NCBI GenBank assembly: GCA_964406895.1
Contig: CAYOTK010000002.1
Span: forward strand, 6,004 to 70,003
Source of the DNA: an uncultured Candidatus Saccharibacteria bacterium
GTDB taxonomy: Bacteria > Patescibacteriota > Minisyncoccia > Phycocordibacterales > PALSA-1337
Reading direction: 5' to 3'
Length of the DNA: 64,000 nucleotides
Made by a program: the position numbers and the translations under genes. The notes beneath the pieces are model-generated. The model was not told the origin of the DNA. It was given only the letters and a program-made list of their open reading frames with translations, and did no database searches. How positions within the stretch are numbered: position 1 is the first letter of the stretch; every line of letters begins with the position of its first letter. Positions 1 to 64,000 of the stretch are shown in pieces.

Positions 1-13
1 CTATGATTAAGTT

Positions 14-2317
14 ATGAATTTCGAACAAAGGGAAGAAAATAACCTTATGTTACCCACTGAAACCACCACTCAAAGACAGAAGGTTTTTATGATGGCCAGA
101 AAAGAAACCGGAGACCAAAAAATCCTAGAGCAATTTACACCCGAACAGCAAAGAGAAATAGAAAGTAAACAAAGAATTCTCTCATCCCTAGCTTATTTTA
201 TTGGTAAAGATTTTAGAATCCCGGTTGAGCTAAATGAACCTGGGCGGGGTTGGCACTGGGATTTTGAACATAATGTTATTCGGATTGATCCTAAAGATCT
301 TCTTGAAAAACCGATGGATTATCTTCGTTTCGTGATTGCCCATGAAGGTGGTCACCGGCGGATTTCTCGCACAGATTTTATCCCAGTCGAAGAGTGGGAG
401 CAACCGGGTTTTTCGGCTTTGATGAACGCGATTGAAGATCCCCGGGATAATAATTTTGTGGCGGAAAATTATCCAAGATTCAGAAAACAAATGGAATTCG
501 CCTATAATTTAGATGAAGAACTGGTAGCAAAAGCCAAAGCGGAAGCCAAAGGAAAGTTGGGTTATCAGCCTAGGTTTATGCAAGCGAGTTTTGAATATAT
601 AAAACAATGGTTTAACGAAAGACAGAATCGGGAAATGAAAATAAGTGAAGATTTGACCAAAGATGTTAAAGTGGTTTTGAGCAAAACTCTCAAAAGTGCG
701 CAAGACTCTTGGTGGCGATACCCAACTAAAAAAGAAGCAGATGAAAGTGAGAAGCTCATTGCCGATTACGCCAAAGTTTCCTACGAAATCAACCGTGATG
801 AAATTTGGCCGGAGTTTAAAAAGTTGGTTGCAATGGATATGCAGGATCAAAGAAGCCAGGAGTTTCTTAAAAATCAGCAAAAAGCTAGAGGTAAAGAAGG
901 TGGTTCGCCTGGTTTACCACAGGAGTTAAAAGAAAAATTGACTCTTGAAGAACAGAAGGCCTTGGAAGAGGCGCTTGATAAAGCCATTGAAGAAGCCAAA
1001 AAAAGACAGGAAGAAGAAAAGGCCAAAGCGGAAAAAACCAAAGAGGCAACGAGCGAAAAATCAGCTGATGGAGAAGAGGAAACACCCGGTTCATTCAGCG
1101 GAAAAAGTGATGATAAGGACGGAAAATCAGAATCAATGGAATCACAAGGGAAACCCGAAGAACAATCAGTCGATGGACAACCTGTTCCGATTAATCTGGA
1201 TTCATTATCCCCGGAGTTAAAAAATAAAATTAAGGAATATGTTGACTCCCTTCCAGAAGATAAGAAAAAAGAATTGACCGAAAAAGCCAAGAAAGCACTA
1301 AAAGAATTCGAGGACAAACTTAATGAAAAACTTCAAGGCAAGCTGATGGAAAATCCAGAAGAGAAAAAGACTGAAGATCAAAAAGCTCAAGAAACGACAA
1401 TCAGTGCTGGGGAGGCAGTGCGAACCGGCCCAAAAAGGGCGGGGGTTGTCGATATTGCCGGGCTAAAAACTTATAAAGAACGTCTTGAGAGAGAGATAAA
1501 TAAAGACGCCAATTTATATGAGGAAATGAGACGAGAGGTTCTGCTTTTGATTGATAAATTAGAGATGGAGTTGAGACAAATATTTGTTGCGCGCAAAACT
1601 CGGGCCTGGAAAACCGGTTTTGAAACAGGTAAAAGGATAGATATTAAGACCAGGATTCAAGAAAAAGCCCAATCTGTTCCTATAATGGAAAGCCGAGCCT
1701 GGCAGAAAAGAGAAGCGCCTCAAGAAAAAGATTACGCAATTTCTTTGCTGGTGGATTTATCCGGTTCCATGTGGCAAGATGATAAAATTAAGGAGACTTT
1801 TAAAGCGGTTGTTGTCCTTTGTGAAGTTTTGAATCGTCTATCTATTAATTTGGAGATTCTGGGTTTTAATGATCAAATGTACACTTATCAAGCCTTCGGT
1901 GAACAGATATCCAATAAAATCCGCGAATTGATGGGTGGTATGATTAAAGAAGTTGATGATAGTCGTTGCCATAGTTGCGGTAATGAACATAATGAAACTG
2001 ACTTGGGTTGGGCTACAGAAATGGCTTCAAAAAATCTGGCTAAACAAAAAGCCGATAACAAATTCCTTATCACCTTATCAGATGGAAAGCTGGAGGAATC
2101 CTCAAAACATCCTCGCGACAAATATAATTTAGAGGCAGTCATCAAAAAAACCGTTGAGGCTACGGATATAAATATTATCGGTTTGGGTGTTGGCCGGGGA
2201 ACTCAGGGAATGAGTGTCTACTATCCCAAAAGTATCGCCAATGTTCAGGTTTCTGAGATGGCCGAAAAACTTTCTGACCTTATCCGTGATGTAATTGCAG
2301 ATTATGATAAAATCTAA
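14..2317 (+). CDS. vWA-domain protein with N-terminal zincin-like HExxH (HEGGH) domain and K/E-rich coiled-coil linker; partner of downstream MoxR ATPase
   Basis: HEGGH motif (VIAHEGGHRR); long low-complexity K/E-rich segment; C-terminal vWA with intact MIDAS (LLVDLSGSMW ... ITLSDGK). Confidence 0.6.
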   Translation: MNFEQREENNLMLPTETTTQRQKVFMMARKETGDQKILEQFTPEQQREIESKQRILSSLAYFIGKDFRIPVELNEPGRGWHWDFEHNVIRIDPKDLLEKPMDYLRFVIAHEGGHRRISRTDFIPVEEWEQPGFSALMNAIEDPRDNNFVAENYPRFRKQMEFAYNLDEELVAKAKAEAKGKLGYQPRFMQASFEYIKQWFNERQNREMKISEDLTKDVKVVLSKTLKSAQDSWWRYPTKKEADESEKLIADYAKVSYEINRDEIWPEFKKLVAMDMQDQRSQEFLKNQQKARGKEGGSPGLPQELKEKLTLEEQKALEEALDKAIEEAKKRQEEEKAKAEKTKEATSEKSADGEEETPGSFSGKSDDKDGKSESMESQGKPEEQSVDGQPVPINLDSLSPELKNKIKEYVDSLPEDKKKELTEKAKKALKEFEDKLNEKLQGKLMENPEEKKTEDQKAQETTISAGEAVRTGPKRAGVVDIAGLKTYKERLEREINKDANLYEEMRREVLLLIDKLEMELRQIFVARKTRAWKTGFETGKRIDIKTRIQEKAQSVPIMESRAWQKREAPQEKDYAISLLVDLSGSMWQDDKIKETFKAVVVLCEVLNRLSINLEILGFNDQMYTYQAFGEQISNKIRELMGGMIKEVDDSRCHSCGNEHNETDLGWATEMASKNLAKQKADNKFLITLSDGKLEESSKHPRDKYNLEAVIKKTVEATDINIIGLGVGRGTQGMSVYYPKSIANVQVSEMAEKLSDLIRDVIADYDKI

Positions 2318-2329
2318 TATAATCAAAAC

Positions 2330-2758
2330 ATGACAAATGTCTCAAAAATGGCCTTATCGCAATTTTTAGCCAGAACCGAAGCCCAGAAGGATATTTCTTT
2401 AGTCATTGCTCAAGACCAAAAAGAACTCAATGAATTCAGTCTTTTTTTGAAAAATGAAGGATTTCAAGCGGCAGAAAATATTAGAACCCTTATCTCTTAT
2501 TTGAGCGACACTTCTAAGCCCGCCAGATTATATGTTTCGCCTAATAAAGATAACATCAAATCTTTCTATGATTTTCTAGTTCAATATCCAACCGGGCAAG
2601 TGGAGATTTTTGACAGTCAGGAAATGAAATCCAAGGTTTTTCAACCCGACTATAACAATTCTACAGTTGTGTTTCTTGTTTCCAAAAAAGACATCTCCGA
2701 ATTTCAGTCGAATAATTTTTCGCTTCTTCAATATGCCGGGATGACTTTTCAAAATTAA
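2330..2758 (+). CDS. hypothetical protein between vWA and MoxR genes
   Basis: 142-aa ORF tightly packed between two operon partners; no recognisable motif. Confidence 0.3.
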   Translation: MTNVSKMALSQFLARTEAQKDISLVIAQDQKELNEFSLFLKNEGFQAAENIRTLISYLSDTSKPARLYVSPNKDNIKSFYDFLVQYPTGQVEIFDSQEMKSKVFQPDYNNSTVVFLVSKKDISEFQSNNFSLLQYAGMTFQN

Positions 2759-2767
2759 TAAATTATT

Positions 2768-4849
2768 ATGAAAACCACAGAGCAACCCAATCCAGTTTTA
2801 TCAGAGGAAGCAATTGTTAAACCAGTTCAAGAGACCGAAACATCTGTCTCGTATTTAGGAGTGACTCTTGAGAAAGCAGAAAAAAAAGAAGGACGTTTTG
2901 TCCCTAAAAAAGAACAATATAAAGATTATATTAATGAAAAATTTTCTCTTGAGCTCCAGCAAAAGATAGCAATATCTTTTCTGGCCGGTGATCCAGTCCT
3001 GATTGAAGGGGGAACCAGTATTGGAAAGACCACGACAGTCAAAAAAATGTGCGCAGAACTTGGTTGGGAAGTCCATTATGCCAACCTTAACGGAGCGACC
3101 GATGTGCAAGATTTGATGGGTCGATATATTCCTAATCCGTTCAAGCTTGATCGGACGAAAATCTCCGATGAAAAATACGAAAAAATTATCAAAGAATGGA
3201 TAAATCACACCGCCGGAATGGATCCCTCCCTTTTGGAGGGTAAGGAATATATTTTTGCTGATGGAAAAGTGACCAGCGGCTTGCGTCAAGAAGAAGGAAA
3301 AGTAAAAGTAATTATTTTGGATGAGTTTAATGCTTCCGCTCCGAACATCCTTATTCGTTTGCACGAAGTGCTGGATGCCCTGGAACGCGGTGGCGATGTC
3401 ACTTTGTCCGAGGATGCCTCGGAAGTTGTTCCGGTCAGTAAAGGAAATACTAAAATAATTGCCTTAATGAACCCACCAGGCAAAGGCTATTTTGGCCGAG
3501 AACCACTGGATCCGGCCCAGCTTAGACGTTGGGTATATCAGAAAGAAGTGACTGAACTTCCTGGTGAGACTTTTTCATTCAGCACTAAAGCTCTTTTTGG
3601 CATACGGTCTGATATGCAAGAAATACCAGAGGATCTTTATCTTAAACCCCGTCAGTCAATCCTGCCGGCCGAACAACTTCAAGAAATCCCCGGCATTGAA
3701 GATATTTTAGCCAAATACGAAGAATTTCATAAAGCCGTTAAGGAATTGGTGGCCACACGAAAAATTGCCACCGATCAACCTCAGCCATTTACTTACGATG
3801 ATCGAGCGGAACCACGACGAGTTCGGGATTTTGTTTTGCGTTTTTATACGGGTGATCTGAATGAGACTTTCCAAGAGGCCCTGCGTTATTATTACCGGAA
3901 TAAGTTGGAAAGCGATGAGGATAAGAAAAAAATCGGTGAGCTTATTGACCATGTGATGCATGTTCCCAAAGAGGAGACAAAGAGAAAAGGGACGAAAAGA
4001 AAAAGCGATGAGAAAGCTAAAGAAGCTAAATCAGAAAATCCAGGCGAAGCCAAGGAAAAAATAGATGCGGAAGAATTGCTGGGTAAAACCGAAGAAGAAA
4101 TCAAAGTCATGAAAACAGCTTTGAGAAAAAAAAGAAAGGAAATTCTGGGTGAGTCTTCTGACTCCGTCATCTCCGTTGAATATAAAAGAAAGGACGAAAA
4201 AGGCGAAGTTGTCAATGAAATTATTAAAATTGATTTTCAAGAAAAACTAGATTCCGCGGTAGATTTTTACAAAAAGCACGATATAGAACTGCCAACAGAC
4301 TTTATTGAACAAATACAAGATATTTGGCAGAGAAATGTTGATAGTATGAAAGAAGCGATAGAAAAACAGGGTTTTGATGAGATATTGTTTATCCCCAGTG
4401 GCTTGGCCGTGCCGGACTTACATACAAAAATGTCGGCTGGATATGTTGGAACCTACCAGGGCGATTATTTTGAAGCGAACGGTTCCTTTTCTGGCGTTAA
4501 AGAAAAGACAAACGATTCAAGAATTATCTTGATTCACAAGAATAACGCTCAAAATTTAGCCGATCGACCAGAATTAAAAGAAACCCTGGGAAAAACCGCT
4601 GAATCTCTCATCAAGTCCGGAGAAACTCTTACTTTAACTGATTATCTCATCTATCAAAAGAAATATTTTGAAGAAACTGGCAAGCATTTAGATGCGAATG
4701 GTTGGACCTGTCTCCCTGGTTCTAGGTCTGGCTCCTTTGTTGTCTACGCCTACTGGGTCCCGGGTAATGGTCGGCTCGTTGTGAGCGCCTTTGCTTCGGA
4801 CGACTCGACTCCGTGGGTCGGTTGCCGCCCCTCCCGCTGTTTCCAATAA
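2768..4849 (+). CDS. MoxR-like AAA+ ATPase (AAA_5) fused to a ~230-aa C-terminal ligand-binding-like domain whose last ~40 aa form DGR variable repeat VR1
   Basis: Walker A GGTSIGKTTT, Walker B IILDEF, MoxR signature ALMNPPGKGYFGREPLDPAQLRRW; C-terminal half paralogous to CDS 5690..6718; ends ...GCRPSRCFQ. Confidence 0.7.
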   Translation: MKTTEQPNPVLSEEAIVKPVQETETSVSYLGVTLEKAEKKEGRFVPKKEQYKDYINEKFSLELQQKIAISFLAGDPVLIEGGTSIGKTTTVKKMCAELGWEVHYANLNGATDVQDLMGRYIPNPFKLDRTKISDEKYEKIIKEWINHTAGMDPSLLEGKEYIFADGKVTSGLRQEEGKVKVIILDEFNASAPNILIRLHEVLDALERGGDVTLSEDASEVVPVSKGNTKIIALMNPPGKGYFGREPLDPAQLRRWVYQKEVTELPGETFSFSTKALFGIRSDMQEIPEDLYLKPRQSILPAEQLQEIPGIEDILAKYEEFHKAVKELVATRKIATDQPQPFTYDDRAEPRRVRDFVLRFYTGDLNETFQEALRYYYRNKLESDEDKKKIGELIDHVMHVPKEETKRKGTKRKSDEKAKEAKSENPGEAKEKIDAEELLGKTEEEIKVMKTALRKKRKEILGESSDSVISVEYKRKDEKGEVVNEIIKIDFQEKLDSAVDFYKKHDIELPTDFIEQIQDIWQRNVDSMKEAIEKQGFDEILFIPSGLAVPDLHTKMSAGYVGTYQGDYFEANGSFSGVKEKTNDSRIILIHKNNAQNLADRPELKETLGKTAESLIKSGETLTLTDYLIYQKKYFEETGKHLDANGWTCLPGSRSGSFVVYAYWVPGNGRLVVSAFASDDSTPWVGCRPSRCFQ
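4730..4843 (+). repeat. DGR variable repeat VR1 (3' end of MoxR gene)
   Basis: ~115-nt match to the TR at 5118..5235; most mismatches fall on TR adenines; GC-rich 3' segment gccgcccctcccgc shared with TR (IMH-like). Confidence 0.7.
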
Positions 4850-5117
4850 TTAGGTAACTTGTAGCTTGGATTTTTGTATTTATTTTTTCTTTTTATTTTT
4901 AACTTCGGCGAGTATGGTTTGCGAGTTGGGAAGCAGACCTGCCGAAGCGCTCAAAAAAACTGAAGACAACCGCGGTAAGGTAATACCTTGCCATATTGTA
5001 AGGTTTTAAGTCGTGAGAGTGATAAGTTAAGGAAACAGCGGTTTTGGGTTGGGAAAGTTGTCCTAATAAATAGAGTCTGGTTTCCATGGATGTAAGGATA
5101 GCCTCAAGCTAAAAGAG

Positions 5118-5235
5118 GGTCGGCTCCAATGTTGTCTACGCCAACTGGAACCCGAGTGATGGTCAGCTCAATGTGAACGCCAATGCTCCGGACAACTCAA
5201 ATCCGAATATCGGTTGCCGCCCCTCCCGCCGTTTC
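5118..5235 (+). repeat. DGR template repeat (TR), rich in AAC/AAT codons
   Basis: Encodes N V V Y A N W N P S D G Q L N V N A N A P D N S N P N I; aligned VR1 and VR2 positions differ almost only where the TR has A. Confidence 0.7.
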
Positions 5236-5664
5236 TGTTTTAGTAATAGACTGTCCTATTTAAATGGCTTGGATGAATTTGTGAAAGAAGAATTAGGATC
5301 TAGGTTCTATATTCAATACAATGATGATTTTGTGATTTCGGATAATTCTAAATTGCGTTTAAAAAAATATTTGCCACGGATAAGAAAACTCTTGGAAGAA
5401 AAATTAGAACTGAAAATTCCGGCAGAAAAAACGTCTATAAGAAAATTGGAGTGGGAAGTGGATTTTCTAGGTTACATTATTTTGAAAGACGCTGTTTTGC
5501 TCAGAAATAAGACTAAAGGCAAAATTTTTGAGAGGTTGAATGAGAAAAATATCAGTTCTTATTTAGGCTTGTTAAAACATTGCAATTCTTATACTTTAAA
5601 ACAGAAGATCATTTCAAATTATAATAGTCAAATAAAGTCTTATGACTTTGAAGGTGATTTTTAA
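5173..5664 (+). CDS. reverse transcriptase, DGR-type, N-terminally truncated (end of motif 4 through motif 7 and thumb only); GTG start lies inside the TR
   Basis: FSNRLSYLNGLDEFVK (motif 4 tail), RFYIQYNDDFVI (motif 5 YxDD), LELKIPAEKTSIRK (motif 6), VDFLGYII (motif 7); a TAA stop lies in-frame just upstream of the TR, so no motifs 1-3. Confidence 0.6.
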   Translation: MNANAPDNSNPNIGCRPSRRFCFSNRLSYLNGLDEFVKEELGSRFYIQYNDDFVISDNSKLRLKKYLPRIRKLLEEKLELKIPAEKTSIRKLEWEVDFLGYIILKDAVLLRNKTKGKIFERLNEKNISSYLGLLKHCNSYTLKQKIISNYNSQIKSYDFEGDF

Positions 5665-5689
5665 TTTACAGTATGCTAGTATTTACGGT

Positions 5690-6718
5690 ATGAAATTTGA
5701 AGCCTTAAAGCCCAAAGGTGTTACGGAAGAACCTGAAGTTTCAGGACTCGAAGCTTTGTCGGAAGAGGAAAAACAAGAAAAAGTCGCTTTAATGAAAGAA
5801 CTTGAGAATCGTATTAAAGCTGTAGAAGCCGGTCTGGCAGACTTGCAAGATGCTGTTACTGAAGCAGAAAAAAGCAATGATTGGTCAAAGGTTTCGTCAC
5901 TAAAAAATATTTTGAAAAGTAAACTGGCGCTCGCCAAAACCGCTCAAAGAAAATTAGAAGGTCGAGAGGAAGAACTTACTATTTCTGCCGAATATAAGTA
6001 TAAAGATGAGAAAGGGAAGGAAATCGCGGAGACGATAGAATTGGATTTCGAAACAGAAATTTCCTCTCTGATTGATTTATACAAGAGGAATGGCATTGAA
6101 GTCCCCGTTGACTTTAAGGAACAAATGCAAAGTCTTTGGGAGAAAAATGCCGATGCTATGACGGAAGCCGTTGCCGAGAAAGGATTTGATCAGGTTTTGT
6201 TTATTCCGGAAAATCTGCCCAAACTCAAAGAGTTAGAGGTTAAAATGACCGCGGGTTATGAAAAAGAAAAAGGCAATAAGACTTATTGGTATATAAGTGC
6301 TGATGATATAAAAGAAACAGCGACAAGGGGAGCCAGAATCATTTTGGTTCACAAGGCTCCGGATTTGACCGCTCACCCAGAACTAAAGAAAACACTGAGC
6401 AAGGAATTCGGTGGAGAAAAAGAAAATGGGAAAGATAATAAAGCGGAGGATTTTATAAAAGACGGCGAATCTTTGACTTTGTCTGAATATTTGATTTTAC
6501 AGAGAGATGTTTTTGAGAAAACTGGTGTTCATCTGGATAGCAAACTAACACCTGATGGCGATTATATTTTCTGGACATGGCTTCCCGGTTCTCAAGTCGG
6601 CTCCTATGTTATCGACGCCGGCTGGAGCCCGGGTGGTGGTCGGCTCGGTGTGAGTGCCCGTGCTCCGGACTACTCGCAGCCGGCTATCGGTCGCCGCCCC
6701 TCCCGCTGTTTCCAATAA
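5690..6718 (+). CDS. stand-alone paralog of the MoxR C-terminal domain carrying DGR variable repeat VR2 (ORF track start 5642; a later Met nearer 5690 is more likely)
   Basis: Aligns over ~230 aa with the C-terminal half of CDS 2768..4849 (YKRKDEKGE.../YKYKDEKGKE..., LTLTDYLI/LTLSEYLI); ends ...GRRPSRCFQ. Confidence 0.6.
   Translation: MKFEALKPKGVTEEPEVSGLEALSEEEKQEKVALMKELENRIKAVEAGLADLQDAVTEAEKSNDWSKVSSLKNILKSKLALAKTAQRKLEGREEELTISAEYKYKDEKGKEIAETIELDFETEISSLIDLYKRNGIEVPVDFKEQMQSLWEKNADAMTEAVAEKGFDQVLFIPENLPKLKELEVKMTAGYEKEKGNKTYWYISADDIKETATRGARIILVHKAPDLTAHPELKKTLSKEFGGEKENGKDNKAEDFIKDGESLTLSEYLILQRDVFEKTGVHLDSKLTPDGDYIFWTWLPGSQVGSYVIDAGWSPGGGRLGVSARAPDYSQPAIGRRPSRCFQ
6595..6712 (+). repeat. 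DGR variable repeat VR2
   Basis: ~115-nt match to the TR with differences concentrated at TR adenines; the same ~50-nt 3' flank (ccaataattagRtaacttgtag..ttggatttt.gtatttatttt) follows both VR1 and VR2. Confidence 0.65.
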
Positions 6719-6940
6719 TTAGATAACTTGTAGTTTGGATTTTGTATTTATTTTCCTTTTTTTATCTTCGATTTTTTTAAAATACATCAGATGTGGTGGT
6801 TGCAAAACTCACAAGTGAATAAAAAGTCACCATATGTTTTATTTTAGAAAAGAATATAATATTTGCGTAAAGTTAAATAATAAAAAATGAAATATTTTGT
6901 TGGATATCTAGCGTCTGAAAAATTATGATAGTATTAATTC

Positions 6941-7438
6941 ATGCAAATCAAATCAACTCTCACCAATCGTTCAGGTCAAGTTTTGGATGTTACATACAAT
7001 GATATAAACGACGAATCAGAACTTGGAAATAGAAAGATAAATGGTGTTCACGCATATTGCTTCTGTGATGGCAAACTCGTTCTTGTTTACGCAGAGGAAA
7101 AGAAATATTGGTCTCCACCGGGAGGAGCCGTAGAAATCGGAGAAAGTATTCGCGAAGCAGTCACAAGAGAAGTCAAAGAAGAAACAAATATGCGCGTTAT
7201 TTCTCAAAAAATCATTGGATATCAAGAAGTCATCGAGCCAAAAGGTATTTCTGTTCAGACACGCTCCGTTTGTATTGTTGAGCCCTACGGACCTTTTGTT
7301 TCTGATTCTGATGGTGATATAACGAAGATTATGTTAATAGTTCCAAGTGATTATAAGAAATATTTTGATTGGGGAGAGATTGGGGATCACATTTTTAATA
7401 GGGCGATGGAAATTGTAAAAAACTATGAACATCTTTGA
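6941..7438 (+). CDS. Nudix hydrolase
   Basis: Nudix box GGAVEIGESIREAVTREVKEETN. Confidence 0.7.
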   Translation: MQIKSTLTNRSGQVLDVTYNDINDESELGNRKINGVHAYCFCDGKLVLVYAEEKKYWSPPGGAVEIGESIREAVTREVKEETNMRVISQKIIGYQEVIEPKGISVQTRSVCIVEPYGPFVSDSDGDITKIMLIVPSDYKKYFDWGEIGDHIFNRAMEIVKNYEHL

Positions 7439-7829
7439 TCAAGTAAAATCATTAAATCTACCACTAGGCCAATATGCAGTCGTTGGTGGTGGTGTTCTGG
7501 CCACTCACGGTATTCGAGATTTCAAAGATATTGATATCCTGATTACTAGAGAGTTGTTTGATGAATTGAAAAAGATAGGTTGGACAATAAAAGTGACGTC
7601 TGGGGGTTCAACTAATGTGGTAAATGGTATAGTAGAAGCCGGTCCAGATATTATTTATTGCAAGAATTATGAACCAGATATTGCGAAAGTTATAAAAGAA
7701 GCTGACATCATTAATGGTATTCCTTTTATGAATTTGCATGAACTGGTGAAATTCAAGAAGGCCTTAGGCAGAGAAAAGGATTTGGTTGATGTAGGGTTGG
7801 TGGAGGAGTATTGGGAGAAATTTTATTAA
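7425..7829 (+). CDS. minimal nucleotidyltransferase-fold protein
   Basis: VVGGGVLATHGIRDFKDIDIL fits the G[GS]...DxD NTase signature. Confidence 0.4.
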   Translation: MNIFDQVKSLNLPLGQYAVVGGGVLATHGIRDFKDIDILITRELFDELKKIGWTIKVTSGGSTNVVNGIVEAGPDIIYCKNYEPDIAKVIKEADIINGIPFMNLHELVKFKKALGREKDLVDVGLVEEYWEKFY

Positions 7830-7859
7830 TTTGAAAGATTAGTGTAATATAATTGTATT

Positions 7860-8297
7860 ATGGATTGTGCATTTTGCTCAAATAAAGAAGTTAAGGAACG
7901 TATAATTATTGAGAATGATTTTGCCTTTGCGTTTCCAACCAATACTCCGATTGTTCAGGGTCATATTTTAATTTGTCCTAAAAGACACATACAATACTAT
8001 GAAGATGCAACCGAGGAAGAGAAAAATTCTATTGAAGAACTAAGAATAAAAATACGAAGAGCTTTGATTAAAACTCTAAGTGCTCAAGGTTTTAATTGGG
8101 CTTGGAATGAGGAGAAAATCAGGGGTCATTCTGTTCCACACTTTCATCTTCATGTGGTACCAAGAAAAGAAGGCGATCAGGGTGTCTATCAATATGAACC
8201 AAGAGAATTTTTGTATCGCCCTTCACCTAGAACTTTAATAACACCAAATGATGAATTGATGAAGATTGTTCGGGTGATACAAGAGGCTATAAAATAG
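7860..8297 (+). CDS. HIT family hydrolase
   Basis: Histidine triad HFHLHVVPR. Confidence 0.75.
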   Translation: MDCAFCSNKEVKERIIIENDFAFAFPTNTPIVQGHILICPKRHIQYYEDATEEEKNSIEELRIKIRRALIKTLSAQGFNWAWNEEKIRGHSVPHFHLHVVPRKEGDQGVYQYEPREFLYRPSPRTLITPNDELMKIVRVIQEAIK

Positions 8298-8356
8298 TAA
8301 ATAAAGATTTCAAGGTGAAATAATAAATGATAACTTGTTATCCACACCCATAAATT

Positions 8357-8420
8357 GACTAATTCACTGAATTCGGTATAATTTGGTGATTCAATTCACT
8401 GAATTAGTCATAAAATGGTG
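8357..8420 (+). promoter_or_regulatory. sigma70-like promoter (TTGACT-16 bp-TATAAT) overlapped by two copies of an AATTCACTGAATT operator-like repeat
   Basis: ttgactaattcactgaattcggtataat followed by ...caattcactgaattagtca, directly upstream of CDS 8437. Confidence 0.5.
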
Positions 8421-8436
8421 AATTGATATAATATAT

Positions 8437-9570
8437 ATGACAATATATAGATATTTGCAGGACAAAATAAAGTCAAACATAGGAAAAAGAAAGATACAGA
8501 TAATCTATGGCCCAAGACAAGTGGGCAAGACGACGCTTGTAAAAGAGTTTCTATCTCTACCAAATAGTGTTTATTACAACTGCGATCAAGATGAAACGCG
8601 CCTACTTTTTGAAGAAGCAAATCTAGAAAAACTTGCTACTTTAGTTAAAAAATACGATACAGTTGTAATAGACGAAGCTCAAAAAGTTAATAACATAGGA
8701 TTATCATTAAAAATTATTTTCGATAATTATCCAGATAAAAATTACATTGTCACAGGATCTTCGTCATTCGATTTGGCAAAATCAGTGAGTGAACCTCTTA
8801 CAGGTCGATTTTTTTCTTATACCATGTTTCCAATAGCTGAGATAGAACTTGCAAAAAGTAAGAATCCGATCGAGCTTCGCGAATCACTTGAGAATCGTCT
8901 TATTTACGGTTCTTATCCAGAAGTTATTACCGCAATTGATCTTGAGACAAAAAAAGAAATAATAAAAAACATCACTGACAATTATTTGTTCAAAGACATT
9001 TTATCGCAGGGTGTAATAAGAAATCCTGATGATTTACGAAGATTACTGCAAGCCATAGCTTTGCAAAGCGGCAATGAAGTATCGCTTTCGGAACTAGCTA
9101 AAACTCTTGATCTTGACAAGAATACGGTAAAAAAATATTTAGAGATTTGTGAAAAGCTTTATATTCTTTTCTCATTATCGCCATATGTATCAAATAAGCG
9201 TAAATCAATATCAATGTTAAAGAAATACTTTTTTTATGACCTGGGAATAAGAAATTCTCTGATAAATAATTTTAATCCGATTGTAACGAGGAATGATGTT
9301 GGGTCGCTCTGGGAGAATTATATGATCTTAGAAAGATTAAAATACAATTCTGCAAGAAATTTTGACCCTATGTATTATTTCTTTCGCTCATATGAGATGC
9401 AAGAAATTGATTTGTTTGAGGATGAGGGTGGGGTACTTAATGGATATGAGTTTAAATTTTCAAAAGATGGAATAAATAAAGCGACTAAAGAATTATTTGA
9501 GAATGATATCAAAGGTAAGGAACTAAAGATCGTCAATAGGGATAATTATTCAGAATTTATTGGAACTTGA
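8437..9570 (+). CDS. AAA-family ATPase (DUF4143-type)
   Basis: Walker A GPRQVGKTTL, Walker B VVIDEAQ; length and layout typical of this family. Confidence 0.55.
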   Translation: MTIYRYLQDKIKSNIGKRKIQIIYGPRQVGKTTLVKEFLSLPNSVYYNCDQDETRLLFEEANLEKLATLVKKYDTVVIDEAQKVNNIGLSLKIIFDNYPDKNYIVTGSSSFDLAKSVSEPLTGRFFSYTMFPIAEIELAKSKNPIELRESLENRLIYGSYPEVITAIDLETKKEIIKNITDNYLFKDILSQGVIRNPDDLRRLLQAIALQSGNEVSLSELAKTLDLDKNTVKKYLEICEKLYILFSLSPYVSNKRKSISMLKKYFFYDLGIRNSLINNFNPIVTRNDVGSLWENYMILERLKYNSARNFDPMYYFFRSYEMQEIDLFEDEGGVLNGYEFKFSKDGINKATKELFENDIKGKELKIVNRDNYSEFIGT

Positions 9571-9776
9571 GAATAAGATGAAATAATAACCATGCGAATC
9601 GAGTCATACCTAGACATAACTCCGGAAGAAATTACGAGTAAGGCCCACAACATATGGTTAGGAATAAGTCTTGGAAATAAATATTTTACAAAAGAAAATA
9701 TTGAAAAATATTTGATGATGCAAAGGAAAAAATAATATGCGGAAAGATGTGTTATAATCCAAAATATTTATAAAAT

Positions 9777-10745
9777 ATGAATATCAAAGATTTGTTCAAA
9801 ATATTACATAGTTGGGAGTTCCCTTTACTATTGAAAAAATTGATTGAGATAAGTTTTTTCGATACTCTTCAAGAAGAACTTTCTCTGAATAAATTAAAAG
9901 ATATTTATCATTTTAAAGAAGACAAGATGCGGGTCTTATTAGATGTCCTCGAAAGTCATGGACTTATTAGTATTGAGAATGACAAAATCTCTCTTTCTGA
10001 ATTCTCGAAGAAATATCTCTTAAAAGATTCGAAATTTTACATTGGTTCATATATTGTGTGGAGAATTGAAGATTTGAAACACTGGGAAGTTAATATGTCT
10101 TCTGTTCTAAAAGGTAAAATGAAGACAGTTCATGGAGACTATCAGTATTTGGAATATACAGACAAGCACAAAGAAGCATTGGAGGGAATCGTGGTCGCTT
10201 GTTCCAAGGTTTATCCAGCTGAAGATTTTGCTCGCAAAATAAAAGATAATATTGTTATCAATGGGTCTCTGCTCGATTTGGGTTGTGGTACAGGATTTTG
10301 GGGATTGGCATTACAAAAAGAATTTCCAGACCTGAATTTAACCCTGTTTGATAGAGAAACTGATTTTATAAATATAAAAGAATCAGAATCAAATTTTAAA
10401 GAGAAGATATCAATAGTAAAAGGAGATATGTTTGAATCAGGTTCTCTTCCAAAGGCCAATAATGTTTTGGTTGCAAACGTCTTTATGGATTGGAGTGATG
10501 AGGTATTGATAAAAATGTTACAAAAGATAGTTAAAGAATGTAATCCTAATGTCTTATTGATTCATGAATTTGTCCTCGAGAAAGACATACCGTTTCTTAA
10601 TGAATATAATTTCTTTGCTCAGATGGAGACTCTGGGGAAGATTCGCAGTAAAGATTGGTGGTTTACTCAACTGAAGGTTTATTTCAAAAATATTGATTTT
10701 GTGCCATTAGAGTTTGGTTCGATGGCGATTATTTGTAGACAGTAA
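9777..10745 (+). CDS. class I SAM-dependent methyltransferase, O-methyltransferase-like, with N-terminal dimerisation/winged-helix region
   Basis: SAM motif I LLDLGCGTGFWG; preceded by an extended -10 tgttataat. Confidence 0.55.
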   Translation: MNIKDLFKILHSWEFPLLLKKLIEISFFDTLQEELSLNKLKDIYHFKEDKMRVLLDVLESHGLISIENDKISLSEFSKKYLLKDSKFYIGSYIVWRIEDLKHWEVNMSSVLKGKMKTVHGDYQYLEYTDKHKEALEGIVVACSKVYPAEDFARKIKDNIVINGSLLDLGCGTGFWGLALQKEFPDLNLTLFDRETDFINIKESESNFKEKISIVKGDMFESGSLPKANNVLVANVFMDWSDEVLIKMLQKIVKECNPNVLLIHEFVLEKDIPFLNEYNFFAQMETLGKIRSKDWWFTQLKVYFKNIDFVPLEFGSMAIICRQ

Positions 10746-10882
10746 GATTGGTGTGCAATAAAACCATAAGAGGTTGAATGTGCCTTTTTGTATGTTGACA
10801 TATACACATTACGCATGTTACAACAGATTTGGTTTAGTGAAGTGGTAACAGTAGACAATCACGCAAAAACGAAAGGTAACAC

Positions 10883-11335
10883 TTGAAATACATTATAACG
10901 CACGGTGACAAGGAAAAGGGGCCGGATCCCGAACTGCACATTTTAGGAATCGCTCAGGTCGCCGGCTTGACCGTCCCTGAAGACGTCACGAACGTGATCG
11001 TCGGTACCGGACGTCGTTTCATTCAGACATGGGATACCGTCAAAAAATCCAAGACTCTGAACGTTGCGGTGAGGTACTCTCCGCTCTGCGGCTCCGCCGA
11101 CAGTGGCGAGAAGAGCGAGACCAGTTTCATGGTCACTCTCGCTGATGGAACCAGCGTGGGGATTGGTGACTACGTCGGTCTCATCGGTACTCCCGGGGTC
11201 GACCTCAAGTCTTGGTTGGACTCCTTGCCGGAGGGCACCCTCCTCATCGCCGGCCGAGAATTTCTCGGTGCCATCGGATACACTGAGGGAAAGACCGGCA
11301 CCCTCTACAAGTACAGTGAGGGCCGGATTGTGTGA
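10883..11335 (+). CDS. hypothetical protein in a GC-rich island (weak SixA / histidine-phosphatase-like N-terminus with THG in place of RHG)
   Basis: MKYIITHGDK... resembles the start of SixA-type phosphatases; local GC is far above the flanks. Confidence 0.3.
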   Translation: MKYIITHGDKEKGPDPELHILGIAQVAGLTVPEDVTNVIVGTGRRFIQTWDTVKKSKTLNVAVRYSPLCGSADSGEKSETSFMVTLADGTSVGIGDYVGLIGTPGVDLKSWLDSLPEGTLLIAGREFLGAIGYTEGKTGTLYKYSEGRIV

Positions 11336-11473
11336 GAACACGGGGCTGCGCTCGCCGAATACCGGCGGGTCGCGGCCCTTTTTGATTTTACTGACACTTC
11401 CAAAGATTATTCTGAACTAGTTTGAAAAATTAAAACTGTACTACTTTTCCCAAAAATATGTTAAATTTTATAT

Positions 11474-13894
11474 ATGAAATACACCAAATTATTTCGTGAA
11501 TTAAACAGGAATGATGCGTCAATAGCAGGAGGAAAGGGCGCGTCTTTGGGAGAAATGTTAAATGCGGGCATACCTGTTCCTGATGGTTATGTGGTACTTT
11601 CCACCACCTTTGATAAATTCATTGAAGATACTGATTTGGTTCAAGAAATAGACGCAATTTTAGACAGTGTGGATCACAAAGAAATTCATACTGTAGAGGG
11701 TGCATCCGAGAAAATAAAAGGTCTCATTTTGTCGCGTGAAATGCCTCACGATATAGCGGAAGAAATAAAAACAAATTTCAAAAGTTTGGATACGAAGTTT
11801 GTTGCCGTTCGTTCCTCAGCTACAGCAGAAGATGGTGCTGAACACGCTTGGGCAGGACAGCTCGAATCATATTTGAATACGACCGATAAGGATTTGTTAG
11901 ATAAAGTCAAACATTGCTGGGCTTCACTTTTTACACCTCGCGCTATATTTTATCGTTTCGAGAAAGGCCTACACTCAACCAGGATATCCGTAGCAGTTGT
12001 GGTACAAAAGATGGTCGAATCAGAAGTTTCCGGCATTGCATTCTCGGTACATCCTGTGACTGAAGATCGCAATCAGTTGATCATTGAAGCGGGCTTCGGG
12101 CTGGGTGAAGCAATCGTCTCTGGTTCTGTAACGCCTGATAGTTATGTGGTCGAGAAAACTCCAAGAAGAGTGATCGACAAAAATATAAGCACACAAGAAA
12201 GAGGTTTATTTAGAGTTGAGACGGGTGGTAATGAATGGAGAACAATCAATGAACCGATGGCCTCGTCACAAGTTTTGGATGAGAAACAAATTTTTGATCT
12301 TTCAGAAATTATAGTTGGTATTGAGAATCACTATGGTTTTCCTTGTGATATAGAATGGGCATACGAAAAAGGTAAGTTTTATATTGTGCAAAGTAGGCCA
12401 ATTACGACGTTGAGTGCAATTGTAGAAAAAAAAGATTTGGCAGACGAATATCTTGAACGCATTGGAAATCGGAAATTGTATCCTCCATTGAACGGTTATT
12501 CTGCATTTTTGCAGGGATCAGAATATAATATCGAAAAGTATTTTGGCAAATGGTATGAAAATAAAGTAAGATATGATTTTTTTCTCCACATGAAAGACGG
12601 GTATTCGCAAGTTTGGTTACCAGAAGACGATATTCGAGGTGCTTCTGACTTTGGGCTACGAGAATACCTGAATAAATCAAAGTCATTTGATCGTAGAATT
12701 GATTTTATGGATGAAAGCATAAAATATATTGATAAGATATATACACAATATACTTACGAAAAGATTGATGGAACAAAGTTGGACAAACTATTCTTATTGG
12801 TAAATGAAGTTAGAGACATTATTTGGGATGTAAACGCCGCTGTATCATTTTCTATCTTTTTTGATAAGAAAATGTGTGAAAATATTCTTATTGATGAAAA
12901 GTACCCGATCACCTCAAATGAAATTGATATTTTGTGGGATAAGGCTGTGACGCCAGCATTTGAATCGTTCGACAAGGTTCAACTCTGTCATTTGTTGACC
13001 TTGATGAGTAAGCCTAGTAAATGGGAATCAGTTTTAGAGGAATGCCAGTATTTTTTGACAGATTATCATTCAGCCAAGACTTTATCAGAAATTGAAAAAG
13101 CATTGAAAGAAAGATATAAGAAATATATTGATGAACCAGGAAGCGTGAAAGAGACTCTCAAAACTGAGACTGAAGAAGTGGCCAGAATGATTTCTGAACA
13201 TAAAAAATGGCTATATACATTGCCGGAAAATGAAAAGAAAATTGCAAATTATCTTCAAACTGTGATGAAGGTCAGGGATAGAAGAAAGAACTTCTTTGCT
13301 AAAGGTATGACAATAATGTACAGAGTGGCAGAAAAAGTTTTCAGAGAAGCTGGTGTAGATCGAAATCTTATTCCTTATTATACAATCCGTGAACTTCTTA
13401 ATGGTGTCGATTATTTGAAATCTTCTGTTGATGATTTGAAAGATAGAAAAAACGGTTTCCAATGGCTCGTGCCGTATTCTGATCAACCAAAAAAGCAAAA
13501 TATAAATATTGATAGTGGAATACAAAAAATCAATAATTATTTCAAGGAGTGTCATTTAAGTGACAATAATTCCAGTGAAATTCAAGGTCAATGTGCTTAT
13601 AAAGGTGTTATTAAAGGTCGTGTTCGAATAGTATTGAATGTAAATTCGAATCATGGTTTTTCTGATGGTGAAGTGCTTGTTGCGGGAATGACTCGACCGG
13701 AGTATGTTCCGTTGATGAAAAAAGCTGCGGCAATCATTACAGACGAAGGTGGAATTACATGTCACGCTGCAATCGTTTCCCGCGAACTCAAGAAACCCTG
13801 CATTATCGGCACAAAGATCGCCACCAAAGTCCTGAAAGACGGCGATATGGTAGAGGTGGATGCGGATAAGGGGGTGGTAGTTATTCTTAAATAA
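11474..13894 (+). CDS. PEP-utilizing enzyme, PEP synthase / rifampicin phosphotransferase-like (ATP-grasp PPDK_N domain + central domain + C-terminal phosphohistidine swivel domain)
   Basis: N-terminus IAGGKGASLGEMLNAGIPVPDGYVV (PPDK N-terminal domain); C-terminus GGITCHAAIVSRELKKPCIIGT (PEP-utilizers mobile-domain His motif). Confidence 0.75.
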   Translation: MKYTKLFRELNRNDASIAGGKGASLGEMLNAGIPVPDGYVVLSTTFDKFIEDTDLVQEIDAILDSVDHKEIHTVEGASEKIKGLILSREMPHDIAEEIKTNFKSLDTKFVAVRSSATAEDGAEHAWAGQLESYLNTTDKDLLDKVKHCWASLFTPRAIFYRFEKGLHSTRISVAVVVQKMVESEVSGIAFSVHPVTEDRNQLIIEAGFGLGEAIVSGSVTPDSYVVEKTPRRVIDKNISTQERGLFRVETGGNEWRTINEPMASSQVLDEKQIFDLSEIIVGIENHYGFPCDIEWAYEKGKFYIVQSRPITTLSAIVEKKDLADEYLERIGNRKLYPPLNGYSAFLQGSEYNIEKYFGKWYENKVRYDFFLHMKDGYSQVWLPEDDIRGASDFGLREYLNKSKSFDRRIDFMDESIKYIDKIYTQYTYEKIDGTKLDKLFLLVNEVRDIIWDVNAAVSFSIFFDKKMCENILIDEKYPITSNEIDILWDKAVTPAFESFDKVQLCHLLTLMSKPSKWESVLEECQYFLTDYHSAKTLSEIEKALKERYKKYIDEPGSVKETLKTETEEVARMISEHKKWLYTLPENEKKIANYLQTVMKVRDRRKNFFAKGMTIMYRVAEKVFREAGVDRNLIPYYTIRELLNGVDYLKSSVDDLKDRKNGFQWLVPYSDQPKKQNINIDSGIQKINNYFKECHLSDNNSSEIQGQCAYKGVIKGRVRIVLNVNSNHGFSDGEVLVAGMTRPEYVPLMKKAAAIITDEGGITCHAAIVSRELKKPCIIGTKIATKVLKDGDMVEVDADKGVVVILK

Positions 13895-13895
13895 A

Positions 13896-14981
13896 ATGTC
13901 ATTAGAAAAACAACAAAAAATGGATGAAAAATGGCTTATTCCTCGAAAACGCTATGTTCCTTGTGTCTGGCCGTTCCATACTTATTGGGCATGGCCTGTA
14001 CACAAATATTTTGGTGTACCCACTACGGGAAAAGTTTTAAGTATTTGGGAAGATGGTGATTATACTGTGGTTTTTGATAAACATAAAACTGGTATAGATT
14101 TGGGAAATGCAATCACTGATAAGATTCTTACAGAGAAAAATGATTTAATAGGTTTTAGAGAGAAAGGCATTAAGGCAGGGGAAAATACAGTAATTTTTTG
14201 CAAGGAATTTTCCAAAAAATCAGAAAATTCATCTATTTCTGAATTTGTTGATTTTCTGAATGGATTCACCGAAAAGTATATAGTCATCATGAGAGATAAT
14301 ATGCATTACTGGGTAATGGGATCACCAATCATAGAAAAAATGATTCGTAACAATCTGTCGACTTTTGATGCAAATATCATAGATGAGATTTTTCACATAA
14401 TGGCTGTACCAATCGAAATGTCATATAGTAGCCTCATTGATTCAGAGTTGAAAAAGATATGTGATATGGCTCGACAAAATGGCATAGGGTTAGTCAAGGG
14501 AGACATAAAAAACTTCTCGCATAAATATTTTTGGTTCCCATATGAATATGTTGGACCTGGGATTTGGGATGATAAAACTGTGACCGGTCTAATCGAAACA
14601 GATATAAAAAAAGGTTCAAGCAATCATGTTGGTGCATCTGGTAGTGTAGAATTACAAAAAGAATGTGTCAAAAAATACTCTTTATCCCAACAAATAGTCG
14701 AATTATTCAAAATTCTTCAAACACTAGCCTTAATGTCTGATGATCGTAAAAGATATAACTCTGAAATATGTTATTATTTAAATGGAGTAATTTTCCCAAA
14801 TCTGGCAAAGAAGCTCGGTATAACTAGAGAGGAGGCTTTATATGTAGATCATGAATTCTTATCTTTATTTGAGAAAGATTCAATAACGTTCAGAAAACGA
14901 CTTAATAAAAGAACCGAGATGTTGGTAGAAATTACCGAAGATGGTGTTTATTCATGGTACGAGGGTAAAGAGGAATGTTAA
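13896..14981 (+). CDS. central (substrate-binding-like) domain paralog without swivel domain; apparently split from the next ORF
   Basis: Stop overlaps the start of the next ORF (taaatg); together the two ORFs reconstitute the central + His-domain architecture of the neighbouring paralogs. Confidence 0.4.
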   Translation: MSLEKQQKMDEKWLIPRKRYVPCVWPFHTYWAWPVHKYFGVPTTGKVLSIWEDGDYTVVFDKHKTGIDLGNAITDKILTEKNDLIGFREKGIKAGENTVIFCKEFSKKSENSSISEFVDFLNGFTEKYIVIMRDNMHYWVMGSPIIEKMIRNNLSTFDANIIDEIFHIMAVPIEMSYSSLIDSELKKICDMARQNGIGLVKGDIKNFSHKYFWFPYEYVGPGIWDDKTVTGLIETDIKKGSSNHVGASGSVELQKECVKKYSLSQQIVELFKILQTLALMSDDRKRYNSEICYYLNGVIFPNLAKKLGITREEALYVDHEFLSLFEKDSITFRKRLNKRTEMLVEITEDGVYSWYEGKEEC

Positions 14982-15347
14982 ATGTTATTAGATTCATTGG
15001 ATATTCACTTGAAAGTTGATGATAATATAAGAGAGATCAAGGGTCAGGTTGCTTTTAAAGGAAAAGTGATTGGCAAAGTCAGGATTTTGAAGACATCACA
15101 CGTTGATGATTTTGAAGAGGGAGATATTATAGTAACAGGCATGACAACACCAGATTTTGCACCGCTCATGAAAAAGGCTTCCGCGATTGTGACAAATGAG
15201 GGCGGTATCACATGTCATGCGGCTATAGTTTCTAGAGAATTGAAAATACCCTGTGTAATCGGCACAAAAATTGCTACTCAAGTTTTCAAAGACGGCGATA
15301 TGGTAGAGGTGGACGCGGATAAGGGGGTGGTGAAAATAATAAAATAA
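14982..15347 (+). CDS. stand-alone PEP-utilizing phosphohistidine swivel domain (121 aa)
   Basis: GMTTPDFAPLMKKASAIVTNEGGITCHAAIVSRELKIPCVIGTKIATQVFKDGDMVEVDADKGVVKIIK. Confidence 0.6.
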   Translation: MLLDSLDIHLKVDDNIREIKGQVAFKGKVIGKVRILKTSHVDDFEEGDIIVTGMTTPDFAPLMKKASAIVTNEGGITCHAAIVSRELKIPCVIGTKIATQVFKDGDMVEVDADKGVVKIIK

Positions 15348-15375
15348 TATGAATTTAAAATATTAATCTACTAAC

Positions 15376-16701
15376 ATGATTTTACCAAAAGAAAAATATC
15401 AAAAGACAGTCAAGAGACCGTATCCGCCATTATTGGGATCATTGGTGATTCAGGGTATAACGGATACAAAAGTTTATGACGGTTTTTTTTCTGTTCCGTT
15501 CGCCAGAAAGGATTCGGTCTTGTGTGACGGAGCTTGGTATAACAATGGTGAGGCGGAGGATTATGGTCGTGAATTGATATCCAAAGAATGGAATAATCAA
15601 AGTTCAATTGATTTCCTTTCAAAAGAGTGTCGTCGTAGGGAAAAAATTCTATTGGATTCAACAGACAAATCATTTGAAGTATATTCAAAAGCCTTTGAAA
15701 ATTATATGGTTGCACTCACTCTTGTATATTTGGCTGAAGTGCCTTTTTTCAATAAACTTAAAGAGATGCTTATGGAAAATTCGGATGAAATGCAGGCTAA
15801 GGAGTTGCTTGAGATTCTAAATACTCCATTTGAGGATAATTATCACAGAAAAGAAGAGTATGATTTGATTACATCGAATAATTTGACTGAACACGTAAAG
15901 AAATATGAATGGTTTCTTTCAAGATATGGTGCAGATGTGATTTATACAGTAGATAAGGCAAAGGAAAGATTATTATCTTTAGACAAGGATTTTTTGAGCA
16001 AATACAATATTTTAAAAGAGGAAGTTAAGACGGCAATAAAAAAAGCCAAGAACATTGTTGGGCAACAAAACAGTTATTTGGTTGACGGCCTACAATTCAT
16101 TGTTTTTTACAGAACACACAGAACTGATGTTATTAGTAGATCAATATTCATGCATAAAAAAGTATTGAATGATATTGCAAAAGCAAATTCATTGTTATAT
16201 GAAGATATTTTGTTTTGTCTTGAAGCTGAATTGATAAAAAAATCTATTCCCAGCGTAGATACAATTCAGGAAAGAAAAAAAGGTTATGTTATATATTCAG
16301 AAAATGGCCATATTATTTGCAAAATTGGTAAAGAGTTTGAAGATATAAGACGTGGCCTTGAAGACGATATTCAGACAGTGACTGAGTTGCGCGGTAATAG
16401 CGCTTCCAAAGGTAAATCTGTCGGAAGAGTTAAAATTATTAATAATTCTTTAGATTTTTCCAAAATAAATGATGGAGATATTTTGGTATCAAGCATGACT
16501 ACTCCTGAAATGGTTCCGATAATGAAAAAGTCATCTGCCTTCGTAACAGATGAAGGCGGCATAACTTGTCATGCGGCTATTGTTGCACGCGAACTTAAAA
16601 AACCCTGCATTATTGGCACAAAGATCGCCACCAAAGTCCTGAAAGACGGCGACATGGTAGAGGTGGATGCGGATAAGGGGGTGGTAAAAATAATAAAATA
16701 A
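15376..16701 (+). CDS. swivel-domain paralog: variable central domain + C-terminal PEP-utilizing His domain, no ATP-grasp domain
   Basis: ...ERKKGY... then MTTPEMVPIMKKSSAFVTDEGGITCHAAIVARELKKPCIIGT; no PPDK_N motifs. Confidence 0.65.
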   Translation: MILPKEKYQKTVKRPYPPLLGSLVIQGITDTKVYDGFFSVPFARKDSVLCDGAWYNNGEAEDYGRELISKEWNNQSSIDFLSKECRRREKILLDSTDKSFEVYSKAFENYMVALTLVYLAEVPFFNKLKEMLMENSDEMQAKELLEILNTPFEDNYHRKEEYDLITSNNLTEHVKKYEWFLSRYGADVIYTVDKAKERLLSLDKDFLSKYNILKEEVKTAIKKAKNIVGQQNSYLVDGLQFIVFYRTHRTDVISRSIFMHKKVLNDIAKANSLLYEDILFCLEAELIKKSIPSVDTIQERKKGYVIYSENGHIICKIGKEFEDIRRGLEDDIQTVTELRGNSASKGKSVGRVKIINNSLDFSKINDGDILVSSMTTPEMVPIMKKSSAFVTDEGGITCHAAIVARELKKPCIIGTKIATKVLKDGDMVEVDADKGVVKIIK

Positions 16702-16702
16702 T

Positions 16703-18205
16703 ATGAATTATAAAAATGACAAAAGAATATTAAATGTTCAAAGCTCATATTCAAAAGAGCAAATACAGGAGGTCTTAAAAAGAACATGGTTTAAGGTTGT
16801 GCGAAGAGAAAATACCCCTCTATGGGAATCCCTGATTCAAGCTGGAGGAGCTTTGAGCCGTGAAGATATCGGATTTGAGAATCCTATGTCAGATCTTTAT
16901 GCTCTTGATTATGACAAATATGCGGCCGAGGACGATTTTAAGGAATTAAAAAGACAATTTATCGAGGCTTGCAAAAATGATTCCAATTTTTTAACAAATT
17001 TTTTCAAATACCTTGAGGATAAATGCAAGGAATTTGATGATTTTGTTTTGCAAAATGAAATAAATGAGTGGGGTAAGTTGGATAACAAAGAACTTGGTTT
17101 TATTTACGACAAATTTGCAAATTTTTCCTTAGAAGTTTTGATTTTTTTGTGGCCTCCACTTGGACCAGAGGAGTGGATAGTTGAAAAGATATCTAGTGAA
17201 CTTTCGAAACGAATTGATCCAGTTAATCAGTATAATGATAATCAAAAAGCTTTTGACATATTAATTTCTTCTGAAATTCCTTCATTAATTCAAGAACGAG
17301 AGTTTGAGATTCTTAAACTTGCTACGAAGGTAGGGGATATCAATAAAATTCCTGAGTTTAAAAATGAAATTGAGTTAGTTTATCGAAGATATGCTTGGAT
17401 AAACGATCATTCTTTGAAATTTGAGTTTGAAAGCTACATACATTTTGAGGAAGAATTAATTCAGGTCTTAAAAAATAATCCTAAAGAAAAACTTTCTCGA
17501 ATTAACGCTGAAAAAGAGAGTAAAAAGAAAGAAAAAATGGCTCTTTTGAATAATCTTAATCTTGGGAAAGATATTGAAAACTATATATACCAAGCATCAC
17601 ATTTACCACACTGGAGATTTCTTAGAACCGAAAAAAGCGTCGAAGCGGCGTATCGCTTGAGCGGAATGTTCAGGGAGTTAGAAAAAAGATTAGGTATAGA
17701 TCCTCTCTTGGCTTATTATTGGGAAATTGGACAGCTTCTGGATGGACAGAATGTTAATAAAGAAAATATTGAAGCTAGAAAAAACGGATATGGACTTATT
17801 ATTAGCACTGATCATATTGCTGACCTAGATACTGCATCAAGAAAAGTCCTAAAAGATGGAATCGAAAGTAAAATTGAATTGGGGAAAGTTATTAAAGGCA
17901 ATGTGGCGTGCAGAGGGTTTGTGAAGGGTAGGGTTAGAGTTCTTCATACTGTTAAAGGATTATCTACCTTTAAAGATGGTGAGATCCTTGTGACATCAAT
18001 GACAACTCCTGAATTTGTGCCAATTATGAGGATGGCTATTGCTATTATTACAGATGAGGGCGGAATAAGTTGTCATGCGGCCATTGTCTCTCGTGAGCTA
18101 AAGGTTCCATGTATAATTGGTACCAAAGTTGCAACTAAACTTCTGAAAAGCGGAGATAATGTAGAGGTTGATGCAAATAAGGGAATCGTAAAAATAATAA
18201 AATAA
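16703..18205 (+). CDS. swivel-domain paralog (central domain + PEP-utilizing His domain)
   Basis: ...ARKNGY... TDEGGISCHAAIVSRELKVPCIIGTKVATKLLKSGDNVEVDANKGIVKIIK. Confidence 0.65.
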   Translation: MNYKNDKRILNVQSSYSKEQIQEVLKRTWFKVVRRENTPLWESLIQAGGALSREDIGFENPMSDLYALDYDKYAAEDDFKELKRQFIEACKNDSNFLTNFFKYLEDKCKEFDDFVLQNEINEWGKLDNKELGFIYDKFANFSLEVLIFLWPPLGPEEWIVEKISSELSKRIDPVNQYNDNQKAFDILISSEIPSLIQEREFEILKLATKVGDINKIPEFKNEIELVYRRYAWINDHSLKFEFESYIHFEEELIQVLKNNPKEKLSRINAEKESKKKEKMALLNNLNLGKDIENYIYQASHLPHWRFLRTEKSVEAAYRLSGMFRELEKRLGIDPLLAYYWEIGQLLDGQNVNKENIEARKNGYGLIISTDHIADLDTASRKVLKDGIESKIELGKVIKGNVACRGFVKGRVRVLHTVKGLSTFKDGEILVTSMTTPEFVPIMRMAIAIITDEGGISCHAAIVSRELKVPCIIGTKVATKLLKSGDNVEVDANKGIVKIIK

Positions 18206-18207
18206 AC

Positions 18208-19206
18208 ATGACCAAACTTCATGAGCTTGTTCATCTCAGTGCACCACTAGTTTTTGCAGACTTGTTTACCGTTTGTGAAGGTGGTAGTCAATTCTTCTGG
18301 TCAAAAGAAAAAAGTCCAGAGGGTGTTGGGTGTTTGGCGTATAGAAAAAAAGATTTAGTATATTTTTATTACAATCCAGAATTAATTGATTGGAAAATGA
18401 CTGAGTCTAGTAAATTTGATGAGCAGATTTTACTTCAGAAATCTTCAGATGCCTTCAGTAAAATCAGGGAAATATTGATTAAAGAAAACCCCCTCAATAG
18501 AGAACAGTTAAAAGAATTTATCCCAGAAGTAATTTTATTCTGGAAATGGTTCGATGGTATCTGGTGGAGAATTGAATTTGCTGAAAAAAACAAAATCGAT
18601 TATGGGAATTTGATGTCACTTAGAAAAGAAACTGAATATTTCGTTCCTAGTCTTCGATTGGTAATTAGAAAATCATTCAAGGAGATTTTGGACAAAAGAT
18701 ACGAGCAGTATATTGATGTTCTTAGATTAAACGAGGTGCTTGAATCAAAATTACCCTCAATTGAAGAGTTAAATTCGAGACTCGAGAGTTATGTTGTTAT
18801 AAATGGGAAATTATTTAACAACATTGAGAGTGCACTGAAGGAATTTGATTTTGATATGCCGTTAGATGAGGTTGATCTTAATAGTAAAGAACTTCATGGA
18901 CAGTGTGCTTTCCCAGGCAGAGTCAAATCCAAAATAAAGATTGTTAATTCTGTTGACGATTTACACAAGTTTTCATCTGGCGATATTATTGTTTCTAGTA
19001 CTACAACACCAGATTTTCTTCCAATCATGAAGATATCAAAAGCCATAATTTCTGAACATGGTGGAATAATATGTCATGCAGCGATAACTTCTCGAGAACT
19101 AAAGATTCCATGTGTCGTCGGCGTTAAAAATGCAACAAAGATTCTAAAGGATGGTGACATGGTAGAAGTTGATGCGGATAGGGGGATTGTTAAGATAATA
19201 AAATGA
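18208..19206 (+). CDS. swivel-domain paralog (short central domain + PEP-utilizing His domain)
   Basis: SEHGGIICHAAITSRELKIPCVVGVKNATKILKDGDMVEVDADRGIVKIIK. Confidence 0.6.
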   Translation: MTKLHELVHLSAPLVFADLFTVCEGGSQFFWSKEKSPEGVGCLAYRKKDLVYFYYNPELIDWKMTESSKFDEQILLQKSSDAFSKIREILIKENPLNREQLKEFIPEVILFWKWFDGIWWRIEFAEKNKIDYGNLMSLRKETEYFVPSLRLVIRKSFKEILDKRYEQYIDVLRLNEVLESKLPSIEELNSRLESYVVINGKLFNNIESALKEFDFDMPLDEVDLNSKELHGQCAFPGRVKSKIKIVNSVDDLHKFSSGDIIVSSTTTPDFLPIMKISKAIISEHGGIICHAAITSRELKIPCVVGVKNATKILKDGDMVEVDADRGIVKIIK

Positions 19207-20492
19207 TAGACAAAAAATTAAAATTCAATATGCCTGTGTTGACGTATTTTTATAGTCCTGTAATGGAGGCAGCAAAGATCAAATATAAAAACGAATATAT
19301 TGTAGGAAAATGGTTTGTTCGATGTTCAAAAAATAAAGGATTTACTGGTGCTCTAGCCTTTGATAGCACATTTCTTGAACCGGGAAGAAGGTTTTTGAAT
19401 TTGCTCGACACTGATTTTGAGTTTGGTGATTATCTATATAACTGTTGCAAACAAGTTTCTCAAACAGCAGATAAACTTCAAACTATTTATATTAGCGATT
19501 TAACAAATAATAAAATCTCAAATTTAGATCTTTTTTATCCAGATTATAAGAAGGTATTTTCATTAGCGGTTGGATTTGGTTATTCCCTAGATTTTGCATT
19601 TGACGAATATATTAAAAAAAATAATATTAACCCATCAAATCTAGAGTCGGTTGGACTGTCATTCCAAAATCTAGAAAAAAATGAATTAAGAAAGATATTT
19701 CTTGAAAAAGATCAGGCGGAATTTGATAACAAAATGCGAGAACACATATTAAAATATTCGTGGCTTTTAAATAATTATGCTGGTGAACATTTGATTACAA
19801 AGGATTATTTTTTGAATAGAAAATCAGAGGTTTTAAATCATTCCTTTGTGGAAGATATAACAAAAAACTCTCAACCAAAAAATATCACTGAATGGATATC
19901 TTTCTTAACTTACGTGCGAGATGAAAGAAAGAGACTCAATCTTATAGCCACAGGACTCCTTGATCGATATTTGAAAAACGAATGTAGTAAATTGAATATT
20001 TCTAGAGACACTGCTGTTCTTTTAACAGTAGAAGAATTTGAAAAATTTAAAGAAAACATCAGTTTGATCCCTGAACGATTAGAAAGATTCATTAAGATCA
20101 CGCATGAGGGCTTGATAGATGTTTCTAGAAAAGAATGGGATGAAGCTTTCAAAGAAGAACTTATAACGTCAAGTGAAATTAGAGGTCAGATTGCTTCTAA
20201 GGGCACAGCTACAGGAAAAGTAAAAATTATTATTAATCGAGAGGATTTCGATAAATTACAAAATGGAGAAATTATTGTTGCTTCAATGACAAGACCAGAA
20301 TTTGCTCCTATTTTGAATAGATGTTCTGCTATAATAACAGACGAAGGAGGTGTCACTTGCCATGCAGCGATTGTAGCCAGGGAATTAAATATTCCTTGTA
20401 TTATTGGAACTCAAATAGCTACTGAGGTTTTGAAAGACGGCGATATGGTAGAAGTGGATGCGGATAAGGGTATTGTTAAGGTTATTATATAA
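19203..20492 (+). CDS. swivel-domain paralog (central domain + PEP-utilizing His domain)
   Basis: TDEGGVTCHAAIVARELNIPCIIGTQIATEVLKDGDMVEVDADKGIVKVII. Confidence 0.65.
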   Translation: MIDKKLKFNMPVLTYFYSPVMEAAKIKYKNEYIVGKWFVRCSKNKGFTGALAFDSTFLEPGRRFLNLLDTDFEFGDYLYNCCKQVSQTADKLQTIYISDLTNNKISNLDLFYPDYKKVFSLAVGFGYSLDFAFDEYIKKNNINPSNLESVGLSFQNLEKNELRKIFLEKDQAEFDNKMREHILKYSWLLNNYAGEHLITKDYFLNRKSEVLNHSFVEDITKNSQPKNITEWISFLTYVRDERKRLNLIATGLLDRYLKNECSKLNISRDTAVLLTVEEFEKFKENISLIPERLERFIKITHEGLIDVSRKEWDEAFKEELITSSEIRGQIASKGTATGKVKIIINREDFDKLQNGEIIVASMTRPEFAPILNRCSAIITDEGGVTCHAAIVARELNIPCIIGTQIATEVLKDGDMVEVDADKGIVKVII

Positions 20493-20500
20493 TTTATTTT

Positions 20501-21532
20501 ATGTGGAAAAAACTTGTAACAAGAGAATCGACATTCATTGAACGAACATTAAGGTTTGATGGATATTATGAGTTTCTGCCAAATCCATTTACCGTAAAAC
20601 AAAAGGATTTGTTGGCTATTTATAAGAATGGAATGACTACCCAATATGTCCAAACTGATGATTTTGAATCAAAGCTTGATTTTTTAAAACATGACTTGCA
20701 TGAAATCGGTTTTGAAAAAATAATAAATAAATGGGACTATATTTTTTATCAACTGGATGAGGTCTCACAAAAGCTAGCTAAGTCAGGTTTAATTGCTGAT
20801 TTGATAAGTTTCGGAAAATACTATAAACAATCTCGTGCAATTATTCTTTACGCATTTAATCTGGCTAAATTATTGAAAGGAGAGAATGAAAAAGATTCAA
20901 GGATAGATATATTGCAAAAGTACTATGATGAAGCCGAGGTTAAAAGTAGTAGATCTTGGTTAAAGATTCACCCTTTTGTTGAAAACATAAAGCATAAAAT
21001 GGCAGTTGGTGATGAAATTTATTCATATTCATTTGAGGAATTTTGTAATTTTTTATCAACTGGTGTAAAGATTGATAAAAAGATTCTTCGTGAACGAGAG
21101 GAATTATCAGTTATTTTAATTGATAATTATAAATATAATATTTACTTTGGAAGTGAGGCAGTAAAGATAATTAATACATTAAATATTGAGGATGACATTA
21201 TTACAGCTGGGGCTGAAATTAGTGGTACGGTTGTCTATAAAGGAAAAGTTTGTGGACGCGCAGTTATTATAAAATCAAAAGAAGATTATAAAAATATTCA
21301 AGACGGAGATGTATTGATTACTACAATGACTGATCCGTCAATGGTCAGTTATTTATCAAAAGTCGTCGCCATAGTTACGGATGAAGGCGGAATATTATGT
21401 CACGCATCTATTATTTCGCGAGAAATGAGAATACCATGTGTTATTGCGACAAGGTATGCTACTAGGGTTTTGAAAGAAGGCGACATGGTAGAGGTTGATG
21501 CGGATAAGGGAGTGGTGAGGATTATTAAGTAA
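20501..21532 (+). CDS. swivel-domain paralog (central domain + PEP-utilizing His domain)
   Basis: TDEGGILCHASIISREMRIPCVIATRYATRVLKEGDMVEVDADKGVVRIIK. Confidence 0.65.
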   Translation: MWKKLVTRESTFIERTLRFDGYYEFLPNPFTVKQKDLLAIYKNGMTTQYVQTDDFESKLDFLKHDLHEIGFEKIINKWDYIFYQLDEVSQKLAKSGLIADLISFGKYYKQSRAIILYAFNLAKLLKGENEKDSRIDILQKYYDEAEVKSSRSWLKIHPFVENIKHKMAVGDEIYSYSFEEFCNFLSTGVKIDKKILREREELSVILIDNYKYNIYFGSEAVKIINTLNIEDDIITAGAEISGTVVYKGKVCGRAVIIKSKEDYKNIQDGDVLITTMTDPSMVSYLSKVVAIVTDEGGILCHASIISREMRIPCVIATRYATRVLKEGDMVEVDADKGVVRIIK

Positions 21533-21547
21533 TATAGTTTAATTATT

Positions 21548-22426
21548 ATGACTATTGAAACACAAGAAGTTTTTGAAAGAAAAGAAAAAGGTAGTAATGT
21601 CGAAGTTCTTGTTAGATTTATGCGACATGGCGAACGCGATAAGGTGGGTAATCTTATAGATCTCGGTAGACAAATAACAAGACAACAAGCCGCAAATGAT
21701 GCAGAAAACATGGACAATGATTTTGATGCAGTCAAGGCTATTGGATCAGATGCTGGACCGAAAGGATCAACAAATATGGAAAGAGCCTTAGAGACAGCAC
21801 ATATTTATGCACAAGAAATAGCTGGTGACGATGCATTTAAAACACGAGTTAACTCTGTGTTGAGTTATGAGACATTAAAAAATCCCGTTCCTTATAACCA
21901 CGTTGAGATATACAATGCGAATTTACCGGCTAATTTCGAGTCTTTAAGAGGAGATGAATATGTACAGGCCGCAAAAAGGGCACAAAGTGCAGTTATAAAT
22001 CATTTGCTATCTCTCAACACTCCTGAGGCAAAAGTTTTTATAGATGAAGTCGCTGGAGCGTTCGCTCTTGTCATAGAACATTATATAGAGGTTGCAAAAA
22101 GGATAAATTCTGAATCAAAAGTACTAATACCCGCTGGTACTCATGGTGGTCTCATGGAGCTTTTGTTAAAAGAGGCTTTGGTCAGAGTTGATGGGGAAGG
22201 TAATAAAATTGTTGGTTTTAAAAATATTGATGAAATAGGTGGCGAATTCAATCCTTCAGAATCGTATGATGTTGATATTAGAACTGATGAGAAAGGCGAT
22301 ATTCTTCCTTTGAAAGTCTATTTTACTTCTCAATCTAGACCAAAAGGAGATATGTTTCTGGATTTAGACAAATTACACGCACTCAGTGAGTATTACAGGA
22401 GTATACATAAAGATGAAATCAGATAA
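21548..22426 (+). CDS. histidine phosphatase superfamily protein (phosphoglycerate-mutase-like) embedded in the swivel-domain array
   Basis: N-terminal RHGE-type motif VRFMRHGERDKVGNLIDLG. Confidence 0.5.
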   Translation: MTIETQEVFERKEKGSNVEVLVRFMRHGERDKVGNLIDLGRQITRQQAANDAENMDNDFDAVKAIGSDAGPKGSTNMERALETAHIYAQEIAGDDAFKTRVNSVLSYETLKNPVPYNHVEIYNANLPANFESLRGDEYVQAAKRAQSAVINHLLSLNTPEAKVFIDEVAGAFALVIEHYIEVAKRINSESKVLIPAGTHGGLMELLLKEALVRVDGEGNKIVGFKNIDEIGGEFNPSESYDVDIRTDEKGDILPLKVYFTSQSRPKGDMFLDLDKLHALSEYYRSIHKDEIR

Positions 22427-23831
22427 AATAAAACCAAATTGGCTAAAAGTCGTCTCATTTAAGACCGAGCTTCTTTCTGAATATTTGATTCATAAGGGGT
22501 ATAGGGAAGATCTGCCAAAATTATTACCCCGAATCGGTTTGTTGAGAAATCGTATGATTATCGACAACGATATTTATGTGGACTTGAATGAGGTTAATGA
22601 AGTATCAAAAATTTTATCTAAAGATTTAATTTCTTATGCTGACGAAGCCTATTCTGCTATTGAGGCGCAGTCTACAAAATTACTTATTATTTCCAATAAG
22701 ATTAGAAAGAGTGATATTTTTTCATTTTCCAATCAAGATTTAATAGATTATTTGAAAGATTTTTTCGCTGAGTACAAATGTGCTCTTGGTGCAATTGGAA
22801 TTCCAACCATTATTGATCTGACTATAGAACCGAAAATAAAAGAATATTTAAGAACTTCCGAAATTAAAAATGTCGACGAAGCTTTTGGTGTGCTTGCTAT
22901 TTCAGAAAGAACCATAGCAACAAATCAAGAATCTATGGATCTTATTGATATTGCAATTGAAAAGAGTAGCGATAGAGATTTTGTAAATTGCGTAGAAAAA
23001 CACAATCAAAAATATGGCTGGTTGCACTCGACATTGTTTTTGGGTGATGAGTATACAGAGTCAAAAATAGTCGATGAAATAAACAGTATTGGCAATCCCA
23101 TTATAGAAAAAGAACATATTATTGGTGAACGCAGAAGACAAATTGCTGAAACAGAAAATATGATTGAGCGCATATCGTCTGAAGAGGGAAAATCTCTCGC
23201 AAGATTCTTTCAGAAGGCGGTATATTTTCGAACTGCACGGCTCGAATGGCTGAATCAGGCCTGTTTTGCAATGCGTCCAGTAATGAACGAGATTGCTTCT
23301 AGACTAAAAATCAACTTTGATGACCTTATTTATCTTTATCCGGAGGAAATATATAAATTACTATCTCAGCCATCTTTATTAAATAAGGAGGTTATAAATG
23401 AGCGTAAAAAAGGTTATGCTTTTATCTCAGATGATAGTCATGAATATGCTCTGTTCACCGGACAGCATCTCATGGAATGGAAAGAAAAATTTTCAGTTAA
23501 AATAGACATGGGCGTAATCAAAGGGACCGTTGCATGCAAGGGCAAAGTAAGGGGTCGCGTTGTTCTGATGAAAGATCGCTCAGAATTAAGTAAGATTCAT
23601 TTTGGAGATATTATGGTTACACCACTGACTACACCTGATTTTGTTGTTGCAATGAAGAAATCAAGTGCAATTGTTACAGATCTTGGAGGAATGACTTCTC
23701 ATGCCGCTATTGTTTCTCGTGAATTGGGAATTCCTTGTATTGTGGGAACGAAGAATGCAACAAGAATTTTGAAAGACGGTGACATGGTAGAAGTAGATGC
23801 GAATAACGGAGTCGTAAATATTCTTAAATAA
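22413..23831 (+). CDS. swivel-domain paralog (central domain + PEP-utilizing His domain); ORF track start is 22386, Met at ~22413 is more likely
   Basis: ...ERKKGY... TDLGGMTSHAAIVSRELGIPCIVGTKNATRILKDGDMVEVDANNGVVNILK. Confidence 0.65.
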   Translation: MKSDKIKPNWLKVVSFKTELLSEYLIHKGYREDLPKLLPRIGLLRNRMIIDNDIYVDLNEVNEVSKILSKDLISYADEAYSAIEAQSTKLLIISNKIRKSDIFSFSNQDLIDYLKDFFAEYKCALGAIGIPTIIDLTIEPKIKEYLRTSEIKNVDEAFGVLAISERTIATNQESMDLIDIAIEKSSDRDFVNCVEKHNQKYGWLHSTLFLGDEYTESKIVDEINSIGNPIIEKEHIIGERRRQIAETENMIERISSEEGKSLARFFQKAVYFRTARLEWLNQACFAMRPVMNEIASRLKINFDDLIYLYPEEIYKLLSQPSLLNKEVINERKKGYAFISDDSHEYALFTGQHLMEWKEKFSVKIDMGVIKGTVACKGKVRGRVVLMKDRSELSKIHFGDIMVTPLTTPDFVVAMKKSSAIVTDLGGMTSHAAIVSRELGIPCIVGTKNATRILKDGDMVEVDANNGVVNILK

Positions 23832-23832
23832 A

Positions 23833-24519
23833 ATGAAAAAAGTACTTATAACAGGTGGTAGTGATGGACTTGGAAAAATGCTGGCGAAGATTCTTGTTTC
23901 GAGCAAGAAGTACAAAGTTATTATTCTTTCTAGGGATGAAAAGAATACAAAGCAAGTTGCAAAACAGATTGGTTGTGATTATGTTGTTGCTGATGTTGCT
24001 GATTATTCACAGGTCAAATCTGCTATTTCTAAAGTCATGAATAAGCACGAATCTATCGATTGTCTCGTAAATAATGCCGGGGTTTGGATTCAGGGCCCAT
24101 TGGAATCAAATGATCCAAAAGAAATTGAAAAAGTTATGAGAATAAATTCAATTGGAGTAATAAATATAACGCACGCAGTTCTTCCTTTCATGAAAAAAAT
24201 AAAGTCTGGAAGAATTATTAATGTAATATCGCAGGCTGGTCTATATGGAAAATCAGAGCGTAGTGTTTATACTGCTTCAAAGTTTGCCATAACTGGACTT
24301 ACAAAGGCAATGGATTTGGAGCTCTCACCCTTCGGTATTTCTGTGGTTGGTTTTTATCCAGGTGCTATGAAGACTGACTTTTTTGCAAAAGTTAAAATTA
24401 ATAAAGATATGTCCGGTTATATGGATATAAAAGACGTGGCGAATGCGCTTAAGTTTATCATTGAAATTCCTGAAGGTTTGACAGTGCCAGAATTTGGATT
24501 GAGGTCATTGAAACAGTAG
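23833..24519 (+). CDS. short-chain dehydrogenase/reductase (SDR)
   Basis: NAD(P)-binding ITGGSDGLGK, catalytic YTASK (YxxxK). Confidence 0.7.
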   Translation: MKKVLITGGSDGLGKMLAKILVSSKKYKVIILSRDEKNTKQVAKQIGCDYVVADVADYSQVKSAISKVMNKHESIDCLVNNAGVWIQGPLESNDPKEIEKVMRINSIGVINITHAVLPFMKKIKSGRIINVISQAGLYGKSERSVYTASKFAITGLTKAMDLELSPFGISVVGFYPGAMKTDFFAKVKINKDMSGYMDIKDVANALKFIIEIPEGLTVPEFGLRSLKQ

Positions 24520-24715
24520 GGCGGTAATATTTTATTTGTTTTTGGATTTTGAGTAATAATTTTGAAAGGTAAAAAAGAGAATTTATAATATAAAAAGAAA
24601 AGGGTGCCTTAGGTAGTTAACCGTTTGGACCCCTTTTCGTCTGAATGTCTATATGTTAGCAGATTAAGATTAATTGTCAACATTACCATTTTTAACTATG
24701 CTATAATACCCCTCC

Positions 24716-25531
24716 ATGTCCACCTCACCCAACGACCACACCATAACAGTTTCAAACTTATCCAAAACCTTCAATGGCACATTCGTAGCCGTGAATGATG
24801 TCAGTTTCGAAGTGCCCAGTGGTTCGACTTTTGCATTCTTGGGACCAAACGGAGCGGGCAAGACGACGACGATCAAGATGCTCACTACACTTCTCCAGCC
24901 AAGTTCAGGCACAATATCTGTGAATGGTTATGATCCAGTCAAACACCCATCAGAAGTCAGAAGGTCATTTGGTATAGTTTTCCAAGATCCATCACTCGAT
25001 GATGAACTCACCGCTTATGAAAATATGTTTTTGCATGCCGGTTTGTATGGTGTCCCGAGAAATGAAACGAAAGAATCGATTGAGAAACTCTTGAATTTCG
25101 TCGAGCTTTGGGATCGCAAAGATAGTTTGGTAAAAACTTTTTCCGGAGGAATGAAAAGGCGTTTGGAAATAGCGCGTGGATTACTACATACGCCGGCGGT
25201 TTTATTCTTAGACGAGCCGACAGTAGGACTCGATCCACAGACTCGCAATCATATCTGGCAGTACATAAAGAAATTGAACAAAGAGAGAGGACTAACGGTT
25301 TTCTTCACGACACATTATATGGACGAAGTAGAGCGTGTGGCAGATAGGGTCGCTATAATCGATCATGGTAAGCTCATCGCAAATGATACCGTGCAAAATA
25401 TTATAAGCAAGGCAAATGCTACGACTCTAGAAGAAGCATTCATCAAACTCACTGGCCATGAAATGCGCAATGAAGAGGCGAGTGCAGTCGATAGTATGAG
25501 GCAGATGCGCAAGGTTTGGGGTAGAAGATAA
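24716..25531 (+). CDS. ABC transporter ATP-binding protein (ABC-2 type)
   Basis: Walker A GPNGAGKTTT, signature FSGGMKRRLEIA, Walker B LFLDEPTVGLD; extended -10 tgctataat at ~24694. Confidence 0.8.
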   Translation: MSTSPNDHTITVSNLSKTFNGTFVAVNDVSFEVPSGSTFAFLGPNGAGKTTTIKMLTTLLQPSSGTISVNGYDPVKHPSEVRRSFGIVFQDPSLDDELTAYENMFLHAGLYGVPRNETKESIEKLLNFVELWDRKDSLVKTFSGGMKRRLEIARGLLHTPAVLFLDEPTVGLDPQTRNHIWQYIKKLNKERGLTVFFTTHYMDEVERVADRVAIIDHGKLIANDTVQNIISKANATTLEEAFIKLTGHEMRNEEASAVDSMRQMRKVWGRR

Positions 25532-25535
25532 AAAC

Positions 25536-26294
25536 ATGCAAACAAATACATTTTATGCAATTTACATATTGTGGCTACGACAGATAAAGCGCTATTTCCG
25601 CTCCAAGTCGAGAATAATAGGCTCCCTCGGTCAACCAATACTTTTCCTTGTGGCGCTCGGCTTCGGTCTCAATTCTGTTTTCAAAGCTTCAGGCGAAGGC
25701 AACTATATACAATTCCTTTCCCCAGGAATAATTGCTATGAGCATTTTATTCACGGCAATTTTTTCTGGAATAGAAATCATTTGGGATAGGCAATTTGGTT
25801 TCCTGAAGGAGACTCTGGTCGCGCCTGTTTCTAGATTTACAATTATGTTTGGTCGTACGCTCGGTGGTGCAACGGTTGCATCATTCCAAGGAATTCTTGT
25901 TCTCATTATTTCTGTTTTGATTGGCTTCAGACCAGAATTGTCTCTCGTTATTCCTGCCATTATATTCATGGTTCTTATTGCTTTCGTCTTTACCGCTCTT
26001 GGTACCGCTATCGCTTCTATCCTAGAAGACATGCAAGGTTTCCAACTCATCATGAACTTCGTAGTCATGCCTGTTTTCTTCCTTTCCGGCTCGCTCTTTC
26101 CGCTCGACACAGCGCCGTCAGTGCTCAAATGGATAGCGACTTTCAATCCTCTGACTTATGGTGTTGATGGTCTGCGTTCTGCTCTCATAGGTGTTTCGCA
26201 TTTCAGTGCGTGGACTGATTTTGCCGTTCTCATAATAGTTGCAACACTATTCGTTAGTATCGGGGCGTGGTTGTTTTCGAAGATTAAGGTGTGA
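25536..26294 (+). CDS. ABC-2 family transporter permease
   Basis: ~6 predicted TM helices; immediately downstream of the ATPase. Confidence 0.65.
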   Translation: MQTNTFYAIYILWLRQIKRYFRSKSRIIGSLGQPILFLVALGFGLNSVFKASGEGNYIQFLSPGIIAMSILFTAIFSGIEIIWDRQFGFLKETLVAPVSRFTIMFGRTLGGATVASFQGILVLIISVLIGFRPELSLVIPAIIFMVLIAFVFTALGTAIASILEDMQGFQLIMNFVVMPVFFLSGSLFPLDTAPSVLKWIATFNPLTYGVDGLRSALIGVSHFSAWTDFAVLIIVATLFVSIGAWLFSKIKV

Positions 26295-26295
26295 T

Positions 26296-26332
26296 TTATT
26301 ATCGAGGTCGGACCTTTTAGAGGTCCGACCTC
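26296..26332 (+). terminator. perfect 12-bp stem hairpin (cgaggtcggacc ... ggtccgacctcg) after the ABC permease; probable terminator
   Basis: Inverted repeat read directly; the GGTCCGACC motif recurs twice more at 26392..26420. Confidence 0.45.
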
Positions 26333-26429
26333 GTATGATACTTTGACATCACAGTCCGTTGTGATATTATTATTTCTTATTATTCTAATATAGGTCCGAC
26401 CTTTTGAAGGTCCGACTTCTAACTAAAAA

Positions 26430-28259
26430 ATGCAAAAAAAGGAAAATAAAGGTTCTGAGGCAAAGAACCTCCGTAATTTTTTTAATTTATTTGTGAATAT
26501 TTATAGAATATTCATGATGGCATTTCGATTTATGCCGTGGCATACCGTAGGCATGATATTGCTTACAATTGTAATTGGTGCAACTCCAATATTTGCTTTC
26601 AAGGCAATGGGTTCACTTATCGATACAATAATCGCAGGAGCAAAAAGTGGAATTCTTGGTGCTGTGTGGGTATCACTTCTCGTTTATGCTGTGCTTAATA
26701 TCTTGCCTGCGCTAGCTTCAAATACTAGAAGATTTGTTGAGAGAGTTTGGTATATGCGCTTGCAAGATTATTTTGATCTTATGACTTTGAAAAAAAGGGG
26801 TAGTTTTGATATCGCTCAATTTGAGGATACAAAATTTTTGGACTTTATGCAGAGAGCATTCAATCAAAGTTACTACCCATTGTTAAATATCCTGGATGGT
26901 TCAATAGACTTAATGCAATACGTAGTGGGTATTCTTGTTGGTTCTGTTGCTGCCTTTGTCATCGATTGGCAAGTATTCGTGCTAGTAATAGTTACAGCAA
27001 TACCAACTTTTGTTATAGAGGTTAAGTATGGTACTCAGATATGGCATCTTTTTTACAAGAATAGTCCTGAACAAAGAAGGAGTCAGGATTTGAGAAGATT
27101 TTTCTCAACAGGAAATAAATATTCAGTTATAGATGGCAAACTTTATCAAGTCGGTGAGAAATTTTTGAAAATCATAAAAAAGATTCAAGAAGACTTTACA
27201 AACTCGCAACTGAAAACTGAAAATAGAAAAACCGCATATTCCATAATTGCCACAATAATTGCTGGAGTCGGTCTCTTCGTAGGTACAGCAATGATAATAA
27301 AGAGCGCAATTGCAGGAGTGATCGCTATCGGTACTGTTGTTTATGCATTTCAGACACTCTCAAGAGTTAGTGGACAAGCACAACAATTGTTAAATCAAAT
27401 TGCAAAAATGATGGAAAGAAATCTTTACGTCACCGACATATTCAAGGTAATAGATATGAAACCATCATTAGTTAGACCAAAAAATCCCAAGAAGCTCAAT
27501 CTTGAAATCGCTCCTCATATAGTTTTTGAAAATGTATCATTCAAATATCCGAGTCAAGATAAGTATGCTCTCAAAAATGTTTCCTTGGAAATTAAATCAG
27601 GTGAGAAATTGGGTCTAGTTGGAAATAACGGTTCTGGCAAATCAACTATTGTTAGATTGCTTCTTAGGATTCATGACCCGAATGAAGGGCGAATACTCAT
27701 AAATGGTACTGATTTGCGAGAATTGGATCTCAACGAATGGTGGAGTTATTTGGGCGTTTTGCTTCAAGATTTCATCACTTACAATTTCAGTGTCAAAGAA
27801 TCAGTTGCAGTTGGTAGAAGTGATAAAAACATAGATATGGATACAGTCGAGAAGGCAACCAAGCAAAGTACGTCTAATTCATTCGTGGATAAACTAGAAA
27901 AGAAATATGATCATATGATAGGCGTGGAATTCGGCGGTATAGAACCATCGAAAGGTCAGAGACAGAAACTAGCAATCGCGCGCGCTTTGTATCGCACACC
28001 TCATCTGCTCATACTTGATGAACCGACCGCATCGATTGATTCTGAGTCTGCCTCTATCATATTCAATGAAATAGAATCTTTACCAGAGAATACTTCGGCC
28101 ATTTTGATATCGCACAATTTTGCCACAATCAAGAGAGCTTCGAAGATAATTGTTTTGGAGAATGGTTCAATCAGGGAACATGGAACACATGAAGAACTGG
28201 TCAATAAGAATGGTGTTTATGCCGAAGCCTTCAATAAGCAAAAGAAGGAGTTTGAGTAA
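26430..28259 (+). CDS. ABC exporter, fused transmembrane + ATPase (type I exporter, MsbA/bacteriocin-exporter-like)
   Basis: N-terminal TM domain; Walker A GNNGSGKSTIV, signature-like KGQRQKLAIARAL, Walker B LILDEPTASID. Confidence 0.75.
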   Translation: MQKKENKGSEAKNLRNFFNLFVNIYRIFMMAFRFMPWHTVGMILLTIVIGATPIFAFKAMGSLIDTIIAGAKSGILGAVWVSLLVYAVLNILPALASNTRRFVERVWYMRLQDYFDLMTLKKRGSFDIAQFEDTKFLDFMQRAFNQSYYPLLNILDGSIDLMQYVVGILVGSVAAFVIDWQVFVLVIVTAIPTFVIEVKYGTQIWHLFYKNSPEQRRSQDLRRFFSTGNKYSVIDGKLYQVGEKFLKIIKKIQEDFTNSQLKTENRKTAYSIIATIIAGVGLFVGTAMIIKSAIAGVIAIGTVVYAFQTLSRVSGQAQQLLNQIAKMMERNLYVTDIFKVIDMKPSLVRPKNPKKLNLEIAPHIVFENVSFKYPSQDKYALKNVSLEIKSGEKLGLVGNNGSGKSTIVRLLLRIHDPNEGRILINGTDLRELDLNEWWSYLGVLLQDFITYNFSVKESVAVGRSDKNIDMDTVEKATKQSTSNSFVDKLEKKYDHMIGVEFGGIEPSKGQRQKLAIARALYRTPHLLILDEPTASIDSESASIIFNEIESLPENTSAILISHNFATIKRASKIIVLENGSIREHGTHEELVNKNGVYAEAFNKQKKEFE

Positions 28260-28285
28260 AACATTTCTCGGGGTATAATAAGGAC

Positions 28286-29023
28286 ATGTCTACAAACAAT
28301 TTTTGGTCACGAGTACCAGCACATTCTATTATTTCTGGTGCAGTTATTATTAGTGCCCTTATATGGGGAATGTTTTATTATCAGTCCGCCAAACTTTCTT
28401 CAGGCAGAGATGTATTGTCTGTTACCGGTTCGGCCAAAACAAAAGTTACTTCAGATGTAGCCAAGCTCACGCTTTCTACTATCCATGTCACATATGGCAG
28501 ATCTCTCGCTACAGGCAATCAGGCAGTTTCTCGTGACGTTGAACTCATAAAATCTCTGGTGAAGAGCAAGGGATTCAAGGATACTGATATGACTATTACA
28601 CCTGTCTATATGGATCAAGTCTATGAGTCCAATCAACCAGTCGATCCAAAATACAATTTGAGACAAACTATTATCATCCAATCATCTGACATTCAAAAAA
28701 TCACTGATATATCAAAAGCCGTTCCTACTCTTTCTTCTCAGGGCGCTATAGTGTCAGTTCAATCCTTGGAATATTATTATTCCAAATTACCAGAATTGAG
28801 AGTCAAACTTCTTTCTTCTGCAATCAAAGATGCTGAAGCTAGAGCAAAAAGTATAGTCGAAAGTACCGGTCGAAAGGTCGGCAGTATTCGTTCGGCTTCG
28901 AGTGGTGTTGTCCAGGTCCTACCAGTAAATTCAGTAGAAATATCAGATTATGGTTCGTATGATACTTCGTATGTCGACAAGGATGTTATGGTTACAGTCA
29001 AGGCTACATTTGGTCTAAAATAA
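28286..29023 (+). CDS. SIMPL/DUF541-like secreted or periplasmic protein
   Basis: N-terminal TM/signal then ~220-aa domain whose size and pattern resemble SIMPL (26-kDa periplasmic immunogenic protein) family. Confidence 0.35.
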   Translation: MSTNNFWSRVPAHSIISGAVIISALIWGMFYYQSAKLSSGRDVLSVTGSAKTKVTSDVAKLTLSTIHVTYGRSLATGNQAVSRDVELIKSLVKSKGFKDTDMTITPVYMDQVYESNQPVDPKYNLRQTIIIQSSDIQKITDISKAVPTLSSQGAIVSVQSLEYYYSKLPELRVKLLSSAIKDAEARAKSIVESTGRKVGSIRSASSGVVQVLPVNSVEISDYGSYDTSYVDKDVMVTVKATFGLK

Positions 29024-29041
29024 AAAATTTATATAAGCATT

Positions 29042-29935
29042 ATGATCGTATTGCTTAGAAAACTTGCAATAACAATAATATTATTAGCTGTAGTTACAGT
29101 CATATCATATGGTTTTTTGACCTTGTCGAAACAAGATGAACAAGCCAGTTTGAGTTTGAAAGATAATAAGAAAGCATTGGATCAATCTCATACAAGGATT
29201 TCATCAGAAGTTCAAGGAATTATTGATTCCGAGACAAAAAGACTACAAGAAGAGAAGGTTAAACTTGATGAATTGAGAAAGCAATATTCATTCTATGGTG
29301 AAGCTGATACAGAATTGGCAAATCAAGTAGTATCTCTTGGTACAGAAATCATAGAAAAAACCAAGAATTTTGCACCGAAGGAAAATGAAATTTCTGATAC
29401 CAAGAATAAGGTCGAGGAATTATTAGAAAAAATTAAGATTTACAACGAAGTTGCAGAAAGCGATAAGAAAATTATTCGTGACTATATAAGTGAGCTACAA
29501 TCATGGTCCAATAATATCACTCCGACAAATTCAGGTCTGACACAGACAGAAATAAATAAAGAGAAAAGTACAATCAGTATTCTTGCCAAGGAAGCAGAAA
29601 AAACCTTCCAAGATATCGTTAAATACGAGAATATCCTAAAGCAGGAAGAAAAGATTAATAATATAGTCGAGAATATAGAGGAATTGAAAAATACGACTAC
29701 GAATTCAGGCACAAATACAAATGAAAATCCAGCACCTAATACCTCGACCGATAATAGTAGTTTAGACACTAGCACTAGTTCAAGTCAGGTAGAATTTCCT
29801 GGATATTCTTACGAATCAAGCGTATATACAGATGATGCGCCTAAGAATGGTTTGGTGCCGGTTATATTCTTTACAAATAAGAAAAGCGCTGATACTAGTA
29901 GTAAACCTGATATTCTTCAAGGTTCTGATCTCTAA
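29042..29935 (+). CDS. membrane-anchored coiled-coil protein with S/T/N-rich C-terminus
   Basis: N-terminal TM helix, long E/K-rich coiled region, low-complexity tail. Confidence 0.3.
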   Translation: MIVLLRKLAITIILLAVVTVISYGFLTLSKQDEQASLSLKDNKKALDQSHTRISSEVQGIIDSETKRLQEEKVKLDELRKQYSFYGEADTELANQVVSLGTEIIEKTKNFAPKENEISDTKNKVEELLEKIKIYNEVAESDKKIIRDYISELQSWSNNITPTNSGLTQTEINKEKSTISILAKEAEKTFQDIVKYENILKQEEKINNIVENIEELKNTTTNSGTNTNENPAPNTSTDNSSLDTSTSSSQVEFPGYSYESSVYTDDAPKNGLVPVIFFTNKKSADTSSKPDILQGSDL

Positions 29936-29940
29936 TATTA

Positions 29941-30971
29941 TGTTTTATAGAAAAATTCTAAAACCAATATTGTTCAAGTTTGATCCAGAAAGTGTACATG
30001 ATTTCTTCGTGAGTTCTGGAATATTCTTCGGGAATAATCCGATAACTCGATCTCTGATCAAGCTTGCTTATGGTTATTCGAATCCCAAACTTACCAAAGT
30101 CGTAGATGGTATCACATACAAAAGCCCCGTTTTGCTTTCTGCAGGTTTTGATTATAATGCAAAACTTTTCAATATTTTGCCATGCATAGGTCTCGGTGGA
30201 GAAGAGGCGGGTTCTGTCACAGCTAGACCTTGCGAAGGGAATCCAAAACCGCGTCTTACCAGATTGCCTTTGTCAAAAAGTATTCTTGTAAATAAAGGTC
30301 TCAGAAATGATGGTGTTGAGGCAATCATTGCTAGATTGAAAAAAGCCAAAAGACAGAAAGATTTTGTTTTGGGTATAAGTATTGCAAGGACGAATGATAT
30401 AAAATGTTCTTCAGTAGAAGAAGGTATTGCTGATTATGTTTATTCTTTCAAGAGGTTGAATGAAGAGAATGTTGGAGATTATTATACTATCAATATTTCT
30501 TGCCCGAATGCATTCGGTGGAGAAGCCTTTATAACCGCTCCACTATTGACTCAGTTACTATCTTCACTAAAGAAAATTCCGTGTAACAAGCCTGTCTATA
30601 TCAAAATGCCTATAAATATTCCTTGGTCTCAGTTCCAGTCTCTACTTCAAGTAATCGATGAATATGGCATGAATGGCGTAGTCATAGGTAATCTGAACAA
30701 GGATTATGAGAGACTAGATCATAGGCATGAAGCGCCCCGAGAATATTGTGGTGGACTTTCTGGCAAACCTTGCCTTCATCTTTCTACGGAACTTATTCAA
30801 AAGACCAGAGAATTATACGGCAAACGTTTTACTATTATTGGTGTCGGAGGTGTTATGTCTCCAGAAACTGCAAAAGAAAAATTTGATGCTGGCGCAGATC
30901 TTATTCAGTTGATTACTGGAATGATATATGAGGGCCCAGGACTTATAAAAAAGATATTGAAAAGTATGTAA
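29941..30971 (+). CDS. pyrD: dihydroorotate dehydrogenase (quinone-type)
   Basis: GFDYNAKLF...GLGGEEAGSVTARPCEGNPKPRLTRL and IIGVGGVMSPETAKEKFDAGADLIQLITGMIYEGPGL; start taken at MFYRKILKPILFKFDPE. Confidence 0.75.
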
Positions 30972-30984
30972 TTTCAATTTTAGT

Positions 30985-31200
30985 ATTCGTCCTCGGTCAG
31001 CTCCTGTGTATTTTTGTAAAGTTTCGAATAATCCACGAAGAATGTACGGGAGAATTTTCCAAATGCCGGCTGAAGCCGTGGAAGCCGGCTTTTGTGAAAA
31101 TTCCCGTACATGATGAGTGGAGTTCGAAACTTTACAAAAATACACAGGAGCCGCCCTCAAACGAATACGGTTCTGACTCTGACGAATACGGATGCTGTTC
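30985..31200. repeat. large nested palindrome (~200 nt; 28-bp perfect outer stem ctcctgtgtatttttgtaaagtttcgaa / ttcgaaactttacaaaaatacacaggag with inner inverted repeats)
   Basis: Read directly; lies between pyrD and gap. Confidence 0.6.
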
Positions 31201-31286
31201 GTGACTAATACAGACAATTCACCAAGCATTGTACACAAATATTCATACATGATGTTATAATACGTACATAAATAATATTAAAAAAT

Positions 31287-32318
31287 ATGAAAAAAACACG
31301 CGTAGCAATAAATGGTTTCGGAAGAATCGGTAGAGCATTTCTTAAGGTTGCAAGAGAAAGGGAAGAGATAGAAATAGTTGCTGTCAACGATCTAGGCGAC
31401 ATAAAGAATTTTGCATACTTACTCAAATACGATACAGCTTATGGCGTCAGCAATTTCGATGTTAGTGTAGATGAATCAACTAGTTCTCTCGTCATTTCTG
31501 GTCAAAAAGTCAAATTCATAAGCGAAAAAGATCCAACCAAGCTTCCTTGGAAAGATTTGAATATTGATGTTGTTGTCGAGTCCACAGGTCTTTTCACTTC
31601 TTCAGAGAAAGCGCAAGCACATATAGATGCGGGTGCAAAGAGAGTTGTCGTAACTGCTCCTGTCAAAGATTCTCCAGAATCAAAAGTCAAAGGCGCCACA
31701 ATACTCATGGCTATGAATGAAAACGCGCTCCAAACATGCTCTATTTCTTCTAACGCTTCTTGCACAACCAATGCCGGCAGTCCTCTAATTGCTATTTTGG
31801 ACGAGACGATTGGGGTAGAAAAAGCTCTTCTCAATACTGTCCATGCATATACAGCTTCACAGGCTCTAGTCGATGGTCCCTCCAAGAAAGATTTCCGTGA
31901 GGGTCGTTCAGCTGCTCAAAATATCGTACCATCATCGACAGGTGCAGCTATTGCAGTTACGCAAGTCATGCCACATCTAAAAGGTTTATTCGATGGTATA
32001 TCAATACGCGTGCCAGTAGTCACCGGTTCAATTGTCGACGTCACTTTTGTTTCCAAGAAGGCAACTACAGTCGAAGAAGTAAACTCAATCCTGAAAAAGG
32101 CGGCTGGCGAAGAGCGTTGGAAAAATATTTTTACAACAACAAATGAGCAACTTGTTTCTCATGACATAGTCGGCAATCATCACGCTTCCATTGCGGATCT
32201 TTCTTTCACGCGCGTGGTTGGTGGAAATTTGGTTAAAGTTTTGGCTTGGTATGATAATGAGATGGGGTACACATACACCCTCGTAAATCATGTCATTGCT
32301 GCAGGTAGATTAGTCTAA
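31287..32318 (+). CDS. gap: glyceraldehyde-3-phosphate dehydrogenase
   Basis: N-terminus RVAINGFGRIGR; active-site SNASCTTN; C-terminus WYDNEMGYT. Confidence 0.9.
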   Translation: MKKTRVAINGFGRIGRAFLKVAREREEIEIVAVNDLGDIKNFAYLLKYDTAYGVSNFDVSVDESTSSLVISGQKVKFISEKDPTKLPWKDLNIDVVVESTGLFTSSEKAQAHIDAGAKRVVVTAPVKDSPESKVKGATILMAMNENALQTCSISSNASCTTNAGSPLIAILDETIGVEKALLNTVHAYTASQALVDGPSKKDFREGRSAAQNIVPSSTGAAIAVTQVMPHLKGLFDGISIRVPVVTGSIVDVTFVSKKATTVEEVNSILKKAAGEERWKNIFTTTNEQLVSHDIVGNHHASIADLSFTRVVGGNLVKVLAWYDNEMGYTYTLVNHVIAAGRLV

Positions 32319-32345
32319 AAATCCAGACTTCTAAAATTCAATAAG

Positions 32346-32378
32346 TTTAAAGACCTAGTAAATCTAGGTCTTTTTTGT
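32346..32378 (+). terminator. rho-independent terminator after gap
   Basis: aagacctag taaat ctaggtctt followed by tttttt. Confidence 0.6.
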
Positions 32379-32462
32379 ACCTAGGCTCGTCTACCAAAGG
32401 TCGAAATTTATTAACCAAAGAATCATTGCCCTTACGAGGGATCAGCCGATGTACAACGGCAG

Positions 32463-32792
32463 ATGCTACCAATGAAAAATAAACCTAAAAACACTAGAGC
32501 AGTTACCTATAGAAGATATGGCATCCCCGCCCTCATCCTCGAAGGAAAATGGCTCACAGCAAAATATCGATTGAACATAGGTGATGTTATCGATATAGAT
32601 TATCAATCTAAAGAAATTCGACTACGGAAGAACCCATCTCTTAGTAAGGAGCGACAAGCCATGCTCAGAGAGAAAGCAGAAATCCGCAGACGGAGAATCA
32701 CGGGATACGCACATGAAAACACAAGCACAAATGAAAGCATTGGCCAGAGAAGCATTGAAACTAGTGAAGGACAGAGCGCCGTCGATAGTTGA
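32463..32792 (+). CDS. phage early protein, hypothetical (possible small DNA-binding regulator)
   Basis: First ORF after the gap terminator; basic, 109 aa. Confidence 0.25.
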   Translation: MLPMKNKPKNTRAVTYRRYGIPALILEGKWLTAKYRLNIGDVIDIDYQSKEIRLRKNPSLSKERQAMLREKAEIRRRRITGYAHENTSTNESIGQRSIETSEGQSAVDS

Positions 32793-33006
32793 TGAGCGGA
32801 TCCTTCCTGAAGCACTAGACGAGGTAGCCCATTACACGGGCGAACTTATGGGTAAGCTAACTAACCTCGATGCTGAAGATGACAAAGCTATAACTATGGC
32901 TCATGGAATCATCTATGACGGATTGCTAAGTGAGATCATCGGTCAGACCACAAAAGTTCAGCTTACCGCAGCAGACAAAAGAATTACTAAATTATTCAAA
33001 AAATAA
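32713..33006 (+). CDS. phage hypothetical protein
   Basis: 97-aa ORF, no recognisable motif. Confidence 0.2.
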   Translation: MKTQAQMKALAREALKLVKDRAPSIVDERILPEALDEVAHYTGELMGKLTNLDAEDDKAITMAHGIIYDGLLSEIIGQTTKVQLTAADKRITKLFKK

Positions 33007-33084
33007 AATCTCCCCGCGAGGAGAGATAGGATTCGTAAGATAAATCCATTCTCTCAAATACCTCTCGGGAAGTCAATAACCAAA

Positions 33085-34230
33085 ATGAACACACAAAATT
33101 TAACAACAGGTAAGCCAAGGGTGCAAGATAACTTCTTCGCATTGATTGGCAACACCAAGCCCTACTTCAAGGCAGCCTTCGAAGGCTTCGCTGGAACGGG
33201 TAAGACCTACACAGCAGCGAAAGTTGCCATAGGTCTACATAAGAGAGTCGGATCAAAGAAACCAGTCATCATCTTCGACACCGAGAAAGCGGCTAAGTTC
33301 CTCAAATCCATGTTCGCAGCGGAAGGGATCGAGGTACTGGTCCGCGAATCAAAATCCCTTGCCGACCTCAAGGAAACGATGACCCGCATGAGAGAAGGCG
33401 CAAGCGACGTTCTCATCATCGACTCAATCAGTCATGTCTGGGAAGACTTCCTCAAGTCATACGCAGAGAAGGTCAGACGCACTAGATTGGAATTCCAAGA
33501 CTGGGGTGTGATCAAGCCGACATGGAAAACAGAATTCTCCGATGTATTCGTCCGCGATCCCTACCACATCATCATGACAGGTCGTGCCGGCTATGAGTAC
33601 GAAAATGAGATCAACAAGGAGACTGGCAAAAGAGAGATCTACAAATCGGGAATAAAGATGAAGGTCGAGGGAGAGACAGCCTACGAGCCTGATCTCCTTG
33701 TCCTCATGGAACGCATGCAGGAGATGGAAGGAGGTTCGATCAAGAAGGTAACAAGACAGGGCATTGTCATCAAAGACCGCTCAACAGTAATCGATGGCAA
33801 GGTATTCGAAAATCCTGACTTCAAGGACTTCGCACCGGCAATTGACGTGATGCTAGAAGCTCCCGAAAAGCTCGAAACTACCGCAGAACGTGATGCGGGA
33901 ACGCTCTTCCGAACAGAGGAAGAAAAGTACGAGTGGAAGCAGATGAAGAAGCGATGGCTCGAGGAGATCGAGAATTATCTCGTCTCCGTCTGGCCAGGAC
34001 AATCTGCCGACCAGAAGAAGCTCAAAATCGACGCAATCAAATACGCATTCGATACCATGAGTTGGACGGTAGTCGAATCATTGCGACCTGAAGCATTGGA
34101 AGCTGGATTCAAGAGAGTCCAGGACTTCGTGCAGAAGCATATTCAGATACAAGCTGCGGAGGTGAAACAAGCGGAACCAAAGGTCGAAAAGCCAGCCAAG
34201 AAAACAGAGGCCAAGGCAAAAACAAAATAG
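33085..34230 (+). CDS. phage P-loop ATPase (AAA_24 / Sak4-like recombination-replication ATPase)
   Basis: Walker A EGFAGTGKTYTA near the N-terminus, Walker B VLIIDSIS; phage replication module context. Confidence 0.45.
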   Translation: MNTQNLTTGKPRVQDNFFALIGNTKPYFKAAFEGFAGTGKTYTAAKVAIGLHKRVGSKKPVIIFDTEKAAKFLKSMFAAEGIEVLVRESKSLADLKETMTRMREGASDVLIIDSISHVWEDFLKSYAEKVRRTRLEFQDWGVIKPTWKTEFSDVFVRDPYHIIMTGRAGYEYENEINKETGKREIYKSGIKMKVEGETAYEPDLLVLMERMQEMEGGSIKKVTRQGIVIKDRSTVIDGKVFENPDFKDFAPAIDVMLEAPEKLETTAERDAGTLFRTEEEKYEWKQMKKRWLEEIENYLVSVWPGQSADQKKLKIDAIKYAFDTMSWTVVESLRPEALEAGFKRVQDFVQKHIQIQAAEVKQAEPKVEKPAKKTEAKAKTK

Positions 34231-34343
34231 AGAGAAAGCGCTGACTTTGGCCGCTGACTCAGTCCTCGCCGCAGCGGCACGAGGATTGAGATCAGAAGGC
34301 CAAGGGAAGATAACGCCTACCGGCGCTTTCTTTCTTCATCAAA

Positions 34344-34910
34344 ATGGAAGAACACAAAAAATACAATTTAATACCGAATAGCACTCAGTTACCAAATATT
34401 CTTCTCGACAAAATTATTCCTCTTATTCCTGAAGCTGAAGCACGATGCTTAATTTACATATGCCGTCGCACCTTTGGTTTTCAAAAGGAGTCGGATCGCA
34501 TTAGTTTTTCGCAATTTATGGAAGGGATCAAGGACCGGAGAGGTGTAGTTCTTGATTATGGCACTGGATTGTCCCGCCAGTCAGTCTCACAAGGGCTCAA
34601 AAATCTGGTCCGTGCAGGGGCAGTCATTTCAATCAAAAACAGCAAAGGGAATTTCTATAAAATTAATCTTGAAATGGCTGTGGATAAAGTAGTCAATCTA
34701 GTAGACCAGTCTAGAAAATTGACCAAAAGTGGTCTAAAGAATAGACCAAAATCGGTCTACCTAGTAGACACACAAAACCAAGGAAACAAAGAGAAACCAA
34801 GTATTAGGGGTTCGACAGATCCACCTGTGGATAACCGCCCTGAGTTTTTGAGACTCAGGGCAGATCTCATTGATAAACTTTTATTAAAAAATACTAATCA
34901 AAAATCATGA
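34344..34910 (+). CDS. phage replication-associated protein (winged-helix, replisome-organiser-like)
   Basis: Position and size; basic C-terminus. Confidence 0.25.
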   Translation: MEEHKKYNLIPNSTQLPNILLDKIIPLIPEAEARCLIYICRRTFGFQKESDRISFSQFMEGIKDRRGVVLDYGTGLSRQSVSQGLKNLVRAGAVISIKNSKGNFYKINLEMAVDKVVNLVDQSRKLTKSGLKNRPKSVYLVDTQNQGNKEKPSIRGSTDPPVDNRPEFLRLRADLIDKLLLKNTNQKS

Positions 34911-35320
34911 AGCAATTCTCATTCACCATAGAAGGTAACCAGGATGATCGACTTGGAAATGCCATACCAAAGATCAGAAAAACATACCGACAGCAATGGA
35001 CACCCGAAGCCCAGAGATATACAGCATGGAAGGGATACGTACAAGAAGCATTTCTTCGGTCACTTGTAGATATAGATTTCAGAGTTCACATAAGATTTCA
35101 GCGTCTAGTAAAGAAGCCAATAAAGCTTGCTGAGGGTGAAAAAGCTGTAATGGATATCCGCATTTTCTGGAAAGACGAGACGCACGGCGATCCTGAAAAT
35201 ATATTCGGCTCAATTACAGATGCACTTTTCTACAACGACAAATACCTCGATGGTTCATTCAAAAGTGAACTCGCAAAAGATGGTAAGGGTCGAGTAGAGA
35301 TAATTATCAACTTAAATTAA
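34907..35320 (+). CDS. phage hypothetical protein
   Basis: 137-aa ORF, overlapping stop/start with neighbours. Confidence 0.25.
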   Translation: MKQFSFTIEGNQDDRLGNAIPKIRKTYRQQWTPEAQRYTAWKGYVQEAFLRSLVDIDFRVHIRFQRLVKKPIKLAEGEKAVMDIRIFWKDETHGDPENIFGSITDALFYNDKYLDGSFKSELAKDGKGRVEIIINLN

Positions 35321-35704
35321 ATGACAATGACATCAGAACAAACAAAAGTAATCAAAGATAAATTTATTCAGGAACTCAATGAACAGATTTGGCGCAAGAA
35401 AATGAACATCGCCTTTGACCTCGGTAAAATCCCAGATATCGAAAAACTCCGCGACGACAGATTCAAGGAACTTGATGGTCTTAATGCCGATCTAAAGCTC
35501 ATTGATCCTTCTGACACTACAAAGCAGAGTCGAGTAAAGAGAAAGGATTTAGAAAAGAAAATAGCATTAGCCGAAGACTTCACCTTGAAGTGTGATGAGA
35601 CAATCGTGGTTATTAGAGACAATACAAATAAGGAAAATGAAAAGGTCGATCAATTACTCGCAAGAATTAAATTTGCCGAAGATTATGGAATCGACAAAAA
35701 TTAA
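35321..35704 (+). CDS. phage hypothetical protein
   Basis: 127-aa ORF. Confidence 0.25.
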   Translation: MTMTSEQTKVIKDKFIQELNEQIWRKKMNIAFDLGKIPDIEKLRDDRFKELDGLNADLKLIDPSDTTKQSRVKRKDLEKKIALAEDFTLKCDETIVVIRDNTNKENEKVDQLLARIKFAEDYGIDKN

Positions 35705-36968
35705 AATCACTGAATTAAGACGTGCTGAGTATAACCCACGTATCATGCCTGAAAATGAAATGTCAGCACTCAAGACAAGTATCAAGACCTTCGGCTTTGT
35801 CGAATCGGTCGTTGTGAATACTCACACCTGTGACCAATGTGGTGACCGAAAATGGGTACTGGTAGGGGGTCATCAGCGAACTACCGCTGTAGAGGGGCTT
35901 GTAGCCCAAGGTGAGCCTATAAGGGGTATAGAAACCAATGATGGAGTCACTCTTATTCCAGCTAATCTGGTGGATCTGCACCTTCCAGAAGAAAAGCTTC
36001 TCAATCTCGCTCTCAACAAAATCAAGGGAAAATGGGACGAGAAAAAACTCTTTGAAATTATTGTGGAGCTTAAGGAATCACCATCAATTCCTGCTTCAGG
36101 ATTCAGAGATGATGAAATTAGTCGGATACTAGATCAGACACTTGATGATGAGGAAGAAGATGAAGGAGATGAAGACGAATTAAATAAGGAACCAATATCG
36201 AAGCTTGGAGAAATCTATGAATTAGGGTCCCATAAGCTTATCTGTGGCGACTCAACGGATCCCGAGGTCTATAAAAAACTTCTCGGGGATGAAAGAGCTG
36301 ATATGGTATTTACTGATCCGCCATACAATGTGAACTATAAAAGTAGAGGAAATAAACTAAAAGAGGAGGGTAATGAATCAATCAAAAATGACAACATGGA
36401 TGACAATCAATTCCGAGCATTCATTGATTCCGCTTTCTATGCATTATTTATTAGTACAAAAGAAGGTGCATCATTTTACATCTGCTCTGGCTGGAGCTCA
36501 TATCCGCAATTTCTTGAAAGCATGCTAAAGCATGGCTTCCAACACTCTGGGGTAATTATCTGGGTTAAGAATGTACCTTCTATGGGATGGAATGATTATC
36601 GCTACAAGCATGAATGGATTGCTCGCGCAATTAAACCTGATCCTAAAACTGCCAAGGGAATCATTTATGGTTGGAAAAATGGCACTCATAAATTCTATGG
36701 GGACAATGAATTCGATGTCTGGGAAATGCCGAGAAAGGCAGTCGCCCGCTACCTGCACCCGACTGAGAAACCTGATTGGCTTGCCATGAGGGCACTTCGT
36801 AACTCAACCAAAAGGAATGACATTGTTCTAGATCCATTCGGTGGGTCCGGTAGCACAATGGCTGCGGCTGAAAAGGTCGGTCGCCGAGCATACATGATCG
36901 AACTTGATCCGAAGTTCTGCGATGTTATACGCAATAGATGGGAGAGAATTAATAAAATAAAGCAATGA
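35685..36968 (+). CDS. ParB-like nuclease N-terminal domain fused to DNA N6-adenine/N4-cytosine methyltransferase
   Basis: ParB-N-like VLVGGHQRTTA; MTase motif IV VFTDPPYNV; acidic linker; start taken at MESTKIKITELRR. Confidence 0.65.
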   Translation: MESTKIKITELRRAEYNPRIMPENEMSALKTSIKTFGFVESVVVNTHTCDQCGDRKWVLVGGHQRTTAVEGLVAQGEPIRGIETNDGVTLIPANLVDLHLPEEKLLNLALNKIKGKWDEKKLFEIIVELKESPSIPASGFRDDEISRILDQTLDDEEEDEGDEDELNKEPISKLGEIYELGSHKLICGDSTDPEVYKKLLGDERADMVFTDPPYNVNYKSRGNKLKEEGNESIKNDNMDDNQFRAFIDSAFYALFISTKEGASFYICSGWSSYPQFLESMLKHGFQHSGVIIWVKNVPSMGWNDYRYKHEWIARAIKPDPKTAKGIIYGWKNGTHKFYGDNEFDVWEMPRKAVARYLHPTEKPDWLAMRALRNSTKRNDIVLDPFGGSGSTMAAAEKVGRRAYMIELDPKFCDVIRNRWERINKIKQ

Positions 36969-38092
36969 GGTACTTCAGTCTCTTCTCGGGAATTGGAGGC
37001 TTCGAACTCGGTATACACAACGCATATGTGGAAACAGTTAACAGAAAGAAGGACAGAGGAGGCAAAGCGACTCCGAAGACTCGGGGTGGTAAAGGATACA
37101 AGAAATCTGAAAAAGCTGGTCCCGAGAGAGGACTATCTTGCAAACACCATCACTGCGACGGCTTACGACAAGAATCGCTTGCTTGCGTGGGTTACTCCGA
37201 GATCGACAAACACGCAATCAGAATTTATGAAAAATATTTCAAACACACAAATTATGGAGACATCAGAAAAATCAAACCAAGAAAACTGCCAGATTTCGAC
37301 TTACTCATTGGAGGTTTTCCTTGCCAATCTTTCTCTATTGCCGGCAAGAGAAAGGGCTTTGAAGACACTCGAGGGACATTGTTCTTTGAGATTGCTCGCA
37401 TTGTCGCTGCCAAAAGACCACGGCTTCTACTCCTTGAGAATGTTAAGGGGCTTCTCTCTCACGAAACGGGGCGTACCTTCGGCATTATCCTCCGCACACT
37501 GGATGGTCTTGGGTATAACCTCCAATGGCAGGTGCTTAACAGCAAGAATTTCGGAGTACCACAGAACAGAGAGAGGGTCTTCATTGTTGGACATCTTAGA
37601 GACACACCCAGACCGGAAGTATTTCCTCTCTGCCAAAACAACAGCGAGAATATTATCTTACCGACCATTACGACACGTGTTACCGCAGACTCGAACGGAA
37701 CTTATGTTGGTAAAAGATCGACACATAAAGACCTGAAATATATTGGTGCAGTCATGAGCGAGAAGAACAAGAAGTGGCTCGATGATGGAAAACAGCTTAG
37801 TCGAAACTTTCCCCAAGGGAGCCGAATATATGATGCAAAAGGCATAGCTACAACTCTCGCAAGCCAGGCAGGAGGGTTGGGAGCGAAAACAGGACTTTAT
37901 GCCGTCAAAGGTTTGCAAAAGATACGTCGTCTTACGGCAAAGGAATGCGAAAGATTACAGGGGTTTCCTGATGATTGGACTCTAGGGACAAGCGATACCC
38001 AACGGTACAAATGTCTAGGGAATGCAGTCACAGTAAATGTCGTTCAAGCAATTATAGAAAAGCTTGTATTTACAAAGGTTAAATTAAAATAG
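36965..38092 (+). CDS. DNA cytosine-5 methyltransferase
   Basis: Motif I FSGIGGFELG, motif IV GGFPCQSFSIAGKR, motif VI ENVKGL. Confidence 0.85.
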   Translation: MRYFSLFSGIGGFELGIHNAYVETVNRKKDRGGKATPKTRGGKGYKKSEKAGPERGLSCKHHHCDGLRQESLACVGYSEIDKHAIRIYEKYFKHTNYGDIRKIKPRKLPDFDLLIGGFPCQSFSIAGKRKGFEDTRGTLFFEIARIVAAKRPRLLLLENVKGLLSHETGRTFGIILRTLDGLGYNLQWQVLNSKNFGVPQNRERVFIVGHLRDTPRPEVFPLCQNNSENIILPTITTRVTADSNGTYVGKRSTHKDLKYIGAVMSEKNKKWLDDGKQLSRNFPQGSRIYDAKGIATTLASQAGGLGAKTGLYAVKGLQKIRRLTAKECERLQGFPDDWTLGTSDTQRYKCLGNAVTVNVVQAIIEKLVFTKVKLK

Positions 38093-38108
38093 ATACGAAT
38101 AGATACGA

Positions 38109-38702
38109 ATGAAAATATTGCAGCCACAAGAAGAAAAAATAAAGCTCGCAATACGTGACGCTATTGCGGTTGACCCCTTGATATCCATATCGAGGCTTCA
38201 AGATGTATTGTTCAAAAAAGGCTTCAAGACAGCAGGGAATCAAAACCTTGCATGGCACTATATTGCAAAGGTTGTAAGAAAGATAAATCGTGAAGCCATT
38301 GAAAGAGTTGATCGGCAACAAATTACCGAAAGGTTGGCACAGAGTAAAGAGAGATATAGGCTTGTGTTCGACAGACTGATGCGTATTGCTTTTTATACTG
38401 ATGATCTTAAACAGGAAGGAATGCTACCTCCGAGCTACAAGGATCAAATATCTGCTCTTAACTCGATTGTTCGGCTAGATATTGCAATCTTAAATGCGGA
38501 AATGGATGCTGGGATTTTTGAACGTCATCTAGGGACTCTCGAGGTTGATAAAAGAAACAAGCCGATACCTAAAGAAGTAAGAGATCGAATCAGACAAGCG
38601 ATGATCAATTGGGGAATGATGTCAGATGTAATTAATAATCAAAATGCAGTCGATGCAAAACCTACCACAGCACTCGTGGTTCGAAACCAATCATCTTTAT
38701 GA
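38109..38702 (+). CDS. putative terminase small subunit
   Basis: 197-aa ORF immediately upstream of and overlapping the terminase large subunit. Confidence 0.3.
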   Translation: MKILQPQEEKIKLAIRDAIAVDPLISISRLQDVLFKKGFKTAGNQNLAWHYIAKVVRKINREAIERVDRQQITERLAQSKERYRLVFDRLMRIAFYTDDLKQEGMLPPSYKDQISALNSIVRLDIAILNAEMDAGIFERHLGTLEVDKRNKPIPKEVRDRIRQAMINWGMMSDVINNQNAVDAKPTTALVVRNQSSL

Positions 38703-40089
38703 TGATTATGAGACGAGAAAAGCGATGGCAAAAACGCTTAAGGGTTTTTGTATTGTCTACTTGCCACACTATCTGACTATCGCCCCTGCTGATTTCCACG
38801 ATGAGCTTCTCACAACACTAGGTGATCACAAACAAAAGATGATCGAGGTCTTGGGATTTAGAGGAAGTGCAAAATCAACCTTCGGGTCCCTTGCTCTGCC
38901 ATTATGGGCTGCACTTGAGCATCCTAACTTATATCCATTCATCATTCCGATTGCTGATACAGGACTTCAGTCTGCCATAAACATCGCAAACATAAAAGAA
39001 GAACTTGAGAATAATCTGCTTATCATGCAGGACTACGGAAAGATCACTGGAAAATTCGGTGAAGATTTCAGTCTTGAGAGTGAGGAAGAGTGGCAAGCGA
39101 AGAACATGCTTCTTTCAAATGGAGTACGCATACTTGCGCGCTCAAGAGGCCAGAAAGTAAGAGGACTTAGACATCGTCAGGACAGACCAAGTCTTGTGAT
39201 TATTGATGATCCAGAAGATTTAGAGTGGGTTCGTACCAAAGAGAATAGAGATAAAACAGAAAGATGGCTTAGAGGAGAAGTAATTCCCGCGATCGATGAA
39301 GCAAAAGGAAGATTAGTTGTCATTGGAAATCAGCTTCATACAGATGCACTCATGGCTAGACTTGCAAAATACAAAGCCTTCAAACACCTAGAGTATTCAC
39401 TTGTAAAAAATGGGAAAACAACATGGGAAGCAAAGTATCCTACAAAACAAAATCTTGATGATCAGCGTGATAAAGTTGGGGCGACTGCTTGGCAGCGAGA
39501 ATATCTACTGAAAATTGTTCCCGAGGAAGGAGCTGACATCAAAGAGGAATGGATACACTACTACGATGTCGAACCACCAGAGATTCAAACAGGATTATCA
39601 GGAACCGGTGTCGACCTAGCAATCAGCAAGAAAGAAACTGCTGACTGCACATCAATGGTTTCAGGCACTTCGTTTGTAAAGGACGGCATACCAAAAATCT
39701 ATATCAAGCCAAACCCTATCAATGCCCGACTCTCATTCTATGAGACGATTGAGACAACTAAAGCGATGGCAACTGCAAATCCATTTTCAATCTTCTTCGT
39801 AGAAAATGTTGCATATCAGAAAGCGGCAATAGAGGAAATGGAACGTGCACTCTTGCCAGTGATTGCAATGATGGCTGGAGGTGACAAGAGGGCTCGTCTT
39901 CGTGCGGTTGCCGTTTACATTCAAAATGGAACAGTAGTATTTCCTCGCTTTGGTTGTGAAGATCTTATTATTCAACTTCTTGGATTCGGAATTGAAGAAC
40001 ACGACGACCTCGTCGATGCGCTCGTGTATCTCATTCTCGGTTTAGTACAGCAGGGAATGCAGAATCCTGAAGTAATCGGACTTATATGA
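38644..40089 (+). CDS. terminase large subunit
   Basis: ATPase motifs GFRGSAKST / VIIDDPED and a C-terminal nuclease-like region; sits before the portal. Confidence 0.65.
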   Translation: MQSMQNLPQHSWFETNHLYDDYETRKAMAKTLKGFCIVYLPHYLTIAPADFHDELLTTLGDHKQKMIEVLGFRGSAKSTFGSLALPLWAALEHPNLYPFIIPIADTGLQSAINIANIKEELENNLLIMQDYGKITGKFGEDFSLESEEEWQAKNMLLSNGVRILARSRGQKVRGLRHRQDRPSLVIIDDPEDLEWVRTKENRDKTERWLRGEVIPAIDEAKGRLVVIGNQLHTDALMARLAKYKAFKHLEYSLVKNGKTTWEAKYPTKQNLDDQRDKVGATAWQREYLLKIVPEEGADIKEEWIHYYDVEPPEIQTGLSGTGVDLAISKKETADCTSMVSGTSFVKDGIPKIYIKPNPINARLSFYETIETTKAMATANPFSIFFVENVAYQKAAIEEMERALLPVIAMMAGGDKRARLRAVAVYIQNGTVVFPRFGCEDLIIQLLGFGIEEHDDLVDALVYLILGLVQQGMQNPEVIGLI

Positions 40090-40268
40090 TACCCACCAGA
40101 ATATTAAAAGAGTTAACAAAAGAATGGCAGGATATCATGGAGCTTGCAGATAAAATTCCGCATGGGCAGATTGTGCTTCGAGTAAATGAAAAGAAAATAA
40201 CGTTGATAGAATATACGGTCCAAAAGAAACCAACAGATCCGAATGATTTTGAGGTAAGAGGGCTGTAA
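40086..40268 (+). CDS. phage hypothetical small protein
   Basis: 60-aa ORF with stop/start overlap to terminase. Confidence 0.2.
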   Translation: MIPTRILKELTKEWQDIMELADKIPHGQIVLRVNEKKITLIEYTVQKKPTDPNDFEVRGL

Positions 40269-41039
40269 TTGTGTACAACTATATTGTTGACTTCTAAAAT
40301 ATGCTATAATAGCGACAGTATTCTTATCTCTTCGGAGTACGATAGTGAAAAGAAGGGGGTCAGCATTCGAACAAAATGCTTTTGAAATATTTAGTGGTAA
40401 GCATTTTGGGGAAGGAAACTTCTCCAAGGTCAAACTTGAGGGTTAACTCCCAGAGTGCTGACCACTGAATAATTCCTAAGCACAAGTCCGAGGTGGTTTA
40501 TAAGATTAATTTGGCGGGAAATATAGTCTGAACTTCGACCAACGGAATCATCAGCCGTGACGACCTACACCTCAGTAGGTAAAGGCATTATATAGATGGT
40601 TAATTTTAACGAGCATGTCAGAAAGACAATCTAGGCTCGCCGGACGTGATAAGTATGGCCAATTTGAATCAGTCAAAGAGGCTAAAGAGAAGAAAAGTTC
40701 TACTGTAGAGCATCTTCCTCTTCCAGGTTACGGCGACGCAAAAAAAGACAAATAATATTTGTCGTAGGGAAAATGAAAACCGCCCCTGCAAAGCAAGAAC
40801 GGTTTTCGATCAAATGTAAGTAATCTTACAAGCAAGACATCCTAGGAGGGATGTTTTGCTTTATAATTATAACTCGCGATAGAAAGATACCCTAACAAAA
40901 AATGGGGAAAAGTCAATAAAACCGTGATACTGTCGATTTATCCACACCCTATCTGGTGTTTGTGTCTGGGGACCGCTATACTTTTATAGTACCTTTCACA
41001 ATTTTTTAGTTTGTATAGTCTGACTGGATACCCCAGAGG

Positions 41040-41097
41040 GCTTGTGATGTAAGTCTTTTTCTCACGAAGAAGGTTTGCACCACAAGCCCTCTTTTTT
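41040..41097 (+). terminator. rho-independent terminator upstream of portal gene
   Basis: agggcttgtg ... cacaagccct followed by cttttttatt. Confidence 0.5.
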
Positions 41098-41103
41098 ATT
41101 TAC

Positions 41104-43299
41104 ATGAATATTTTCGATAAAACATTAAACCTCATAGGACTTGAACGCAAAGGATTAAATCTCCCACTTGCTTCTGGTCTTTCAAACGATGATCCGTTCA
41201 CTCTTTGGAGTCGCTCAAGGAAAGTCTCGATTGATAAAGCCATGGGTACATACAATGCATGGACCTATGCTGCCATTCGTGCAATCGCAGAGGAACTTGC
41301 AAAAATATCATTCCGACTTTTTCAGGTTAATAAAGACGGTGTGCATGAGGAAATATTTGATCATGAACTTCTTGACTTACTTGATGGAGTTAATCCTTTT
41401 CAAACTGGATATGAACTTCGATATCTCACTGGCGCACACCTAGAACTAACTGGAAATTCATATTGGCTTCTTGATGGTGTTGAAAAAGATACTGATAAGC
41501 CAAAAGCAATATTTCTTTTGAATCCTCGGTACACTAATCCTGTTCCTGCGCCTCTCCCAGAATTTATCAAAGGATACAGCTACTCAATCGATGGAAAAAC
41601 AGTCACCTACAAACCTGCACAGATTCTTCATCTCAAATATCCCGATCCTAATGATCCATATCAAGGTGTGGGTACGGTACAGGCAATACTAGATTGGATT
41701 GAGTCAGACAATTTTGCATCGGAAGTAAATCTTAACTACTTCAAGAATGGCGCACGTCTCGGTGGACTCTTAAGTTCTGACAATGCAATAACTGATGCAC
41801 AAATGAAGGTACTTCGCGCCTCATTTGAAAATCTGTACAAAGGTGCAGGCAATGCATATCGAGTGGCAGTACTTCCAAAAGGAGTGAAATATGATGAAGC
41901 ATCAAGTAACCCAAAGGATATGGATTTTGCCAATCTTCAACAGGTCATGCGAGACAAAATACTTGCAGGCTTTCGTGTACCAAAAACAATTCTTGGTGGA
42001 TCAGAATCAGAAACTAATAGAGCTACAGCTGAAACCTCAAATTATGTTTTTGCTGCTCGAACAATCAAACCAAAGATGGAAATGATCGTACAACAGCTAA
42101 ATGAATTCCTTGTACCTCGATACGGTGACAATTTGTACCTAGATTTTGTAGATCCGGTCCCTGAAGACAGACTCCAAAAGACTGAGGAGATGAAAGCTGC
42201 TCTTGCAGGACAGCCTGTAATGAGTGTTAACGAAGCTCGAGAAGAATATTTCGGTCTTGATGGAATTGATAATGGGGAAAGTGTGATGACTGATTTTTCA
42301 AAGGTTGCCCTTGGTAAGCCGAAGCCGAAGTCAGTCACCCGCACTGGTAGAAAAACAAGCACGGCAGACAAGAAACCTTCGACTCGGGGTGCAAAGAATA
42401 CAAAAGCACGAAAAGTTATGTCTGAAGAAATTGCAAAACGAGTGGCTGATTCCATTGATGCAAGTAAAAAGCAATTTGAAGAAGTAAAGCAGAAAGCTCG
42501 CAAGGATTTATCAAATCTATCTCACGCTGAATATGAAGTTCTTTATAAAGGTTTTGTTCTTCGAGTTACTCGCTATGAGAATTTAATGATCGAGGGGATC
42601 AAGAAGTTTAACAATGATCAGAAAGCAGTGGTTATCGCAAATCTAAACAGATTCTTTGATAAGAAGGGCTGGAAAATAGTTGCGGAGGATATATTTAATC
42701 GTGAGACGTGGGTAGGTGCAATGATTGATCTCTCCAATCCAATACTAACAGATCTATATACAAATGAAGGAGCTGAAGCAATGCAACTTCTTGGTTCAAG
42801 CGGTTTCAGGCTCACATCTGAAGTACGTCTCGCTCTTGAACGTGCAATGAGACTTCTCTCAGAAAGCTACAACGATACAACAATGGGACTTTTGGAAGAT
42901 GGAATTGAGGAAGGTTTGGCCGAAGGTGCGTCACTTCCTGATCTTACAAACAAAATCTCAAACATTTATGCATTCAGCGACGAAGTTCGTGCTGCTCAAG
43001 TTGCCCGCACAGAAACATTCAGAATAGCCAACGACTCCACGAAAGAAGCGTGGAAACAAACTGGAGTTGTAAAGACCATCAAGTGGTACACAGCAGCTGA
43101 TGAGATGGTCTGCCCGTGGTGCGAGAACATGAACGGCAAGGTGATCAGTATAGATGACAATTTTTATAACAAAGGTGATACCCACACAGGCGCTGACGGA
43201 TCACAGCTTGATATTTCATACAGCGATGTTGGATCTCCGCCACTCCATGTGAGCTGCAGGTGCTACACGAGGCCTGAGGAAATAAGTATTGATGGGTAA
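41104..43299 (+). CDS. portal protein fused to MuF-like head morphogenesis domain
   Basis: 731 aa; position after terminase; C-terminal region with CPWC...C.C zinc motif typical of MuF/gp7 family. Confidence 0.55.
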   Translation: MNIFDKTLNLIGLERKGLNLPLASGLSNDDPFTLWSRSRKVSIDKAMGTYNAWTYAAIRAIAEELAKISFRLFQVNKDGVHEEIFDHELLDLLDGVNPFQTGYELRYLTGAHLELTGNSYWLLDGVEKDTDKPKAIFLLNPRYTNPVPAPLPEFIKGYSYSIDGKTVTYKPAQILHLKYPDPNDPYQGVGTVQAILDWIESDNFASEVNLNYFKNGARLGGLLSSDNAITDAQMKVLRASFENLYKGAGNAYRVAVLPKGVKYDEASSNPKDMDFANLQQVMRDKILAGFRVPKTILGGSESETNRATAETSNYVFAARTIKPKMEMIVQQLNEFLVPRYGDNLYLDFVDPVPEDRLQKTEEMKAALAGQPVMSVNEAREEYFGLDGIDNGESVMTDFSKVALGKPKPKSVTRTGRKTSTADKKPSTRGAKNTKARKVMSEEIAKRVADSIDASKKQFEEVKQKARKDLSNLSHAEYEVLYKGFVLRVTRYENLMIEGIKKFNNDQKAVVIANLNRFFDKKGWKIVAEDIFNRETWVGAMIDLSNPILTDLYTNEGAEAMQLLGSSGFRLTSEVRLALERAMRLLSESYNDTTMGLLEDGIEEGLAEGASLPDLTNKISNIYAFSDEVRAAQVARTETFRIANDSTKEAWKQTGVVKTIKWYTAADEMVCPWCENMNGKVISIDDNFYNKGDTHTGADGSQLDISYSDVGSPPLHVSCRCYTRPEEISIDG

Positions 43300-43320
43300 T
43301 TAATAAAAATAAATAAAATT

Positions 43321-44433
43321 ATGAAAAAAGAAGCAACATTTCAAAAAATAAATAACGAAATTCTCGAGAAGGTCTCATTGGCATTAGCCACAAAGGAATT
43401 TAAAGATGCGATCGAGAAGACTAAGGCGGCAACCGACTCAGGAACATTCGAAGTCATCATCTCCACAGCTGATGAAGATCGCCAGGGCGAGGTTATCAAC
43501 CAAAGCGGATGGGATTTCACGAACTACAAAAATAATCCTGTCGTTCTATGGGGTCACAACTATTATGAACTTCCAATCGGAATAACTGATGAGATTTTTA
43601 CTAACGATAAGGGTCAGACGATTGCAAAAGGACGATTCGCTCCCGAAGAGGCCAATCCTTTTGCACAGCAAGTGCGCAGACTTTATGATGCGAAGATCGT
43701 AAAGACAACTTCGGTTGGATTCATTGCTCGGGAAATGGAAGGCAATGTGATTACAAAAGCAGAATTGCTTGAGTTCTCATTCGTTCCGGTCCCTGCAAAC
43801 CCTATGGCTCTCTCTCTTGCAAAGGAATTGAACCTAAATACAACAGAGCTCATTACAAAAGGACTCTTTGTAAAAGCAGAACCGCAGGAAGGTGATCCGT
43901 GTACAACGGACGACGACAAGGAAGGCACGATGCTTCCTGATGGTTCGGGGGCATTAGTCTGCACGATAAAGGAGGAGGCGAAAGCTGAGGCTCCCGGAGA
44001 TTCGGGTGCGGAAGCAGATACTGAGCTTGTTCAGAAAGTCGGTGCTGAACTTGCAACGATACAGTCCGAAACCGACAGTTCAATCATTGCGCACTCGAAG
44101 GCGATCATCGAACTCATTAATTCAGAGGAAGATTCCGATGAGAATGAAAAGACAGCACGAGTGCGACAACTGATGAGTCGCACAAAAATCAAAATAGCCA
44201 TCAATGGCATGAAAGCCACAATCGCCGCCTTAGAGGAACTCCTCGAGGGTGCCGAAGGGAAGGAACATCTCGATGGAGATGCCCTGAAGAAAAGGTCGAA
44301 TGCCGCAGGGTCGGAAGTCATCGAGGCTTTAAAGAGCTTCAATGCAAACCGCCAGGTCTTGCGGATGATCAACAACATTACGAGCGAAGCGTTGAGAAAA
44401 ATCAACGATAACACCGCTCGTGACACAAAATAG
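43321..44433 (+). CDS. prohead protease (HK97 family) with C-terminal scaffold-like coiled-coil
   Basis: N-terminal similarity pattern of HK97 prohead proteases (FEVIISTADEDRQGEVI...WGHN) and an E/A-rich C-terminus. Confidence 0.55.
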   Translation: MKKEATFQKINNEILEKVSLALATKEFKDAIEKTKAATDSGTFEVIISTADEDRQGEVINQSGWDFTNYKNNPVVLWGHNYYELPIGITDEIFTNDKGQTIAKGRFAPEEANPFAQQVRRLYDAKIVKTTSVGFIAREMEGNVITKAELLEFSFVPVPANPMALSLAKELNLNTTELITKGLFVKAEPQEGDPCTTDDDKEGTMLPDGSGALVCTIKEEAKAEAPGDSGAEADTELVQKVGAELATIQSETDSSIIAHSKAIIELINSEEDSDENEKTARVRQLMSRTKIKIAINGMKATIAALEELLEGAEGKEHLDGDALKKRSNAAGSEVIEALKSFNANRQVLRMINNITSEALRKINDNTARDTK

Positions 44434-45619
44434 TATGGATCAAAAACAATTGGAATTGATCAAGAGCCAGCTTCAGACCGCCGTTGAGGAGGTCATGGAG
44501 AAGCGTCTCGGCGAAGCTGTGTCGCCTCTCGTTGCCAAGGAAACTCGTGCAATCGTGGAGAAGATGCAGATGGAGCGTGCAATTTTCGGCAAGGATATGA
44601 CTGGTCTCTCAGGAGAGCAGAAGTCTCAGTTTGTCGACGTTGTCCGTGCCGCCGCAGGTCTCAAGGTCAAGGCAAATGAAGCGTTGATCTCCGAACAAGA
44701 TAACCGTGGAGGCTATCTTGTTTCCAAGGAAGTCGAAGCCGCAATTCTTAGAATCGCAGCTTCCGTCGGTCTTGTGATGAGCCAAGCTCAGAAGTGGCCT
44801 ATGGGCACTGATGAGAAGGCTATCCCAAGTTACACCGGTGCTTTTCTTGAAGGAGAATTCCTCGGCGTTGATGCAGCTGGCTCTGTTACCGGAATTACAT
44901 TCGGTGCGGCCAATCTCATCGCCAAGAAATGGCAGCTCGCTTTCGTGGTCGGAAACGACCTCTTAGTCGACGCTGACGTTCAGCTTGCGGATTGGTTGCT
45001 TGCTCTTGGTGGCGAAGCACTCGCTAACATGACAGACAAGCAGGGATTGGTTGGTACAGGAGCTCCGTTCGTCGGAGTCTTGAATCATCCTGACGTTACT
45101 GTATTTACGCTTGCATCCGGCAAAGACACCTTTGCTGAATTTGATGCAGTCATTGATACAGCTGACACAATCGCACAGGTTGAGGAATCAGTGCTTGATG
45201 GTGCTGCGTGGTATATGAACCGCACAGTCTGGGCAAAGATTCGCACACAAAAGGATACAGCGGGAGCATTTATCTTGCCTCAGGCAGGAGCTGTTTCTGC
45301 GGGTGTTCTTGCGAATAACCCAACGGGTGGAGGTATCAAGCCTATGGGAGAGCTTGGTGGCTTCCCAGTCTTTACCTCAAAGCACTTGCCTGCAAACAGC
45401 GCGACTGCCGTTTCGACGAAGTACATCGTCTTTGGAAACTTGAAGGCTCTTGCCTTCGGTGAAAAGGGCGAGATGACCGTGTCACAACACGAGTCAGGTA
45501 CCTTCGGAGGAAAGGAAATTGCGCTTGCCGATCAGAGAGCACTCGTTTACAAGAAACGTGTGGCTTTGGTCGTGGCGCTGCCTGCGGCATTCGTGGTCGT
45601 GAAGACCGCAGCGTCATAG
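44420..45619 (+). CDS. major capsid protein (HK97 fold)
   Basis: 399 aa directly after the protease/scaffold; A/G/V-rich composition. Confidence 0.55.
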   Translation: MTQNSMDQKQLELIKSQLQTAVEEVMEKRLGEAVSPLVAKETRAIVEKMQMERAIFGKDMTGLSGEQKSQFVDVVRAAAGLKVKANEALISEQDNRGGYLVSKEVEAAILRIAASVGLVMSQAQKWPMGTDEKAIPSYTGAFLEGEFLGVDAAGSVTGITFGAANLIAKKWQLAFVVGNDLLVDADVQLADWLLALGGEALANMTDKQGLVGTGAPFVGVLNHPDVTVFTLASGKDTFAEFDAVIDTADTIAQVEESVLDGAAWYMNRTVWAKIRTQKDTAGAFILPQAGAVSAGVLANNPTGGGIKPMGELGGFPVFTSKHLPANSATAVSTKYIVFGNLKALAFGEKGEMTVSQHESGTFGGKEIALADQRALVYKKRVALVVALPAAFVVVKTAAS

Positions 45620-45700
45620 TTCTTTCTCTGATTTTGTTTTTGCTTTCATTCCGGAAGGTAAAAACAAATATCAGATTTTATCAATTAAGCAATATAACGT

Positions 45701-45979
45701 ATGAGCGATACAAAAAAATATACTGTCATTCGTCCGATCGGATTCAATGGGGATCGTCTTGAAAAAGGTGCGACTGTGAATCTTACGGATGAAGAAGCAG
45801 CAAACATTGGTCCCGATGTGGAGCTCGCCCACGCTCAAACCGAGCAAATTGAACCTCCAAAAGAGGAAGGGGCGAGTGAGCGTACACCTGCTCCATCTAC
45901 GGATGGAAATGGTGAGGGTTCCTTTGAAAAGGAGCCAGGTCAAGCGACCGACCCTGCCAATGAGAGTCACCAGGATTAG
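45701..45979 (+). CDS. phage hypothetical protein (head module)
   Basis: 92-aa ORF. Confidence 0.25.
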   Translation: MSDTKKYTVIRPIGFNGDRLEKGATVNLTDEEAANIGPDVELAHAQTEQIEPPKEEGASERTPAPSTDGNGEGSFEKEPGQATDPANESHQD

Positions 45980-46049
45980 TAACGTAACTCTTTTCGAGAA
46001 ATCGTTTTCTTGTTGAGACGGAATCGTCCGATTCTAACTCAAGTCGAAC

Positions 46050-46511
46050 TTGAAAGGGCTGACAAGCCAAAAGAGAAACATCACAACTATGCGTTCAGTA
46101 TACGATGCGATCAAAGTAGTGAAAGGAATAGATCCGATTGCGCAAGCAGCTGCGGAAAAACTTTCCGCTGCGATCGATACGCTTGGTTACAACAGTGCGC
46201 TCATTGAAGTGAATTGCGGTGCGGCAACAGGTACACCGGATTCATATTCAGTAGCGTGCAAGGTTACGGAATGTGCCACTTCAGGCGGTTCCTATGCCGA
46301 TATAAGCGGAGCGACAGCTACGCTTGCGGCTGACGGAAAGCATGCCCAGATTCGAGTCGAAGGACTCGGTACATCTCGCTTGCGATACCTGAAGATCAGT
46401 TTGACTCCTGCATTTGTTAATGGTACATCACCGAAGGCACTTATCGGAGCGACTGCTCTCCTCGGACGTGCGTTCAAGGAGCCAGTGGACAACAGCGCAA
46501 CCGCTGCTTAA
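46050..46511 (+). CDS. phage head-associated protein (possible decoration/Ig-like)
   Basis: 153 aa, Ala/Gly/Thr-rich. Confidence 0.25.
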   Translation: MKGLTSQKRNITTMRSVYDAIKVVKGIDPIAQAAAEKLSAAIDTLGYNSALIEVNCGAATGTPDSYSVACKVTECATSGGSYADISGATATLAADGKHAQIRVEGLGTSRLRYLKISLTPAFVNGTSPKALIGATALLGRAFKEPVDNSATAA

Positions 46512-46574
46512 GTTCCAGCCACTTTCTCTCACGCAGGTGGGAGAAAGAAGCGGGGATTTAACCCGAAATATTAT

Positions 46575-47198
46575 ATGGCAGAAGCATTACTTTCATATGC
46601 ACTTACAACCGTAGCTCGAGTAAAAACTCGACTCACTATCACCGTGTCTACTCATGACACGATACTGTTGTATTTGATTAATAGTGTGACTGACTTCATT
46701 GAAGGCGAATGCAATCGCCATTTCAAAGTAGCTGTTTGTACCAATGAACTGTATTCAATACCGTCTAATGGCAATGGATTTCTTGCATTGAAGCAATTTC
46801 CAGTTTCTGCCATTTCATATATTCAATTCAGAGCTGGTACAAAAAGCAATCCGAATTGGACTGATTTCATGGCAGATGATTGGGAACTTTTAGATGATGG
46901 ATCATCGGGCATCATTGAGTTCCGTGGTGGTCTTATTCATGGGACAAACAGCATTCGCGCAACATATACAGCGGGCTATAAATTTAACTTCGTCAATTAC
47001 GGAGACAATAGTACGCATACCTTACCAGCTGATCTTACCGATCTTGCAGAGCGGATGGTCGTCAAGCTCTTCAAGAGACGAGAATCGGAAGGGAAGTCGA
47101 GAGAGGACTTCAACGGCGGGTCGATCACATGGAAGGATCTTCTTAATTCAGAAGATATTGAGACAATTAATAAATATCGAAAAGTTAATTTTTTCTAA
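46575..47198 (+). CDS. head-tail connector (gp6-like)
   Basis: Position and size after the capsid module. Confidence 0.35.
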   Translation: MAEALLSYALTTVARVKTRLTITVSTHDTILLYLINSVTDFIEGECNRHFKVAVCTNELYSIPSNGNGFLALKQFPVSAISYIQFRAGTKSNPNWTDFMADDWELLDDGSSGIIEFRGGLIHGTNSIRATYTAGYKFNFVNYGDNSTHTLPADLTDLAERMVVKLFKRRESEGKSREDFNGGSITWKDLLNSEDIETINKYRKVNFF

Positions 47199-47202
47199 AC
47201 AT

Positions 47203-47589
47203 ATGGCTGGAGATTTCAGAATAGAAATACAAGGACTTAAGGAGCTAAACTTCGCTTTTAGGAATTACCCAAAAATTTCCGAACCAATATTCCAGAAAGC
47301 GGTAATGGCAACAGGTGCCATCTTTGCGAAAAATACTTTGAAGGATAATCCAGTCCCATGGAGAACAGGAAATCTCTTGCAGTCGTTCAGATATAAAACA
47401 GGAAGGCTTCAAGCTGCATGGTACCCAACAGCTCACTATGCAATATTCGTTCACGACGGTACGAAATATATAAAAGCCAATCCCTTCATGCTGAAGATCA
47501 TAAAGAAAGCGGAGCCTGAGATTAATAAAATATTTAGGGAAGCCCAAGACATGGTGAATAAACAGATCGCAAATCAAACACGACTATGA
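47203..47589 (+). CDS. HK97 gp10-like head-tail adaptor
   Basis: Starts MAGDFRIEIQGLKELNFAFRN...; the longer ORF 46894.. overlaps the connector in another frame and is probably an artefact. Confidence 0.35.
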   Translation: MAGDFRIEIQGLKELNFAFRNYPKISEPIFQKAVMATGAIFAKNTLKDNPVPWRTGNLLQSFRYKTGRLQAAWYPTAHYAIFVHDGTKYIKANPFMLKIIKKAEPEINKIFREAQDMVNKQIANQTRL

Positions 47590-48023
47590 CAGCAATCGTA
47601 ACAACAATAAAAAATGCAGTTAAGGTAAAACTCGATTCCCTCGTACCAATAACTCTTGGTCAGGTCATTGTCGATGATTTCAAGCAGGATGGATTTGCAT
47701 ACAAAGACATAGGTACTTTTCCTGCTGCAGTACTTGCTTCTCCTTCACTTGAAGGGGTTGCTGAAACCAATCGCGATAATCTTCGTACTCACAATTTTAC
47801 AATCGGAATTATCCAAAAAGGTGAGAATGTGGTCTCTGCAAATGATATCGAGGAGCTTATGGAAAAAATAATAAACACTTTTGATGAAGACCCGACACTT
47901 GGTGGTGCAGCAAACGGTGGATGTTACCCCTCCTCTTCAACACCAGAAGCAATATCGTCGGTCGACGGTAGCTTCGTGGTCTTTACGGTCACACTGAAGG
48001 CTAGAGCAATTAAAAGTATTTAA
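47586..48023 (+). CDS. tail completion/terminator-like protein
   Basis: Position. Confidence 0.3.
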   Translation: MTAIVTTIKNAVKVKLDSLVPITLGQVIVDDFKQDGFAYKDIGTFPAAVLASPSLEGVAETNRDNLRTHNFTIGIIQKGENVVSANDIEELMEKIINTFDEDPTLGGAANGGCYPSSSTPEAISSVDGSFVVFTVTLKARAIKSI

Positions 48024-48031
48024 AAAAAATT

Positions 48032-48232
48032 ATGCAAAAAATATCAAAAAACAAAATGATAGATGGAGAAGGAGTTAAGGATAAGGCACTCGAGGAATAT
48101 TTCTTTTCAGGAGGACTCGAATATGAGCCACAAACCATATCAGCTGAAAACGAAGCAGAAGCAGAAAAGATATGGATAGAAACGAGAAAGAAAGTCGATA
48201 AATCATTAGAAACCAATAATATAAATCAATAA
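48032..48232 (+). CDS. phage hypothetical small protein
   Basis: 66-aa ORF. Confidence 0.2.
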   Translation: MQKISKNKMIDGEGVKDKALEEYFFSGGLEYEPQTISAENEAEAEKIWIETRKKVDKSLETNNINQ

Positions 48233-48233
48233 C

Positions 48234-49223
48234 ATGTCAAAAGGAATAGGAAGATTAATACAGTTTGGAATAGCAAAAGAAACGGTCCGTGGTACACCCG
48301 AAACCACCGCAACATATTGGATACCGTTTTCTGAATTTGATCTCAATGAGAAATTTACTCTCATAAACGACGAACAGTCGAGAGGGATTATTGAAGACAC
48401 AGTCGGTCAGAGTAAGGTAAAGGAATGGAGTGAGGGATCAGTCAAAGCTCCAATTGGAGATAAGCATTTTGCTCTTATATTGAATGCTATTCTCGGCTCA
48501 CTCTCTACAGGTGCAAATACTGACCCATCGGGAACAGTTAAGGATCACACAATCACAGTAGCCCAAAGCTCGCAACATCAAGCACTTTCGCTTTTTGTTG
48601 ACGATCCTCTGGCTGCTCAGGACTACAAGCATGGAAACGGTGCAATCTCATCTCTTGAAATAAATTATGAACTTAATAAATATCTAGAATATGCATTGAA
48701 CCTAAAAGCCAAGAAGGGGTTGACTGCAACACTTACACCATCAGTCACAACAGAAAATAGATTTTTACCACAGCATGTAGTGTTCAAACTTGCGTCTACA
48801 TACGCAGGACTCAGCGCTGCATCAGCCATGAACATACGATCGCTTTCATTGAAAATTGAACAGAATATCGAAGACGATGATGTACTTGGAAGTGTTGCTC
48901 CTGGCGACTTCTTGAATAAGCAATTCGTAATTACTGGAACACTTGAAGCTCTCTGGCAGAACGAAACTGATTACAAACAGGCAGCATTAGCAACGACTGC
49001 CAAGGCCATGAGAATAGATCTCAAGAATACCGATGTGACGATAGGGACGGCAGCCAATCCTGAAATTCGCATTGATCTTGCAAAAGTCACCTTCAAGGAG
49101 ATAACAAGACAGGTAAAGATCAACGATCTTGTTCGTCAGACACTCTCCTTCAAAGCCACCTACAGTATCTCTGATACCCTCATGGTCTCAGCATTAGTAA
49201 CCAACCTCGTAACCTCATATTAA
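48234..49223 (+). CDS. major tail protein
   Basis: 329 aa; immediately upstream of the tail chaperone / tape-measure pair. Confidence 0.45.
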   Translation: MSKGIGRLIQFGIAKETVRGTPETTATYWIPFSEFDLNEKFTLINDEQSRGIIEDTVGQSKVKEWSEGSVKAPIGDKHFALILNAILGSLSTGANTDPSGTVKDHTITVAQSSQHQALSLFVDDPLAAQDYKHGNGAISSLEINYELNKYLEYALNLKAKKGLTATLTPSVTTENRFLPQHVVFKLASTYAGLSAASAMNIRSLSLKIEQNIEDDDVLGSVAPGDFLNKQFVITGTLEALWQNETDYKQAALATTAKAMRIDLKNTDVTIGTAANPEIRIDLAKVTFKEITRQVKINDLVRQTLSFKATYSISDTLMVSALVTNLVTSY

Positions 49224-49227
49224 TCAC

Positions 49228-49575
49228 ATGGAAAGAGAAACAATAAAAATTACAACGCCAGAAGGAAAGGAATTAGTCATCAAAACTTACATGAATGCAA
49301 AGGAGAGGAATGCTATCAAGTCGGCTTTTCTTGAAGGTATAAAAATAGACCCGAATAATATCGCCAAAAAAGAAAACGGCGAAATCTTACAGGAATGCGA
49401 TGCCTCGATAATGCTCCGAGCTGAGAAAAGGATGTTTGAGCAATTGATAGTCTCCTACGCTGGCAGTTCTGAGAATATGGGCGACCGTATCGAGCAGGCG
49501 TCTCCCAAGGAGTACGACTTTGTCGTTGATGAGTTGAATAAAATATCGACGGGAAATTTCGAGAAGGCGAAGTAA
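49228..49575 (+). CDS. tail assembly chaperone (G); a -1 frameshift at GGGAAAT (49551..49557) would extend it to 49772 (GT-like product)
   Basis: Canonical X_XXY_YYZ slippery heptamer G_GGA_AAT in the 0 frame; the -1 frame stays open to a TAA abutting the tape-measure start. Confidence 0.55.
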   Translation: MERETIKITTPEGKELVIKTYMNAKERNAIKSAFLEGIKIDPNNIAKKENGEILQECDASIMLRAEKRMFEQLIVSYAGSSENMGDRIEQASPKEYDFVVDELNKISTGNFEKAK

Positions 49576-49772
49576 CCTATGCGTGGGAGAGATACTTCGC
49601 CGGACTGAAAACTTCTCTCACAGATGATATGGCTCGGGCGATTATTTGTAGAGAGATGAAGTGGACATGGCATGAGTACGACGAGCAACCCGCAGGATTC
49701 ATAGACATTATAGTAGAAATGCTCAAGGCCGAGAGCAGGGAGATGGAAAGAAAAAGCAAGAATATAAAATAA

Positions 49773-51125
49773 ATGGAATCAACAAGCAAACTACAAATAT
49801 TGGTGCAACTCAGAGATGAAGCCTCGACAGCAATTCGAAGTTTGTCAAATAGCCTTTCCGACATGAGCGGCCAGTTCGGTTTTGCTGGAGACAAGGTCGG
49901 TGCTCTTGCTGGCGTTCTTCAGACGATTGGCGCTGGAGCAATTCTGAAGACGGCCATAGGAGACTTCGCTGAAGCAGAAGTGCAGATGACACGATTCGAC
50001 GCCATTATAGCTACTCTACCTCCTAATCTTCAGGCTCTACGCGGACAGATTCTTGCTCTTTCTGATGAAGCACTTTCGAAGTTTGGATTTGATAACGAAG
50101 AAGCGGCCGTATCGATAGCCAGATTGCTTCAAGCAACTCAGAACGGTCCGTTCGCCTTTCAGGCATTTTCTGCTGCTATGGATTTAGCCAGATATAAAGG
50201 CATTGGTCTTGAGGAAGCCACGCAGGCATTGATTCTTGCCTTCCAAGGAAACGCTCGTCTCCTAAAACAATTCGGAATTGAAGTTGATGATCATGCATCA
50301 AAAGAAACGATACTGGCGGCAATTATGAAAACAGTTCAAGGACAGGCAGGTGCATATTCGCAAACACTTCAAGGTCAGCTCGACATAACGAAACAGCTTG
50401 GCAAGGAGGGATCGGAATCATTGGGAGGACTATTCGCTCCGGCAATTGAGATGGTCACTCAAGGTTTACAAAATTGGGTAGCGGCGCAAGGAGGTATAAA
50501 CAAATTTCTGGAAGAACACAGAACATTGCTCATAATTGTGGGAAGTCTCCTAACTGCTCTATTTGTCGCTGGACTTATAGTGGCCATAGCGGCAGCGCTC
50601 ACATTCCTCGGACCACTTGGACTTATCATAGCCGCTATTGCCGCTGTAGGTGCCGCAATAGTTTTCTTCTATACGCTCTGGGCGACACAGTGGGAAAACA
50701 TCAAGGGAGTATTTCTTGCGGCATGGAACGGTATCAAGGATTTCTTCATGTCGATATGGAATGAAATTGTGAATCTTTTCAATGAAGGTATAGAGAAAAT
50801 AAAGAGCGCGATTGTTTCGGTTCAAAGTGCGTACAGATCGGTTGTCTCTGCGATATCGGCTCCAATAACAGCTACGGTGAATGCCGTAAAGACGGTAGTT
50901 TCAAAATTTGCTGAAGGTGGAATTGTGAATGGTCCTACATTGGGGTTAGTGGGTGAAGCTGGTCCCGAGGCAATCATCCCATTAAGCAGACTGGGTAGTA
51001 CGGGAGGAATAACAATAAATCTGAAGGGCGACTTCTATACATCAACGGAAGTTGCCGAGGAATTCGGAAATGAATTGGCTCGAATTATCAAGAATCAGAT
51101 AAATCTCGGCGGAATCCGAGCATAA
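49773..51125 (+). CDS. tape measure protein (short, 450 aa)
   Basis: Follows the chaperone frameshift pair; helical, A/L-rich with an internal hydrophobic stretch. Confidence 0.55.
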   Translation: MESTSKLQILVQLRDEASTAIRSLSNSLSDMSGQFGFAGDKVGALAGVLQTIGAGAILKTAIGDFAEAEVQMTRFDAIIATLPPNLQALRGQILALSDEALSKFGFDNEEAAVSIARLLQATQNGPFAFQAFSAAMDLARYKGIGLEEATQALILAFQGNARLLKQFGIEVDDHASKETILAAIMKTVQGQAGAYSQTLQGQLDITKQLGKEGSESLGGLFAPAIEMVTQGLQNWVAAQGGINKFLEEHRTLLIIVGSLLTALFVAGLIVAIAAALTFLGPLGLIIAAIAAVGAAIVFFYTLWATQWENIKGVFLAAWNGIKDFFMSIWNEIVNLFNEGIEKIKSAIVSVQSAYRSVVSAISAPITATVNAVKTVVSKFAEGGIVNGPTLGLVGEAGPEAIIPLSRLGSTGGITINLKGDFYTSTEVAEEFGNELARIIKNQINLGGIRA

Positions 51126-51129
51126 TCAC

Positions 51130-52542
51130 ATGGCATTGATACTTAAGATAAACAACATAGACAGAACAGACCATGTGAAATGGGATACATTGGTTGTGAC
51201 TGAGGTTTTGTCCAAGGAAGTTGATCGGTTGGAGTTTCAGATCATGAAGACACCGGCTAAAACGATACCTTCTGTAAATGACGATGTAACACTTGAAGAA
51301 AATGGGACGAAAATATTTGGTGGAGTAATTACTGAAAGGAATCAAATAATAAAAGGTGGACTTCTCATTGCATTTGATATTCGTTGCAAAGATTATTCTC
51401 AGTATCTTGATAGGAAAGTAGTGGTCAGGAATTACACAAATGTTACTGCGCGCTCAATTGTGCTTGAACTGGTCTCTATATATACATCTGGGTTCACGAC
51501 AAGCAATGTGGCTCAAACAACTCCATCGGTGGGATCAATCAAATTCAACTACGAGCAGGTCACAAGATGCCTTACACAACTAGCTGATCAGATAGGCTGG
51601 GACTGGTATGTCGATCCTGATAAGGACATTCACTTCTTTGATAGCGAGAATCTCTCGGCACCCTTTGAGCTTTCTGATACTGGGGACAAGTATGAGTGGA
51701 ATTCTCTGGAGATAAATAACACGATCACGCAGATAAAGAATTCTGTGTATGTGAGAGGTGGTGAATACAAAAAGACGATTATTGAAGCAAACGCTCAAGA
51801 CATATTTGTAGCTGATGGTGTGCAGAAAGTTTTTCCCCTTTCATATAAGTACGACAATATCACGGTCAAAGATAACACGACAGTAAATACTGTCGGCACT
51901 GATCAGCAATCGAATCCTGCCATGGTTGATGTGCTCTACAACTTCAATGAGAAATTTATCAAGTATACGAATGCTCCAGTCTCTGGACATACCATTAAAG
52001 TTTTTGGTGATGCATATATTCCAATTATTGCCCAAGTACGCGATCAAATATCGATAGCTACCTACGGAGAATACCAGGCTGCTGTAATCGACAAGAGTAT
52101 TACTTCGATCAATGAAGCTCAAACTAGGGCACAAACTGAGCTCAAAAAATATGCTGAGTCGGTATATGAAGCTTCATTTAAGACAATTCAAACTGGATTG
52201 AAAGTTGGACAGAGGATCAGAGTGTACAGCCAAATCAGAAATATTGATAAGACATTCAAGATCAATAAAATCACGGGAAAAGTTCGAGACAGCGTATCTA
52301 TGGAATACACGGTTTACCTCATTGCTTCAGGACAGGTTTCATTTACAGATATCATGGTCGATCTTCTGACTGGCAACAAGAAGAATATTACTATCGCTTC
52401 AAACGAGGTACTACAGCGTCTTGAAATATTCGCCGAATCTGCCGACACGAGTGATTCAGTAACAGCCAGTAAAGCGACTGGTCCGTATAAATGGGGACCC
52501 GATCCTAATGCCCTAGTCTGGGGGCTCGGCACATGGGGTTAA
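51130..52542 (+). CDS. distal tail / baseplate protein
   Basis: Position after the tape measure. Confidence 0.35.
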   Translation: MALILKINNIDRTDHVKWDTLVVTEVLSKEVDRLEFQIMKTPAKTIPSVNDDVTLEENGTKIFGGVITERNQIIKGGLLIAFDIRCKDYSQYLDRKVVVRNYTNVTARSIVLELVSIYTSGFTTSNVAQTTPSVGSIKFNYEQVTRCLTQLADQIGWDWYVDPDKDIHFFDSENLSAPFELSDTGDKYEWNSLEINNTITQIKNSVYVRGGEYKKTIIEANAQDIFVADGVQKVFPLSYKYDNITVKDNTTVNTVGTDQQSNPAMVDVLYNFNEKFIKYTNAPVSGHTIKVFGDAYIPIIAQVRDQISIATYGEYQAAVIDKSITSINEAQTRAQTELKKYAESVYEASFKTIQTGLKVGQRIRVYSQIRNIDKTFKINKITGKVRDSVSMEYTVYLIASGQVSFTDIMVDLLTGNKKNITIASNEVLQRLEIFAESADTSDSVTASKATGPYKWGPDPNALVWGLGTWG

Positions 52543-52551
52543 TCAAATTAT

Positions 52552-53037
52552 ATGAATACACAAACAGAAAAAATACAACCAAAAGGGAAGTTTCGAATCA
52601 TTACTACAAAGGCTGGTACGGACAGTATTCTTCGTCTAAGCGAATGGTACTCAAATTTGATAATGCTTGGATCAAATACAGGTAAGACCCTGATACTACA
52701 AAGATTAGCTAGCGTTAACACATATTCATTAAATCTTACTCATGCAGATATGGGTACAGGTAACAATCCTCCGAATGCTTCAGATGTGTCTCTCCAGACT
52801 CCGCAGGCTCGTGCCGCGGTAGGATCTGGTTCAGTTTCTGGAGCAATAGCAACTATGCAATTTTTCTTTGCTGACAATGTTCTTCCGAACGGAACATACA
52901 CGGAATTCGGATCATTCGTTGATGGAAGCTCTGGTACAAGCACGGGAAAAATATTTAATCGCGCTCTCTTCGGTGTTCCATATACCAAAGGAAGCGGAGA
53001 GGACACGACAATAGAATTGCAGATATCAATTAACTAA
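52552..53037 (+). CDS. tail/baseplate-associated protein
   Basis: Position. Confidence 0.25.
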   Translation: MNTQTEKIQPKGKFRIITTKAGTDSILRLSEWYSNLIMLGSNTGKTLILQRLASVNTYSLNLTHADMGTGNNPPNASDVSLQTPQARAAVGSGSVSGAIATMQFFFADNVLPNGTYTEFGSFVDGSSGTSTGKIFNRALFGVPYTKGSGEDTTIELQISIN

Positions 53038-53038
53038 C

Positions 53039-54070
53039 ATGACAATACAGCAAGGACAACAAGCAGTGGCAGCAGATTTCGTCAGTACATCTGGCGGTGC
53101 TGGTGATGCTGGCAAGGTGTCGAAATTAAACTCAAGTGGAAAGATTGATAATTCATTTCTTACTGTGAAATTCGGAGGCACAGGTGCTGATGGATCGCTC
53201 TCAATATCTTCGGGAACGACTACTATTAATCTTGGAGGTGTTTCTGTAGTTGTGAAGAATTACACCTCAATCTCAATTACTGGAACAGGTAAACTTGCAT
53301 TCACAAATCCAAATGCGAACGGGACATTTGTTGTCTTGAAATCTCAGGGCGATGTAACGCTGACATCATCGACTGCTCCAATGATTGATTGTAGAAATAC
53401 TGGTGGCGCAGGTGGAGCAAGTGCAGCAGGAAGCATCGGTACACTATCCTATATAACTGGCAATAGCGGGCATTTCGCGCAGATATCTGCATTGCAAACT
53501 AATGCTGGCGAAGGTGGGTGGGTTCATAATCCGTCGGTAGGTGGTGCTATACCAACAGTTTTCGGAATCTCTGCAAATATCTTCTCATATATTTTATCGA
53601 AGTTTAATTTTCTAGCATTTGCAGGTGCAGGTGGCGGTGCCGGCGGAGTGAGCACGGGCAACGCTGGATCATTCAATGGCAATACTGCGGCTGGCGGTTC
53701 AGGTGGAGGTGCACTTCTCATTGAATGTGGAGGTGCATGGAACTTTACCACAGCGGGTGGCATCTCTGTAGCTGGATCTGCTGGGAGTAATGGAAATTCA
53801 GGAGGAGGTGGTAACACAACTGTAGCTGGAGGTGGAGGTGGTGGCGGAGGTTTCGGTCTTGTCTTGTATAACATTCTGACTGCCAATTCTGGAACCTTTC
53901 TATGTGCTGGTGGTGGAGGTGGTACTGCCTCGATGAGCTCCGGTGGTGCAGCCTTCGGGGGTGCCGGCGGTGGGAGTGTATTCAATGCAGGTGCAAACGG
54001 AGGATATTATAACGGAGGTGCCGGCGGTAACGGTTTTTCATTAGTAACTCCTAATACAGAATTTATATAA
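53039..54070 (+). CDS. tail fibre protein, Gly-rich, paralog 1
   Basis: Conserved fibre N-terminus MTIQQGQQAVAADFVSTSGGAGDAGKVSKLNSSGKIDNSFL; poly-Gly GGxGG repeats. Confidence 0.5.
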   Translation: MTIQQGQQAVAADFVSTSGGAGDAGKVSKLNSSGKIDNSFLTVKFGGTGADGSLSISSGTTTINLGGVSVVVKNYTSISITGTGKLAFTNPNANGTFVVLKSQGDVTLTSSTAPMIDCRNTGGAGGASAAGSIGTLSYITGNSGHFAQISALQTNAGEGGWVHNPSVGGAIPTVFGISANIFSYILSKFNFLAFAGAGGGAGGVSTGNAGSFNGNTAAGGSGGGALLIECGGAWNFTTAGGISVAGSAGSNGNSGGGGNTTVAGGGGGGGGFGLVLYNILTANSGTFLCAGGGGGTASMSSGGAAFGGAGGGSVFNAGANGGYYNGGAGGNGFSLVTPNTEFI

Positions 54071-54076
54071 CTATCA

Positions 54077-54232
54077 TGCAAGACAAAGAAATCATATATG
54101 AATTGAGATGCGTAGTCTGCAGGAAAATCTGTGGCACGGTTTCATTCCCTTCAGGCTCAAAAGTCGATTTGAATGAACTATATCTTAAGCATCTGACTCT
54201 ATGCGACGAGCATGTACTTAAAGGGAAATAAC
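54077..54232 (+). CDS. small zinc-ribbon protein (51 aa, CxxC...C..H) between fibre paralogs
   Basis: Translates to MQDKEIIYELRCVVCRKICGTVSFPSGSKVDLNELYLKHLTLCDEHVLKGK; absent from the ORF track because it is below 60 aa. Confidence 0.3.
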
Positions 54233-54234
54233 AT

Positions 54235-55272
54235 ATGTCAATCCAACAAGGACAACAAGCGCTAGCATCTGATTTCATTGCAAGTTCTGCAGGAGTTGGA
54301 GATGCTGGAAAAGCACCTAAACTAGATTCAAACGGAAAATTAGATAAGTCTTTCCTTATGAGGGGAGAATTTGGAGACGGCTCTGATGGTGATGTCACAA
54401 TTTCTTCTCCAACCACTCTGACAAGAGATATGTATTACAACAATCTAACAGTAAATAACACATTAAGTACGGCAAACTTTAAGGTTTTCATCAAAGGCAC
54501 TCTATCAGGTAGTGGAACAATTCAATCAAATGGCAACACTGGTGGTGGTGGAGGGACAGGTGCAAATGGTGGCGCTGGAGGCGGAGGAGCTTCAGCAATT
54601 TCAGGATATTTTGTCTCAATCGGTGGGAACAATGGAGGTGCTGGTGGGTTCGGGGCTGGGATCGCAGGGAATGCTGGATCTGCTGTAACTGTTGCACTTG
54701 GAACTATAGGAAAAAATGGTGGCCAAGGTGGGTCGGGTGGTGCTGGAGCTGGAGGAATAGGTGGAATCGGAGGCGGGGTCACTCCTCCAGATACGAAATT
54801 CAAAGTTTTCTATCACAACACTATATTGGGAGTTGATCTGACATCAGCATCAATATTTGCAAAGTATAAAGACAACGGAGCCGCAGCTGGTGGCGGTGGA
54901 GGATCTGGTAATGGAGGTGCACGCGAAGGAGGTGGTGGCGGGGGTGGAGGAGGTGAAGGCGGTTTTGTGTGGATCATGGCAAAAATCTGGAGCGGTACAG
55001 TTACATTGAAAGCGGTAGGTGGAAATGGTGGTGATGGTGGGCCAGGAAGGCTGGATGATGGGAATGTTGGTGGAGGTGGAGGCGGTGCAGGCGGAAATGG
55101 AGGTCTCGTGGTTGTCATTTATTTAATAAAAACATGGACAGGAAATTATGTTCTGACTGGTGGCTCTGGCGGAAACGGAGGTTCTGGACATGGCACAGGC
55201 ACTTCAGGCTCTGTAGGAAATGCTGGTGCATCAGGGACATCACATGAAATTTTGTGCACATCATTAACATAA
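54235..55272 (+). CDS. tail fibre protein, Gly-rich, paralog 2
   Basis: N-terminus MSIQQGQQALASDFIASSAGVGDAGKAPKLDSNGKLDKSFL. Confidence 0.5.
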   Translation: MSIQQGQQALASDFIASSAGVGDAGKAPKLDSNGKLDKSFLMRGEFGDGSDGDVTISSPTTLTRDMYYNNLTVNNTLSTANFKVFIKGTLSGSGTIQSNGNTGGGGGTGANGGAGGGGASAISGYFVSIGGNNGGAGGFGAGIAGNAGSAVTVALGTIGKNGGQGGSGGAGAGGIGGIGGGVTPPDTKFKVFYHNTILGVDLTSASIFAKYKDNGAAAGGGGGSGNGGAREGGGGGGGGGEGGFVWIMAKIWSGTVTLKAVGGNGGDGGPGRLDDGNVGGGGGGAGGNGGLVVVIYLIKTWTGNYVLTGGSGGNGGSGHGTGTSGSVGNAGASGTSHEILCTSLT

Positions 55273-55281
55273 TTTATAACT

Positions 55282-56403
55282 ATGTCGATTCAACAAGGAC
55301 AACAAGCGGTAGCATCAGATTTCATAGCATCAACAGCTGGTGCTGGTGACGCAGGTAAGGCTCCGAAACTCAATTCGAGTGGAAAACTTGATGGGTCATT
55401 TATAAATGATTTATTCGGTGGAACTGGTAGCGGGTCAGACGGTGATGTCACAATCACGTCGCCTACAACTCTCACTAGAGACATGTTCTATAACAACCTC
55501 ACAGTGAACGAGACCCTCACGACCGGAGGATTCATGATCAGAGTAAAGGGAACCATCTCTGGAACTGGTGCAATAAAATACCCTGATGGAAACAACGGAG
55601 GTACTGGCGGAAACGGAAGTAGTGGTGGTGGAGCAGTTTCAGGCGGTGGTGGTGGAGGTGGGGGTGCCGCTGTTTCAAACTGTAGATTTTCAAATATTTC
55701 AGGACAAAATGGCGCGGGTGGAGGTAGTGGCGCTCCAAATACAGGTGGAGATGGTGGAACTGGAACCAACTCAACCAAATCTGTCGGAGTCAATGGTGTT
55801 GGAGGAGGATCAGGCGGACATGGCTCCTCATACAACAACGGAAGCGCTGCTGGCGGAGGAGCCGGAAGTGGCGGCGGAGCGGCATCAAAAACTCTAACTC
55901 CTGGTCGACTCATATCCGTGCTTCTTCTCGGTAATGATTTACTTTTGAATGGTTCGCAATCTTCATATGACGGATCAGCAGGATCAGGTTCAGGTGGAGG
56001 CGGTGGAGGAGGTAACTCATCAGGAGGAAATAACGGTGGTGGTGGAGGAGGAGGTGGTGCAGGAGCTTCAGGTGGTCTCGTATTTATCATCGCAAAGATA
56101 TGGGCAGGTACCTTCACTATTCGAGCTGTTGGCGGAAACGGAGGTAACGGAGGAACTGGTGGTACCGGTAGCTCTGGAGGCCAAGGGTCCGCAGGTGGCG
56201 GAGGTGGAGGTGGGGGTGGTGGATCTGGTGGAGCTTCTATTGTTGTCTATTCTACAAAGACATGGACGGGCAGTTATGTGCTTACTGGGGGATCGGCAGG
56301 TGGTGCTGGTAGCGGAGGGGGATCAGGATCAGCTAACGGAAGTGCTGGAACGGCTGGTGCGACTGGTACAAGTTATGAAGTTCAATCAACAGTTTTATAT
56401 TAA
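55282..56403 (+). CDS. tail fibre protein, Gly-rich, paralog 3
   Basis: N-terminus MSIQQGQQAVASDFIASTAGAGDAGKAPKLNSSGKLDGSFI. Confidence 0.5.
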   Translation: MSIQQGQQAVASDFIASTAGAGDAGKAPKLNSSGKLDGSFINDLFGGTGSGSDGDVTITSPTTLTRDMFYNNLTVNETLTTGGFMIRVKGTISGTGAIKYPDGNNGGTGGNGSSGGGAVSGGGGGGGGAAVSNCRFSNISGQNGAGGGSGAPNTGGDGGTGTNSTKSVGVNGVGGGSGGHGSSYNNGSAAGGGAGSGGGAASKTLTPGRLISVLLLGNDLLLNGSQSSYDGSAGSGSGGGGGGGNSSGGNNGGGGGGGGAGASGGLVFIIAKIWAGTFTIRAVGGNGGNGGTGGTGSSGGQGSAGGGGGGGGGGSGGASIVVYSTKTWTGSYVLTGGSAGGAGSGGGSGSANGSAGTAGATGTSYEVQSTVLY

Positions 56404-56412
56404 AGAAAATGC

Positions 56413-56601
56413 ATGGAAAAAAGAATAGAAAAAATTGAGTTGGATATCAAAGAAATCAAGGACAACCACTTGAGCCATATTGAAGAGGATATTGCGGTCG
56501 TAAAGACAAACCAGCAATGGCTCATGAAGTTCTTCTGGATTGTTGCTACAGCATCGGTTGCCGGATTAATCACCGGAATTATTAATTTAATGATTAGATA
56601 A
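56413..56601 (+). CDS. small membrane protein (holin-like or lysis-associated)
   Basis: 62 aa, coiled N-terminus plus one C-terminal TM helix. Confidence 0.3.
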   Translation: MEKRIEKIELDIKEIKDNHLSHIEEDIAVVKTNQQWLMKFFWIVATASVAGLITGIINLMIR

Positions 56602-56605
56602 ATTT

Positions 56606-57661
56606 ATGAATGAACAATTTTCAACAGGCGCTATTATTTCACCACCTGACTATCGAGACGTATATGTTGCTTCCGCAGTAGCCGAAGCACTTCCAGCACG
56701 AATACAACTTCCTCCTACACACAAAACGGCACTCGCATCTCCCATGATGCAAGCACTCGTGCCCGCATGCGTATCGCATAGTGCCGTAGATACTCTTAAA
56801 CTCTACTGGCTCAGGAAAACAGGGAAGATGATCGATTTCTCTCCTCGCTTTCTCGATATACTCGCAAAACGATTTGATCTTCAGGATCGAGCAATGGGTG
56901 GAACTTATCCCCGTCTCGTGTTTAAACTCGCAGTTCTCTATGGCTGTGCCACAACCGCAACTCTTCCAAACGATACCTCGCTGTCGGTTCTTGAATATCG
57001 AAACGACAACAAACTTACCAAAGAAGTTTTTAATGAAGCAGCTAAGTATAAAATTCCCGGCTACGTTTCTGTCCCTCTCGATTTTCAAAGAACACGAGAA
57101 GCTATATATCTTTATGGTGCAGTTTCTGCACTCTTTGAAATTGGTAACGAATTATGGACTCCATCGTGGGCAGATAAAGATATAGATCCACTTCGAATAC
57201 CAAAAACTATAGTTTCAGGACATCAGATGACCCCTTTCGGTTGGGAAGACGATACCTATAACGATCTTCAGAACGAATGGAGCGATTTATGGGCAAATTA
57301 CGGTAGAGCGAAATACGATCCGAAGGCGTGGTCTCCATATATCATCGAGCAATGGGCGGTTGCGGAGATTCCGCTGAATGTTCAGGACTTCCTCAAGGCA
57401 CTTCCGTCACCAAACGCATTTCACTACAACTGGCAAAATAATCTTGCTCTTGGCGATAATAATGACGATGTGAAGTTCGCACAGATTGCATACATGATAC
57501 TTGGTTTCCTATTACTTATACCTGCTGATCAGCTTGGCATCTTCGGTCCGAAGACGGCAGCTGCGAATGCTAAGTATCAGCAAGCTCATCGCATACAGCC
57601 TTCGCCGAACCATATCGGTCCGCAGACGAGGGCGGCTCTCAATACAGAGTTTGCTATTTAA
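56606..57661 (+). CDS. endolysin: N-terminal putative peptidase/amidase domain + C-terminal peptidoglycan-binding domain (PG_binding_1-like)
   Basis: C-terminus LGIFGPKTAAANAKYQQAHRIQPSPNHIGPQTRAALN fits the PG-binding repeat pattern. Confidence 0.5.
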   Translation: MNEQFSTGAIISPPDYRDVYVASAVAEALPARIQLPPTHKTALASPMMQALVPACVSHSAVDTLKLYWLRKTGKMIDFSPRFLDILAKRFDLQDRAMGGTYPRLVFKLAVLYGCATTATLPNDTSLSVLEYRNDNKLTKEVFNEAAKYKIPGYVSVPLDFQRTREAIYLYGAVSALFEIGNELWTPSWADKDIDPLRIPKTIVSGHQMTPFGWEDDTYNDLQNEWSDLWANYGRAKYDPKAWSPYIIEQWAVAEIPLNVQDFLKALPSPNAFHYNWQNNLALGDNNDDVKFAQIAYMILGFLLLIPADQLGIFGPKTAAANAKYQQAHRIQPSPNHIGPQTRAALNTEFAI

Positions 57662-57679
57662 TAATTAATATCAAAAACA

Positions 57680-57859
57680 ATGAACACAATATTCACATCA
57701 GCATCAAAAGTCGTATTCATCCTTATGACCTTGGCGACGATCGCAGGTCTTTTTCTGGGGAGAGTTGATCCAAAGGATTTCATGATCTTGGCATCAATGG
57801 CCTTCTCGTTCTACTTTGCCAGCAAGGGGGAGACGAGTCAGCCGTTTGCGGGGAAGTAG
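57680..57859 (+). CDS. small 2-TM protein (holin candidate)
   Basis: Translates to MNTIFTSASKVVFILMTLATIAGLFLGRVDPKDFMILASMAFSFYFASKGETSQPFAGK. Confidence 0.3.
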   Translation: MNTIFTSASKVVFILMTLATIAGLFLGRVDPKDFMILASMAFSFYFASKGETSQPFAGK

Positions 57860-58024
57860 TTATCGGAGCAACAGCCTGTCGCGCTGTGATTAAAGTCCTA
57901 ATTGAGGCTTTTTCAGGCACAATTGATAATCCATTATCGGGTTAAAATAGCCCATGAAATAAGGGTTTTGTGGCTAACTTGTGGTTATTGTTGCTATATA
58001 TGTTAAAAACTGATAAAATCTAGG

Positions 58025-59131
58025 TTGTTAGAAATTAACAGTAAATATATGGAAGATAACAGCCGAAAATTTGATCACAGAATTAAAAATCCCGATTCAC
58101 ACATTGTTGCTTTTTTGGCAGCGATTGATGAAATCAAGGGAGCTTTTCGTGTTGGTCTTCGCATGACGCCTCAAGCTATCACAAATCTACATAAGTCGGT
58201 ACTTGTAACTTCTGCCGGTGCTTCTACACGTATCGAGGGAGCAAAGCTTTCTGATGAAGAGGTGAAGGAAATCATGGAAGGATTTTCAATACAAAAATTC
58301 TCCGATCGAGATTCGCAGGAAGTGCAGGGCTATCTCGAGACACTAAAAAATGTTTTCGACAATTATAAAGATTTGCCATTGCGAGAGAGCATCATCACTT
58401 CTCTCCACAAAGAACTTCTAAAGTATTCAAACAAGGATGATCTACATCGTGGAGAATACAAGCATAAAGAAAATCTTGTCGGTGTTCTCGATGCCAAAGG
58501 AAATGTGGCAAAGATTATGTTTGAAACCACGCCAGCATATCTTACACAAAAAGAGATGACTGAGCTCGTAGAGTGGACACAAGAAGCACTGGAAAAAGAA
58601 CGCTTCCATCCGCTCCTCATTATCGCTAACTTTATCATTGAATTTCTGAAGATTCACCCATTCGAAGATGGTAATGGTCGTATTTCGCGTGTCCTCACGA
58701 ATTTGCTCCTACTTCGACAAGGCTATTCATTTGCACAATATGTCTCACATGAGCAGATCATAGAGCAGCGTAAGGATCAATACTATCTTGCACTCCGATC
58801 ATCTCAGGCGACATTCAGAAGTCAGACTAAGCCTGAAGGACAAGAAGAAACAATTTCACCATGGCTCAATTTCTTCTTCTCAGTTGTGAAAGAGCAGGCA
58901 GACAAGTCAATCGTGCTTGTAGAAGAAGAAACCCATGAAGATACAATGTCGCCGAAGCAAAATGAGGTCTTGGAATATCTATCCAAGGTAAAAGAGGCTG
59001 GTCCGGCCGAAATTGTCAGAGAGACTGGAATTATGATGCCATCCGTTCGAAAATCACTTGAACGGCTTGTTGAGCTTGGCAGGGTAAAAAGAATTGGCAG
59101 AGGTCGAGCAACTAGATATGTAAAAATATAA
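58025..59131 (+). CDS. Fic/Doc family protein (class II, internal inhibitory motif) with C-terminal winged-helix
   Basis: Fic motif HPFEDGNGRISR; upstream SxxxEG (STRIEG) inhibitory motif. Confidence 0.8.
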   Translation: MLEINSKYMEDNSRKFDHRIKNPDSHIVAFLAAIDEIKGAFRVGLRMTPQAITNLHKSVLVTSAGASTRIEGAKLSDEEVKEIMEGFSIQKFSDRDSQEVQGYLETLKNVFDNYKDLPLRESIITSLHKELLKYSNKDDLHRGEYKHKENLVGVLDAKGNVAKIMFETTPAYLTQKEMTELVEWTQEALEKERFHPLLIIANFIIEFLKIHPFEDGNGRISRVLTNLLLLRQGYSFAQYVSHEQIIEQRKDQYYLALRSSQATFRSQTKPEGQEETISPWLNFFFSVVKEQADKSIVLVEEETHEDTMSPKQNEVLEYLSKVKEAGPAEIVRETGIMMPSVRKSLERLVELGRVKRIGRGRATRYVKI

Positions 59132-59133
59132 AT

Positions 59134-60777
59134 ATGGCCAAAGATTATTCACAAATGAGTAAGGAAGAATTGCTTAATGTCATCGAAAAAATTGAAGCCC
59201 GAAAGAAATACGGGCTTATCTGGGACGAGGAAAAAGTAAAAGAGCAGTTTGAGAAAGATGCTCAAAATGCGTTGCCGGTCCTGAAGGAAATCAAAGGTAA
59301 AGAGATTAGGGACAAGGACGAATCAAAGCCGATCAATATTATGATTGAGGGAGACAACTACCACGCTCTTTCAGTTTTGAATTTTACTCATCAAGGCAAG
59401 GTTGATGTGATTTATATTGATCCCCCATATAACACTGGAAATAGAGACTTTAAATACAATGATAGTTATATCGATGAGGAAGATACTTATCGTCACAGCA
59501 AATGGTTATCATTCATGGCTAAGAGATTGAAGCTTGCAAAAGGTTTGCTTTCAAAAAATGGAATTATCTTTATAAGTATCGACGACAATGAACACGCTCA
59601 ACTCAGACTTCTATGTAATGAGATTTTCGATGAAAGAAACTTCGTAGGTACAGTCACCTGGGAAAAAAGAACCAAAGCTCAAAATACAGAAACGGCAAAG
59701 GAGATGTTTCAATCTAAGACTGAATATATTTTAGTCTTCAAAAACGATCTTGATAAAGTCAGGTTTAAACTAGAAGTAAGTGGAGAGAAAATCTACGATC
59801 TTGAGGATGAGAAAGGTCTTTATAGGTTGAAATTGGTCGAGGAAATGTCTGCGCTCGGTATGCGCGGTAGAGAGACTATGGTGTTTCCAATAGAAGATAT
59901 TACGCCTAGAAAAGGATACCAATGGAAAATAGGTAAAGATCAGATAGAAAAATATAAGGCAAAAAATGCTATTCAAATTATTGATGGTAAACCTTACATT
60001 AAGATTCGGCCAGAGGAAGAAACTAATCAAAAATTCTTACCGTTTTGGTCACACTTTTTTGACAAGGATACATACGGAACATCTGAAAGAGGTAAATCGG
60101 AATTATCAAAGATCTTAGGTGGAAATGGTCATGAGTTTGAAACAGTAAAACCTATAAATCTCATTAAAAAATTACTTTTTCACATAAACAAAAATGACGG
60201 TATTGTTTTAGATTTTTTTGCGGGATCTGGTACTACGGGGCACGCGGTTCTAGAAATGAATAAACAGGATGGTGGAAGCAGAAGGTTTATTCTCTGCACT
60301 AACGATGAAGGTAAAATTGCCACAGGCATCTGTTATCCAAGAATAGAGAAAGCTATATCTGGATACAAGGATAAAGATGAGAAAATTCAAGGTCTTGGCG
60401 GCTCATTAAAATATTTCAAAACAAAATTTGTAAAAAACACTTCGAATCCAGACGACGCTAAGAAAAAGATCACCGAGGAATGTACGGAAATGTTGTGCCT
60501 GCGCGAGAATATCTTTGATGAGATAAAAACCAAAAATGAATACAGAATATTCCAACGTGGCAATAAAATTCTCGCTGCGTATTACGCACTTGAACGTGCT
60601 GATCTCAAAGACCTGAAGAAGGAGCTGGATAAACTTGAGGGAGATAAGGTTCTCTATTGCTTTACCCTTGACCCCCTCGGTCTTGATAAGAAGGACTTCA
60701 AAGGTTGGGACAATGTAACGCTTGAGCCTATTCCGCAGAAAATCTTAGACGTCTATAAACAAATTTATGAGTATTGA
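59134..60777 (+). CDS. type III restriction-modification system methyltransferase (Mod, N6-adenine)
   Basis: DVIYIDPPYNTGN (motif IV); SAM-binding-like region LDFFAGSGTTG. Confidence 0.7.
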   Translation: MAKDYSQMSKEELLNVIEKIEARKKYGLIWDEEKVKEQFEKDAQNALPVLKEIKGKEIRDKDESKPINIMIEGDNYHALSVLNFTHQGKVDVIYIDPPYNTGNRDFKYNDSYIDEEDTYRHSKWLSFMAKRLKLAKGLLSKNGIIFISIDDNEHAQLRLLCNEIFDERNFVGTVTWEKRTKAQNTETAKEMFQSKTEYILVFKNDLDKVRFKLEVSGEKIYDLEDEKGLYRLKLVEEMSALGMRGRETMVFPIEDITPRKGYQWKIGKDQIEKYKAKNAIQIIDGKPYIKIRPEEETNQKFLPFWSHFFDKDTYGTSERGKSELSKILGGNGHEFETVKPINLIKKLLFHINKNDGIVLDFFAGSGTTGHAVLEMNKQDGGSRRFILCTNDEGKIATGICYPRIEKAISGYKDKDEKIQGLGGSLKYFKTKFVKNTSNPDDAKKKITEECTEMLCLRENIFDEIKTKNEYRIFQRGNKILAAYYALERADLKDLKKELDKLEGDKVLYCFTLDPLGLDKKDFKGWDNVTLEPIPQKILDVYKQIYEY

Positions 60778-63112
60778 TCTTAAACCATATCAAGAAAAAG
60801 CGGTCGATAAGCTGATCGAGACAACGGTCAAGTTTCTTTCGTATGACGGTCCTGGGGAGCTTTGTGTGTTCCAAGCACCCACTGGATCGGGTAAGACCGT
60901 GATGATGGCAAAATTTATCGAAGGTATTATCAAGGAGCTACCACAGGAAGATTTCTGTTTCGTTTGGATGAGTATTGGCAAGGGCGAACTTCACCTTCAG
61001 AGTAAGCATTCACTTGAAAGGATATTTGGTGGTTTTCCACGGGTAGTTTCAGTCGAGGAAGAATTCAGTGGTGGTCGCGAGCGTATCGTACAAAATGAAG
61101 TCGTCGTGGCTAACTGGGAGAAGCTTCGAACCAAGGATCGGGCATCCGGTGACTGGAAAAACCTCGTCATGAAGGATGGAGAAAAGCTCAACTTCCGTGA
61201 TGTTCTAGAGAAGACTCGAGAACAGCGAAAAATCATCCTCGTCATCGATGAGAGTCATGTAAGCGCCGATACCGCTCGCGCAAACGAGCTCCGTGAGCTT
61301 ATCAGTGCCGATGTGACTATTGAAATGAGTGCCACTCCACGTCGAATGCAGGAGGATCTAGGATTCATTCAGAAAGTGATAAGGGGTAAAGGCGAAGCTG
61401 GCTATGTTATGGTTGAACCGAAGGATGTAATAGATGAAGGAATGATCAAGAAGGAATTGATCATTAATGAAGATATTGGAAAGATTGCTGCCTCAGAAGA
61501 TGATTCACAGACGACAGTTCTCGAAGCAGCATATCGAAAGCGATTGGAGCTTAAGAAAGCTTTTGAAAAGGAAGGGTCGGACGTCAATCCCTTAGTCTTG
61601 GTACAAATACCAACAGCTGAAGCCGGTGATCAGAAAATTGATGCCGTAAAAAAGTTTTTGGCTGAGAAGAATATCACTGAGCGCAAAGGGAAATCAGGAA
61701 ACGGCAAACTTGCCATCTGGCTTGCCGAAGAAAAATCAGAGCTGATTGACTGGGTGTCGGAGCTGGACAACGAAATAGAATTTTTGATATTTAAACAAGC
61801 TATCGACACAGGCTGGGACTGTCCTCGTGCACATATTCTCGTAAAATTCCGTGAGACTCACAGCATTCCGTTCGAGATACAGACAGTCGGTCGTATACTG
61901 CGTATGCCGGAACAAAAGCATTACCAGAATGAGATACTTAATCGTGGCTACATTTACACGAACCTCAAGTCTATCGAGGTAAAAAAGGAAGAATACAATC
62001 CGAACATTATTAAGCACTTGCGGGCGGTGCGGACACCAGATTACAAACCAATCAAGCTCGAGTCGTATTATAAAACTCGCGCTGATTACGGTGACGTGAC
62101 ATCAAGCTTTAATCCTGTATTCGCGAAAGTTGCAGACGCCTATTTTGGTCTGAAGAGAGGTGATCCCGAGGAATCTATAAAGGTGATTGAAAAGGCTGGT
62201 ATTGATATGAATATTAAAAAATACCAACAAGAGCTTATAGCAGATACACATATTGATGCCAAAACATTTGACGGTATAGAAGGTAATATTTCAGCTGATG
62301 CAATGGCCAAGCTTTCAGTTGCCGCTGGCGAGCTACAACTTTTCTTTGAGCAGACTATCAAAAATAACCTTGGATCATTCAGGAATGTGAAGCGCTCGGT
62401 CCCAACCGTGAAGACGGCTATCTATTTGTGGTTCAGAAAGACTATAGGATCAAAGGAATGGGATGACGAAATGTTCATGACACAGAAGATATTCATGCAT
62501 GACAAGAATCGTGGTATTTTCGAGCACATCCTTTCTGAGGCCATAGATCAATACAAAGGAGTAAAGGAAGTGGAGGTCCGGGAGCGCGTCGAGGAAAGTG
62601 AACAATTCTACACCTTCGAACTCAGACCCGAGCAATTTTACAATGAACATGCAGACGAGACCGTGAAGGCTAGAAATTACGCATATGAGCCTTGTTATCT
62701 CAATGTCGACCGTTCACAGCCTGAGAGGGCGTTCGAGGCCTTTCTGGCCACGAATTCGGCCAAAATCGATTGGTGGTGGAAGAACGGGGAGAACAAATTG
62801 GACTATTTTGGCTTGAAATACGAGTATCAGGGCAGTATTTACACTTTCTATCCAGACTACCTAGTAAAGCTCGAAGATGGTCATATTGGCATTTTTGAGG
62901 TGAAGGAGTCGAACGATCGTGATGGCTTAAGTTACACAAAAGCAAAGGCTGAAGCATTGCAAAAATATCTAGCCCAGCAAAAGAATAAAAAGCTTTTCGG
63001 CGGTATTGTCGTTGAGCACAACAAGTCGTGGTTGATCAACAGTAATTCAAAATATAATTGGGAAAAGTGTGAGAAGGAAGATTGGGATGATTGGGATATA
63101 CTGAAATTCTGA
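60767..63112 (+). CDS. type III restriction enzyme Res subunit (SF2 helicase + endonuclease)
   Basis: Motif I FQAPTGSGKT, motif II VIDESH; overlaps the end of the Mod gene. Confidence 0.7.
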   Translation: MSIDLKPYQEKAVDKLIETTVKFLSYDGPGELCVFQAPTGSGKTVMMAKFIEGIIKELPQEDFCFVWMSIGKGELHLQSKHSLERIFGGFPRVVSVEEEFSGGRERIVQNEVVVANWEKLRTKDRASGDWKNLVMKDGEKLNFRDVLEKTREQRKIILVIDESHVSADTARANELRELISADVTIEMSATPRRMQEDLGFIQKVIRGKGEAGYVMVEPKDVIDEGMIKKELIINEDIGKIAASEDDSQTTVLEAAYRKRLELKKAFEKEGSDVNPLVLVQIPTAEAGDQKIDAVKKFLAEKNITERKGKSGNGKLAIWLAEEKSELIDWVSELDNEIEFLIFKQAIDTGWDCPRAHILVKFRETHSIPFEIQTVGRILRMPEQKHYQNEILNRGYIYTNLKSIEVKKEEYNPNIIKHLRAVRTPDYKPIKLESYYKTRADYGDVTSSFNPVFAKVADAYFGLKRGDPEESIKVIEKAGIDMNIKKYQQELIADTHIDAKTFDGIEGNISADAMAKLSVAAGELQLFFEQTIKNNLGSFRNVKRSVPTVKTAIYLWFRKTIGSKEWDDEMFMTQKIFMHDKNRGIFEHILSEAIDQYKGVKEVEVRERVEESEQFYTFELRPEQFYNEHADETVKARNYAYEPCYLNVDRSQPERAFEAFLATNSAKIDWWWKNGENKLDYFGLKYEYQGSIYTFYPDYLVKLEDGHIGIFEVKESNDRDGLSYTKAKAEALQKYLAQQKNKKLFGGIVVEHNKSWLINSNSKYNWEKCEKEDWDDWDILKF

Positions 63113-63118
63113 AAATGT

Positions 63119-63784
63119 ATGGCAACAAAGAAGTACCAAAAAGCAAGAAAAAAGATTCCAGCGGCAATTCAAAGAATTGTTAAAGTTGAAGCGAGACACA
63201 GCTGCATTGTTTGTAAAGTTATTAATGCTTTAGAGCTACATCATATCGATGGTGACAGAGAAAATAATAATTCAGAAAATATTGCTTGCATTTGCGCAAA
63301 TTGCCATACTCGAGCTGAGAACGGGGAAATTACTCGTATCGAACTAAAACAATATAAAGAAAAAGCTCAGGAGGAGGATGAGACTATTCGAAAACTGAAA
63401 CAGGAACTTGCCTATTATGGTAGAGGCACTTCTACGATTTCTGTCTCACAAAGTTTCAATCAAATAAAAATCAAGTACGAAAATATACTCCGTGATTTCT
63501 CTGACAAGATGATTTTTTATCAAAGTTTTATTTATTTGGCATCACCATTCTTTCTTGATCAAAGAGGGGATCGAACTAGAGAGATTATCAGAGAATTATT
63601 GGGAGTAAACCTAGAGGAAGAAAAAACAATTCTTTCTCATTTGAGATCAGCTGGGCTTTTAGATATTACCGGCGAGCTAGCTTCGCTTAAATACAAGGCG
63701 GACGCAAAGGTTGCGCTTAACGAGCTTATAGATACAGGTCGTATCGATCTGGATAAAACAACCCATCTTTTTGTAAATATATGA
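63119..63784 (+). CDS. HNH endonuclease domain protein
   Basis: CIVCKV...LHHIDGDRENNNSENIACICANCH (HNH Cys/His pattern). Confidence 0.55.
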   Translation: MATKKYQKARKKIPAAIQRIVKVEARHSCIVCKVINALELHHIDGDRENNNSENIACICANCHTRAENGEITRIELKQYKEKAQEEDETIRKLKQELAYYGRGTSTISVSQSFNQIKIKYENILRDFSDKMIFYQSFIYLASPFFLDQRGDRTREIIRELLGVNLEEEKTILSHLRSAGLLDITGELASLKYKADAKVALNELIDTGRIDLDKTTHLFVNI

Positions 63785-64000
63785 AAGATCAAAAGCAAAT
63801 TTTATCAAAATTAATGAGCCTCGATAATGCCAACGCTGACAAATATCTAGCGAAATTTGTCGATGAGCTTTTTGAAAAAGTTCGTGTTGCTTCTAATAAT
63901 GAAGAAGTCCTAAAATACCTGGATATTTTGGAAGAATTTCTTTACAAGGTTCCAAAACAGAGTGCTCTAATTATTCAGCATGTTATTGATCATCCTCTAG
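63781..64000 (+). CDS. hypothetical protein, 3'-truncated by window end
   Basis: Open frame from the ATG at 63781 to the window end. Confidence 0.2.
   Translation, partial: MKDQKQILSKLMSLDNANADKYLAKFVDELFEKVRVASNNEEVLKYLDILEEFLYKVPKQSALIIQHVIDHPL

Follow-up and report, generated by a model that had tools for sequence, protein, structure and literature searches.

Gene conversion as the most likely cause of the shared 3' ends in a tandem array of swivel-domain paralogs

Gene conversion in bacterial multigene families is familiar from tufA/tufB, the rRNA operons, the opa and pil genes of Neisseria and the mycobacterial PE/PPE genes. The described enzymes closest to the proteins considered here are dikinases. 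In HpeHI, CreHI and PpsAB an 'H' subunit (substrate-binding domain plus swivel His) is separate from an 'I' subunit that holds the ATP-grasp domain, and these 1:1 pairs act on phenolic compounds in free-living bacteria (PMC12167813). In rifampin phosphotransferase (RPH; structures 5fbs, 5fbt, 5fbu and 5hv1; PMC4844700) the domains are ordered as ATP-grasp, helical substrate-binding and C-terminal His swivel, an order shared by g1, the first gene of the locus described here.

This locus, at 11474-23831 of the window (the whole 64,000-nt stretch of DNA that was analysed), lies in the probably patescibacterial (Parcubacteria/Paceibacterota-type) genome of an uncultured, ultra-small bacterium. Its eight paralogs follow one another in a single direction as an operon-like tandem array, and each ends in a PEP-utilizers swivel phosphohistidine domain (PF00391 in 8/8, E 1e-23 to 1e-27; Table 1). 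The phosphocarrier motif T/S-x-x-G-G-x-x-x-H was tested in the swivel domains and its His is present in all eight; the His-loop reads T(D/N)EGGxxCHAA in six, SEHGGIICHAA in g5 and TDLGGMTSHAA in g8. Pfam places an ATP-grasp domain in g1 alone (PPDK_N 2.9e-96, PEP-utilizers 1.9e-25), so the seven other paralogs cannot be complete enzymes on their own, and their predicted domain layout is that of the 'H' component of a two-component dikinase, a substrate-binding domain plus a swivel. PDB sequence matches of g1 include RPH (5fbs/5hv1, E 4e-78), and the best PDB folds for an AlphaFold2 model of g3 (mean pLDDT 93.9) are again RPH (5fbu/5fbt, Foldseek E 7e-15, TM 0.53-0.57), with a match that spans the helical and swivel domains. 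The RPH-type helical second-substrate domain is thereby a fold match in g3, and the other paralogs, whose sequences weakly resemble g3, g8 and the middle domain of g1, may share it. We predict that the paralogs are RPH-like small-molecule dikinase components, which differ from RPH itself in that identity in the fold alignment is ~15%, seven of the eight lack an ATP-grasp domain and there is no link to rifampin.

The N-terminal parts of the paralogs are 20-29% identical, with pairwise BLASTP E values from 7e-12 to non-significant, in agreement with the divergence claimed by the first-pass annotation. Stop and start codons are 0-3 nt apart at six of nine junctions, with short gaps at two and an overlap at one. 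A single TAA divides g2 from g2b within one reading frame (13896-15347), and either the two are a split or nonsense-interrupted paralog or g2b is a free-standing swivel protein. For g8 the true start may be the ATG at 22413. No Pfam match was found for gX, which is colinear with L008:7544-8407 at 22% identity (pairwise E 0.2); arrays L008, L009, L020 and L021 in other genomes contain a gene of its size with a weak or faint precomputed match to His_Phos_1, and by these weak signals gX probably belongs to the histidine-phosphatase superfamily as a divergent member.

Table 1. Features of the array and of its 3' segments (window coordinates; nt, nucleotide)
Feature	Coordinates	Strand	Description
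g1	11474-13894	+	fused dikinase, 806 aa: ATP-grasp PPDK_N, helical middle domain, C-terminal swivel
Conversion tract in g1	13793-13879	+	87 nt, 2 differences from g3 16600-16686
Homogenised 3' segment in g1	13835-13878	+	encodes KDGDMVEVDADKGV-
g2	13896-14981	+	361 aa, no Pfam domain
g2b	14982-15347	+	121 aa, swivel only; eighth array member
g3	15376-16701	+	441 aa, helical substrate-binding-type domain and swivel, without ATP-grasp (Pfam, AlphaFold2)
Conversion tract in g3	16600-16686	+	partner of g1 13793-13879
g3 stop/g4 start junction	16687-16712	+	homology to L015 and L007 stops here
g4	16703-18205	+	diverged N-terminal domain, PEP-utilizers swivel (Pfam)
g5	18208-19206	+	diverged N-terminal domain, PEP-utilizers swivel (Pfam)
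g6	19203-20492	+	diverged N-terminal domain, PEP-utilizers swivel (Pfam)
g7	20501-21532	+	diverged N-terminal domain, PEP-utilizers swivel (Pfam)
gX	21548-22426	+	292 aa, RFMRHGERD motif
g8	22386-23831	+	last swivel paralog; listed ORF start GTG 22386
Segment copies besides g1	15288-15331, 16642-16685, 20433-20476, 21473-21516, 23772-23815
Diverged segment copies	18146-18189 (g4), 19147-19190 (g5)
g1 swivel core			nt identity: orthologs 0.73-0.77; own paralogs 0.64
g1 terminal segment			nt identity: orthologs 0.65-0.69; own paralogs 0.86
g3 swivel core			nt identity: orthologs 0.74-0.83; own paralogs 0.66
g3 terminal segment			nt identity: orthologs 0.69-0.77; own paralogs 0.86

A degenerate 44-nt motif, allowing at most three mismatches, occurs in six copies (g1 and the five further copies of Table 1), each 16 nt before a stop codon, with 0 expected in 100 shuffles. 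Swivel-domain ends number eight and not six, those of g4 and g5 being more diverged and the swivel-only g2b also being a member; one paralog had been missed in the first-pass annotation. A beta-hairpin, KDGDMVEVDADKGVV, is encoded by the last ~16 conserved codons, and over these 48 nt g1, g2b and g3 show 1-5 differences, g6 and g7 5-8, and g4, g5 and g8 8-16, the last three differing from other paralogs at 17-33% of positions. The earlier wording 'almost identical' thus describes the first five genes (1-8 of 48 nt) and overstates the case for g4, g5 and g8.

Amino-acid conservation alone simply gives much of this raw nucleotide identity, as pN in the terminal 16 codons is 0.08. Codon choice carries a further excess. 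Where paralog pairs share a residue, the fraction encoded by the same codon is 0.397 against 0.400 expected over codons -104 to -21, whereas over codons -20 to -5 it is 0.575 against 0.457 expected (z 3.1; 8 of 3000 simulations reach this value). Synonymous sites are likewise not diverged throughout: they are saturated in the swivel core (mean pS 0.80), and over the terminal 16 codons mean pS falls to 0.59, with a minimum of 0.09. The refuting pattern that the first-pass annotation had named, likeness no greater than conserved residues would give and synonymous sites diverged, is therefore not seen. The codons held in common are minor ones in the array (GCG 13%, AAG 26%, GAC 19%, GGC 16%, GTA 24%), and GC3 of the shared segment is 0.52 versus 0.29 for the array. 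The unusual DNA likeness reported in the first pass is real. The signal across all paralogs is modest (z 3.1, with terminal pS still averaging 0.59), and g4, g5 and g8 show a modest effect. The His-loop region, which is equally conserved, shows no homogenisation in the codon-level test, so conversion alone does not explain the restriction to the extreme 3' end.

Orthologs of g1, g3 and g4 are found in other genomes at 50-74% identity, which makes the paralogs older than these lineages. For both g1 and g3 the swivel core is closest to orthologs elsewhere while the terminal 16 codons are closest to paralogs of their own array, a phylogenetic incongruence quantified in Table 1; the 'KNGDMVEL' ending kept by the g1 orthologs in L020 and L021 is gone from g1 of the window. 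Three control arrays (L020, L021 and L004) with similar residues and similar G+C show no terminal excess, their within-array terminal nucleotide identity being 0.67-0.70 versus 0.81 in the window and their terminal GC3 0.23-0.33 versus 0.52. Genome-specific ends recur elsewhere, with 'DADNG' in all four paralogs of L019 and 'KDGMM' or 'KDGME' in three of eight in L009.

The mosaic is sharpest between g1 and g3. Their 87-nt tract is flanked by ~63% identity upstream and by six differences in the last 12 coding nt, and within it 25 consecutive polymorphic sites are identical, a run matched by none of 2000 permutations (p<0.0005); pS is 0.10 inside the tract versus 0.75 upstream. Strain contig L007 departs from the window at nine sites of the tract, and at eight of them g3 of the window has the g1 base. 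The long identical run previously noted between these genes holds as an exact 50-mer in g3 (16603-16652) but carries one mismatch in g1 (13796-13845). The tract is most likely one recent gene-conversion event.

Strain-level comparison places break points at the same end. Contigs L015 and L007 are 98.0% and 96.8% identical to the window over g3, and in both, short as they are (n=2), divergence at the 3' end is 5-20 fold above the rest: L015 has 0.5% differences in the first ~1140 nt and 10% in the last ~200 nt (Fisher p 1e-12), L007 2.0% and 9.6% (Fisher p 1e-6). All homology to the window is then lost exactly at the g3 stop, where a different paralog is found, so that the gene after g3 differs in each of the three strains. 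L009 supports the L015 order: there too, the swivel paralog that follows the g3 ortholog is orthologous to the gene downstream of g3 in L015. One reverse-strand gene lies between the two in L009. The shared motif is also present in the novel paralogs of L007 and L015, and among L015 paralogs the Val(-14) codon varies (GTA, GTC, GTG), which indicates that homogeneity is incomplete in some strains. Three independent assemblies (L016, L017 and L018) are 100% identical to the window where they overlap it, all covering the g3 end and the g3-g4 junction and L016 extending through the ends of g4-g8. Same-strain Logan and JGI contigs begin just upstream of that junction (16625-16667), either at the shared 3' segment or within it.

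The DNA likeness of the ends exceeds what amino-acid constraint and codon usage permit, and gene conversion is its most likely cause. The concerted evolution proposed in the first-pass annotation draws support from the local synonymous excess, the discordance between core and terminus and the flat control arrays. We consider it probable that short-tract gene conversion acts on top of amino-acid constraint and that the shared end doubles as a recombination junction. The paralogs are old, with diverged N-terminal domains and a synonymously saturated swivel core, and on this account short tracts would have been copied among them repeatedly by non-reciprocal homologous recombination, presumably of RecA type. 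As the genes abut, the shared end is the best stretch of nucleotide similarity between neighbours, and array content changes between strains exactly there. The GC-rich codons of the tract may reflect GC-biased conversion and could instead stem from selection on the nucleotide sequence. The single ATP-grasp domain of g1 may charge all the swivel domains, which would give a reason for selection to keep their ends uniform.

A bolder version, tentative and rather doubtful, would make the conserved end the homology 'linker' of a recombinase-free cassette system in Patescibacteria and DPANN, in which substrate-specific 'H' dikinase genes enter and leave arrays by homologous recombination at the shared swivel end, one ATP-grasp domain charges all of them and a histidine-phosphatase-like protein encoded alongside resets them. 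A docking partner common to all swivel domains would then keep the C-terminal hairpin uniform, and ultra-small symbionts would possess a modular set of kinases, evolving fast, for small molecules such as toxins or nutrients.

It is unlikely that the ends are instead a functional nucleotide element within the coding sequence, selected as DNA or RNA (a ribosome-binding or re-initiation site for the gene that follows, an internal promoter, a structured RNA or a Chi-like recombination hotspot). TAAGGGGGTGGT resembles the full Shine-Dalgarno complement TAAGGAGGTGAT and the tight packing of most genes would suit translational coupling, but the G-run lies at least 17-21 nt from the next start at variable spacing, where 5-10 nt would be expected, and an SD-like motif at -20 to -4 precedes 0 of 47 window genes versus a background of 6.4%; a Shine-Dalgarno or coupling element was rejected on these grounds. 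The bases held in common are rich in G and depart from the rest of the array in GC3, the motif is retained in the novel L007 and L015 paralogs, and GGTGG-containing hexamers are strongly biased to the + strand outside the array (for example GGTGGA 43:3), although we estimate that a skew of about this size is expected from the excess of G over C on an all-coding strand. The RNA shows no conserved fold (consensus -2.25 kcal/mol, with next to no covariation), no promoter- or terminator-like site falls at the 3' ends, overall counts equalling those in shuffles, and L004, L020 and L021 use other codons for similar residues.

Amino-acid constraint and codon bias alone, with KDGDMVEVDADKG as a strongly conserved peptide and no exchange of DNA, form a quite improbable explanation, largely refuted for g1, g2b and g3. 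The low terminal pN fits it, as do the conservation of the terminal peptide throughout the family and the five motif matches found metagenome-wide, all in GC-richer arrays (L012 and L014) where those codons are common and where, by a rough estimate, chance given the peptide could suffice. It does not accommodate an excess that falls on minor codons, the drop in pS within the g1/g3 tract, the flat controls of like peptide and G+C, or a terminal segment that clusters by genome and not by ortholog.

The first-pass annotation also suggested a recombination substrate that shuffles 5' cassettes onto a common 3' module, an idea that the data support in part. Gene content does change at the g3 stop between close strains (n=2 contigs), and co-oriented, abutting genes resemble cassettes; what is seen, however, is whole-gene replacement between strains and not programmed 5' shuffling within a cell. 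That the conserved end is the site of a dedicated site-specific recombinase, comparable to integron attC sites or shufflons, is very improbable: the divergence gradient begins ~200 nt upstream of the stop, which fits homologous exchange rather than a precise site, a Pfam scan of window ORFs of at least 150 aa (~45 of 55, g2b and antisense or overlapping ORFs excluded) turned up neither an integrase nor a recombinase domain, and the motif shows neither inverted repeats nor hairpin potential, so membership of either class was rejected. Recent tandem duplication with fast 5' divergence, or a repeat-collapsing assembly artefact, is hardly credible and was refuted, for although the genes are in tandem and short-read contigs end at the shared segment or within it, the swivel core is saturated, the N-terminal domains are far diverged, orthologs of g1, g3 and g4 exist elsewhere, three independent assemblies reproduce the window, and exact inter-paralog repeats, counted from the sequences, are at most 38 nt (at most 20 nt within L015 and L007).

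The process itself is ordinary, a further instance of a tandem gene family undergoing short-tract gene conversion. Its value lies in a clean natural example, limited to ~45-90 nt at a domain end and absent from related control arrays. Short-read assemblies break at the shared end, where strains also differ in array content, which makes gene counts for this family based on metagenome-assembled genomes unreliable. The locus type, up to ten RPH-like paralogs without ATP-grasp together with one ATP-grasp domain and one histidine-phosphatase-like gene, is widespread across Patescibacteria and DPANN, and no description of it was found in the literature searched. If one-to-many phosphotransfer is true, it would offer reduced genomes a compact route to phosphorylate many small molecules.

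As in HpeHI, CreHI and PpsAB, the ATP-grasp domain is separate in the related arrays L008 and L003, where a free-standing PPDK_N gene adjoins the swivel paralogs. The arrays differ from those 1:1 pairs in holding up to 8-10 H-type genes per ATP-grasp domain, with charging that would be one-to-many, and in usually including a histidine-phosphatase-like gene, in genomes of Patescibacteria and DPANN. With the bacterial families known to undergo conversion the array shares non-reciprocal copying between paralogs of one genome, sharp-edged mosaic tracts, paralogs closer than orthologs in the converted segment and possible GC enrichment. It departs from them in its very short tract, which reaches no further than the extreme 3' end of a single domain and leaves the equally conserved catalytic loop untouched, and in where that tract lies: neighbouring genes abut there, and between strains whole genes are replaced there as well.

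The dikinase array consists of ten tightly packed plus-strand ORFs between 11474 and 23831, nine of which make up eight swivel-domain paralogs (g2 and g2b counted once) and one of which is gX. At six junctions a stop lies 0–3 nt from the next start; of the others, two have short gaps and one is an overlap. A PEP-utilizers swivel domain closes eight of the ORFs (Pfam, E 1e-23 to 1e-27), and among these only g1 also carries the ATP-grasp domain PPDK_N (E 2.9e-96). Either a nonsense codon has split one paralog in the g2/g2b pair (13896–15347), or its swivel part is a real free-standing protein. Beyond the stop of g2b, the g3/g4 junction TAATATGAATTAT recurs as TAATATGAATTTA, which may be the remnant of a downstream gene start since lost. 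The array neighbours encode an O-methyltransferase, a NUDIX protein, a short-chain dehydrogenase and an ABC-2 exporter, and all gene-like ORFs of at least 150 aa listed in the window lie on the plus strand.

Features of the window and of loci from other assemblies (L handles)
Feature	Position	Strand	Description
g1	11474-13894	+	Pfam PF00391 swivel + PPDK_N
g2	13896-14981	+	without Pfam domain; frame shared with g2b across a single TAA
g2b	14982-15347	+	Pfam PF00391 swivel
g3	15376-16701	+	Pfam PF00391 swivel
g4	16703-18205	+	Pfam PF00391 swivel
g5	18208-19206	+	Pfam PF00391 swivel
g6	19203-20492	+	Pfam PF00391 swivel
g7	20501-21532	+	Pfam PF00391 swivel
gX	21548-22426	+	RHGE motif; putatively histidine-phosphatase-like; between g7 and g8
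g8	22386-23831	+	Pfam PF00391 swivel
L008	7544-8410		histidine-phosphatase-like gene
L009	14092-		histidine-phosphatase-like gene
L020	9969-10841		histidine-phosphatase-like gene
L021	17099-17974		histidine-phosphatase-like gene
L014	whole locus		fused ORF of at least 2736 aa on the minus strand, six swivel domains
L012	199-3996		fused ORF of 1265 aa, two swivel domains
L009	2-3277		fused ORF of 1091 aa, two swivel domains
DGR VR1	4727-4843		3' end of ORF 2768-4849; 79-80% identity to template
DGR VR2	6596-6712		3' end of ORF 5642-6718; 79-80% identity to template

The degenerate 44-mer by which the first-pass annotation had described the paralog ends was recovered with at most three mismatches at six ends, where shuffled sequences predict none, and its 50-mer matches g3 exactly and g1 with one mismatch; the g4 and g5 ends, which are more diverged versions, fall outside the 44-mer matches. 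Across the eight ends, mean nucleotide identity is 0.78 over the last 60 nt versus 0.57 over the preceding 252 nt. Within the 48 nt of codons −20 to −5 (the terminal segment), g1, g2b and g3 differ from one another at 1–5 positions, g6 and g7 show 5–7 differences to these three and 8 between themselves, and g4, g5 and g8 show 8–16 to the rest, so that "almost identical" holds as an observation but is overstated for the last three of the eight ends. The 48 nt immediately preceding show 13–21 differences per pair, g1/g3 being the exception with 3. An assembly artefact is ruled out as the source of the similarity, as three independent assemblies of the same strain (L016, L017 and L018) agree with the window at 100% over the stretches that each covers; all three include the g3 end and the g3–g4 junction, and L016 continues through the g4–g8 ends. 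These short-read contigs, from three other samples, begin at window positions 16657, 16667 and 16625, at or inside the shared g3 3' segment. The shared repeat breaks assemblies, and paralog counts in MAGs are therefore likely to be underestimates.

To separate this similarity from amino-acid constraint, the fraction of identical codons was compared with a null drawn from the codon usage of the array itself. Over codons −104 to −21 the observed fraction is 0.397 and the expected 0.400, i.e. synonymous saturation is complete. In the terminal segment it is 0.575 against an expected 0.457 (z 3.1, reached in 8 of 3000 simulations), and the ends have minor codons in common (GCG in 7/8, GTA in 8/8 and AAG in 6/6, plus GAC and GGC). 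Nei–Gojobori pS falls from 0.80 in the His core to 0.59 in the terminal segment (minimum 0.09), and GC3 rises from 0.28–0.29 to 0.52 in the terminal 16 codons. The His loop is as conserved as the terminal segment, yet is not homogenised.

The clearest single case is the pair g1 (13793–13879) and g3 (16600–16686), which show 2 differences in 87 nt. Upstream of this tract their identity is about 63%, with nearly every third position different, and downstream they differ at 6 of the 12 last coding nucleotides. The two genes agree at 25 polymorphic sites in a row, a length reached in none of 2000 site permutations, and pS is 0.10 in the tract versus 0.75 upstream. The N-terminal regions of the two genes can hardly be aligned, which excludes a recent duplication, and the tract has the appearance of a recent conversion event. 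A search for g1 homologs found no strain-level variant, the best match being 71% identical.

Metagenome bins of Patescibacteria and DPANN contain many members of the dikinase family, commonly as arrays (10 paralogs in L004, 8 in L009, 6 fused in one ORF in L014, and 4 each in L019, L020 and L021). Relatives with a higher G+C have several swivel paralogs joined into one giant ORF. Both g3 and g1 have clear orthologs in other genomes, which permits a direct test of core against terminal segment at the nucleotide level. In the swivel core of g3 (53 codons), identity is 0.74–0.83 to orthologs and 0.66 to paralogs of its own array, and in its terminal 16 codons the order reverses, with 0.69–0.77 to orthologs and 0.86 (maximum 0.98) to paralogs. 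The corresponding values for g1 are 0.73–0.77 and 0.64 in the core, and 0.65–0.69 and 0.86 in the terminal segment, where the paralog consensus replaces the KNGDMVEL ending common to the g1 orthologs of L020 and L021. Three control arrays with similar residues and G+C (L020, L021 and L004) have within-array terminal identities of 0.67–0.70 versus 0.81 in the window, and terminal GC3 of 0.23–0.33 versus 0.52. Terminal residues can also be genome-specific, with DADNG in 4/4 paralogs of L019 and KDGMM or KDGME in 3/8 of L009. Taken together, the core/terminal split by orthology, the flat controls and the genome-specific residues form the signature of concerted evolution, and the cross-genome pattern argues against a universal nucleotide element.

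Two contigs from strain variants, L015 (JGI) and L007 (Logan), match the window over g3 at 98.0 and 96.8% identity. They diverge from it by 0.5 and 2.0%, respectively, in the first ~1140 nt compared, and by 10 and 9.6% in the final ~200 nt (Fisher p 1e-12 and 1e-6). Between g3 positions −99 and −13, the window carries the g1 base at 8 of the 9 sites where L007 differs, and the g3 3' end of L007 resembles that of its own downstream paralog. Past the g3 stop, homology of both contigs to the window ends entirely; the following gene is g4 in the window, a g6-like gene (38–44% identity) in L007, and in L015 a paralog that the window lacks. In L009, too, the ortholog of this L015 gene is the first swivel paralog to follow the g3 ortholog, a single reverse-strand gene lying between them. 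Exact repeats between paralogs inside either contig, counted from the sequences, are at most 20 nt long, which makes chimeric assembly unlikely. Since both the end of homology and the change of next gene fall at the g3 stop, the shared end would also be the point where array content changes, as judged from these two short contigs.

Gene conversion, the main reading of the first-pass annotation, therefore stands, carried by the codon-level excess, the g1/g3 tract, the core/terminal incongruence and the flat control arrays. Conversion leaves unexplained both the GC-rich terminal tract and the un-homogenised His loop, for which we propose, as an inference, a combination of GC-biased conversion and selection that keeps the docking surface uniform. 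Homogeneity and GC3 run loosely parallel across 7 arrays, with few polarisable sites.

Several nucleotide-level alternatives were considered. Outside 11400–24000, GGTGG-containing hexamers are 8–14 times commoner on the plus than on the minus strand (GGTGGA 43:3, GGTGGT 34:4), which may be nothing more than the G>C skew of a strand that carries all the coding sequence, or may mark a strand-biased word of the Chi/KOPS type. By a rough estimate the skew is of the size expected from the former, and a Chi-like hotspot was set aside. The motif resembles a full anti-Shine-Dalgarno complement, but 0/47 window genes use such a signal and the spacing is wrong for coupling, the G-run lying at least 17–21 nt from the next start. 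No conserved RNA structure was detected in the motif (RNAalifold −2.25 kcal/mol, essentially without covariation), and neither promoter nor terminator was found at the 3' ends (window totals of 62 promoter-like sites versus 52±6 in shuffles, and 5 terminator-like sites versus 5.9). Inverted repeats and attC-like sites were likewise absent, a Pfam scan of ORFs of at least 150 aa (about 45 of 55) revealed no recombinase near the array or elsewhere in the window, and the window contains no Rfam families or tRNAs. Horizontal origin of the GC-rich tract was discarded, as a metagenome-wide motif scan returned five loci only, plausibly chance matches, in arrays of higher G+C, in which such codons are common. 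The upstream DGR is not the origin of the similarity, its variable regions falling in ORFs outside the array.

This DGR (4703–6768), unrelated to the dikinase array, has a 117-nt template repeat (5119–5235) overlapping the start of a reverse transcriptase ORF (RVT_1; fragment at 5173–5661); 18/25 and 17/23 of the variable-region mismatches fall on template adenines. Immediately upstream of the array, a 150-aa ORF (10883–11335) beginning MKYIITHGD has a G+C of 0.56 and a GC3 of 0.69 against a context of 0.32–0.40, has no Pfam match, and may be of foreign origin; a 132-aa reading frame is open on the antisense strand as well. Several start codons in the window have a TATAAT-like box a few to 25 nt upstream and 0/47 have a Shine-Dalgarno-like motif, which suggests leaderless or short-leader mRNAs. 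A prophage-like block (33085–63784, all plus strand) encodes replication protein O, N6/N4 and C5 DNA methylases, a portal fused to Mu F, capsid, head-tail connector and tail tube, then a Fic protein, another methylase and a ResIII helicase.

Sequence matches of g1 are to PEP synthases and rifampin phosphotransferase entries. The AlphaFold2 model of g3 (pLDDT 93.9) has rifampin phosphotransferase (5fbu/5fbt, E 7e-15, TM 0.53–0.57) as its best PDB fold, the match spanning both the swivel and the helical substrate domains, and the conserved end forms the last β-hairpin (strands 427–431 and 436–439). Several dikinase arrays contain, internally or at the end, a histidine-phosphatase-like gene of ~290 aa with an RHG motif, a candidate phospho-His phosphatase that would reset the swivel domains; gX is weakly similar to it and gave no match in Pfam and PDB sequence searches. 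Exact-sequence look-ups of g3 and P0001 returned no record, and the literature searched held no description of such arrays, although surveys of the CPR resistome have counted rph-like genes (PMC8651080). The process acting here is a known one, and the interest lies in the type of locus and the behaviour of its junctions. HpeHI, CreHI and PpsAB (PMC12167813) are known dikinases in which the ATP-grasp domain forms one subunit and the substrate and swivel domains another. Free-standing PPDK_N genes lie beside swivel paralogs in two of the other loci (L008 and L003). The array may reasonably be read as a putative many-substrate phosphorylation battery on one ATP-grasp domain.
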